A stretch of DNA of 20,000 bases, from IMG/VR virus record IMGVR_UViG_3300031885_002559; one strand, written 5' to 3'. Origin of the DNA: an uncultured virus (IMG/VR IMGVR_UViG_3300031885_002559) (lineage: Duplodnaviria; Heunggongvirae; Uroviricota; Caudoviricetes). This document shows positions 1 to 20,000 of this stretch, in pieces (within the stretch, counting starts at the first letter, position 1; the number at the start of each line of letters is the position of its first letter). Made by a program: the position numbers and the translations under genes. The notes below the pieces were generated by a model. That model did not search any database, was not told where the DNA came from, and worked only from the letters and a program-made list of their open reading frames with translations.

Positions 1-15
1 CCGCAACGTAAGCAC

Positions 16-57
16 AAAACGTAGACGTAGACAAGAACTATTTCGTCTACGTCTACG
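16..57 (-). terminator. Intrinsic terminator after the HNH gene
   Basis: 13-bp inverted repeat CGTAGACGTAGAC/GTCTACGTCTACG (20-32, 45-57) followed by TTTT on the minus strand. Confidence 0.6.
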
Positions 58-618
58 CTATGCTCGCCGCAGCATGAACGGCTCCCAGTCCGGGTGCTTC
101 GGGGTAATCGTCAAGGCGACGATGACCTCCTTTGGCACAACGGGCTTGATGCGGAGCTTGAGACCGGCCTCTTCCGGCGTCCGGTTGGCCTTCCGGTGGT
201 TGATGTCCTTCCGGCTCCAGACAAGGTTGGTCCACGTGTTTCCGCCACCCCGGCTGCGAGGCATGACGTGGTCGAGCGTGCCGTCCGGGGCGTACTCACC
301 CGTATACGCGCAGTGGTACTTGTCGCGCTTGGCAACACCCCGGCGGTCCAGCTTCGGGCGCGTCTTGGGCATCCCCTCGTAGGCCGTGACTACGACCGTA
401 GGAACACGGACCTGACGGTTGGTCGTGCGGATGCACACGTCAGTCTCGCGGATCGGCAAGGCAATCCACGTCTCCCACGTACACGCCAGCATGGTCGTCG
501 TGTCGATGGCGCGCTTCTGGCCCCGGCAGATGTCGCACAAAGCCGTGCCAACGTCGGTTTCAGCAATCGCCTGCCAGCCAGCGTTCAGCACGAGCACTTT
601 TCGTGTGAGCAGTTCCAT
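58..618 (-). CDS. HNH endonuclease (McrA-like)
   Basis: VLVLNAGW N-terminus; RDKYHCAY and TLDHVMPRSRGGGNTWTNLV...NHRKANRTPEEAG HNH motifs. Confidence 0.9.
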   Translation of the reverse strand: MELLTRKVLVLNAGWQAIAETDVGTALCDICRGQKRAIDTTTMLACTWETWIALPIRETDVCIRTTNRQVRVPTVVVTAYEGMPKTRPKLDRRGVAKRDKYHCAYTGEYAPDGTLDHVMPRSRGGGNTWTNLVWSRKDINHRKANRTPEEAGLKLRIKPVVPKEVIVALTITPKHPDWEPFMLRRA

Positions 619-650
619 AAATCTTGGGCGGTGTTTGTTCTTTGTTAAGC

Positions 651-995
651 GTGCGCGAACGCGAGTACGACATCAAGCAGGAGATTTTCAGGCTAATATC
701 GCCTGCTGCCGGGCGCGCACGGATGCGAAACCGGTGGGAATACGTCTGCTGGCTCCACGACAAGGGCCTCGACTTCGCGCACATTGGTCGTCTGATCGAC
801 CGGCACGAGACCACGGCCAAGCGCCTATGGAAGCGCGGCACGAAGGAGAGGATGGTCCCGGCGGTCGGGGTTGCACCGACACTCGACGGGTCAAAGCCGT
901 CACGTGCTACTGTTACACCACGCCGGAAAATGGTACCGCCAGCCGGGGACGATCCGGCAACCCTCCGGTTAAAAGCCGGATGCTCTGCCTGTTGA
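651..995 (+). CDS. Small putative HTH protein
   Basis: GTG at 651 follows a GTTCT motif; KGLDFAHIGRLIDRHETTAKRLW resembles an HTH; the C-terminal part is antisense to two tRNAs. Confidence 0.45.
   Translation: MREREYDIKQEIFRLISPAAGRARMRNRWEYVCWLHDKGLDFAHIGRLIDRHETTAKRLWKRGTKERMVPAVGVAPTLDGSKPSRATVTPRRKMVPPAGDDPATLRLKAGCSAC
853..927 (-). tRNA. tRNA-Gln(TTG)
   Basis: Cloverleaf, anticodon loop CTTTGAC, encoded CCA. Confidence 0.9.
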
Positions 996-1006
996 GCTAT
1001 GGCGGT
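931..1006 (-). tRNA. tRNA-Lys(TTT)
   Basis: Cloverleaf, loop CTTTTAA, CCA. Confidence 0.9.
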
Positions 1007-1012
1007 ATACGG

Positions 1013-1096
1013 TGGTCGTCGCGGGGAGACTTGCACTCCCAAGGCTCTCAGGCTCTCGACCTGAACCCTCTGCTATTCGGGCTTAACCACGCGACG
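1013..1096 (-). tRNA. Atypical tRNA-Leu(GAG), 84 nt
   Basis: 7-bp acceptor, 8-nt connector, loop TCGAGAG, short variable region, CCA. Confidence 0.75.
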
Positions 1097-1115
1097 GAAA
1101 GCTGTTCTACGGACT

Positions 1116-1616
1116 GTGCCCGTACACCAAAGAAGGCCAGACCTCATCAACGAGGCAAACATCGCTGAAAGCAGCAGGGTCTACTGGAAACATCACGGTA
1201 TTCTGCTAGTACCCATCAAGGCTGACGAAATGGCCGAGACAGACATCGTGTGGCTTTCAGGCCAGTACGCGGGCCTTGTAAACGAGTGTAAGTGCCGTTT
1301 CCGTGTTAAAGTCACCGACTACGATTTGCTGATCGACAAAAAGAAGATCAACGCAGGCATCAAAGAGGCAGAACGCCTTAACGTCAGATTCTTGTTAACA
1401 ATCTGGTGGGGAGCCCAAAACGGTATTGGCGACGACGTAGCGTGGGCACGCTGGATCGACCGAGACGAGGCGAGTAAGTTCAAGGTGGTCCTGTGGGGAC
1501 GAAACGATGAACGCGACGACAACGACATAGACCCCTCGTACAGCATACCTACTCACACTTTCACCATAGCGATTCCAATGCTCTACGAGAGGCTGCGATC
1601 ACCCGCATCTACGTGA
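1116..1616 (+). CDS. Putative PD-(D/E)XK nuclease
   Basis: TDIVW...NECKCR fits the D...ExK pattern; 166 aa; GTG start after a GTTCT motif. Confidence 0.6.
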   Translation: MPVHQRRPDLINEANIAESSRVYWKHHGILLVPIKADEMAETDIVWLSGQYAGLVNECKCRFRVKVTDYDLLIDKKKINAGIKEAERLNVRFLLTIWWGAQNGIGDDVAWARWIDRDEASKFKVVLWGRNDERDDNDIDPSYSIPTHTFTIAIPMLYERLRSPAST

Positions 1617-1621
1617 CCGCA

Positions 1622-1676
1622 CGCCGCTTAGCACGCGACGAAAAAGAAAATGGTGCCCGCCGCTTAGCACGCGACG
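1622..1676. repeat. 19-bp direct repeat CGCCGCTTAGCACGCGACG (1622-1640, 1658-1676)
   Basis: Exact duplication; each copy forms a hairpin with a GTGCTAA loop on the minus strand. Confidence 0.9.
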
Positions 1677-1682
1677 GGCACC
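1641..1682 (-). terminator. Intrinsic terminator
   Basis: GGTGCCCGTCGC-loop-GCGGCGGGCACC followed by ATTTTCTTTTT. Confidence 0.8.
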
Positions 1683-1960
1683 GGTATCAAACGGAGCTTT
1701 TTAGCTTTGAAATCGAACAAGCACGAAACTTTGAGCTTGATCCTGATGCTCTACCGCTGAGCTACCCGCTCAAAACCAAAACCGTGAAAGTGGCGAGCGG
1801 GATGGGATTTGAACCCACGACCTCAGTTTAAGTTGTTTCGTCTCGCAGATTTCCTTCCGCCTGCGTTGTTGAGCCTTCGGGTGATAGCCTGATCTTTAGC
1901 CTGAATCTGACGATTACCCTGAGCTTGGACAGGACTGCCTTACGACAGCCCCACCCGAAA
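1683..1960 (-). ncRNA. Unassigned ncRNA with a permuted tRNA module (1743-1826) and hexamer tracts
   Basis: T arm, 3' acceptor strand and GCCA come before a 19-nt linker, the 5' acceptor strand and the D arm; TTCGGGTG/CACCCGAA helix encloses seven in-phase hexamers. Confidence 0.7.
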
Positions 1961-2725
1961 TCAAACCTGACCGTTGAAGATGTAGCGCAGCAGATGCGCG
2001 CCGATCTTCTTGAAGAGGTCCACCTCTGTCTCGTTGGCCCGCGAGCGCGCTCGACGGACAGAGCGCAGCAGGATTTCCGAGCGTTCCAGCAGCTCCGCCT
2101 TCTCGGCGGGCGTGACCAACCCCGACCACTCTTGCTCGTGGATCGTACCAACCGGCACGTCCACGGTCAGCATCTCAGTCTGAGCCGGGTGCTCCTTGGT
2201 GGCGTCGTACTTGATGACGACCCGCACGTCCTTCTTGGTGCGGGTCTTCACAACCTCACGCGCCCGGTAGATGTGCTCGCCGCGCTCCGGGTCCGCTGTG
2301 AAACCCTTGGCTGGGTCCAGCGTGGGCACGGCGTGAACGAGCGCGTGAATCTCCGCGATGCGCTTTTCCAGTTCGAGCAGAGCAGTTGCCGGAACGTCCT
2401 TGACCAGCACGGTCCCCGCGTCGTCGTCGAGAATGATGTCGGCGCGAGCCACGGTGTTGGCTTCAGCCACCTGAAACGACGCGTCCAGCGCCTTCTGGAG
2501 AAAAGCGCTGATCCACTTCAGCTCCTTGCGAACAGTCGATTGGATGTCCGACTGCCCCTCGGTGACGGCGGGCTTGCCCTCTTCCGAGGGAACGAACAGA
2601 ACGCGCTTTTCTTCAAACAGGTGGCGCTTCTTTTCAAAGGTAGCGGCCAAGTCGGTACGCGTCTTGGTCGCCTGTGTTTCGAGATTGGTCTCAACGGCCA
2701 GTAGTTCGTGGAGTCGTGTTGGCAT
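1961..2725 (-). CDS. Hypothetical helical/coiled-coil protein
   Basis: 254-aa ORF with protein-like composition and its own upstream promoter-like motif. Confidence 0.85.
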   Translation of the reverse strand: MPTRLHELLAVETNLETQATKTRTDLAATFEKKRHLFEEKRVLFVPSEEGKPAVTEGQSDIQSTVRKELKWISAFLQKALDASFQVAEANTVARADIILDDDAGTVLVKDVPATALLELEKRIAEIHALVHAVPTLDPAKGFTADPERGEHIYRAREVVKTRTKKDVRVVIKYDATKEHPAQTEMLTVDVPVGTIHEQEWSGLVTPAEKAELLERSEILLRSVRRARSRANETEVDLFKKIGAHLLRYIFNGQV

Positions 2726-2735
2726 ATCTGTGCGT

Positions 2736-2763
2736 AGCGTATACTTGTTGATGGTTTCGTCAA
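2736..2763 (-). promoter_or_regulatory. Putative sigma70-type promoter
   Basis: TTGACG-N16-TACGCT; same TTGAC-N14-GTATACG spacing as 6216-6243. Confidence 0.5.
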
Positions 2764-2782
2764 CAGAAAAACTCGGTCAAAG

Positions 2783-3325
2783 TCACCGCCGCCTAAACCT
2801 ATCGACGTAAACGGGAATCCGTGTTGGTGGTTTCACAGGCTCTTGTGAGACTTGTGGAACAGAATTGGTAGTCACCTGCTCAGGCGGTTTTGCTTTTAGC
2901 AGACGCCGTTTTCCCACTTCTTTGACGGCGATGACCTCTTTCGTCGCGCAATTCTCCGCCGCAGCTTCTTCTGCGGTCTCAAAGACAAGCTTGGCCCCGT
3001 TAGCTCGAACTACGATCCAGAACTTTCGCGCTTGGACAAGCACACCCGTTTTGCTGGGAACGTAAGCCGTCACGTCCCAGACAAGCGCTTTCATCTCCGT
3101 GATCGAGCACTCGCGCTCGCCTACGACTTCAATCACGCGCAGAGTCTCAAGTTCAGCAAAGCGCGGGCGAATACTGTCGATTTGGTAACCAGCCAGCGCG
3201 CTGGCAACTTCGTGCGCTGTCAGTGGGCCGTGGTGAAATAGGTGTGCGTATACACTCCAGCGCAATCCGGTCAGCAGTCCTGAGTCTTCAATTTTTGCGT
3301 ATGCTTCAGCACTGGTGTTGCGCAT
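2783..3325 (-). CDS. Putative winged-helix DNA-binding protein
   Basis: HGPLTAHEVASAL...SIRPRFAELE...GERECSIT pattern typical of phage wHTH proteins. Confidence 0.7.
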   Translation of the reverse strand: MRNTSAEAYAKIEDSGLLTGLRWSVYAHLFHHGPLTAHEVASALAGYQIDSIRPRFAELETLRVIEVVGERECSITEMKALVWDVTAYVPSKTGVLVQARKFWIVVRANGAKLVFETAEEAAAENCATKEVIAVKEVGKRRLLKAKPPEQVTTNSVPQVSQEPVKPPTRIPVYVDRFRRR

Positions 3326-3339
3326 ACCACTATAGAACG

Positions 3340-3372
3340 TGGTTGACCCGGTCGGCTACGATCCGACAACCT
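3340..3372 (-). pseudogene. Orphan tRNA 3' half
   Basis: AGGTT GTCGG ATCGTAG CCGAC CGGGTCA ACCA with no 5' half. Confidence 0.7.
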
Positions 3373-3448
3373 TGGTGGGCCTTGTGGGACTCAAACCCAC
3401 GGTCTATCGCTTATGAGGCGATTGCTTTAGTCGCTAAGCTAAAAGCCC
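3373..3448 (-). tRNA. tRNA with CAT anticodon (probably Ile2)
   Basis: Loop CTCATAA, GGGCTTT acceptor, A73; Ile2 versus Met is inferred. Confidence 0.8.
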
Positions 3449-3454
3449 AGAAAA

Positions 3455-3545
3455 TGGCGGAAGGCAGTGGACATCATCCACACCCCGGTTTAGCGGAGCC
3501 GTCGGTTTAGCAAACCGCGATAGCACGCTGGCTATTTTACCTTCC
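3455..3545 (-). tRNA. tRNA-Ser(GCT), 8/4 fold
   Basis: 8-bp acceptor GGAAGGTA/TGCCTTCC, 4-bp T stem, long variable arm, G73. Confidence 0.8.
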
Positions 3546-3551
3546 GTATAC

Positions 3552-3585
3552 AAAAGGCGGCTGGCCAGTTTCCCAGCCAGCCGCC
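3552..3585 (-). terminator. Terminator after the Ro60 gene
   Basis: GGCGGCTGGCTGG/CTGGCCAGCCGCC hairpin followed by TTTT. Confidence 0.75.
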
Positions 3586-3605
3586 GTTGGGCCTGTAGGC
3601 CGCAG

Positions 3606-5288
3606 CTATTCGTCAGCCACAGTCTCTTCGGCCTTGGCTGCCGCGTCACCACGGATGAAGTTCGCGATGATCGGCGGGGCCGACGCATCGAAACCTACGA
3701 CATCCAGACCGAACTTGTCGGTCGGATCGTTGACGGTGAAGTCGTTCGCGCACGTAGCCACGAAGACCGACCGGGCATCCCGTACGAACTTCTGCCGGTA
3801 CTCGCGCAGCGCCTGAGCCGGGTGGCGACCGCAGTTGACCTCACCGTCGGTCATGCAGATGAAGCCACCGACCTCCAGCTTGTTCTGGAGCGCGTACTGG
3901 AATGCCAGCGAGATGTCCGTCGAACCGAAGTTCGAGCGTAACGCCCGGTTCATCGCGTCGTCGAGCGACATACCCTTGCGGATACCCAGCTCCACGAACT
4001 GATGCGCAAACCCGAAGACGTGGCACTCTGGCTCCACGCTCAGGTGAATGAGCGACAAGGCCGCCGTTGCCTCGCACGAGCGAAGCACCGAGCCAGCGAT
4101 CTGGCTGCCCATCGAGCCTGAAACATCCAGAGCGATGAGCACCGGCTTGCCGCAGGGTACGACGTTCGGAAACGCCGCGTAGAAGGCTTGGTCAAGGTCC
4201 GCTAGGATCGACGGGACCGGGGTCCACGTGAGATCGCCCTTGATGCCACGGCCCTGCCCGTATACGCGGTGAGCGACCAGCACCGCCATCGGGTGAATGC
4301 GCGACTTCCGCAGGTACGCTGCGTCAGTCAGTCGGTTCCGCACCAGTTTGGCCGCTGCCGACAGCGGCTTCACCAGCCCGATGGAGGTCATCTTGCCGAG
4401 GTTACGGATCAGGGCCGTAAGCGGCATCTTCTGAAGCAGAGCCTCCCAGACGGCGAGGCTGTTCAGGTGCTGCGTCGGGATCGCCTCCCGAGGGAGGTTG
4501 CTCTCGACGATGAGTTCGATGACCCGCTTCTCGGAAGCCGTCTTGGCCTCCTCGAACGCCTTGATCAACTCGGGCAGGTAACGCGTGCGCGACGGGTACT
4601 TCGCGACGGTCTCCTTGGCCTTCCGCTTGACCTCCCGCGCACCCAGCACACCCATGCCGCCAACCATCCAGCGCAGAACCGAGTCCTGCGCGGCGGAGGC
4701 CGCCTTCGGATGAGCCAGACGCAGGATGTCTGCGTGGGTCCAACCGTCACGCTGCTGGTACTTGATCGCCTGAAAGGCCAACTGGTCAGCCTCCCGAGAC
4801 GTGTACCAGCCGCTGGCTGCCCGGCAGATAGCTCGTCCCCATCCACGCAGCGCGTTGATGTACTGCGCGAAGTGGAACAGGTGCGTGCCGATACGGCAAA
4901 CCTTGGGGAGTGCCGCTGCCGCTGCCGCCTTGGCTGCCGTGTCACCGTGGGTGAGCGCCAGCGCCAGAGCGAAGATGGCCGGGTCATTGCGGTACGCAAG
5001 GCCCTTGTCGGAGACCTCAGTGATCCGCTTGACGGCCCGAACACCGTCAGCCTTGATGCAGCGTACGGTCGCGCCGTGCTTCTGCTTCAGGAGTTCCGGC
5101 TCCTTGATGTAGTACGTGCCCTTCTCGACCCCGAGGATCAGGAAGCGGTCAAGGTTTGCCCAGTCATCGACCTGCCAGACAAATCCGCCGTCGGAATCCG
5201 GCACCATGTCGGTGCGGCCCGGCAGAGGCTGGGTAACCGGCGTGTTGGTGGCGCGCCGGTTGAACTGCGTCATGTTGATGGTTGCCAT
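3606..5288 (-). CDS. rsr: Ro60/Rsr RNA-binding protein (TROVE + vWA)
   Basis: LDRFLILG, KYQQRDGWTHADILRLAHP, MPLTALIRNLG, SRIHP motifs; vWA MIDAS DVSGSM; 560 aa. Confidence 0.95.
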   Translation of the reverse strand: MATINMTQFNRRATNTPVTQPLPGRTDMVPDSDGGFVWQVDDWANLDRFLILGVEKGTYYIKEPELLKQKHGATVRCIKADGVRAVKRITEVSDKGLAYRNDPAIFALALALTHGDTAAKAAAAAALPKVCRIGTHLFHFAQYINALRGWGRAICRAASGWYTSREADQLAFQAIKYQQRDGWTHADILRLAHPKAASAAQDSVLRWMVGGMGVLGAREVKRKAKETVAKYPSRTRYLPELIKAFEEAKTASEKRVIELIVESNLPREAIPTQHLNSLAVWEALLQKMPLTALIRNLGKMTSIGLVKPLSAAAKLVRNRLTDAAYLRKSRIHPMAVLVAHRVYGQGRGIKGDLTWTPVPSILADLDQAFYAAFPNVVPCGKPVLIALDVSGSMGSQIAGSVLRSCEATAALSLIHLSVEPECHVFGFAHQFVELGIRKGMSLDDAMNRALRSNFGSTDISLAFQYALQNKLEVGGFICMTDGEVNCGRHPAQALREYRQKFVRDARSVFVATCANDFTVNDPTDKFGLDVVGFDASAPPIIANFIRGDAAAKAEETVADE

Positions 5289-5370
5289 AGGTAATGGCAG
5301 TCGTACTTCCCGTATACGTTATCGGGTTTTCACCGCTGGCTGCTGCTACAGCCTGATGGTTTTTGACAGT

Positions 5371-5396
5371 CGTCCAGCAAGGGAATCGGCCAGACG
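5371..5396 (-). promoter_or_regulatory. Minimal Y-RNA-like hairpin in the rsr leader
   Basis: CGTCTGGCCGA-TTC-CCTTGCTGGACG reproduces the GCCGA/CTTGC stem of the Y RNAs. Confidence 0.55.
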
Positions 5397-5428
5397 AAAG
5401 CGACGAAGAGAAGAACACGAAAGAAGAA

Positions 5429-5559
5429 TGGCGAGCAAAGAGACGCAGTCGGAAATGCTGACCGCTGTGCTACCGCTACACCAACTCCCGGTGTTCGGGA
5501 GCCAAGGAGTCGAACCTTGTCCAACGGTTCCGATGATAACCAACTACTACGGCTCGCCA
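5429..5559 (-). ncRNA. yrlA: Y RNA, YrlA type
   Basis: Terminal stem TGGCGAGC/GCTCGCCA; T arm, then looped acceptor-like stem, then D arm; next to the Ro60 gene. Confidence 0.85.
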
Positions 5560-5562
5560 AAG

Positions 5563-6015
5563 TGGTGGAGGCGAGGGGAATCGAACCCCTGTCCTTATGC
5601 GCCTTGCGACGCGTTCACATGCTTCCCCGATTTTGACCAGTAGACTGGAGCCAGACCGGGAACTGCTCTCAGCCGGTGCGGTGAAGACCACCGCCGGTCA
5701 GCGCCGACTTGTTCGCTCGGCACCCAGACTAACCTGCTGTCGTCGGTCGGCCCAGCCTAGCAGGCGTCAGTTGGCGACCGTCGCACGGCGTTTAGGCCGC
5801 AGCGAGTTCCAGAACCTCGGTCTCTTCAAACTGAACGAGGATCGCATCCGGGTTGCGGATGATCTCCGTCGCTTCAGCGAGCAGGGACTCGATGTTCAGG
5901 GTATCAGTTGCTTCGTCAGCAGTTGATGTTTGCCTCGGGGTTTTACGTGGCCAACGAGACATCCACGGCATGTAGCGCACGGTCCAGCAACACAAGTCGA
6001 GACCTGTACGCCCCC
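5563..6015 (-). ncRNA. ssrA: tmRNA
   Basis: 5' GGGGGCG...CTCGAC; 3' T arm and CGCCTCCACCA with G3.U70; tag frame ends ELAAA-stop at 5792. Confidence 0.93.
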
Positions 6016-6121
6016 ATCAAAGAACGATCTGAAAATAGGCCCCGGATCACTCCGGGGTCGGGGCTGGCTGGTTCAACAGCCGCCATCCACCATTCCGCCG
6101 CACATACGGCGAAATCGAAAT

Positions 6122-6198
6122 TGGTTGCGGGAGCTGGATTTGAACCAGCGACCTCTTGGTTATGAGCCAAGCGAGCTTCCGGGCTGCTCCACCCCGCG
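6122..6198 (-). tRNA. tRNA-fMet(CAT)
   Basis: CGCGGGG start, C1:A72 mismatch, loop CTCATAA. Confidence 0.92.
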
Positions 6199-6215
6199 AT
6201 GCAAAGAACGCTGTT

Positions 6216-6243
6216 ACCGTATACCTGCGCGAATCTCTGTCAA
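6216..6243 (-). promoter_or_regulatory. Putative sigma70-type promoter for fMet/tmRNA/Y RNA/rsr
   Basis: TTGACA-N16-TACGGT. Confidence 0.5.
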
Positions 6244-6251
6244 CGAAAAGT

Positions 6252-6335
6252 TGGTCGGCGCGGAGGGACTTGCACCCTCAAGGCTGACGGATTTTGAATC
6301 CGTCCGGTCTGCTATTCCCTGTGAACCACGCGCCG
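6252..6335 (-). tRNA. Atypical tRNA-Leu(CAA), 84 nt
   Basis: Loop TTCAAAA; extended connector; short variable region. Confidence 0.8.
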
Positions 6336-6341
6336 ACTAGA

Positions 6342-6425
6342 TGGTGTCCGCACCGGGACTTGCACCCGGAAGGGGCGGGGGTTTAAGCCCCGTGGCTCTG
6401 CTGTTCGCGCTGACCCCATGCGGAC
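6342..6425 (-). tRNA. Atypical tRNA-Leu(TAA), 84 nt
   Basis: Loop CTTAAAC; extended connector. Confidence 0.8.
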
Positions 6426-6433
6426 GTATACAG

Positions 6434-6509
6434 TGGTCGCTCCAGTCGGGGTTGCACCGACAACCTCTGGTTCCTAAGACCAGCGCCTCTGCTATTGGGC
6501 TATGGAGCG
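6434..6509 (-). tRNA. tRNA-Leu(TAG), short variable loop
   Basis: 76-nt class-I cloverleaf, loop CTTAGGA. Confidence 0.85.
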
Positions 6510-6513
6510 AAGA

Positions 6514-6597
6514 TGGTCGCCACGAGACGAATTGCACGTCCAAGGCTCACTCCTTCTGAGGGAGGCCCGTCTGCTATTCCGGGTAAACCACGTGGCG
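6514..6597 (-). tRNA. Atypical tRNA-Leu(CAG), 84 nt
   Basis: Loop CTCAGAA; extended connector. Confidence 0.75.
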
Positions 6598-6607
6598 TAG
6601 TTAAGGC

Positions 6608-7444
6608 ATGGCAGCAATACACAAACACCGCAGCCTAGCAAAGTTTCGGCGCACGGATAATAGTCCTCATCACTGCATTGAATGCGGTAAACGTCATACC
6701 AACTACCCGTCAAAAATGTGCCAAGACTGTGAAGCGCGCAGGACAGAGACCGAGTTTCCACAGCATGACGTGCCGCCCTATTTTCCACAGCCGGACAGCG
6801 ATGACTTCGATGAGTCAGCCGCCAAGCGCATCGTGGCCGTCATGCTCGAAGACATCCCCTACGGTTCCGACGCCCCGGATCGCGCAGGTGGCCCGGATGA
6901 CCCTTGGCGCAAAGGCGGCATGAATCCCCTTGGGTCCATGCAGTTCTCCGGCCAGCGGGCCGGAGAACAAGTACCAGTGCCAGACGAAGGCCAAGAGGAT
7001 GGCTTTGAAGAGTTCGCTGAGCCCCTCCGCCAGCGTGGCAAGACCGACGACGAGATCATCGCGCTTTGGCAAGCCCATCAAACGGCAGGCCAAGAGCGCC
7101 CGACGGCTAGCCCGGCCCCGACCACGCAACCCGTACCCCCGACCCAGATGGGCCACTCTCGCTTCCAGTGGCGTCCTGAGTCACGCCGCGTAAGCGCCCG
7201 CGAGATGATCGAGCACTGTGGTCACTGCGCCAGCGATCCCGCCGTCAAACGCGGAGCCAAGGTCGAGAAAGAGCACACGCGCAATCCGAAGAAGGCGGCC
7301 AAGATCGCTCAGGACCACCTGAAGGAAAACCCGAAGTACTACCCGAAGACTCCGCCGCCCAAGGGGGCCAAAGAGCGGTTGGCGTATACCAAAGGGCCGA
7401 AGCCAAAGTACGCGTTCTACGCTGGCGCAACCGGGTCAACCTAG
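6608..7444 (+). CDS. Phage protein with N-terminal Zn finger and C-terminal DUF5661-like motif
   Basis: CIEC...CQDC; GAKVEKEHT...AKIAQDHLKENPKYY (family recalled, not searched). Confidence 0.75.
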   Translation: MAAIHKHRSLAKFRRTDNSPHHCIECGKRHTNYPSKMCQDCEARRTETEFPQHDVPPYFPQPDSDDFDESAAKRIVAVMLEDIPYGSDAPDRAGGPDDPWRKGGMNPLGSMQFSGQRAGEQVPVPDEGQEDGFEEFAEPLRQRGKTDDEIIALWQAHQTAGQERPTASPAPTTQPVPPTQMGHSRFQWRPESRRVSAREMIEHCGHCASDPAVKRGAKVEKEHTRNPKKAAKIAQDHLKENPKYYPKTPPPKGAKERLAYTKGPKPKYAFYAGATGST

Positions 7445-7445
7445 A

Positions 7446-7521
7446 TGGTACCCTCGGCTGGAGTCTCGCCAGCAACCTGCGGTTTCGAGGACCGCCGCTC
7501 TATAAATTGAGCTACGAGGGC
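7446..7521 (-). tRNA. tRNA-Arg(TCG)
   Basis: Loop CCTCGAA, cloverleaf, CCA. Confidence 0.85.
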
Positions 7522-7665
7522 ATGAAAGCCAAACAGATCATCGAAGCGATGCTGCCGTATCCAAAGCAGTTCGTCGCCAAAGCGAAGCCGTCTGTCCGTA
7601 CGACGTGGGCCAACAAGAAGCCAAAGGCGAAAGCGTGGTTCATGGGCTGGCGCGGGGGCGGGTAG
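7522..7665 (+). CDS. Small basic protein (47 aa)
   Basis: MKAKQIIEAMLPYPKQF...WRGGG fills the gap; not in the ORF track (<60 aa). Confidence 0.5.
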   Translation: MKAKQIIEAMLPYPKQFVAKAKPSVRTTWANKKPKAKAWFMGWRGGG

Positions 7666-7677
7666 TAGTTAGAGCGT

Positions 7678-8082
7678 ATGGCAAGTACGACGACCAACGG
7701 TGTGGTGCTTCAGGTGCCCTATGCGGTCATCCGCAACCCGGAGCGAACGCGGCCTTTCACGGCGAGCATCATCGGCCCCGACCCTCTGCGCGGCGGACAG
7801 AATACCCTGCGCGCATTCCCAACCGGGCCGATCACCCCGAGCAACCTCGTCACGCAGTACTTCACGTACGTCGGCGACAAAATCACGTGGACGCTTCAAG
7901 CTCCGTGCGTCGATCCGTCAGCCAAAGCGTTCGAGTTTGGACGCGTCAGCTTCACGACAGGCGTTGTGACGCTGGACTCCATCGTCAGCTTCACCGCCGC
8001 GTGGCAGCGACAGCTTGTCGTGACCGTAACCGCGATCAACGCAACGAGCGGAGCCGTCACGTACACGGTGGCCTACAGCTAA
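7678..8082 (+). CDS. Hypothetical beta-rich protein, possibly virion
   Basis: T/V/A-rich, 134 aa; GTAGTTA motif upstream. Confidence 0.75.
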   Translation: MASTTTNGVVLQVPYAVIRNPERTRPFTASIIGPDPLRGGQNTLRAFPTGPITPSNLVTQYFTYVGDKITWTLQAPCVDPSAKAFEFGRVSFTTGVVTLDSIVSFTAAWQRQLVVTVTAINATSGAVTYTVAYS

Positions 8083-8083
8083 A

Positions 8084-8158
8084 TGGTGCGGACGGCTGGT
8101 GCTGCCCCAGCGGCCTCCAGATTGTCGTTCTGGCGCTCTACTGCTGAGCTACGCCCGC
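8084..8158 (-). tRNA. tRNA-Val(GAC)
   Basis: Loop ACGACAA, cloverleaf, CCA. Confidence 0.85.
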
Positions 8159-8373
8159 AAACGCTTGGTCTTACCCGTCTTGAGGTCCACCCGCAGCCAC
8201 TCCTTTTTTGAGCGGCTGTAGATGCGCTCGATCCCACGCGACCGGGCCAAATCCACGACCTCGCGCTTGAAGCCGTGAACCTGTTTTCCGTTCGGCAACG
8301 TAATTGTATACGGTGCCTGCTGAACGCTCACGACGTTGCTGACAGGTTTCGCTAGACTCCAGTGCCATGCCAT
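8149..8373 (-). CDS. Small hypothetical protein
   Basis: Start moved to ATG 8373 (after a GTTCT motif); the longer call overlaps tRNA-Lys. Confidence 0.55.
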   Translation of the reverse strand: MAWHWSLAKPVSNVVSVQQAPYTITLPNGKQVHGFKREVVDLARSRGIERIYSRSKKEWLRVDLKTGKTKRLRA

Positions 8374-8460
8374 ACGCTCAAGAACTGGAGCCGAAGGCCG
8401 GTGCTGCCCCGGCTCGCCCAAGTTTACAAAACTCGGACCCATGCTGATGGCATCGGCAAA

Positions 8461-8535
8461 TGGTGGGTTGGGTGGGACTCGCACCCACAGCCTTCTGTTT
8501 AAGAGACAGATACTCTACTATTGAGTTACCAACCC
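8461..8535 (-). tRNA. tRNA-Lys(CTT)
   Basis: Loop CTCTTAA. Confidence 0.9.
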
Positions 8536-8540
8536 GAAAG

Positions 8541-8615
8541 TGGTCGCTGTGCCCGGACTCGCACCGGGAGCCTTCGCCTTATGAGGGCGTTGCGCTGCTA
8601 TTGCGCCACACAGCG
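8541..8615 (-). tRNA. tRNA-Met(CAT), probably elongator
   Basis: Loop CTCATAA, paired 1-72. Confidence 0.85.
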
Positions 8616-8620
8616 GAATC

Positions 8621-9715
8621 TTAAATGGTGTCGGTCCTGCCGACCGCCTGATTGTACAACAACTGCGAACTATTGCCTCCGAGATCAAGCCAGTCCGTTG
8701 AGACAGGAACGCCATCGGCAACATCGCTCATAGGGCAGTACACAACCAGCTCTCCCGGCTGAACCGTTAGTGGAAGATCGCGAACCGGAGCGCTCAGCGT
8801 CAGCACTTCTGCCGCGCTCAGCGCCTTTTTCCAGATCGCAACATCTGCGAGCCTGCCTGCGTAGTAGTCTGTGCCGAGCGCCATCGTCGCGGCTGCGATC
8901 CACCACCGCGTTCCGAACTTAACGATCTCGCCAACGGCCTTGGGAATGCCGTCAGCAGCGCCGCTGACATACAGGATGAGCGTGCTGTTTTCGAGGCACG
9001 TCAGCGCGACGTGTACCCAGACACCCGGTACGACTGGGACTAGGCCCGTAACGGTTGGGTTTATGCCATCATCTTGGACAAAGCCTTTGAAAACCGGCCC
9101 TTGTGCGAGCAGGAACGACACGGTATCCAGCGGGTCAGCAACGAGCGATCCCGTTCTGGCTGCAATGGCGCGGTATGTTGCTGCCTGCTGCGGCTTTACC
9201 CACGCGCTGATTGTGTACTCGCTCGGCTTAATCGCTGCTGATCCGTTATAGAAGGCCGTGCGCACAGAAGCTCCAACCGGAAAGTCATACACCAGATTAG
9301 CGGGGTCTGGCGGCGGCGGTCCCCCACCTCCTTGCTGACTACTAGCCACTCCACCGAGTGGCATGTAGGTCACGCCGAGCTTCTGCCCGCTCAGCAGCAC
9401 AGAGTTGCTGCCTGTACCGAGCTGATCATCGGTCTTGCCCGGCTCCGGCGTATACTTCACGCCGAGCTTTTGACCAGCCAGCAGTCGCGCATTGCTGCCT
9501 GTGCCCGGCTCGCCATCGGCCTTGCCCTGATTGGGAACGTATACAGTCGGGTTAGGCTTGCCTGACACGATGACCGTGTTGCTGCCTGTGCCGACGTTGC
9601 CGTCGCTCTTGGCTGGATTCGGAACGTACGTCATCGGCTTCGACTGCCCAGAAACAACTGCCGCGTTGCTGCCGGTACCGACTCGGTCTCCGATGATGGT
9701 TTGTGGCGCTGCCAT
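8621..9715 (-). CDS. LamG/concanavalin-like domain protein with four N-terminal ~29-aa repeats
   Basis: YTISAWVKP, WVHVALT, LYVSG, YAGRLADVAIWKKALSAAEV; four GTGSN repeats. Confidence 0.85.
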   Translation of the reverse strand: MAAPQTIIGDRVGTGSNAAVVSGQSKPMTYVPNPAKSDGNVGTGSNTVIVSGKPNPTVYVPNQGKADGEPGTGSNARLLAGQKLGVKYTPEPGKTDDQLGTGSNSVLLSGQKLGVTYMPLGGVASSQQGGGGPPPPDPANLVYDFPVGASVRTAFYNGSAAIKPSEYTISAWVKPQQAATYRAIAARTGSLVADPLDTVSFLLAQGPVFKGFVQDDGINPTVTGLVPVVPGVWVHVALTCLENSTLILYVSGAADGIPKAVGEIVKFGTRWWIAAATMALGTDYYAGRLADVAIWKKALSAAEVLTLSAPVRDLPLTVQPGELVVYCPMSDVADGVPVSTDWLDLGGNSSQLLYNQAVGRTDTI

Positions 9716-9737
9716 GCCCTAAATACGCCGAATGAAC

Positions 9738-9812
9738 TGGAGCCCCCGTGCGGATGTGCGCCGCACTCTCCCCGATACCAACGGGGTACATCGCTGTCTA
9801 TGCTTCAGGGGC
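9738..9812 (-). tRNA. tRNA-Thr(GGT)
   Basis: Loop TTGGTAT. Confidence 0.8.
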
Positions 9813-9815
9813 GAA

Positions 9816-9890
9816 TGGAGCGGCAGCCGGGTAGCGCGCCCGGTACTCTGGTTTGGAAGACCAGCGTGTATCTCTCAACACCTATGCCGC
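9816..9890 (-). tRNA. tRNA-Gly(TCC)
   Basis: Loop CTTCCAA, GCG start, U73. Confidence 0.85.
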
Positions 9891-9893
9891 AAA

Positions 9894-10220
9894 TCACTGA
9901 ACTTCACCGCTCTTGAGCCGGTCAAACATCGAGCGCGCAGGTGGAGGCGCTTGGGCTCCTTCAACGGGTCCGAGGTCTGGAACCCAGCCTTTTGGATTTG
10001 CGTCCTGTATGGCGACCAGCTCCGCGATCTGAGCATCCTCGTACCCCGTCCTCTTGGCCCACGCAATGAAGTGGCGTCGGCACTGGCTGTGCGACTTGCC
10101 AAATACCGGCGCGCCGTAGTGCTCGCGTTCGCAGTCGTGACAGGCGCGCTCTGGCGTACCAGACATCACGTCAGATTCAAGCAGGCGGTTGACTAGGTTT
10201 ACGGCTTGGGTCGAGGTCAT
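9894..10220 (-). CDS. Small Zn-finger-like protein, paralog of 10177-10455
   Basis: CHDCER...SHSQCRRH; start at ATG 10220 or GTG 10244. Confidence 0.7.
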   Translation of the reverse strand: MTSTQAVNLVNRLLESDVMSGTPERACHDCEREHYGAPVFGKSHSQCRRHFIAWAKRTGYEDAQIAELVAIQDANPKGWVPDLGPVEGAQAPPPARSMFDRLKSGEVQ

Positions 10221-10455
10221 GCCAGTATTGTCTTTTGCTTCCACGCTCGCTCACGTGTGCCTGCGCTTTTTCACGCGGCCAGTTTAGCGGCGCGTTCGTA
10301 TACATGTCAACCATGCAGCTCGGGCAGTAGCCGTGGCTCGGGCTTTCACCGGGCTCCATTTTGGCTGTCCCGTACTTGCGCTCGCAGGCTAAGCAGACGG
10401 GCACGGCGCTGGACTCCAAAAGGCGGTCAACGCATTGTTTGGCCAGACTTTTCAT
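10177..10455 (-). CDS. Small Zn-finger-like protein
   Basis: CLACER...SHGYCPSC; ATG 10455 follows a GTAGTTA motif. Confidence 0.75.
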   Translation of the reverse strand: MKSLAKQCVDRLLESSAVPVCLACERKYGTAKMEPGESPSHGYCPSCMVDMYTNAPLNWPREKAQAHVSERGSKRQYWHDLDPSRKPSQPPA

Positions 10456-10469
10456 CGCTCTAACTACAG

Positions 10470-10544
10470 TGGAGTCCGGCCAGAGGATCGCACTCTGCGC
10501 CACCGCTTTGCAGGCGGGGCCGTTCACTAGCTCGGTCGCCGGAC
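10470..10544 (-). tRNA. tRNA-Cys(GCA)
   Basis: Loop CTGCAAA, U73. Confidence 0.88.
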
Positions 10545-10548
10545 GTAA

Positions 10549-10623
10549 TGGGGTGGCCACGGAGGATCGCACTCCGACCGGCAGCTCCACAGGCTGCGGC
10601 TCTTCTACTTGAGCTATGGCCAC
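10549..10623 (-). tRNA. tRNA-His(GTG)
   Basis: Loop CTGTGGA, C73; position -1 is T. Confidence 0.88.
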
Positions 10624-10626
10624 ATC

Positions 10627-10701
10627 TGGAGCCTCCACACGGTACTGCCCCGTGTTCTTCGGTTTACGAAACCGACGCATCACTTCGTATGCTTTGGAGG
10701 C
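10627..10701 (-). tRNA. tRNA-Thr(CGT)
   Basis: Loop TTCGTAA. Confidence 0.85.
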
Positions 10702-10710
10702 AAATTGAAA

Positions 10711-10920
10711 GTCTCGCTGAAGCCGCCCGCTGCTCGGCAAGCCTCGCTCCCAATAGCCGTAGGTTTTCCGGTTCCCCCAGCTAATCGTAGCGGCGTTCTG
10801 CCCGGTGGAAGTCTCGATCAACCGCCGGGCCTATCAGCGAAATTGGCCAGTTCACTCTCATACTGGATCGCCCCGGCTGAGAGGACTCCTGATCAGGGAG
10901 GGGGCTTTTCTCGACGAGAC
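10711..10920 (-). ncRNA. Unassigned structured RNA (~210 nt)
   Basis: Closing stem GTCTCG/CGAGAC, AAGCC/GGCTT, several internal hairpins. Confidence 0.55.
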
Positions 10921-10941
10921 AGTGGTGGGAGGCAAAGGGTG

Positions 10942-11334
10942 TCACCGCAGTTCAAAGTCAGCAGCCAATTTCACATTTTTGTATTGACCGTTCTTAGCGG
11001 GGCTGATCCGCAGGGAACCGTGCGTCTCTGGTACTGCGTCAACTGCTATCCTGTAGTACTTGTCGAGTTCTGGACAGTATACGATGAATAGGTCAGCACT
11101 TCCCCTGTACCCTTTTCGCTTATTGGTCCGGCAGTGCTGGCTGCAAGCATTCCAACGAAGAGCACCGCCAACGATACGACCCGTTTTGCATTGGACTCGA
11201 AACAACTGCCCGTCGTCATCCAGCACGAAGTCGTAGCGCGGCTTTCCAAACGGCACAGACACGACTTTGCCGTTGTTGACTAGCTTCGACAGGACCAAAC
11301 TCTCCGTTCGGTCGCCGCGTTCACAAGCGTTCAT
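10942..11334 (-). CDS. PD-(D/E)XK homing-type endonuclease (I-Ssp6803I-like family)
   Basis: GDRTE, VSVPFG..RYDFVLD, RVQCKTGR, DLFIVYCPE. Confidence 0.88.
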   Translation of the reverse strand: MNACERGDRTESLVLSKLVNNGKVVSVPFGKPRYDFVLDDDGQLFRVQCKTGRIVGGALRWNACSQHCRTNKRKGYRGSADLFIVYCPELDKYYRIAVDAVPETHGSLRISPAKNGQYKNVKLAADFELR

Positions 11335-11347
11335 ACCAATACAGAAC

Positions 11348-11421
11348 TGGTACCCCGTGACGGAATTGCACCGTCTCCATGAGTTTGTAGGACTCAGGCA
11401 CTACTGTTATGCAAACGGGGC
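11348..11421 (-). tRNA. tRNA-Val(TAC)
   Basis: Loop CCTACAA. Confidence 0.82.
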
Positions 11422-11439
11422 AGAGCTACGCTCCCAAAG

Positions 11440-11515
11440 TGGTATCCCCGGCAGGAATCACACCTGCGGCCTCCGCCTTCGCAGAGCGGCGCTCTATTGA
11501 CTGAGCTACGGGGAC
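11440..11515 (-). tRNA. tRNA-Arg(GCG)
   Basis: Loop CTGCGAA. Confidence 0.88.
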
Positions 11516-11529
11516 ATGGAAAGTTTGAA

Positions 11530-11679
11530 GTTGGCGCGGTGCCGCAGCGGAGGCCCCCAAAGGACGAGGGGCACACTGCTCGCGATTACCAGACACCCCG
11601 CCGGTCAAAAACGCCAGCAAACCCGGCGGCATTGGGTGCCATGCCCATCACCCTGTCACGTCGTCAGCACCGCGCCGAC
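11530..11679 (-). ncRNA. Unassigned structured RNA (150 nt)
   Basis: Near-perfect 15-bp closing stem GTCGGCGCGGTGCTG/CGGCACCGCGCCAAC plus inner hairpins. Confidence 0.65.
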
Positions 11680-11695
11680 GAAGTCTCGCTCAAAA

Positions 11696-11771
11696 TGGTG
11701 CTCCCGGCAAGGATTTCACTTGCGACCTTCCGCTTCGGAGGCGGGCGCTCTATAAACTGAGCTACGGGAGC
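11696..11771 (-). tRNA. tRNA-Arg(CCG)
   Basis: Loop CTCCGAA. Confidence 0.88.
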
Positions 11772-11788
11772 GAAGCTGTAGTTACGGC

Positions 11789-12916
11789 ATGAGCGATCAA
11801 GAGTTTGACGTGGTCGTGCCGGACATCCCGATGCCGACGGTCGAGCAGTCGGCTGCGATCAAGGACGACTTCACGGGCGGGTTCCGCTTCTCCTTCGTGG
11901 GCAGCGGCCAAGGCGGAAACCGGATCGCTGCAACCTTTCTCAAGCTGGGCTACAAGCGCGTCTGCTGCATCAATACGGCAGATCAGGACATGGCCAACAT
12001 CCGGGTGGCTGACAGCGCCAAGCTGTGCATCGGCGGGGGCGGCGCGGGGAAAAACCCGGCAGTGGCCAAGGCCCTCATCAAAGAGCGCAAGGAGGACGTG
12101 CTCGACTTCATGCGCCGGTCATTCGGCCCGGAGTTCGACCGCACGTTCGTCTGCATCGGCGCTGGCGGAGGCACCGGGGCTGGGACCGCCGTGCAGCTCG
12201 TGGACATCAGCATCGAGCTTCAAAAGTCGCTCAAGTGCGAGGCCCAGAAGGTCGGCGTGATCGTCGCGCTGCCCAAGGCCAGCGAGGGCAAGCGCGTAAA
12301 CGCCAACGCGTACAACGTGCTCAACGACCTTTGCGACCTCTGCGAAAAGGGCTTCGTCTCTCCGCTCATCATCCTCGACAACGAGAAGATCGGCGCGCTC
12401 TACCCAACGCTGGCGGTTGATCCCTTCTGGGACACGGCCAACATGAGCGTCTGCTCGCTCTTCCACCTGTTCAACATCATCAGCACGAAGAACAGCACGT
12501 ACTCGACGTTCGACCGGAATGACCTGAAAACCGTCCTCGACGCCGGGCTGATCACCTTCGGGGCCACGCCGGTTGAGCGCTGGCAGGACGCCACAGACAT
12601 CAGCTACGCCGTCAGGAACAACCTGAAAAAGAACATCCTGTCGGGCGGCATCGACCTGTCCACCGGAACGACCGCCGGGGCCGTGGTTATCGGTGGCCAG
12701 TACGTCCTGACCCAGATTCCGCAGCTCCATCTCGACCACGCCTTCGACCAGTTGAACCGGATGCTCAAGCCCGGCAGCACCGTCCACCGGGGCATCTACC
12801 GAGGCAACCAGAACTCGCTGATCGTATACACGGCGATAGGCGGCCTAGCCCGGCCTGACGCGAAACTTGAAGAACTGAAGCAACTCGGCGATCTTGGCGA
12901 CGCCACACAGGCTTGA
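11789..12916 (+). CDS. Tubulin/FtsZ-family GTPase
   Basis: GSGQGGNRIA, INT..D, GAGKNP, GAGGGTGAG signature, ILDNE. Confidence 0.92.
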   Translation: MSDQEFDVVVPDIPMPTVEQSAAIKDDFTGGFRFSFVGSGQGGNRIAATFLKLGYKRVCCINTADQDMANIRVADSAKLCIGGGGAGKNPAVAKALIKERKEDVLDFMRRSFGPEFDRTFVCIGAGGGTGAGTAVQLVDISIELQKSLKCEAQKVGVIVALPKASEGKRVNANAYNVLNDLCDLCEKGFVSPLIILDNEKIGALYPTLAVDPFWDTANMSVCSLFHLFNIISTKNSTYSTFDRNDLKTVLDAGLITFGATPVERWQDATDISYAVRNNLKKNILSGGIDLSTGTTAGAVVIGGQYVLTQIPQLHLDHAFDQLNRMLKPGSTVHRGIYRGNQNSLIVYTAIGGLARPDAKLEELKQLGDLGDATQA

Positions 12917-13632
12917 TGCCCACGAACATCCCATACAGCTTCTCGCGAATCAACACGACGAAGATTCCAGCTCGTGAAGGCTGGGTATACGTCAAGCCCG
13001 TACAGGGACGCTTCGCCGTCTCAGGCAGCGGATTCCGCACCGAGTACGCCGACGAACGCACCGTGCGCGGCCTTGTAGTCGAGCTGGTCAACGCGCTGGG
13101 CGGGCCGGTCCCCTACATGCCGGGACCGCTGCCCCGTGACTACGAGAGCGCGAAGAAAATCGTCAGCAGTCTGCTGGAGGACGAGGAAGACTTCGACCCC
13201 AAGGGCTTTCTCAAGCACAGCCTGCCAAGCCCCGCCAGCAACACCAAGGCGTTTCAGGAGCAGCTCGCCGCGCAGCTCCTCGAAGCGGGCTGGGTACTCG
13301 TCCGCGTCAACGCCGACGACGATGGGCGCTGGATCGTAGACGCTGAAGTCATCGACGAGGGCCACCGACGGCACTGGGCGGCACTGGGTGCTCGGGTCGC
13401 CCCGGAGCCGGAAGAAGGCATGATCCGGGCTCAGGTCGTACGCCAGTTCAAAGTGGCCTGTAAACGGATGCTCGTTGAACCGCAGGACATCCGCTTCGAG
13501 GATTTGCGCCCCGCGCACCACGGCTACGACCTCCAGAGCCAGTACGACGATCTCGAAGACATCCCCGGCGACTGGCGCATCCAGTTGAGCTTCTACTACG
13601 AGCCCGGCGATAAAGTGGTAGCCCATGATTAA
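12916..13632 (+). CDS. Hypothetical phage protein
   Basis: TGATG overlap with the tubulin gene; contains ESAKKIVSSLLED. Confidence 0.8.
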   Translation: MPTNIPYSFSRINTTKIPAREGWVYVKPVQGRFAVSGSGFRTEYADERTVRGLVVELVNALGGPVPYMPGPLPRDYESAKKIVSSLLEDEEDFDPKGFLKHSLPSPASNTKAFQEQLAAQLLEAGWVLVRVNADDDGRWIVDAEVIDEGHRRHWAALGARVAPEPEEGMIRAQVVRQFKVACKRMLVEPQDIRFEDLRPAHHGYDLQSQYDDLEDIPGDWRIQLSFYYEPGDKVVAHD

Positions 13633-13693
13633 CTGCGCCGATGTGGGCACACGCCTCCGTTGATCGCTCGGCCACAGTTACAGTTCCAGCAAA

Positions 13694-13770
13694 TGGCGTC
13701 CCCGGAGGGCTTCGCTCCCTCGATCTTCAGGTTGAGAACCTGACGTGTTGACTGGCTACACCACGGGGAC
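13694..13770 (-). tRNA. tRNA-Glu(CTC)
   Basis: Loop TTCTCAA. Confidence 0.88.
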
Positions 13771-13774
13771 GGAA

Positions 13775-13843
13775 TTGCGGGCAAGGGAGGATCGAAGGGG
13801 TTCACCTTGGATAGAAGATAACCCTTCAAAGTTCGGCCCGCAA
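13775..13843 (-). ncRNA. Minimal Y RNA without a tRNA domain
   Basis: TTGCGGGCCGA...GGTTATC...CCCTTGCCCGCAA. Confidence 0.75.
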
Positions 13844-13845
13844 AA

Positions 13846-13924
13846 TGGCATCCGTGACCGGACTCGCACCGGTTAATTTTCCAGCTTGAAAGGCTGGCCA
13901 CTCGGCTACTTCGTGCTCACGGAC
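13846..13924 (-). tRNA. tRNA-Glu(TTC)
   Basis: Loop CTTTCAA. Confidence 0.85.
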
Positions 13925-13929
13925 ATACA

Positions 13930-14002
13930 CTGTTGAGCCCCCAGAGTGGTTCGCTACGTGATCTCAGCACGGGTCATGTTCGCCACCCACCGGGCTCAAC
14001 AG
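13930..14002 (-). ncRNA. Unassigned structured RNA (73 nt)
   Basis: 11-bp closing stem CTGTTGAGCCC/GGGCTCAACAG; CGTG-CTGAGAT-CACG hairpin. Confidence 0.6.
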
Positions 14003-14005
14003 AAT

Positions 14006-14082
14006 TGGTGGCGAGGGTCCGAATTGCACGGACGACACCCTGTTCTTCAGACAGGTGCTACTACTGACTGAGCTACCTCGCC
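14006..14082 (-). tRNA. tRNA-Phe(GAA)
   Basis: Loop CTGAAGA. Confidence 0.88.
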
Positions 14083-14589
14083 AATTATGAATCCCTTGCG
14101 CACGTACTTCTCGGCTTCAGCGATTAAGGCGTCCTCGGCGCACTTGCTGTGCTCAACCCGATGACAGTTGGCACACAGAAGCTCGCACTTTTTGAGTTCC
14201 TTCCAGATGACTTTCCAGCTTTTGTGTGCCGCGCTACCAATCGCAAAATCTTTTCCGCCTACGTGGTGAAAGTCAAAAGTAGACGGATGCCCGTTCCAGC
14301 CGCACCTTACGCATTTGCCGCCAAGCAACTTTATTGCAAGCAGCTTGGTTCTGCACCGCCTAACCCTAGTCCAGCAGGACATGCAAAAACGCCGTCCGCA
14401 CACTGTCTTTCGACCACAAAGCACGCAGTTCTCGTGATGCTGAGAACGTTTACGCACCGATGGTTGCGTGCTGAGGCCGTAACGTTTCAGCCAGTAGCGA
14501 ACGGCGGTATGCCCGACTACGCACTCCGCCGCAATAGCCCGTTGGCTCAACCCAGCATCAACTTTCGACTTCAACACATCGTAGGTCAT
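14047..14589 (-). CDS. HTH + Zn finger + HNH endonuclease
   Basis: GLSQRAIA..VRYWLKRYGL; GGKCVRCG, FDFHH, KCELLCANCHRVEH; 3' end runs into tRNA-Phe. Confidence 0.88.
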   Translation of the reverse strand: MTYDVLKSKVDAGLSQRAIAAECVVGHTAVRYWLKRYGLSTQPSVRKRSQHHENCVLCGRKTVCGRRFCMSCWTRVRRCRTKLLAIKLLGGKCVRCGWNGHPSTFDFHHVGGKDFAIGSAAHKSWKVIWKELKKCELLCANCHRVEHSKCAEDALIAEAEKYVRKGFIIGEVAQSVVAPV

Positions 14590-14613
14590 GGCCTAACTAC
14601 GATGTGTCCAAAG

Positions 14614-14688
14614 TGGTGGTCACGGTTGGTGCTGCCCCAACGACCCCGCGCTTATCAAGCGCGTGCTCTGCTGCTGAGCTACGTGACC
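14614..14688 (-). tRNA. tRNA-Ile(GAT)
   Basis: Loop TTGATAA. Confidence 0.88.
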
Positions 14689-14689
14689 G

Positions 14690-15034
14690 TCAAAAGTTGA
14701 GGCGCAGATTGGAGCGCCCAGAAAAGCCAACGTACGGCGTATACGTCACGGTGTTCGACCACGGGCTTTCGGCCTCCGCGTCAAAGCATGAGACCGCGAA
14801 TACGTAGGTCGTTCCGGGTCGAAGGTTCGTGACCGTGCAGTAGTCCACAACCCCCATGTCGAGAGCCGTTCTCCACGTCCGCCCGTCATCACAAGCGTAG
14901 AGCCGGTAAGCGCGCACGCCCGGCGAGGGCGACAAGTCCCACGCCAGCGTTACGCTGGCATACGCAGGCTCAGCAGGGTTTGCCGCCCGCAGCACGAGGA
15001 GCAGGCCGAGGAGCGCGAACAGGCGCTTTTTCAT
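14690..15034 (-). CDS. Secreted fibronectin type III domain protein
   Basis: Signal peptide; SVTLAWD, YRLY, VTNLRPGTTYVFAVS, ESPWSN. Confidence 0.88.
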   Translation of the reverse strand: MKKRLFALLGLLLVLRAANPAEPAYASVTLAWDLSPSPGVRAYRLYACDDGRTWRTALDMGVVDYCTVTNLRPGTTYVFAVSCFDAEAESPWSNTVTYTPYVGFSGRSNLRLNF

Positions 15035-15054
15035 CGACCTATCTACGAGATGAA

Positions 15055-15191
15055 TTGACGAGCAAGGGTGTAGACGTGGATGTTTTAGCGCTCTACCACT
15101 GAGCTACCCCGGCGTTTGGAGCCGGGAGTGGGACTCGAACCCACGACCTCCTCATTACATTGAGATAACCCACACCAGATCGGCTCGTCAA
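15055..15191 (-). ncRNA. yrlA: Y RNA, YrlA type (second copy)
   Basis: TTGACGAGC/GCTCGTCAA stem, GGTTATC, then T arm, looped acceptor-like stem and D arm. Confidence 0.85.
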
Positions 15192-15193
15192 AT

Positions 15194-15282
15194 TGGCGGA
15201 AGGAGAGGGAATCGCACCCCCGACGGTTTTTAGGCCGCAACGGTTTTCGGGACCGTGTCCTCGTCTATGCCGGACTCCTTCC
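15194..15282 (-). tRNA. tRNA-Ser(CGA)
   Basis: Loop CCCGAAA, long variable arm, G73. Confidence 0.85.
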
Positions 15283-15312
15283 AAGATCAAAAGCTTCAGC
15301 GTATTTAGGGCA

Positions 15313-15777
15313 ATGGGCGACCGGCACTACACGCAGTCATTGGCATACGCGCTCCTACAGAAGTTCACGGAATACCGCGAAATGGTGGAGCGTTTCTCCG
15401 CCGTCGCCGAGTTCTGCCCGATCCCGTGCTTTGTCACGGCCCACGACGGCACTTCGATCCTCTACGTCAACCCGGCGTACACAGCCATGACTGGCTATGG
15501 CGTAGACGACCTCCAAAACGCGACGTGGTCGAAGGTGGTCCACCCGGAAGACAGGCAGGAGGCCATCGACGTGTGGCTCAAGTTCTGCCGGGATGCGCAG
15601 CCGGTCAATTTCCAGCAGCGCTACGTCCACGCAGAAACAGGCGTGGTCACCAAAGTCATCACAACCGTACACGTCGTCAAAGGCAACGGCTTCGTCGGCT
15701 TCATGACGCCTATCGAACTGGTTCCACCGGGAGGTTGGCGTCCCCGGCAGGACTCACACCTGCGACCTCAGCTTTAG
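15313..15777 (+). CDS. Stand-alone PAS domain protein
   Basis: ILYVNPAYTAMTGY, WSKVVHPEDR; ATG 15313 follows GTATTTA. Confidence 0.88.
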   Translation: MGDRHYTQSLAYALLQKFTEYREMVERFSAVAEFCPIPCFVTAHDGTSILYVNPAYTAMTGYGVDDLQNATWSKVVHPEDRQEAIDVWLKFCRDAQPVNFQQRYVHAETGVVTKVITTVHVVKGNGFVGFMTPIELVPPGGWRPRQDSHLRPQL

Positions 15778-15811
15778 GAGAGCTTTGCGCTGTATACTGC
15801 GCCACGGGGAC
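15736..15811 (-). tRNA. tRNA-Arg(CCT)
   Basis: Loop CTCCTAA. Confidence 0.85.
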
Positions 15812-15854
15812 TAAAACTCGAAATCGGCGGCACTGTAGTTGAGCTACGGGGACG

Positions 15855-15929
15855 TGGTACTCCCGGCAGGATTTTCACCTGCATCGCCGCGCTTAGAAGA
15901 CGCGCACTCTGTTGTTGAGCTACGGGAGC
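15855..15929 (-). tRNA. tRNA-Arg(TCT)
   Basis: Loop CTTCTAA. Confidence 0.85.
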
Positions 15930-15934
15930 GAAAG

Positions 15935-16010
15935 TGGCTGCCAAGGCTGGGTACGATCCAGCAACCCTCCGGTTAACAGCCGGATGCTCTACCAGTTGAG
16001 CTACTTGGCA
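15935..16010 (-). tRNA. tRNA-Asn(GTT)
   Basis: Loop CTGTTAA, G73. Confidence 0.9.
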
Positions 16011-16432
16011 ATGACGTTGTGAAGCAGTGAGTCGTGCAGCGGGCACCCCATCGGCGACGCGCAGCTCGGCACAGCAAATCCGAGGTATCCGTCGCCCGGT
16101 ATGGCGGTGATGTGCCACCACATGTTGACGAAGGCACCACCCACCGCATGTTGAAAGTGTATACGCGTTGACGTAACCTTGTCGGCAACAGCGCGCTCGT
16201 ATTCGTCCATGACACGGCTCAGGTCATCCGGGCGGATGAACTTGACCCACTTCCGCCCCAGAAGCTGGTACTCCTTGGCTCCAAGCAGCGTCTGGTACGG
16301 CGCGTTTACGCGGGTCCAGCCCCCAGCAGCATCGGCAGCAAAAAGCGGCACAGGGCAGTTTTCAACAACTGCTGTTTCAAACTCGACTCGACTTGCGGCC
16401 AGTCTTTCGGCCACGCGCTGCGCATTTCCCAC
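16001..16432 (-). CDS. Stand-alone PAS domain protein
   Basis: ENCPVPLFAADAAG..TRVNAPY..LLG, WVKFIRPDD. Confidence 0.85.
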   Translation of the reverse strand: MGNAQRVAERLAASRVEFETAVVENCPVPLFAADAAGGWTRVNAPYQTLLGAKEYQLLGRKWVKFIRPDDLSRVMDEYERAVADKVTSTRIHFQHAVGGAFVNMWWHITAIPGDGYLGFAVPSCASPMGCPLHDSLLHNVIAK

Positions 16433-16447
16433 TCAATAACTACGAAA

Positions 16448-16490
16448 TGGTCAGGGGCTACAGCCGGGTGCTCTACCAGTTGAGCTAGCG
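16448..16490 (-). pseudogene. Internally deleted tRNA remnant (GTA anticodon)
   Basis: D arm and CCCGGCTGTA fused to CCCTGACCA; T arm missing. Confidence 0.65.
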
Positions 16491-16493
16491 AAA

Positions 16494-16570
16494 TGGTCAG
16501 GGTGGCGAGATTCGCACTCGCGACTTCCTGCGCCCGAGGCAGGCGCGCTACTAGGCTGCGCTACACCCTG
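16494..16570 (-). tRNA. tRNA-Pro(CGG)
   Basis: Loop CTCGGGC. Confidence 0.88.
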
Positions 16571-16577
16571 ATGAAAG

Positions 16578-16653
16578 TGGTCGGGGTGGGCGGATTCTCA
16601 CCGCCGGTCTCCTGCTCCCAAGGCAGGCGCGTTGAATGCTACGCTACACCCCG
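16578..16653 (-). tRNA. tRNA-Pro(TGG)
   Basis: Loop CTTGGGA. Confidence 0.88.
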
Positions 16654-16657
16654 AAAA

Positions 16658-16729
16658 TGGTGCCCGGAGACTGGTTGGTGGTTAACTCGTGAGCGATCCA
16701 GCACGCCGTCTGTCGTCACCACTCCGGGC
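16658..16729 (-). ncRNA. CCA-ending RNA without a T arm
   Basis: GCCCGGAG/CTCCGGGC stem followed by ACCA; non-cloverleaf interior. Confidence 0.6.
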
Positions 16730-16739
16730 ATCAGAAAAA

Positions 16740-16819
16740 TCCCAAGCCGCACTGCGGCCCTCCGTCCGTTACTTCCGTTGTGCAACCGTAGGACGGTTCC
16801 TCCGCTTTCTTGCTTGGGT
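16740..16819 (-). ncRNA. Unassigned structured RNA (80 nt)
   Basis: CCCAAGC/GCTTGGG, GCGG/CCGC and CCGTCC/GGACGG stems. Confidence 0.55.
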
Positions 16820-16822
16820 AAA

Positions 16823-16899
16823 TGGCGGGACTGGCCGGACTCGCACCGGTTTACTTCGCCGTGACAGGGCGCTGATTCGACTCCTTCATCTTCAGTCCC
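16823..16899 (-). tRNA. tRNA-Asp(GTC)
   Basis: Loop CTGTCAC, G73. Confidence 0.85.
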
Positions 16900-16903
16900 A
16901 AAA

Positions 16904-16994
16904 TGGTACCAGCGACAGGACTCGCACCTGTGGTGTTTACCCGGAGGGTGGCAGATTTACAGTCTGCTGCGTTCGCTACTCCGCTCACGCTGGC
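16904..16994 (-). tRNA. tRNA-Tyr(GTA)
   Basis: Loop CTGTAAA, long variable arm. Confidence 0.88.
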
Positions 16995-17000
16995 ATGATT

Positions 17001-17087
17001 TTGACGAGCAAGGGGTGGCGTGGGAGAACCGGGTTGCCCCGGCATTCCATGCAGTGATAGATAACCCACATCCAATCGGCTCATCAA
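17001..17087 (-). ncRNA. Y RNA without a tRNA domain
   Basis: TTGATGAGCCGA...GGTTATC...CCCTTGCTCGTCAA. Confidence 0.78.
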
Positions 17088-17089
17088 AG

Positions 17090-17162
17090 TGGCACGGAGT
17101 CTGGGTGCTGCCCCCAGCAAGACAAGTTTTGGAGACTCGCCCGCACGGCTGGTGCCCTCCGT
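17090..17162 (-). tRNA. tRNA-Trp(CCA)
   Basis: Loop CTCCAAA, G73, short D arm. Confidence 0.75.
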
Positions 17163-17173
17163 ATACAAAGCAG

Positions 17174-17288
17174 TGGGGTAGCTCGGGCCAGAGCGCGGTC
17201 ACACGCAGCTCTGGTGCCCTCAGCGCAGCCTGCGCCTTTAGCTTCTTGCGAGGAACCTTCGTTGTGACGCGTCAGTTCCGAATCCCCA
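17174..17288 (-). ncRNA. Unassigned structured RNA with a probable pseudoknot
   Basis: TGGGG/CCCCA and TCGG/CCGA closing stems; GTCACA is complementary to hairpin loop TGTGAC. Confidence 0.6.
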
Positions 17289-17293
17289 CAAAT

Positions 17294-17367
17294 TGGTGGA
17301 AGTACGGGGAGTCCCACCCCGGTCTCTCGCGTGCGAGGCGAGCGCTCTAGTGCTGAGCTATACCCCC
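17294..17367 (-). tRNA. tRNA-Ala(CGC)
   Basis: Loop CTCGCAC, G3.U70. Confidence 0.88.
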
Positions 17368-17369
17368 AT

Positions 17370-17445
17370 TGGTGGAACCACAGGGACTCGCACCCTGAAC
17401 CTCTGCGATGCCATCGCAGCGCTCTACTGATTGAGCTATGGCCCC
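17370..17445 (-). tRNA. tRNA-Ala(GGC)
   Basis: Loop ATGGCAT, G3.U70. Confidence 0.9.
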
Positions 17446-17456
17446 GATCCGTAAAT

Positions 17457-17533
17457 TGGCTGCCGGGGTTGGCTTCGCTCCAACGATCTCCTGTTTCAGA
17501 GACAGGCGCGTTACTGGACTACGCTACCCGGCA
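17457..17533 (-). tRNA. tRNA-Gln(CTG)
   Basis: Loop CTCTGAA, U1-A72. Confidence 0.88.
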
Positions 17534-17537
17534 GTGG

Positions 17538-17927
17538 CTACTTTCTATTGAGCTGTTCGTAAATGTCCTTGCTCAGAGCGCGCTGCTGAACTCGCTGCTG
17601 GTCCTGCTGCTGGACCTGCTGCTCGATAAGGCGCTGCTGGTGGGCATCCCCGCCAAATAACCTTGGAATGATCGGCGGCGTTTCCACAGGCTTCGTTTGC
17701 TCCAAGACTTTGGTCAACTGGTTCGTGATCTCGTTCATCCGAACCTCGTAGGTGGCCAGCTTGTCCGAGAGCTGTTTGATGACAAACTCCAGCTTGGTCT
17801 CAGTGGTCCTGACCTTGTCGTCTACGGTCGTCGCACCGCGCCAAACGATGGCCGCTGCGCCCATAAACGCCCCAACGACCAAGGCTGAGACAGCGTTGGT
17901 CACGATCTTCTCCCACTCGATCTTCAT
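17538..17927 (-). CDS. Membrane-anchored coiled-coil protein
   Basis: N-terminal TM segment AVSALVVGAFMGAAAIVW; heptad region; Q-rich tail. Confidence 0.8.
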   Translation of the reverse strand: MKIEWEKIVTNAVSALVVGAFMGAAAIVWRGATTVDDKVRTTETKLEFVIKQLSDKLATYEVRMNEITNQLTKVLEQTKPVETPPIIPRLFGGDAHQQRLIEQQVQQQDQQRVQQRALSKDIYEQLNRK

Positions 17928-17943
17928 GCCCTACTTACGAAAT

Positions 17944-18017
17944 TGGTGGAAGTGACCGGAGTCGCACCGGCATCCTCTGCTTGCAAGGCAGACGCTCTGC
18001 TGTTGAGCTACACCCCC
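17944..18017 (-). tRNA. tRNA-Ala(TGC)
   Basis: Loop CTTGCAA, G3.U70. Confidence 0.9.
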
Positions 18018-18019
18018 AG

Positions 18020-18113
18020 TCAACCACCCCCTTTTACGCTGACGGACAGTATCGTGTATACAGGCTCGCACGACCGGCCTGCTGCCGTCCCACGGACAAG
18101 CCAAGGTGGTTGA
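18020..18113 (-). ncRNA. Unassigned structured RNA (94 nt)
   Basis: TCAACCACC/GGTGGTTGA closing stem; GACGG/CCGTC; TCGTG/CACGA. Confidence 0.6.
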
Positions 18114-18117
18114 AAAA

Positions 18118-18255
18118 CTGTCCGCAGGAGTCGGTGTCTTCCTCCGCTTGCGCGTGGTCGCTTCACCCTACCCGCCGGAGACTACGTCAATGCACTCCGG
18201 TTCTCTCCGCCAGAGGGACTGACGAGGTCGCCCCACGGAGCCGTGTGTCGGACAG
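18118..18255 (-). ncRNA. Unassigned structured RNA (138 nt)
   Basis: CTGTCCG/CGGACAG closing stem; CCGGAG/CTCCGG hairpin. Confidence 0.55.
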
Positions 18256-18260
18256 AAAAT

Positions 18261-18367
18261 GACCGGCCAGAGTAACCAGAGGTTGCAACCGCTGATCCCG
18301 TGCTGTGTGGCCTTCGCATCCACCCCGCGCCGCGTCCGGCGCAGTACTCCCGGTTTGTCGTACGGTC
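18261..18367 (-). ncRNA. Unassigned structured RNA (107 nt)
   Basis: GACCG/CGGTC closing stem; CGGGAGTA/TACTCTG; GCGCCG/CGGCGC. Confidence 0.5.
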
Positions 18368-18373
18368 TGAAAT

Positions 18374-18447
18374 TGGAGCGGGTGAACGGTAACGATCCGT
18401 CGTCCTCGCGTTGGCAACGCGACGCTCTGCCATTGAGCTACACCCGC
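18374..18447 (-). tRNA. tRNA-Gly(GCC)
   Basis: Loop TTGCCAA, U73. Confidence 0.9.
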
Positions 18448-18460
18448 ACCACAAATTGAA

Positions 18461-18503
18461 CCCCGGCGCGCTCTCCCAGAGTTTGGAGATCGACGCGCCG
18501 GGG
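18461..18503 (-). other. GC-rich hairpin at the head of the array
   Basis: CCCCGGCGCG/CGCGCCGGGG 10-bp stem. Confidence 0.6.
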
Positions 18504-18650
18504 CGCTTAACAAAGAACAAACACCCTATTCGCCTCTGTCGAGGTCGCCCGCAGGTTTCATAGTCCTCTCGGACCTTCACGGCGGTCTTCGCGGCCTTAT
18601 CGGATGCCGCTTCCGTCTCCCCCCGGAGCGTAAGATGTAATCCAAAAATC

Positions 18651-18682
18651 AAAAACCCCACTACCTTTCGGGTAGCGGGGTT
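18651..18682 (-). terminator. Attenuator terminator upstream of the RNA array
   Basis: CCCCGCTACC-CGAAA-GGTAGTGGGG followed by TTTTT. Confidence 0.85.
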
Positions 18683-18703
18683 GGCGAAAGTTCTTTGTCG
18701 TGC

Positions 18704-18829
18704 CTACCCGCTACCTTCCACTGGTTCCTCACTACGCACGACAGCAAATGACATGGCGCAGTTGGCCCAGTGGATAAGGGCATAATCCTGCCCTTTACCC
18801 GTCGGGGTATTTTGCAACCTTGCTGTCAC
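18704..18829 (-). CDS. Putative leader peptide of the attenuator (41 codons; alternative GTG at 18841)
   Basis: VTARLQNTPTGKGQDYALIHWANCAMSFAVVRSEEPVEGSG*; the last codons are the antiterminator strand. Confidence 0.6.
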   Translation of the reverse strand: MTARLQNTPTGKGQDYALIHWANCAMSFAVVRSEEPVEGSG

Positions 18830-18943
18830 TATCGAGTTCACCAGTTCAGTTCAGTTCTGACGAGGCACACGCCCCGGCAGTGCGCAAACTTTCGCACAGC
18901 CACCCAGAATCGCGCAAGAACTTTTTTCGACTTTTTTAGATGA

Positions 18944-19279
18944 CTACTTTTTCCGAGGCAATTCACCGGCATCGCTGACGAATACCGGGGCCAGCGTTTG
19001 GCAGACTTCCTTGCGCATACCGGGCAACAAGATGTTGCGGACCAGCTTGACCTCGGGGCTCGTGCCATCGCGCCACTTCGTACGATAGCTCACGCCGCGC
19101 TTGTAGCCCTCAGCGGTCTTGGCTTTCGTGAGCCGGTATTGAATCTGGCATGGAGTCAGGCCCGTCTCGCGCTGGATCGCATCCGTAGACTGCCCAAGCC
19201 GGGCGAGAACAACGGCCTCGACCTCCAACACGGTGGGATCGCTGAACTTGATTTTGTGCCGCGTTTTGATCTTTCGCAT
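18944..19279 (-). CDS. Small HTH-like DNA-binding protein
   Basis: LARLGQSTDAIQRETGLTPCQIQYRL. Confidence 0.7.
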   Translation of the reverse strand: MRKIKTRHKIKFSDPTVLEVEAVVLARLGQSTDAIQRETGLTPCQIQYRLTKAKTAEGYKRGVSYRTKWRDGTSPEVKLVRNILLPGMRKEVCQTLAPVFVSDAGELPRKK

Positions 19280-19374
19280 AAATCTTCGGCCTCTTTCGAG
19301 GCCGTGGGTTGTTTAGTCTTGGTCGGGGTTGTCGGGTCAAGTGCAGTCTTGGCACGGTAAGGCCCGTAACGAAA

Positions 19375-19773
19375 TCAACTGTGCTTGCTGGCCACGTCCA
19401 TCGCCGTATTCAACACGCGCAGGTTCAGGCCGCAGCACGGGCAGTAGTTCGCGCCCGCTGGGAACGCAGGACGATCAAACACCTTCTTGCGAGGGCGGTA
19501 ACCGCCTATGCCTTTGGCCACGCCGGGATTGGCTTCGCGCCACGCCCGCGTGCGCCGGTCGATGTGCTCCAGCGTGCCGGTCTCCGTTGCTGCCGCAGGC
19601 TCGATGATGCCGGTGTGCCCGTTGGCCTTGGCCCGGCCCGCGCCTCTGACCGCGCCTCGGATATTCTTCTTGTGGGTTCGGCCCACGTGCATGTTCAGGG
19701 CGAGAATCGCTCGGCCCTCGGTTGGTTTTGTAAAATGTCTCTCACACTGGTCACAATGTTTCGTTGTTGGCAT
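19375..19773 (-). CDS. Zn-finger protein
   Basis: CDQC...HVGRTH (C2H2-like) and NYCPCCG; GGAAA upstream of ATG. Confidence 0.75.
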   Translation of the reverse strand: MPTTKHCDQCERHFTKPTEGRAILALNMHVGRTHKKNIRGAVRGAGRAKANGHTGIIEPAAATETGTLEHIDRRTRAWREANPGVAKGIGGYRPRKKVFDRPAFPAGANYCPCCGLNLRVLNTAMDVASKHS

Positions 19774-19791
19774 GTTTCCTTTGTTTGGTGG

Positions 19792-19977
19792 TTAGTACTC
19801 TCGATCTGCATTGACACTCGACCCCGGCGCGGGCATGGCGACGCCCATCATCTCGTAAAGAGCTTCCTCCGTGATGCGCGAAACGTTGTGCCTCTCGGCT
19901 GCGGCAGCCTTGGTGGCCCCGCCTTCCGCACCTTCGACCAGATAGTGGACCTTGGCTGATACGCTCGACTTCACCAT
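19792..19977 (-). CDS. Small hypothetical protein
   Basis: 61 aa; AGGTGGA SD-like sequence upstream. Confidence 0.5.
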   Translation of the reverse strand: MVKSSVSAKVHYLVEGAEGGATKAAAAERHNVSRITEEALYEMMGVAMPAPGSSVNADREY

Positions 19978-20000
19978 TCCACCTGCCTTCTCAATCCGGC

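What the first reader, a model, noticed from the sequence alone, without database searches (positions are those of the whole stretch)
1013..6597. Four Leu-anticodon tRNAs with a non-standard fold: extra connector/variable-loop helix
Seen: the Leu GAG (1013-1096), CAA (6252-6335), TAA (6342-6425) and CAG (6514-6597) genes are all exactly 84 nt. They lack the long variable arm and have an 8-9 nt connector between acceptor and D stem instead of 2 nt. In three, connector GGTT can pair with variable-region AGCC. In the TAA gene both strands change together to GGGG/CCCC. All share the D loop AAYAGCAG. Leu(TAG) at 6434-6509 is a plain short-arm class-I tRNA. Established: bacterial tRNA-Leu is normally class II with a long variable arm. 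Inference: an additional 4-bp helix creates a different cloverleaf topology, which I cannot match to a described tRNA class.
Basis: partly seen in the sequence, partly recalled or inferred. Interest (0 to 1): 0.8.

Follow-up and report, generated by a model that had tools for sequence, protein, structure and literature searches.

The report
Leucine tRNAs with an extra helix
Four leucine tRNA genes in a phage-borne tRNA gene row belong to a large, apparently undescribed family that has swapped the usual long extra arm for a new four-base-pair helix, giving a fold that is not the standard cloverleaf.

Summary
Four 84-nt genes on the minus strand carry Leu anticodons, A73 and CCA. They have no long variable arm. 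A 4-bp helix ("helix X") joins nt 9-12 to nt 51-54. ARAGORN and the whole-window Rfam gathering run miss all four.

They are not a local oddity. I collected 182 distinct homologues from viral contigs, metagenomes and genome bins that are mostly labelled Verrucomicrobiota. By my automated parse, 179 of 182 have Leu anticodons, and 182 of 182 have A73.

Helix X is fully paired in 165 of 182. It occurs as 20 haplotypes, 10 of them fully complementary, for example GGUU/AGCC, GGAU/AUCC, GAAC/GUUC and the window's GGGG/CCCC. RNAalifold predicts the helix de novo.

The genes sit in mobile long tRNA arrays that share gene order with the window's array. In those arrays the same slots hold either this form or short-arm Leu tRNAs. 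The host genomes keep ordinary class II tRNA-Leu elsewhere.

My best reading (about 0.6) is that these are working Leu decoders charged by the host LeuRS. Four near-complete phages that carry them encode no LeuRS. Seven full-text searches found no description of the fold. Expression and charging are untested.

The parts
1013..1096 (-). tRNA-Leu(GAG), helix-X type, 84 nt. Helix X is window 1085-1088 paired with 1043-1046 (GGUU/AGCC). The anticodon loop is UCGAGAG, with C at position 33.
   Evidence: Read. Model R1 scores it 96.7 bits. ARAGORN and the Rfam gathering run miss it.
6252..6335 (-). tRNA-Leu(CAA), helix-X type, 84 nt. Helix X is window 6324-6327 paired with 6282-6285 (GGUU/AGCC).
   Evidence: R1 scores it 99.8 bits. 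Rfam tRNA gives 33.8 bits only in the small-region search.
6342..6425 (-). tRNA-Leu(UAA), helix-X type, 84 nt. Helix X is window 6414-6417 paired with 6372-6375 (GGGG/CCCC). There is no spacer between the anticodon stem and helix X. The D stem is weak, with only 2 standard pairs.
   Evidence: R1 scores it 72.5 bits. The nearest-neighbour model gives helix X 4.7 kcal/mol of stability here.
6514..6597 (-). tRNA-Leu(CAG), helix-X type, 84 nt. Helix X is window 6586-6589 paired with 6544-6547 (GGUU/AGCC). It can extend to 6 bp (GGUUUA/UGAGCC), which leaves a 4-bp anticodon stem.
   Evidence: The single-sequence minimum-energy fold is this 6-bp form. R1 scores it 96.1 bits.
6434..6509 (-). tRNA-Leu(UAG), 76 nt. 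It is a canonical cloverleaf with a 5-nt variable loop, but it has the same D loop (AAUAGCAGA) and T loop (UGCAACC) as the four genes above.
   Evidence: ARAGORN. Rfam 54.4 bits. Alignment.
853..18447 (-). Long tRNA gene array, all on one strand, with about 31-33 tRNA-like genes and a tmRNA. HNH and PD-(D/E)XK endonuclease genes, a Ro60/TROVE gene and other ORFs lie between the tRNA genes. The five Leu genes occupy the same slots as in chromosomal arrays of Verrucomicrobiota bins: after Arg(UCG), and before Gln(UUG).
   Evidence: Gene order compared with L388, L409, L417 and L418.
58..618 (-). HNH endonuclease gene directly downstream of tRNA-Gln(UUG). It is homologous to the HNH gene at the same place in a chromosomal array.
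   Evidence: Pfam HNH_4/HNH_5. 44% identity, E = 1e-46, to L417:10021-10704.

Best explanation
These are genuine, selectively maintained tRNA-Leu isoacceptor genes of a mobile long tRNA array, carried here by an uncultured phage-like element from sediment. They use a non-cloverleaf architecture.

The fold, in 84-nt numbering:
- acceptor stem 1-7/74-80, then U8
- helix X 9-12/51-54
- two linker nt 13-14
- D hairpin 15-18/29-32, closed by a G19.A28 mismatch, with loop GAAYAGCAGA
- anticodon arm 33-37/45-49, following the D hairpin with no spacer
- one spacer nt (50)
- U55-U56
- T arm 57-61/69-73 with loop UGCAAKU
- A81 (position 73 in standard numbering) and CCA

The usual four-way junction is thus replaced by two stacked three-way junctions.

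My structural reading is inferred, not shown. I think the D hairpin still stacks on the anticodon stem and docks on the T loop as in a normal tRNA. In a normal tRNA two single strands (8-9 and 44-48) run along the D stem. Here they are each lengthened and zipped into a short duplex lying beside it. That duplex takes the place of the lost variable arm in filling and bracing the core.

I think the host LeuRS charges these tRNAs. Bacterial LeuRS ignores the anticodon and uses A73 and the core and elbow. They would then decode all six Leu codons for the array or phage. They would form part of a spare tRNA set whose altered shape and elbow (A18/G55 in place of G18/U55) may keep it working when host tRNAs are damaged, depleted or targeted.
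For: SHOWN: it is a family.
- 166 distinct strict 84-mers came from motif scans that did not specify helix X.
- 182 distinct members remained after covariance-model searches. Their sources: 4 window, 26 viral, 90 metagenome, 62 genome bins.

SHOWN: tRNA-like constraint.
- On the 56-sequence seed, 95.5% of cells pair, against 64.7% in shuffles. 22 of 25 pairs show double changes.
- On 115 distinct metagenome rows the figures are 96.0% against 67.7%.

SHOWN: helix X.
- RNAalifold predicts it de novo.
- 165 of 182 are fully paired.
- 10 of 20 haplotypes are fully complementary: GGUU/AGCC 140, GGCU/AGCC 8, GGAU/AUCC 7, GGAC/GUCC 3, GGGU/ACCU 2, and GAAC/GUUC, GGGG/CCCC, GGUC/GACU, GGUU/AGUC and GACC/GGUU once each.
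- Shuffles reached this in 33 of 20000 trials.

SHOWN: Leu identity signals.
- Anticodons are CAA 53, CAG 50, UAA 28, UAG 26, GAG 21 and AAG 1, which is 179 of 182.
- A73 is present in 182 of 182 and CCA in 176 of 182.

SHOWN: descent from ordinary tRNA-Leu. Housekeeping class II Leu(UAG) genes in the same Verrucomicrobiota genomes are also 82-84 nt. Their D loop is GAAUGGCAGA and their T loop UUCAAGU. They therefore differ from the array form in the loops only by G18 to A18 and U55 to G55.

SHOWN: interchangeability. In arrays with the same gene order, the Leu slots hold either helix-X or short-arm Leu genes.

SHOWN: mobility.
- Helix-X genes occur in 1 of 151 genomes sampled across the phylum, and that one is the query genome itself. 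They occur in 6 of 101 genomes sampled in one family.
- The array in G003 sits among integrase, HNH, RtcB, HipA, restriction-modification and AbiEii genes.
- The HNH gene is shared with the window.

SHOWN: no phage LeuRS. None of 5 phage records carrying the family has one, and 4 of them are at least 94% complete. The control search rang in 14 of 14 genomes.

FROM THE LITERATURE (passages read).
[quoted passage not shown] That array is linked to an HNH endonuclease and rtcB (PMC8421152).
- A bacterial LeuRS can charge a short-arm tRNA-Leu in Streptomyces (PMC6614811).

INFERRED: the 3D arrangement. I base it on the invariance of U8, the D-loop A20/A21 (standard 14/15) and U55/U56 (standard 47/48), and on the zero-nt D-to-anticodon junction.
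Against: No expression, processing, modification or charging data exist. No RNA run holding the sequence is listed.

Single-sequence thermodynamics barely favour helix X. It contributes 0.2-0.7 kcal/mol in three genes and 4.7 in the UAA gene. The minimum-energy fold contains helix X only for the CAG gene.

Helix X is strongly conserved as GGUU/AGCC (140 of 182), so most sequences say nothing for or against pairing. 13 of 182 have one mismatch and 4 have two or more. Some of those are offsets of my anchoring or truncated genes.

The sequences are related, so counts are not independent events. The model-derived alignments lean towards the model. R-scape was not available.

The outer two D-hairpin pairs form in only about 78% of sequences. 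The window's UAA gene has just two standard D-stem pairs.

All 21 GAG-type members have C33 instead of the near-universal U33. The elbow lacks G18 and U55. Either feature might impair ordinary translation.

The sample is therefore biased and incomplete.
Confidence: 0.6

Rival explanations
1. They are non-decoding tRNA mimics. On this view these stable tRNA-shaped RNAs act as decoys or cofactors, for example by soaking up a tRNA-Leu-directed toxin or nuclease, or by binding LeuRS or Ro60. They would not deliver leucine at the ribosome.
For: The elbow is non-canonical (A18/G55) and the GAG type has C33. The array neighbours include Ro60/TROVE in the window and RtcB, HipA and AbiEii in G003. An earlier unchecked scan note, e1-5318453, read another remodelled Leu tRNA in a phage array as a mimic.
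Against: A decoy has no need to keep a full set of six different Leu anticodons in well-formed 7-nt loops (179 of 182). It also has no need to occupy the very slots that ordinary short-arm Leu tRNAs fill in sister arrays. The window's array has no other Leu genes within the 20 kb. A73, CCA and the 7/5 acceptor-T geometry are all intact.
Confidence: 0.12
2. Helix X does not form in the functional molecule. On this view the RNA folds as a short-arm cloverleaf with long single-stranded connectors, and GGUU and AGCC are conserved for other reasons such as protein contacts or base triples.
For: GGUU/AGCC is nearly invariant (140 of 182). The energy gain is small. Three haplotypes have a C.A at 11:52, and others carry single mismatches.
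Against: There are ten different fully complementary haplotypes. Several change two to four positions on both strands, for example GAAC/GUUC, GGGG/CCCC and GACC/GGUU. In seven of eight such double variants, the variant's own partner pairs better than the consensus partner would. RNAalifold recovers the helix. C.A can be isosteric with the U.G it replaces; that point is my own knowledge, not a call result.
Confidence: 0.08
3. They are charged by an enzyme other than LeuRS, or they serve a recoding of Leu codons in the phage or array context.
For: The loss of the variable arm and the altered elbow change features that some synthetases read. Allo-tRNAs with Leu anticodons but Ser identity are a precedent (PMC5389517, abstract and review passages).
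Against: A73 is invariant. The D loop is one base away from the host's own tRNA-Leu. There is no long arm for SerRS. No G3:U70 or other foreign identity mark stood out in the alignments. No extra LeuRS-like gene was found in 5 phage records. I did not search for other synthetases.
Confidence: 0.05
4. They are decaying pseudogenes of array tRNAs.
For: Some array copies are clearly damaged. Examples are the 91-92-nt versions with insertions in the T arm in G004 and truncated or chimeric copies. Three of 26 Anabaena array genes are pseudogenes (PMC8421152).
Against: Compensatory changes occur in every helix across 182 distinct sequences from many samples. That is the signature of purifying selection on structure.
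Confidence: 0.03

Closest known systems
Canonical bacterial class II tRNA-Leu, for example the housekeeping tRNA-Leu(UAG) of the same Verrucomicrobiota genomes (L395, L401, L402, L415)
   Same: Length (82-84 nt), A73, CCA, 7/5 acceptor-T branch, U8, and a D loop identical except for one base (GAAUGGCAGA against GAAYAGCAGA). Both have a U before the T stem and Leu anticodons.
   Different: The class II form has a 12-13-nt variable-arm hairpin, a one-nt 9 connector, a 3-bp D stem, a residue 26, and the G18/U55 elbow. The helix-X form has none of these. Instead it has a 4-bp connector/variable-region helix, a 4-bp D hairpin joined directly to the anticodon stem, and A18/G55.
Short-arm ('type I') tRNA-Leu: Streptomyces coelicolor tRNA-Leu(CAA), mitochondrial tRNA-Leu, and the short-arm Leu genes of long tRNA arrays
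   Same: None has a long variable arm. In arrays the two forms occupy the same slots and share the variant D and T loops. A bacterial LeuRS can charge a type I tRNA-Leu (PMC6614811, passages).
   Different: Type I tRNA-Leu keeps the standard cloverleaf (2-nt connector, 4-5-nt variable loop, four-way junction), and ARAGORN and Rfam find it. The helix-X form adds 5 connector nt and 2 variable-region nt that pair with each other, and the finders miss it.
[quoted passage not shown] PCC 7120 trn operon and the Acidithiobacillus arrays
   Same: Dozens of same-strand tRNA genes that cover most amino acids. Distribution is sporadic and horizontal. They are linked with HNH homing endonucleases and RtcB and occur in phages and chromosomes (PMC8421152 and PMC4758250, passages).
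   Different: The passages I read of those papers describe no tRNA with an altered junction topology. Their supplements were not read.
Allo-tRNAs (8/4 and 9/3 acceptor/T configurations) and tRNA-Sec
   Same: These are natural non-canonical bacterial tRNA architectures found mostly in metagenomes, and some carry Leu anticodons (PMC5389517 abstract; PMC7609411 passages).
   Different: Allo-tRNAs change the acceptor/T stem lengths and keep a long variable arm with Ser identity. The helix-X form keeps 7/5, loses the arm and changes the junction.
tRNA-Pyl and mitochondrial tRNA-Ser(UCN)
   Same: Both have altered connector and variable-loop lengths around the D stem. This point is recalled, not tested here.
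   Different: Those shorten the connectors (one nt between acceptor and D stem, 3-nt variable loop). This form lengthens both and pairs them.

Membership tests
Canonical cloverleaf tRNA (Rfam RF00005; ARAGORN model) | 7-bp acceptor stem, discriminator base, 3' CCA position | tested here: met
   Each acceptor pair forms in at least 162 of 166 sequences. A73 is present in 166 of 166 and 182 of 182, and CCA in 176 of 182.
Canonical cloverleaf tRNA (Rfam RF00005; ARAGORN model) | 5-bp T stem with a 7-nt loop, and 5-bp anticodon stem with a 7-nt loop and U33 | tested here: inconclusive
   T-arm pairs form in at least 164 of 166. The anticodon arm is present, but pair 33:49 forms in only 133 of 166, with CAG types using a 4-bp stem. 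All 21 GAG types have C33.
Canonical cloverleaf tRNA (Rfam RF00005; ARAGORN model) | Two-nt connector (8-9), 4-5-nt or hairpin variable region, single four-way (or five-way) junction | tested here: not met
   The connector is 7 nt and the variable region 7 nt. Four nt of each pair with the other.
Canonical cloverleaf tRNA (Rfam RF00005; ARAGORN model) | Conserved elbow: G18 G19 in the D loop, T54-U55-C56 in the T loop | tested here: not met
   The D loop is GAAYAGCAGA with no GG. The T loop is UGCAAKU in 166 of 166. This was partly imposed by the search pattern.
Canonical cloverleaf tRNA (Rfam RF00005; ARAGORN model) | Detection at the curated threshold | tested here: not met
   ARAGORN finds 0 of 4. 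Rfam gathering on the whole window finds 0 of 4. The small-region search finds 1 of 3, the CAA gene at 33.8 bits.
Class II bacterial tRNA-Leu | Long variable arm (10 nt or more, with a stem) | tested here: not met
   6-7 nt lie between the anticodon stem and the T stem, with no hairpin.
Class II bacterial tRNA-Leu | A73 and core tertiary elements (U8:A14, A15:U48) used by bacterial LeuRS | tested here: inconclusive
   The bases are present and invariant: U8 in 165 of 166, the D-loop AA, and UU before the T stem. Their pairing cannot be tested with these tools.
Type I (short-arm) tRNA-Leu | Standard cloverleaf with a 4-5-nt variable loop | tested here: not met
   Not met by the four genes. Met by Leu(UAG) at 6434-6509.
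Long tRNA gene array (L-array; tRNA array unit) | At least 20 tRNA genes in one orientation; Tran et al. also ask for at least 2 genes per kb | tested here: inconclusive
   The window has 31-33 tRNA-like genes, all on the minus strand, over 17.6 kb. That is about 1.9 per kb, just under the density rule, because ORFs are interspersed. The sister array L418 has 21 genes in 6.8 kb.
Long tRNA gene array (L-array; tRNA array unit) | Sporadic, horizontally spread distribution; link with homing endonucleases | tested here: met
   Found in 1 of 151 genomes in the phylum sample and 6 of 101 in the family sample. HNH genes occur in the window and in G003 and are homologous.
Allo-tRNA | 12-bp acceptor branch split 8/4 or 9/3, long variable arm | tested here: not met
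   The split is 7/5 and there is no long arm.

The most novel reading that the evidence does not exclude
A natural, translationally active tRNA exists whose core is not a cloverleaf but two stacked three-way junctions. It belongs to a mobile, parallel tRNA set in which the elbow has been systematically rewritten: A18:G55 in place of G18:U55, plus other matched D-loop/T-loop changes across many isotypes. As a result the set escapes host enzymes or defence nucleases that read the standard tRNA shape, while the ribosome, EF-Tu, RNase P and the host LeuRS still accept it.
Probability: 0.3. Interest if true: 0.9.

Novelty: new variant of a known kind. Interest (0 to 1): 0.74.

Why it matters
[quoted passage not shown] A widespread natural family with a different junction topology would be a direct counter-example, if it is charged and used.

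It would show how much of the tRNA core the ribosome, EF-Tu, RNase P, the CCA enzyme and LeuRS can tolerate. It would also give synthetic biology a ready-made compact Leu scaffold that may be orthogonal.

There is a practical side. ARAGORN and the Rfam gathering run miss these genes. Phage and array tRNA complements, and 'missing tRNA-Leu' calls, are therefore likely to be wrong wherever the family occurs.

The array-wide rewriting of the elbow points to a selective pressure on tRNA shape in phage-host conflict that could now be tested.

Tried and rejected
- **Own genome.** None is held for this window, so host and full tRNA complement could not be read directly.
- **First DNA pattern.** It was too loose. 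Nearly all of its 119 loci were chance matches in coding DNA, and I dropped L001-L119 from all counts. L115 was a true member that the tighter pattern found again.
- **Deposited phages and plasmids.** There was no match to the CAA gene at E up to 0.001. A 2-kb query hit only tRNA-Met genes in the rows shown.
- **RNA evidence.** No RNA holder is listed.
- **Phylum-wide housekeeping trait of Verrucomicrobiota.** I rejected this. Helix-X genes were found in 1 of 151 sampled genomes, and the host genomes keep class II Leu genes. In the big samples only 30-45 candidates per genome were scored, under stricter filters, so weak members may be missed.
- **Phage-encoded LeuRS as partner.** Not found in 5 records.
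- **6-bp anticodon stem through 32:50.** I rejected this as the general rule. 32:50 pairs in 72 of 166 sequences, against 130 of 166 for 15:32.
- **Intron or permuted tRNA.** I considered this and dropped it. The extra nt are split between two sites that pair with each other, and no splice-type motif was seen. This is my reading of the alignments, not a dedicated test.
- **Y RNA next to the Ro60 gene.** Rfam finds nothing at E up to 1 in 3300-6100 apart from the tmRNA and a tRNA.
- **Papers.** Seven full-text searches found no description of this fold. The library holds open-access papers and bioRxiv only. No supplements were read.

Full report
**What is in the window.** Read on the minus strand, 1013-1096, 6252-6335, 6342-6425 and 6514-6597 are each 84 nt. 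Each has a 7-bp acceptor stem, A73 and an encoded CCA. Each has a 5-bp T stem with the loop UGCAAKU, and a 7-nt anticodon loop carrying GAG, CAA, UAA or CAG. Only 6-7 nt lie between the anticodon stem and the T stem, so there is no long variable arm. After U8 comes GGUU (GGGG in the UAA gene). It is complementary to AGCC (CCCC) just before the two U's that precede the T stem. All four genes and the 76-nt Leu(UAG) gene at 6434-6509 share the D loop AAYAGCAGA. ARAGORN reports 23 tRNAs but none of the four. Rfam at gathering score on the whole window reports 24 tRNAs and a tmRNA but none of the four. A small-region search rescues only the CAA gene, at 33.8 bits, by treating the extra nucleotides as a D-loop insertion. 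A motif pattern made only of the D-loop and T-loop words plus ACCA hits the window five times, against none in 200 shuffles.

**Context.** The window is a one-strand array of about 31-33 tRNA-like genes over 17.6 kb, with a tmRNA at 5563-6015. Between the tRNA genes lie phage-type genes:
- HNH and PD-(D/E)XK endonucleases
- a Ro60/TROVE protein
- a tubulin/TubZ-like protein
- a lectin-fold protein that matches a virion structural family

No whole genome is held for the window. DNA runs holding the sequence are sediment metagenomes.

**A family, not an oddity.** My first pattern was too loose and gave almost only chance hits. A tighter pattern specified the D-loop and T-loop words, the UU and ACCA, but nothing in helix X or any stem.
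- It found 21 loci in viral contigs.
- It gave 286 distinct matching stretches. Of these, 233 had the 84-nt spacing, and 201 passed a simple acceptor and T-stem check, giving 166 distinct 84-mers.

From 56 diverse members I built a covariance model with the proposed structure. I searched three sets with it:
- the window plus 20 viral loci
- 77 of the 123 genome loci
- 100 of the 123 metagenome loci

L241-L263 and L344-L386 were not searched with the model. I then pooled the hits and defined the family by its long connector, not by pairing. That gave 182 distinct sequences: 4 window, 26 viral, 90 metagenome, 62 genome. Their lengths are 84 nt (153), 85 (23) and 82-86 (6). By my automated parse the anticodons are CAA 53, CAG 50, UAA 28, UAG 26, GAG 21 and AAG 1. 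Three parses gave non-Leu triplets, which are probably register errors. A73 is present in 182 of 182 and CCA in 176 of 182.

**The fold.** Mutual information on the 166 ungapped 84-mers recovers the acceptor, T and anticodon stems. It also recovers a D hairpin at 15-18/29-32 that abuts the anticodon stem. On the 56-sequence seed, RNAalifold predicts 9-12/51-54, 15-18/29-32, a 4-bp anticodon stem and the two outer stems, with no structure supplied.

| Alignment | Cells paired | Shuffled | Slid by one column | Pairs with double changes |
|---|---|---|---|---|
| 56-sequence seed | 95.5% | 64.7% | 49-51% | 22 of 25 |
| 115 distinct metagenome rows | 96.0% | 67.7% | not quoted | not quoted |

The second alignment was fitted to the model, so it leans towards the structure.

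Helix X itself is highly conserved, with GGUU/AGCC in 140 of 182, so most sequences are uninformative. The informative ones agree with pairing.
- 165 of 182 are fully paired.
- There are 20 haplotypes, and 10 are fully complementary: GGCU/AGCC, GGAU/AUCC, GGAC/GUCC, GGGU/ACCU, GAAC/GUUC, GGGG/CCCC (the window's UAA gene), GGUC/GACU, GGUU/AGUC and GACC/GGUU, besides the consensus.
- Dealing the 3' strands among the haplotypes reached ten complementary pairs in 33 of 20000 trials. No trial reached the observed 64 of 80 paired cells.
- Three haplotype members have C.A where the consensus has U.G.
- In CAG-type genes, two more pairs (13:50 and 14:49) lengthen helix X to 6 bp and shorten the anticodon stem to 4 bp. 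For the window's CAG gene that form is the minimum-energy fold.

Thermodynamics alone is weak support. Helix X adds 0.2-0.7 kcal/mol in three genes and 4.7 in the UAA gene. The other three minimum-energy folds differ from the proposed structure.

**Where the family lives.** Forty-five genome loci have model hits of at least 79 bits. By my reading of the record titles:
- 37 are labelled Verrucomicrobiota (various ranks, including two bins labelled Akkermansia)
- 3 are labelled 'uncultured bacterium'
- 5 carry other names

All are metagenome bins.

Five such genomes were searched whole. In them the helix-X genes lie inside dense chromosomal tRNA arrays. Ordinary class II tRNA-Leu(UAG) genes sit alone elsewhere. 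Those housekeeping genes have the D loop GAAUGGCAGA and the T loop UUCAAGU. In the loops, the array form therefore differs by exactly G18 to A18 and U55 to G55.

The arrays share the window's gene order: Gly-Ala ... Pro-Arg-Asn ... Phe-Arg ... Arg(UCG)-Leu(CAG)-Leu(UAA)-Leu(CAA) ... Leu(GAG)-Gln(UUG). In that order the Leu slots hold helix-X genes in some arrays (G003, G004, the window). In others (G001, G005) they hold 75-77-nt short-arm Leu genes. Some phages also carry class II Leu genes with the variant loops, for example L121:2582-2665 and L135:2732-2816.

The family is sporadic. It was found in 1 of 151 genomes sampled across the phylum, and that one is the query genome itself. It was found in 6 of 101 genomes sampled within one family. 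In those runs only 30-45 candidates per genome were scored, under stricter filters. The G003 array contains an RtcB ligase gene. It is flanked by an integrase, HipA, a restriction-modification pair, AbiEii and an HNH gene. The HNH gene after Gln(UUG) is 44% identical (E = 1e-46) to the one at the same place in the window.

This matches the published picture of long tRNA arrays. They are horizontally spread, linked to homing endonucleases and rtcB, and known in Verrucomicrobia among other phyla (PMC8421152 and PMC4758250, passages).

**How it probably works.** Shown so far: the genes are under tRNA-like structural selection. They keep all Leu anticodons, A73 and CCA. They replace or alternate with ordinary short-arm Leu genes in arrays. 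Four near-complete phage genomes that carry them encode no LeuRS (0 of 5 records; the control rang in 14 of 14).

Inferred from this: the host LeuRS charges them and they decode Leu codons. Bacterial LeuRS uses A73 and core and elbow features, not the anticodon or the arm; that rests on established knowledge and the passages in PMC6614811. Two precedents bear on it. [quoted passage not shown] A Streptomyces LeuRS charges a short-arm tRNA-Leu.

My structural model is inference only. Several facts argue for a normal D-on-anticodon stack and a normal top of the core:
- The D hairpin joins the anticodon stem with no spacer.
- U8 is invariant.
- The D-loop A's at standard positions 14 and 15 are invariant.
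- The UU at standard positions 47 and 48 is invariant.

On this model helix X is the two connector strands, each lengthened and zipped together, lying beside the D stem where the variable arm would start.

The alternative is that helix X stacks on the anticodon stem through the continuous 3' strand. In that case it would stand in for the D stem (4 + 5 or 6 + 4 layers). I cannot exclude this.

**Rivals.**
- A non-decoding mimic is made unlikely by the complete anticodon set and the slot equivalence.
- An unpaired-connector model is contradicted by the compensated haplotypes.
- Charging by another enzyme has no positive evidence.
- Pseudogenes exist among the copies but cannot explain the covariation.

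**Novelty.** Seven full-text searches found no tRNA with a connector/variable-region helix. Nor did the passages I read of these four papers:
- the review of non-canonical tRNAs (PMC7609411)
- the tRNAscan-SE 2.0 paper (PMC8450103)
- the 4-bp anticodon-stem survey (PMC13092985)
- the array papers

Subscription journals and supplements were not covered.

Two earlier, unchecked notes of this scan bear on it. One (e1-3129678) says armless Leu tRNAs are the norm in cyanobacterial arrays and many phages. That agrees with the short-arm genes seen here, including a Cyanosarcina hit with the same loops (L319). The other (e1-5318453) reports a different remodelled Leu tRNA in a giant-phage array. Neither describes this fold, and a look-up by sequence found nothing.

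I rate it a new variant of a known kind. It is a tRNA, and almost certainly a tRNA-Leu, but with a junction topology I cannot match to any described class.

**Limits.**
Counts are lower bounds and the sample is biased toward close relatives.
- The sequences are related, so counts are not independent events.
- No R-scape, 3D modelling or tRNAscan-SE run was possible, and there are no RNA data.

Noticed in passing
window 853-18447 (all array tRNAs); also L417, L418, L120-L140: The elbow is rewritten across the whole array, not only in Leu. I examined 190 distinct ARAGORN tRNAs from these arrays and phages. T loops starting TGC (G55) go with D loops lacking GG (54, against 16 with GG). TTC goes with GG (62, against 2). 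Some window genes suggest matched 19:56 changes: T loop TGTGA with D loop ..AATAG.., and TGAAA with ..TTTATAG... Three have ATCGT, an apparent swap of the 54:58 pair.
   Followed up: partly
window 1013-1096 and all 21 GAG-type family members; window 8084-8158: Every helix-X tRNA-Leu(GAG) has C at position 33 (loop UCGAGAR) instead of the near-universal U33. A Val(GAC)-like gene in the window also reads ACGACAA.
   Followed up: partly
window 8084-8158, 11348-11421, 13846-13924, 14614-14688, 15194-15282, 16904-16994 (all minus strand): ARAGORN misses six further tRNA-like genes. Four of them Rfam finds; two only my model finds, at 38 and 19 bits. By my reading their anticodons are Val(GAC), Val(UAC), Glu(UUC), Ile(GAU), class II Ser(CGA) and class II Tyr(GUA). 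Two have the odd T loop GGCAGCA.
   Followed up: partly
window 3606-5288 (-) and 5563-6015 (-): A Ro60/TROVE plus vWA protein gene sits between tRNA genes, next to a tmRNA gene. Rfam finds no Y RNA nearby at E up to 1. An undetected Y-like RNA in 5289-5562 or 3449-3605 remains possible.
   Followed up: partly
window 11789-12916 (+): A tubulin/FtsZ/TubZ-like GTPase gene lies inside the tRNA array, on the opposite strand. It is reminiscent of large-phage tubulins.
   Followed up: no
L388:1844-1930, L409:1169-1255 and L409:1669-1760: The chromosomal sister arrays hold an 87-nt tRNA-Thr and a 92-nt tRNA-Ile(UAU) that have long variable arms. The Leu genes of the same arrays have lost theirs.
   Followed up: no
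L417:14697-15827 (-): An RtcB RNA ligase gene sits inside the G003 tRNA array. An integrase, HipA, a restriction-modification pair and AbiEii lie next to it. This echoes the rtcB link reported for the Anabaena array.
   Followed up: partly
L387:1614-1705 and L387:542-632: Two helix-X Leu copies in the G004 array are 91-92 nt, with an insertion in the T-arm region. They may be damaged copies or a further structural variant.
   Followed up: no
L121:2501-2577 (same sequence in L122, L124): A 77-nt Leu(CAA) form has the variant loops, a 6-bp anticodon stem and only a 4-nt variable region. It may be intermediate between the short-arm and helix-X forms.
   Followed up: no

Follow-up and report, generated by a model that had tools for sequence, protein, structure and literature searches.

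To our knowledge, two bacterial RNAs that borrow the shape of tRNA are known, the Y RNAs and tmRNA, each with its own dedicated protein. The locus described here raises the question of whether a phage protein and the RNA located behind its gene are another such pair. The locus lies on the minus strand of a 20,000-nucleotide stretch of DNA from an uncultured virus of the Caudoviricetes (IMG/VR record IMGVR_UViG_3300031885_002559) that we call the window. An earlier reading of the letters alone, which we call the sequence-only reading, had proposed that a 254-aa protein is followed here by a non-coding RNA containing a permuted tRNA and tracts of hexamers. Our best reading is that this RNA is a Ro-independent relative of the Y RNAs and not an ordinary YrlA, tRNA, or tmRNA. 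We give a probability of about 0.5 to the reading that the protein and the RNA are a Ro-independent, Y-RNA-like ribonucleoprotein module of large phages, for which we infer binding, processing, and function.

The gene (1961-2725, minus strand) is predicted to encode a protein 254 aa long that is a full-length member of the Pfam family DUF7873 (PF25283), matching profile positions 2-243 of 244 with 216.4 bits (E 6.6e-64), above the curated cut-off of 27 bits. We know of no described function for this family, and a full-text literature search for 'DUF7873' found no paper. We gathered 1380 homologues, and clustering of the family at 50% identity gave 2276 clusters; of the 150 clusters listed, almost every one has a length of ~250 aa. 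An AF2 model of the protein has a confident fold (pLDDT 95.5, pTM 0.85). The protein had no match in PHROGs, PADLOC, or NCBIfam, a sequence profile search of the PDB gave 0 matches, and a search of the ESM Atlas returned DUF7873 clusters only. Using two models of the protein, we found no match at E <= 0.001 either in the PDB with Foldseek or in BFVD; no fold match was significant and none was to a known RNA binder.

Directly behind this gene, the minus strand contains a structured RNA of ~320 nt (1960 to ~1641) that extends from 1 nt past the stop codon to the T run of a terminator (1641-1960, minus strand). The 323-nt strand has a folding energy of -119.8 kcal/mol (z -3.68), which none of 100 shuffles matched. 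Covariance models of the hexamer domain (R1) and of the tRNA-like module (R2) match the window at 1866-1961 with 85.2 bits and at 1705-1852 with 115 bits. The hexamer domain is closed by a helix, P1, in which TTCGGGTG (1952-1959, minus strand) pairs with CACCCGAA (1876-1883, minus strand). Within it is the P2 hairpin, GGGCTGTC-GTAA-GGCAGTCC (1932-1951, minus strand), with a GUAA (GNRA) loop at 1943-1940. That a helix encloses a GNRA hairpin and a run of hexamers had been proposed from the sequence; the coordinates hold on the minus-strand read, and the helices covary in homologues. In alignment A3, P1 (helix 1) is 93.4% paired with both-sided changes at 6/8 pairs and P2 (helix 2) has them at 5/5, giving 11/13 for the two combined, a value reached by 0 of 500 shuffles.

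Between P1 and the terminator, the tRNA-like head sits on a long imperfect stem, P4. Its 5' strand is at 1835-1863 and its 3' strand, with an inserted AGCUAAAAAGCU element at 1695-1706, is at 1688-1729, both on the minus strand. RNAalifold columns 34-43 pair with columns 185-194 and covary, and the duplex energy of the arms flanking the head has a median z of -2.2 and is below -2 in 36/66 modules. The motif AGCTAAAA in the 3' strand is kept within the subclade of the window. RNAalifold also predicts a weakly supported candidate helix, P3, between the GGCU (1872-1875, minus strand) of the unit that follows P1, AGGCUCAA, and AGCU at 1703-1706; over 17 sequences its pairs show one-sided changes (GU->GC, GU->AU) plus one double change. 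The RNA ends in an intrinsic terminator (1641-1682, minus strand), as had been proposed, formed by a 12-bp hairpin at 1682-1652 and a T run. Its apical sequence, CGCGTGCTAAGCG, is conserved, and the apex of the homologues is similar (CGCG(T/C)G(C/G)TAGCGG). The promoter proposed for the same unit was not found, since a consensus scan of 1400-3500 gave 0 promoter-like sites.

The loop closed by P1 contains seven ARRNUN hexamers (1885-1926, minus strand). These are in phase (AAGCTC AGGGTA ATCGTC AGATTC AGGCTA AAGATC AGGCTA), and at 1926-1885 we verified the A at position 1 and the T at position 5 in 7/7. Without inserted hairpins the loop is about 48-54 nt long, that is, 5 + 7x6 + 1. In 58 distinct homologous loops there were 5.7 matches to ARDNTN per loop versus 1.6 in shuffles, and successive matches were spaced by exactly 6 nt in 54% of cases versus 5.5% in shuffles. 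The sequence-only reading had offered, as an alternative, that the hexamers encode alternating peptides, and the tract in the window is indeed open in two frames (ORF 1828-2151). We regard short coding regions as almost certainly the wrong explanation because the period is 6 nt rather than 3 nt: base autocorrelation is raised at lag 6 (0.416 versus 0.248 shuffled, z 10.6) and depleted at lag 3 (0.141 versus 0.249, z -6.6). In addition, homologous tracts are interrupted by units of 7-9 nt and by whole hairpins, which break the frame, and the tract sits within a covarying helix. A pairing of the first with the last hexamer, proposed by RNAalifold, was rejected because it showed one-sided changes only and AGACU or AAACU units are unable to pair in this way.

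The head that caps the long stem resembles a tRNA with an open anticodon end and a closed acceptor end. On the minus strand it begins with CTGA (1826-1823), the 3'-side strand of an anticodon-stem remnant that pairs with TCAG at 1743-1746. This is followed by GGTC, the T arm GTGGG-TTCAAAT-CCCAT (1818-1802), the acceptor 3' strand CCCGCTC (1801-1795), a discriminator G (1794), and CCA (1793-1791), so that the acceptor 3' end occupies 1791-1801. After a 19-nt linker (1772-1790), a putative trailer plus leader, come the acceptor 5' strand GAGCGGG (1771-1765), TA, and the D arm GCTC-AGCGGTA-GAGC (1762-1748), together at 1748-1771, and finally the closing TCAG and ~two hexamer-like units, GAUCAAGCUCAAA (1730-1746; homologue consensus GGATTAAGnTnA). 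Four hexamers had been counted after the D arm; only ~two units (1742-1730) lie outside the D stem, which the remainder partly overlaps.

In an alignment of 55 homologues of the tRNA-like module (A4), both-sided changes occurred at 20/20 pairs, 0 of 500 shuffles scored as high, and the module was 97.8% paired, a percentage that is inflated for the T stem and the acceptor because the sequences were chosen by a pattern demanding pairing in those two helices. The anticodon-stem remnant (helix 1 of A4), which played no part in this choice, has both-sided changes at 4/4 pairs and is 92.7% paired. Covariation was found at 7/7 pairs of the acceptor stem, T-loop columns T40, T41, C42, and A44 are invariant in the 55 sequences, and so is the D-loop GGTA. 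The N-CCA end is conserved, with CCA kept in 60/66 distinct modules and absent in 6/66, which agrees with the proposed tRNA in permuted order. By contrast, the linker is variable in length (3-38 nt, and 101-119 nt in three loci) and unconserved in sequence, with an A/U-rich start and a U at its end. ARAGORN called no tRNA at the module, and the Rfam tRNA model scored 17.6 bits there, below its threshold of 29; no anticodon-armed cloverleaf in standard order is present.

A two-piece, chargeable tRNA mimic had been suggested, and the two parts of this suggestion fared differently. Removal of the linker by tRNA-processing enzymes, giving two pieces, is plausible. Of 69 modules, 42 have a U immediately ahead of the acceptor 5' strand and 61 have an A or U immediately following CCA. 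A precedent exists in the two-piece YrlA of M. smegmatis, which has a 7-bp acceptor and is described as being cleaved by RNase P both in vivo and in vitro and as gaining CCA (Chen et al. 2014, PMC4201824). Charging is unsupported because the modules have no conserved identity set, a variable discriminator base (T 26, C 20, G 18, A 2), G3:U70 in only 1/66, and no anticodon. The sequence-only reading had itself pointed out the absence of G3:U70, and in the window position 3 is a G paired with C.

These features bear on whether the RNA is two-piece and tmRNA-like, or aminoacylated in some other way, and enters the ribosome. In tmRNA systems the dedicated small protein partner is SmpB. Permuted tmRNA genes such as the two-piece tmRNAs (RF04321, RF01850, and relatives), in which the spacer is excised, share with the module the order of T arm, acceptor 3' strand, CCA, spacer, and acceptor 5' strand, and the CCA of the module is conserved. 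The copy from the Vibrio phage also has a weak beta_tmRNA match (25 bits versus a gathering score of 84). However, we consider this explanation very unlikely and an aminoacylated, tmRNA-like role unsupported. G3:U70 is found in 1/66 modules and the discriminator varies, with A rare; unlike two-piece tmRNA, the module has a real, full D stem and an anticodon-stem remnant, has no conserved tag frame recognizable by eye and no detected pseudoknots, and has a putative protein partner unrelated to SmpB. The Rfam tmRNA match to the module is 7.3 bits and covers the T arm alone, and the window already holds a full tmRNA at 5563-6015. Rfam tmRNA_permuted did not match the module RNA; its single match in the window (5508-5595) falls on this tmRNA. 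As judged by eye, frames past GCUAAAAAGC differ in end and length among homologues, and a tag peptide downstream of this element was rejected for this reason.

The loci of homologues were searched with the covariance models. A match to R2 was found downstream of the DUF7873 gene and on the same strand in 87/95 metagenomic or viral loci, and 7 of the 8 misses have no more than 213 nt of downstream sequence. One locus (L042) gave no RNA match although its sequence continues for 723 nt past the gene. R1 matched once per locus in 73/95 loci, plus the window. Among cultured phages, the module lies in an unannotated gap in 7/7 loci examined, from phages of Rhizobium, Arthrobacter, Vibrio, Gordonia, Klebsiella, Ralstonia, and Pseudanabaena whose proteins are 29-34% identical. 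Carriers include Gordonia phage Fryberger (host G. terrae 3612), Arthrobacter phage Talia1610 (host A. globiformis), and Rhizobium phage RHph_TM30. A megablast of positions 1-6000 of the window against cultured phages gave no match, and the sequencing runs listed as containing its sequence are all DNA runs of sediment metagenomes, with no RNA run among them. The pairing is present in thousands of phages. DUF7873 is the sole family common to 79 non-redundant loci, with the RNA downstream on the same strand, in keeping with the self-contained protein and RNA module that had been proposed. The two occur together with no further conserved gene and, in most cases, with no Ro60.

The module is often located among tRNA genes, and some members hold an ordinary tRNA inside the transcript. 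The annotation of Klebsiella phage FBKp24 places a promoter between the DUF7873 gene and the RNA. R1 starts 1-40 nt after the protein match or stop codon in 52/73 loci. This closeness, the setting among tRNA genes, the tRNAs inside some transcripts, and the lack of a promoter-like site between gene and RNA in the consensus scan would all be expected of a cis-acting 3' UTR element with no function in trans, where the tRNA-like head is RNase P punctuation by which the DUF7873 mRNA has its 3' end defined and stabilized in a tRNA island. We think this unlikely, given that punctuation needs no seven-unit hexamer loop, long covarying stem, or conserved terminator apex. Moreover, the RNA is retained in ~20 loci where it is separated from the gene by 48-508 nt, in some by a whole ORF, and the promoter annotated in FBKp24 lies in just this interval.

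The remaining comparison is with YrlA itself. The Rfam YrlA model (RF02553) matches the RNA of the window over its whole length (positions 1-114) with 37.3 bits (E 9e-7), below the gathering score of 69 bits. The sequence-only reading had suggested a comparison with the Rfam Yrl models; the module is of YrlA type and does score low, but a clearly Ro-type YrlA in the same window is also below 69, at 35.6 bits, so the gathering score alone fails to separate the two. A Ro60 gene is located at 3606-5288, 880 nt upstream of the DUF7873 module and on the same strand, inside the ~4 kb taken as typical of YrlA, so that in this window the RNA may have a link to Ro. These observations could mean that the RNA is an ordinary Y RNA, a YrlA paralogue that binds phage or host Ro60, with DUF7873 merely a neighbour. 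We judge this to be quite unlikely, even though a Ro60-like gene occurs within the 3-kb flanks of 5/79 loci, since linkage to DUF7873 (87/95 loci) far exceeds this and a TROVE domain is encoded in 1/4 cultured carrier genomes, leaving 3/4 with no Ro60. The alignment of the module to RF02553 also has the inner Ro-side helix deleted. The motif GNCGAAN0-1G near the 5' end of YrlA is given as the likely contact with Ro60 (PMC4201824); it occurs in 2/66 modules versus 2.0 in shuffles, which is chance level. The RNA of the window contains GGCGGAAGG and GACGAAAC, neither of which fits this motif, so the Ro-binding element is absent, as had been noted. GGTTATC, an element found in the other Y RNAs, is present in 5 copies across the window versus 0.98 expected, 4 of them on the minus strand.

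Like YrlA, the module has a tRNA look-alike that is open at the anticodon, closed at the acceptor, and placed on a stem that the RNA's 5' and 3' portions form together. Both have invariant elbow residues in the T and D loops, both occur in large phages, and the 7-bp acceptor stem is shared with the M. smegmatis YrlA, an RNase P substrate that ends in CCA (PMC4201824). Unlike YrlA, the module is linked to DUF7873 rather than Ro60, has a gene-encoded CCA, adds a ~95-nt 5' domain with seven hexamers, and is ~320 nt long versus about 115-150 nt. Table S2 of PMC4201824 lists 22 phage YrlAs adjoining Ro, from 20 mycobacteriophages, Bacillus phage G, and Caulobacter phage CcrColossus; no phage of the module-carrying genera found here is in that table, and Table S1 has no entry with 'phage'. 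The module is absent from Rfam and from the titles and abstracts of the literature searched (YrlA, Y RNA/Ro60 in phages, permuted tRNA in phages).

Two domains of the RNA are conserved, one a helix-closed loop holding the seven hexamers, the other a long stem with a YrlA-type head, an N-CCA end, and a free linker. By analogy with Ro60-Y RNA and SmpB-tmRNA, the RNA and DUF7873 would form a ribonucleoprotein. RNase P would cut ahead of the acceptor 5' strand and exonucleases would trim the linker back to CCA, leaving two pieces of RNA that stay joined through the long stem and the acceptor stem and have a tRNA-like end resistant to nucleases. The hexamer repeats may offer multiple sites to an oligomeric protein, most likely DUF7873, while the head may engage host enzymes or factors that recognize the tRNA elbow and acceptor end. 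A bolder version, which we put forward tentatively and hold to be possible but doubtful, is a new class of phage ribonucleoprotein in which a DUF7873 oligomer reads the hexamers and the host-cut, two-piece, anticodon-less CCA body captures or misleads factors acting on the elbow and acceptor of tRNA, such as tRNA-directed defence enzymes, and so protects the phage's large tRNA set. DUF7873 and its RNA would be a third pairing beside Y RNA and tmRNA, with a YrlA-type tRNA mimic that is not tied to Ro60. This gives a family of more than 2000 clusters at 50% identity its first functional handle, and the carrier phages and their hosts are tractable pairs for asking what tRNA mimicry does in infection.

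That the hexamers are candidate binding sites for the upstream DUF7873 protein is a reasonable inference. The trp leader provides an analogy, where the ring protein TRAP reads evenly spaced short repeats. In both cases, single-stranded RNA contains a series of short, degenerate repeats at even spacing; here, however, the period is 6 nt, the seven units are in a helix-closed loop, DUF7873 has no fold likeness to TRAP, and its oligomer is hypothetical. A 6-nt period is also that with which Cas7/RAMP backbone proteins bind RNA. R1 had no match in 17 loci that have R2, and in the most distant carriers (Klebsiella, Ralstonia, and Pseudanabaena) the hexamer loop is not recognizable. Thus, if DUF7873 reads the RNA in every member, its site may be the tRNA-like head rather than the hexamers. 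As judged by eye, the hexamer consensus shifts with clade, from AGGCUN in the window to AGACUN in Arthrobacter and AAACUN in Vibrio phages, a pattern that would fit co-evolution with a reader.

The 254-aa ORF (1961-2725, minus strand; stop codon TGA at 1963-1961) is a full-length member of the Pfam family DUF7873 (PF25283; 216 bits). A word-indexed search returned 1380 homologues at E ≤ 0.001, an exhaustive search gave 2276 clusters at 50% identity, and nearly all of 150 members among the matches listed are about 250 aa long. The AlphaFold2 model of the protein is confident (pLDDT 95.5, pTM 0.85; 132-sequence alignment) and predicts four long helices and long beta hairpins. There is no PHROG, PADLOC or NCBIfam model for this protein, and a full-text literature search on the name DUF7873 returned no paper.

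In the window, the DUF7873 gene and all parts of the RNA are on the minus strand, and the RNA starts one base past the TGA of the ORF. As read from the sequence, helix P1 is formed by TTCGGGTG (1959-1952) and CACCCGAA (1883-1876). It encloses P2, a GUAA-capped hairpin of 8 bp (1951-1932), then five bases and a run of seven hexamers in phase (1926-1885), each of which has A as its first and T as its fifth base. P1 is followed by AGGCUCAA and about 45 nt, and then by a permuted tRNA body comprised of CTGA (1826-1823), a 4-nt variable region, the T arm (1818-1802), the acceptor 3' strand CCCGCTC (1801-1795), a discriminator G, CCA (1793-1791), a 19-nt linker, the acceptor 5' strand GAGCGGG (1771-1765), the D arm (1762-1748), and TCAG (1746-1743). 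About two hexamer-like units, a 40-nt tail, and a 12-bp terminator (1682-1652) come next. Directly 3' of the terminator is a second, partial copy of its apex, CGTCGCGTGCTAAGCGGCGTGCGG, at 1613-1640 (minus strand). The fold of the RNA strand beats 100 of 100 shuffles (z -3.68), and ARAGORN called no tRNA at the permuted module. Both the coordinates and the wording that the sequence-only reading gave for this anatomy were correct on the minus-strand read. Its four additional hexamers come down to about two units after TCAG, the other two overlapping the D stem, and its proposal that the system has its own promoter also falls short, a promoter scan giving 0 promoter-like sites.

We collected 95 loci with DUF7873 relatives at 53-71% identity (14 viral contigs, 1 MAG contig, and 80 metagenome contigs). 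A covariance model built from 55 tRNA-like module sequences (R2) matched 3' of the DUF7873 gene and on the same strand in 87 of them, two matches being truncated at a contig edge. In seven of the eight loci missed, the sequence downstream is at most 213 nt long. The eighth, L042, alone lacks an RNA match despite ample downstream sequence (723 nt, 1080-1802); ORF-like sequence and an ordinary tRNA follow its DUF7873 gene in place of the RNA. A covariance model of the 5' hexamer domain (R1) matched once per locus in 73 loci and the window, with no other match in 441 kb. Of these 73 loci, 52 have at most 40 nt between the protein match and the start of the R1 match; in the others the gap is 48-508 nt and in some holds a whole small ORF. 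Cultured-phage relatives (75 records, 29-34% identity) are carried by phages of Vibrio, Rhizobium, Gordonia, Klebsiella, Serratia, Arthrobacter, Ralstonia, Pseudanabaena, and others. In 7/7 cultured-phage loci examined, 300-1160 nt without annotation lie behind the DUF7873 gene, and each such gap contains one or two R2 matches (39-64 bits), with two weaker second matches (21-27 bits) in addition. An all-against-all ORF comparison of 79 non-redundant loci revealed no further conserved neighbour of DUF7873, and the next real neighbour family, a Ro60-like protein, occurs in five. These results show the anatomy of the module and the linkage of gene and RNA: the protein and the downstream permuted tRNA stay paired in homologues. 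That the RNA is purely a cis-acting 3' UTR or processing element is doubtful in our judgment.

In one subclade, the permuted module is separated from the shared terminator by an ordinary-looking tRNA, within the same presumed transcript (L007 4026-4098, L010 4254-4325, L011 4033-4105, L012 4294-4366, L061, L063, L086, and L087). These are Arg-TCT, Cys, and Thr-TGT tRNAs with no encoded CCA where the sequence was read. Some cultured phages have two permuted tRNA-like heads per RNA, namely Arthrobacter Talia1610, Klebsiella FBKp24, and Gordonia Fryberger (loci L097, 2786-2914 and 2941-3092; L102, 2365-2425 and 2556-2651; L099). In FBKp24 an annotated 'tRNA-Sup-TTA' (2512-2591) overlaps one head and is probably a miscall.

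In a MAFFT alignment of the 55 modules, all four helices covary, with both bases changing in 20/20 pairs. Across these modules 97.8% of cells pair, with no shuffle or slid register close, a percentage that is biased for the T stem and acceptor stem because the selection pattern required their pairing. The anticodon-stem remnant lies outside that pattern and the D stem only loosely within it (parts of its 5' strand and loop were fixed, pairing was not required), and both covary too. The elbow residues of the T loop (TTC.A) and the D loop (GGTA) do not vary, nor does U8, and the module should therefore fold into a real L-shape. P1 and P2 also covary, both bases changing in 11/13 pairs. Sequences on either side of the module come together in a long imperfect stem with covariation by RNAalifold (17 sequences) and a median duplex-energy z of -2.2 (36/66 below -2). 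A tentative further pairing would join the GGCU behind P1 to AGCU in a conserved AGCUAAAAAGC element.

Among 58 distinct hexamer loops there are 5.7 ARDNTN matches per loop versus 1.6 in shuffles, and 54% of successive matches are exactly 6 nt apart versus 5.5%. Insert-free loops are about 48-54 nt long (5 + 7x6 + 1). The sequence-only reading had offered alternating peptides as an alternative, and a coding role is scarcely credible: autocorrelation is highest at lag 6 (z 10.6), with a deficit at lag 3 (z -6.6), and units of 7-9 nt also occur. Judged from these patterns, the tract is an RNA repeat and not a reading frame. By eye, its consensus is AGGCUN in the clade of the window, AGACUN in Arthrobacter, and AAACUN in Vibrio; in the phages of Klebsiella, Ralstonia, and Pseudanabaena, the carriers most distant from the window, it is not recognisable. 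The sixth hexamer is the least conserved unit and is replaced by a hairpin in many loci and by a whole second tRNA-like module in Talia1610.

The three bases past the discriminator are CCA in 60 of 66 distinct modules (CCT 4, CTA 1, CCC 1). The linker has no conserved sequence and is 3-38 nt long, or 101-119 nt in L040, L055, and L092. Its first base is A or U in 61/69 modules and its last base is U in 42/69, which is how an RNase E-type trailer followed by an RNase P leader looks in bacterial tRNA maturation. According to Chen et al. (2014, PMC4201824), the YrlA of M. smegmatis stands alone among YrlAs in having a 7-bp acceptor stem; RNase P cleaves it in vitro as well as in vivo, and the 5' half terminates in CCA. 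Processing into two pieces thus has a direct precedent, and by analogy we infer that the DUF7873 RNA may be processed in the same way. Charging, also proposed earlier, is unlikely because the discriminator varies (T 26, C 20, G 18, A 2), G3:U70 occurs in 1/66 modules, and there is no anticodon. A tmRNA-like role is very improbable.

The Rfam YrlA model aligns end to end with the DUF7873 RNA at 37.3 bits, below the gathering score of 69 and with the YrlA inner helix deleted. The window also has four Y RNAs with the Ro-type stem GAGCCGA...GGTTATC...CTTGCTCG (5432-5553, about 13790-13850, 15055-15188, and about 17000-17090, minus strand). None reaches the gathering score and the best has 35.6 bits, so the YrlA score alone does not separate the two kinds of RNA and lends some support to an ordinary Ro60-bound YrlA. 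The Ro side does distinguish them. GNCGAAN0-1G, a YrlA feature tied to Ro60 recognition by Chen et al. (PMC4201824), occurs in 2/66 DUF7873 RNAs versus 2.0 expected by chance, in line with the earlier remark that the Ro-type element is absent, and TROVE is encoded in only one of four cultured carrier phage genomes. We therefore consider a Ro60-bound YrlA improbable. Table S2 of that paper has 22 phage YrlAs, all adjoining Ro60 and none from the DUF7873 carrier genera found here. The window itself encodes a Ro60 orthologue with TROVE and Ro60 vWA domains (3606-5288, minus strand), 880 nt 5' of the DUF7873 gene and in the same orientation. The Y RNA at 15055-15188 (minus strand) has a YrlA tRNA-like head ordered acceptor-T-CCA-AAC-acceptor; an encoded CCA is therefore not unique to the DUF7873 RNA.

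We give a probability of about one half to a joint mechanism in which DUF7873 and its RNA would form an RNP, the RNA would be processed into two pieces, the hexamers would provide a platform with multiple sites, and factors that recognise tRNA would be baited or tethered by the tRNA-shaped head.

The window, from sediment-metagenome DNA, is an RNA island of a large phage, probably a jumbo phage. It has 23-25 tRNA genes and a one-piece tmRNA (5563-6015, minus strand; 107 bits) whose tag region, compared with the Rfam model, is enlarged by about 100 inserted nt; its tag frame may be unusually long. Also present are a tubulin/TubZ-like gene (11789-12916, plus strand), several homing-type endonuclease genes (HNH, 58-618; PD-(D/E)XK, 10942-11334 and 1116-1616), and a PAS-domain ORF.

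Follow-up and report, generated by a model that had tools for sequence, protein, structure and literature searches.

A conserved leader ahead of a jumbo-phage tRNA array: a candidate ribosome-dependent attenuator with an amino-acid-complete leader peptide

The tRNA array of an uncultured jumbo phage is headed by a conserved leader in which a short open reading frame (ORF), encoding all 20 amino acids, ends on a strand complementary to the 5' arm of an intrinsic terminator. Judged from the sequence, the chances are about even that this leader is a ribosome-dependent attenuator that gates the array, and slow decoding by ribosomes would probably raise the expression of the tRNA genes. The window, i.e., the whole stretch of 20,000 nucleotides that was analyzed (IMG/VR record IMGVR_UViG_3300031885_002559), is a jumbo-phage region that encodes a tmRNA, Ro60, tubulin, and 27 tRNA genes (23 found by ARAGORN and 4 more by Rfam); HNH genes are present as well. 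All tRNAs and the tmRNA are on the minus strand, as are the features of the leader region (Table 1). Phage tRNA arrays are currently discussed as aids to codon usage and as a counter to host nucleases that cut tRNAs. To our knowledge, little is known of how the expression of such arrays is controlled.

Table 1. Features at the head of the tRNA array, in coordinates of the window
Feature	Position	Strand	Basis
Gene next upstream of the leader, coding for a 111-aa protein that is probably of the small helix-turn-helix type	18944..19279	-	ORF; weak HTH_10 matches of homologues
Promoter-like block: A-rich stretch with -35-like and -10-like hexamers	18888..18935	-	Conservation
P0, 5' hairpin of the presumed transcript	18857..18880	-	RNAfold
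Leader ORF: GTG start, 41 sense codons, TAG stop	18829-18704	-	ORF list and translation
Helix L, start-region strand GACAGCAA, pairing with 18747-18740 (TTGCTGTC)	18820..18827	-	Pairing search
P1, hairpin inside the ORF (AAGGGCA / TGCCCTT)	18776..18795	-	RNAfold
Helix X, 5' strand TGTCGTGC, pairing with 18702-18695 (GCACGACA) directly after the stop	18736..18743	-	Pairing search
Antiterminator strand GGTAGCGGG, the last three sense codons of the leader ORF	18707..18715	-	Complementarity
T1, intrinsic terminator: stem 18682-18654, tail TTTGATTTTT	18644..18682	-	Terminator scan and folding
Conserved structured spacer, ending in T2 just before tRNA-Gly	18448..18643	-	Alignment and RNAalifold
T2, hairpin (arms 18503-18494 and 18470-18461) with a T-rich run behind it	within 18448..18643	-	RNAalifold
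tRNA-Gly(GCC), first gene of the array	18374..18447	-	tRNA calling

The leader was compared across the window, five distinct related DNA loci that contain the array head, and one 46-aa homologue from a protein library, which together provide six DNA contexts and seven peptides, all from one clade. A tubulin-anchored search recovered the locus L004 and 18 metagenome loci. All loci that extend to the head of the array contain the leader (L004, L011, L012, L014, which is identical to L015, and L017); the remaining array-bearing loci end inside the array. The arrays behind the leader contain 20 to 33 tRNAs each. The first of these is again tRNA-Gly(GCC) in L004, L011, L014, and L017, and in L012 it is preceded by one odd tRNA-like gene.

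The tubulin of the window has no match among cultured phages, and a blastn search of positions 17000 to 20000 against cultured phages and plasmids returned tRNA-sized matches only. In the more distant tubulin relatives (60 IMG/VR loci besides L004, 61 in total, with 36 to 64% identity), nhmmer found no leader; 11 such loci were scanned for tRNAs, of which a single one carries any (2 tRNAs) and the other 10 lack them. Exact and degenerate leader DNA patterns hit only the contig of L004 in IMG/VR, and their 7 matches in genome contigs are all chance matches, none of them with a terminator. A hidden Markov model (HMM) of the leader peptide, searched against 1.84 billion representatives, gave 81 matches, one of which is the true 46-aa homologue. 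The other 80 (216 to 4,012 aa, matching only short stretches of the profile) were treated as spurious, and the three that were inspected (P0002, P0065, and P0079) are tandem-repeat proteins. The peptide alignment found nothing in a word-index protein search; in an exact look-up in the protein collection, six leader peptides were absent and P0017 was a singleton.

The initial annotation described a minus-strand ORF of 41 codons that specifies all 20 amino acids with 34 distinct codons, the first 21 of them all different, and a recount reproduced these figures. When read from an alternative in-frame GTG (18841), the ORF has 45 codons and likewise holds all 20 amino acids. The commonest residue of the window's peptide is Ala, with 5 of 41 positions, and none of the seven leader peptides is enriched for a single amino acid. 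In all six loci, a homologous ORF of 41 to 46 codons lies between the promoter-like block and the first tRNA. Its frame is open throughout; the other five frames contain 0 to 4 stops each and are open in 1 of 30 instances. L017 has TAA as its stop codon and the other five loci have TAG, in each case directly behind CGGG. The five relatives have an in-frame ATG or GTG 15 nt ahead of a shared I-K motif, and this motif is separated from the stop by 35, 38, 36, 37, and 38 codons, so that length changes have kept the frame. The exact start codon is uncertain, and the start lacks the TCGTAGTTA motif that is found before other genes. A Shine-Dalgarno sequence is missing at the leader start and likewise at other phage genes; its absence is therefore no evidence against translation.

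The leader RNA (18884 to 18651) is highly structured, with a predicted energy of -98.3 kcal/mol and z = -4.65, and none of 200 shuffled sequences folds as well. This structure, along with several conserved helices, a conserved regulator-like gene adjoining the leader, and the lack of a recognizable ribosome-binding motif at the start, would fit an untranslated RNA switch whose frame is incidental and whose state is set by a small ligand, by an RNA such as a tRNA, or by a protein, for which a phage antiterminator and the helix-turn-helix protein encoded next to the leader are examples. However, only the leader frame is open in six of six loci, the length changes preserve the position of the stop as well as the frame, and the stop of L017 has changed from TAG to TAA and not been lost. 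Neither the leader nor the spacer behind it reaches the gathering score of any Rfam family, T-box included. At the leader, Rfam gives only weak, terminator-driven matches (E values of 0.05 to 10), and the T-box covariance model has no match up to an E value of 10 in positions 18050 to 19000 of the window or 16060 to 16620 of L011. An untranslated switch appears improbable.

The terminator T1 of the window consists of 12 pairs with a 5-nt loop and a T-rich tail and has a predicted energy of -21.2 kcal/mol. Its 5' arm is almost the same in all six loci; the 3' arm is variable, and in four loci it forms G-U pairs or has one mismatch. The last three sense codons of the leader ORF, GGT AGC GGG (18715 to 18707), are the exact reverse complement of CCCGCTACC (18679 to 18671) in the 5' arm of T1, which confirms, over 9 nt, the perfect complementarity to a strong terminator noted initially. 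The antiterminator hairpin formed with 18679 to 18671 is predicted at -20.9 kcal/mol. In the relatives, AGGTAAGCGGG pairs with CCCGCTTACCT over 11 to 12 pairs. Pairing of the antiterminator strand with the 5' arm is perfect in five of the six loci and is interrupted by a one-base bulge in L004. In loci whose 5' arm contains GCTTACC in place of GCTACC, a matching extra base is found in both partner strands, and the length of the ORF still changes by a net 3 nt. Across the six loci, the antiterminator hairpin is about as strong as the terminator (-18.7 to -22.2 versus -19.4 to -27.4 kcal/mol), and the RNAalifold consensus chooses the antiterminator pairing.

The stop codon abuts the antiterminator strand in all six loci, and the T1 arm begins 21 to 25 nt past the stop; a ribosome at or near the end of the ORF would mask this strand. 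The prediction that arrays of relatives have a short, codon-diverse ORF whose end falls on an antiterminator covarying with its terminator is borne out, and the ORF-terminator geometry is kept in every relative with a readable array head. In the window and related loci (1,170,672 bases), 8 of 196 terminator-like hairpins have a perfect upstream complement of at least 8 nt, and all 8 are the leader element or its homologues; the other 188 have none.

Between T1 and the first tRNA lies a conserved spacer of approximately 190 to 200 nt, with an invariant block, GGGTGTTTGTTCT, at 18526 to 18514. The RNAalifold structure of this spacer contains 59 pairs, 15 of them with compensatory changes, mostly in the hairpin T2. 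The block partly resembles the T-box motif; this likeness was dropped, as no Rfam family was reached at threshold. Given that the spacer and T2 separate T1 from the first tRNA, the control of the array may be two-tiered, and T2 could add to or override the control exerted by the leader. A promoter scan listed no sigma-70-like promoter between T1 and tRNA-Gly; a promoter may nonetheless lie in this stretch.

Such a separate downstream promoter is part of another explanation, according to which the ORF simply encodes a small protein, or the region is the 3' end of a helix-turn-helix transcript or of a small RNA, with T1 as its own terminator and the complement devoid of a regulatory role. Conservation of the ORF alone would agree with this, the roughly 200 nt of conserved sequence from T1 to the tRNA could hold a phage-type promoter, and attenuator-derived small RNAs are known in other systems, as described for peTrpL. 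Several observations argue in the opposite direction. The upstream complement has been kept perfect and has changed together with the T1 arm, it is absent from all 188 other terminators, and the stop codon abuts it in every locus. Furthermore, the peptide has no relatives outside the leader context except for the single 46-aa sequence among the 1.84 billion representatives, and the scan for sigma-70-like promoters listed none between T1 and the tRNA. This explanation appears improbable.

Upstream of the leader, the 111-aa protein has homologues (32 to 42% identity to that of the window) in L004, L011, L012, and L017. The copy in L014 is matched only via the protein of L004 and lies about 700 nt further upstream. 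HTH_10 gives weak matches in four of the five members of this group (best E value, 5e-4) and none in the window's own protein. The latter found only itself in the word-index protein search and only chance-level matches in a structure search; IMG/VR scans with the neighboring proteins (111 aa, 129 aa, and 132 aa) returned nothing useful.

The promoter-like block contains the -35-like hexamer TTGCGC (18917 to 18912) and, after a spacer of 18 nt, the weak -10-like hexamer GAAAGT (18893 to 18888), in place of which the five relatives have TAnnGT. Each of the six leaders contains AAAGTTCTTGC, that of L017 with one mismatch; the sequence occurs once in the window (0.15 occurrences expected). Since the consensus promoter scan of the window did not list this block, whose -10 element is poor there, its role as a promoter is putative. 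At the position of the 5' hairpin P0, all five relatives also have a hairpin, each time with a different sequence.

Three further helices overlap the ORF or its immediate surroundings. They were read separately in each sequence, as MAFFT alignments of the leaders did not hold the helix strands in register. The P1 stem of the relatives is a palindrome that codes for M-K-G-Y-x-L-H and carries changes in its stem (GGGA/TCCC and GGGG/CCCC); this part of the peptide conservation is attributable to the RNA hairpin and not to the peptide. P1 would be a pause hairpin. Helix L has 8 perfect pairs in the window, a number reached by 0.65% of shuffled sequences, and counterparts of other sequence with 11 pairs in L011, 8 in L017, 7 in L012, and 6 in L004; L014 has only a 4-pair match, which is at shuffle level (0.91). 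Helix X is found at the same two places in all six loci, with differing sequences (TGTGTC/GACACA, GTGTGCC/GGCACAC, GTGCCGT/ACGGCAC, and others), and shuffles of the single sequences gave fractions between 0.014 and 0.29. Helix X and the antiterminator strand have no base in common and could coexist as a pseudoknot; helix X is thus a candidate for an anti-antiterminator or for one part of such a pseudoknot.

In the proposed mechanism, the host-type promoter would start a leader RNA of approximately 230 nt containing the ORF of 41 to 46 codons, the last 9 to 12 bases of which would pair with the 5' arm of T1 to form the antiterminator. A ribosome that reaches the stop in time would cover the antiterminator strand, T1 would form, and transcription would end before the tRNA genes. 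A lagging ribosome would leave this strand free; the antiterminator would then form first, and RNA polymerase would continue into the array. The leader peptide would matter through its being complete for the 20 amino acids and not enriched for one, and owing to this completeness the element would report slow decoding of many kinds of codons. The signal might be, e.g., a loss of charged or intact host tRNAs, and the response would be a greater supply of phage tRNAs.

Which codons count may be more restricted than was first assumed. The initial annotation proposed a ribosome-dependent attenuator in which a stall at any codon allows read-through. The anatomy that it described is conserved; the rule for stalls is too simple, given the helices X, L, and P1. 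Based on the footprint geometry, effective stalls could be limited to approximately codons -18 to -8 before the stop, unless a kinetic race decides the outcome. Owing to helices X and L, stalls early in the ORF might give termination instead of read-through. In that case, judging from the translations, the stall window that would open helix X and yet free the antiterminator strand holds only about 8 to 9 kinds of amino acids.

All seven leader peptides hold all 20 amino acids, even though the other six are only 23 to 50% identical to that of the window. Among the stop-free 41-codon windows in the six frames of the window, all 20 amino acids are found in 24 of 15,013 (0.16%) and at least 34 distinct codons in 0.76%, and 0.78% begin with an unbroken run of 21 or more distinct codons. 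In long ORFs of the phage clade, the 15,382 windows of 41 aa include 70 that are complete (0.46%), and over windows of 41 to 45 aa the background is 0.46 to 1.0%. Completeness was noticed after the fact in a single window and is by itself weak evidence; what counts is its replication in the relatives. There, the alignment columns that hold Phe, Asp, Met, and Gln differ from one relative to another. When residues were shuffled within alignment columns, all seven peptides were complete in none of 200,000 trials, and without the window's sequence all six were complete in 0.26% of trials, both of which overstate the significance, as such tests ignore shared descent. A simpler per-lineage null gives 0.024, 0.31, 1.0, 0.14, 0.29, and 0.45.

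These data bear on whether completeness is sensed at all. The attenuator may be real and ribosome dependent while responding to a critical short stretch of codons ahead of the antiterminator strand or to the overall speed and coupling of translation, the set of 20 amino acids being a by-product of a sequence whose high complexity comes from encoding several overlapping helices. The conserved helices P1, L, and X do overlap the ORF, P1 explains the best-kept peptide motif, the predicted stall window covers about 8 to 9 residue kinds, and the per-lineage null is modest (0.14 to 0.45) for four relatives. Nevertheless, seven of seven peptides are complete against the low background, single-copy residues have been relocated and not lost, no column shuffle reproduced the full set, and the window's peptide is complete despite its divergence from the others. 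This alternative as a whole is rather unlikely.

Taken together, the leader design is real and under selection, as the ORF, the position of its stop, the geometry, and the completeness are kept in all readable relatives. A stronger version of the attenuator proposal, put forward here tentatively and with some doubt, is that phages with full tRNA sets gate these by a "pangram" leader kept complete by selection, in which any slow class of codons would flip the antiterminator and boost the tRNAs and the tmRNA, and that such leaders have arisen more than once in unrelated phage lineages. Slow decoding could then result from, e.g., tRNA cleavage by host defense nucleases, host shut-off, or starvation.

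If the attenuator proposal is correct, this would be the first described attenuator controlling tRNA genes and the first to sense general decoding capacity rather than one amino acid. Full-text searches, covering few of the subscription journals, found no description of such control of tRNA genes. Fused to a reporter, the 230-nt cassette would offer a direct and simple experimental handle, and it could also be used as a small, natural sensor for translation stress.

In the attenuators of enterobacterial amino acid operons (trp, his, leu, thr, ilv, and pheA), the position of the ribosome on a leader ORF decides which hairpin forms. The phage leader resembles them in its short 5'-leader ORF and in the ability of the T1 5' arm to pair instead with an upstream strand, and its further helices may likewise play a 1:2 or a pause role. 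In contrast to these systems, it has no run of codons for one amino acid, encodes all 20 with none exceeding 5 of 41 positions, and heads tRNA genes instead of genes for biosynthetic enzymes; its helix X strand is separate from the antiterminator strand and does not overlap it. T-box riboswitches, which bind tRNA directly, need no translation, and act by antitermination ahead of translation-related genes, sense tRNA supply, as is proposed for the phage leader, but the latter differs from them in having a conserved open frame and no T-box match.

Further parallels are upstream ORFs (uORFs) that respond to many kinds of stress. Ribosomes stalled on the uORF of mycobacterial whiB7 are believed to bring about antitermination, with transcription continuing into the gene downstream (PMC10274678); this uORF is activated by the loss of many amino acids, tRNAs, or synthetases, and its composition sets the response. 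It is enriched in alanine and controls a transcription factor, whereas the phage leader is amino-acid-complete and heads a tRNA array, and the two have no sequence relation. In the topAI-yjhQ operon of Escherichia coli, the "multipurpose" uORF toiL responds to many translation stresses via ribosomes stalled at different positions; these stalls change the downstream RNA structure so that a ribosome-binding site is freed and Rho-dependent termination is avoided (PMC12121999). No protein gene or ribosome-binding site follows the phage leader that could be occluded in the manner of toiL; the end of its ORF is instead directly coupled to an intrinsic terminator/antiterminator pair.

The tRNA/tmRNA array of this phage is headed by a short open reading frame (ORF) and an intrinsic terminator (T1), and we see about an even chance that they form an attenuator that depends on ribosomes and has an amino-acid-complete leader. 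The observation made in the initial annotation is confirmed as a whole. The ORF begins with GTG, has 41 sense codons, and ends with TAG; as described there, it encodes all 20 amino acids with 34 distinct codons, the initial 21 being all different, and its final three codons, GGT AGC GGG, are the exact complement of CCCGCTACC, the 5' arm of T1. An alternative GTG gives a 45-codon form that is also amino-acid-complete. The terminator-like hairpin consists of 12 pairs with a 5-nt loop and the tail TTTGATTTTT. The all-20 composition is found in 24 of the 15,013 stop-free 41-codon stretches in the six frames of the window and in 70 of 15,382 41-residue stretches from long ORFs of this phage clade; because it was spotted post hoc in a single sequence, its rarity proves little alone. 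The upstream complement of the T1 arm is not a chance feature: a perfect upstream complement of at least 8 nt is found for 8 of 196 terminator-like hairpins (1.17 Mb, window plus related loci), and all 8 are this element or its homologues. The window leader folds well beyond its shuffles (z = -4.65).

Searches with the flanking genes as queries retrieve no relatives. The tubulin retrieves the IMG/VR contig L004 (71% tubulin identity), which shares with the window the gene order Ro60, tubulin, PAS, and small upstream gene, and a two-sequence tubulin alignment retrieves 18 metagenome loci. The leader is detected (blastn, nhmmer) in L004, L011, L012, L014, and L017 (the L015 sequence equals that of L014), which are exactly the loci whose contig extends to the array head; in the remaining array-bearing loci, the contig ends within the array. 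Downstream of each leader are 20 to 33 same-strand tRNA genes, which begin with tRNA-Gly(GCC) in all but one of the six loci, counting the window. L012 is the exception and the only relative with an odd gene at this place, a tRNA-like gene of 82 nt, annotated as tRNA-Phe (anticodon AAA), between tRNA-Gly and the second terminator-like hairpin (T2) that precedes it. The more distant tubulin relatives comprise 61 IMG/VR loci (36 to 64% identity), and nhmmer finds the leader in none of the 60 that remain when L004 is excluded; a tRNA scan around 11 distant relatives (51 to 64% identity) shows no tRNA genes close to 10 of them and 2 close to the remaining one. Tubulin relatives at about 70% identity are always located inside such tRNA arrays.

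The leaders share a conserved layout. In the five relatives, a promoter-like block consists of an A-rich run, TTCTTGC, and, 16 to 18 nt on, TAnnGT, at the place of which the window has the weaker GAAAGT. The layout further includes a 5' hairpin of variable sequence, an in-frame ATG or GTG 15 nt upstream of a common I-K motif, an open frame of 41 to 44 codons, and a stop codon abutting CGGG (TAG in five loci, TAA in L017); the antiterminator strand, i.e., the last sense codons, and the terminator are both among the conserved parts. Internal stops are absent from the leader frame in all six loci, and the other five frames, with 0 to 4 stops each, are open in 1 case of 30. The I-K motif and the stop are 35, 38, 36, 37, and 38 residues apart, which indicates several length changes with the frame kept every time, and this preservation argues that the leader ORF is read by ribosomes. 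An RNA switch operating without translation would account for the conserved folding and leave the kept frame unexplained; it appears very unlikely.

Between the -35-like and -10-like hexamers, the five relatives, and not the window, carry an 8-bp palindrome, TGTATACA (TGTATACG in L014), a possible operator for the helix-turn-helix protein encoded next to the leader.

The pairing partners of the putative attenuator vary together. The 5' arm of T1 is GCTACC in the window and L004 and GCTTACC in the other four loci, and the upstream strand matches the arm variant (GGTAGC versus GGTAAGC), as does the 3' arm. The net change of the ORF across the antiterminator stretch is three bases, so that pairing and frame are both preserved. 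The upstream strand is perfect over 9 to 12 bases in five of the six leaders and has one bulged base in L004. The 3' arm of T1 has drifted (G-U pairs or one mismatch in four of six) and the 5' arm shows almost no variation, as would be predicted of a strand with two partners. The antiterminator (-18.7 to -22.2 kcal/mol) and the terminator (-19.4 to -27.4 kcal/mol) are about equally stable, and the RNAalifold consensus for the region is the antiterminator. The prediction that related arrays would have a short, codon-diverse ORF ending on a covarying antiterminator holds in the relatives. The alternative of an ordinary small gene, or of a small RNA, ending at a terminator of its own would fit the open frame and the hairpin, leaves the matched upstream strand unaccounted for, and is very unlikely.

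In four of the six leaders, a perfect Shine-Dalgarno-like run, AGGAGGT, opens the antiterminator strand, with 5 nt separating it from the last sense codon; its counterpart in the window is GAAGGT. The phage's own genes have no Shine-Dalgarno-like sites, and, speculatively, the run might anchor the terminating ribosome.

Per-leader folding reveals the additional conserved pairings P1, X, and L. P1 is a hairpin within the ORF, which in the relatives is a palindrome encoding M-K-G-Y-x-L-H, so that the conservation of this peptide stems from RNA structure. Helix X, found in all six leaders with differing sequences, joins an ORF segment 36 to 43 nt upstream of the stop to the 7 to 8 bases immediately 3' of the stop. 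Helix L joins the start-codon region to the segment immediately 5' to helix X, which it overlaps by 2 to 4 bases; it has 6 to 11 pairs in five of the six leader folds and is not found in that of L014. By analogy, helix X may be the counterpart of the trp-leader 1:2 hairpin, giving termination without translation. Helix X and the antiterminator strand have no bases in common and could therefore coexist as a pseudoknot. If X blocks the antiterminator, ribosome-footprint geometry suggests that only stalls at about codons -18 to -8 would open X and keep the strand free, and that stretch contains only about 8 to 9 residue kinds. All of the ORF could count if, as in a race model, the decision is made between ribosome and polymerase after a pause at P1.

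All 20 amino acids are encoded in each of the six translated leaders. Searching 1.84 billion representative proteins with the leader-peptide profile gives 81 matches, 80 of which (216 to 4,012 residues, aligned over short profile stretches) were discarded as spurious; three of these, read individually (P0002, P0065, and P0079), are tandem-repeat proteins. The other match, the 46-residue P0017, aligns to the profile end to end and is also complete, as are thus all seven peptides, at only 23 to 50% identity to that of the window. Phe occupies four different alignment columns; Asp is found in an I-K-D motif or near the C terminus, with at least one of both sites in every peptide; in L014, the M-K-G-Y Met is lost and another Met occurs elsewhere; and L004 has lost both usual Gln sites and has one Gln elsewhere. 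Within-column residue shuffles yield seven complete peptides in 0 of 200,000 trials and, with the window left out, six of six in 0.26% of trials, both figures overstating the significance because shared descent is ignored. A cruder per-lineage test, in which non-consensus residues are redrawn, gives 0.024 for the window and 0.31, 1.0, 0.14, 0.29, and 0.45 for the relatives. Completeness is probably selected, judging from a small sample of sequences from one clade. An identical attenuator in which completeness is not the thing sensed would agree with the relatives' per-lineage values and with the few residue kinds at codons -18 to -8, has the seven complete peptides against it, and is rather doubtful; we favor the attenuator with the amino-acid-complete leader.

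T1 and tRNA-Gly are separated by a conserved, structured spacer of about 190 nt. It contains the invariant block GGGTGTTTGTTCT and is closed by T2, a long hairpin rich in compensatory changes, with a T-rich run touching the tRNA. No Rfam family matches the spacer at threshold; it may represent a second control point or attenuator, a processing signal, an unrecognised promoter site, or an unknown RNA. The spacer and T2 are the main structural reason for caution about control of the array by T1.

The 20-kb window has a G+C content of 59% and carries on its minus strand 23 tRNA genes called by ARAGORN and 4 additional Rfam tRNA matches. Besides the tmRNA, Ro60/TROVE, and tubulin genes, HNH nucleases, PD-(D/E)XK nucleases, and a PAS protein are encoded between the tRNAs. 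The Ro60/TROVE product shares about 40% identity with Ro-like proteins from actinophages and a Sinorhizobium jumbo phage. Among cultured phages and plasmids, the window has only tRNA-sized matches, and the tubulin has no match among cultured phages. The window DNA is present in nine sediment metagenome runs, none recorded as an RNA run, and the window is read as part of an uncultured jumbo phage. Just downstream of tRNA-Gly, a stretch is similar to L004 (70 to 79% translated-level identity). The similarity spans several frames, a sign that the DNA or RNA itself is conserved, and the stretch could encode a further small RNA or a degenerate tRNA. Allowing up to one mismatch, the window has 8 copies of the motif TCGTAGTTA (1.66 expected), 4 to 7 nt upstream of phage-gene starts on both strands; those genes have no Shine-Dalgarno, and the motif may act as an initiation or promoter signal specific to the phage. 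The related CGTAGT is also kept within the leader ORF.

Coordinates of the leader, the array, and associated features in the window and related loci
Feature	Locus	Coordinates	Strand	Remark
Leader ORF, GTG start	window	18829	minus	
Leader ORF, alternative GTG	window	18841		
Final three sense codons	window	18715-18707	minus	
Leader ORF, TAG stop	window	18706-18704	minus	
Terminator-like hairpin	window	18682-18654		
CCCGCTACC	window	18679-18671		T1 5' arm
Structured spacer	window	18448-18643	minus	
Structured spacer	L011	16078-16273		
GGGTGTTTGTTCT	window	18526-18514		in spacer
AGGAGGT	L011	16339-16345	minus	approximate
AGGAGGT	L012	6948-6954	minus	approximate
AGGAGGT	L014	14266-14272	minus	approximate
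AGGAGGT	L017	18976-18982	minus	approximate
Palindrome between hexamers	L011	about 16520-16530		example; also in L004, L012, L014, L017
tRNA-like gene	L012	6608-6689	minus	
Conserved stretch	window	18168-18323		
Conserved stretch	L004	19860-19937		
tmRNA	window	5563-6015	minus	inside tRNA array
Ro60/TROVE protein	window	3606-5288	minus	inside tRNA array
Tubulin/TubZ-like protein	window	11789-12916	plus	mid tRNA array, strand opposite to it
Rfam tRNA matches uncalled by ARAGORN	window	8087-8158, 11351-11421, 14617-14688, 16907-16994	minus	47-52 bits
ARAGORN tRNA calls missing from Rfam list	window	853-927, 7446-7521, 14006-14082		
TCGTAGTTA	window	14594-14602, 16437-16445, 15040-15048	minus	examples
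TCGTAGTTA	window	6595-6603, 7663-7671	plus	examples

With known leader-peptide attenuators, the leader shares the short ORF, the intrinsic terminator, the alternative pairing on one common arm, and the placement of the stop, where the antiterminator strand would be masked by a ribosome in termination. Codon enrichment for a single amino acid is lacking. A full-text literature search found no attenuator of tRNA genes and no amino-acid-complete leader. As described, two broad-range upstream ORF (uORF) sensors, namely the whiB7 uORF of mycobacteria (PMC10274678) and toiL of E. coli (PMC12121999), are closest to it in spirit, with the whiB7 uORF differing in target and composition and toiL in target, composition, and the kind of termination.
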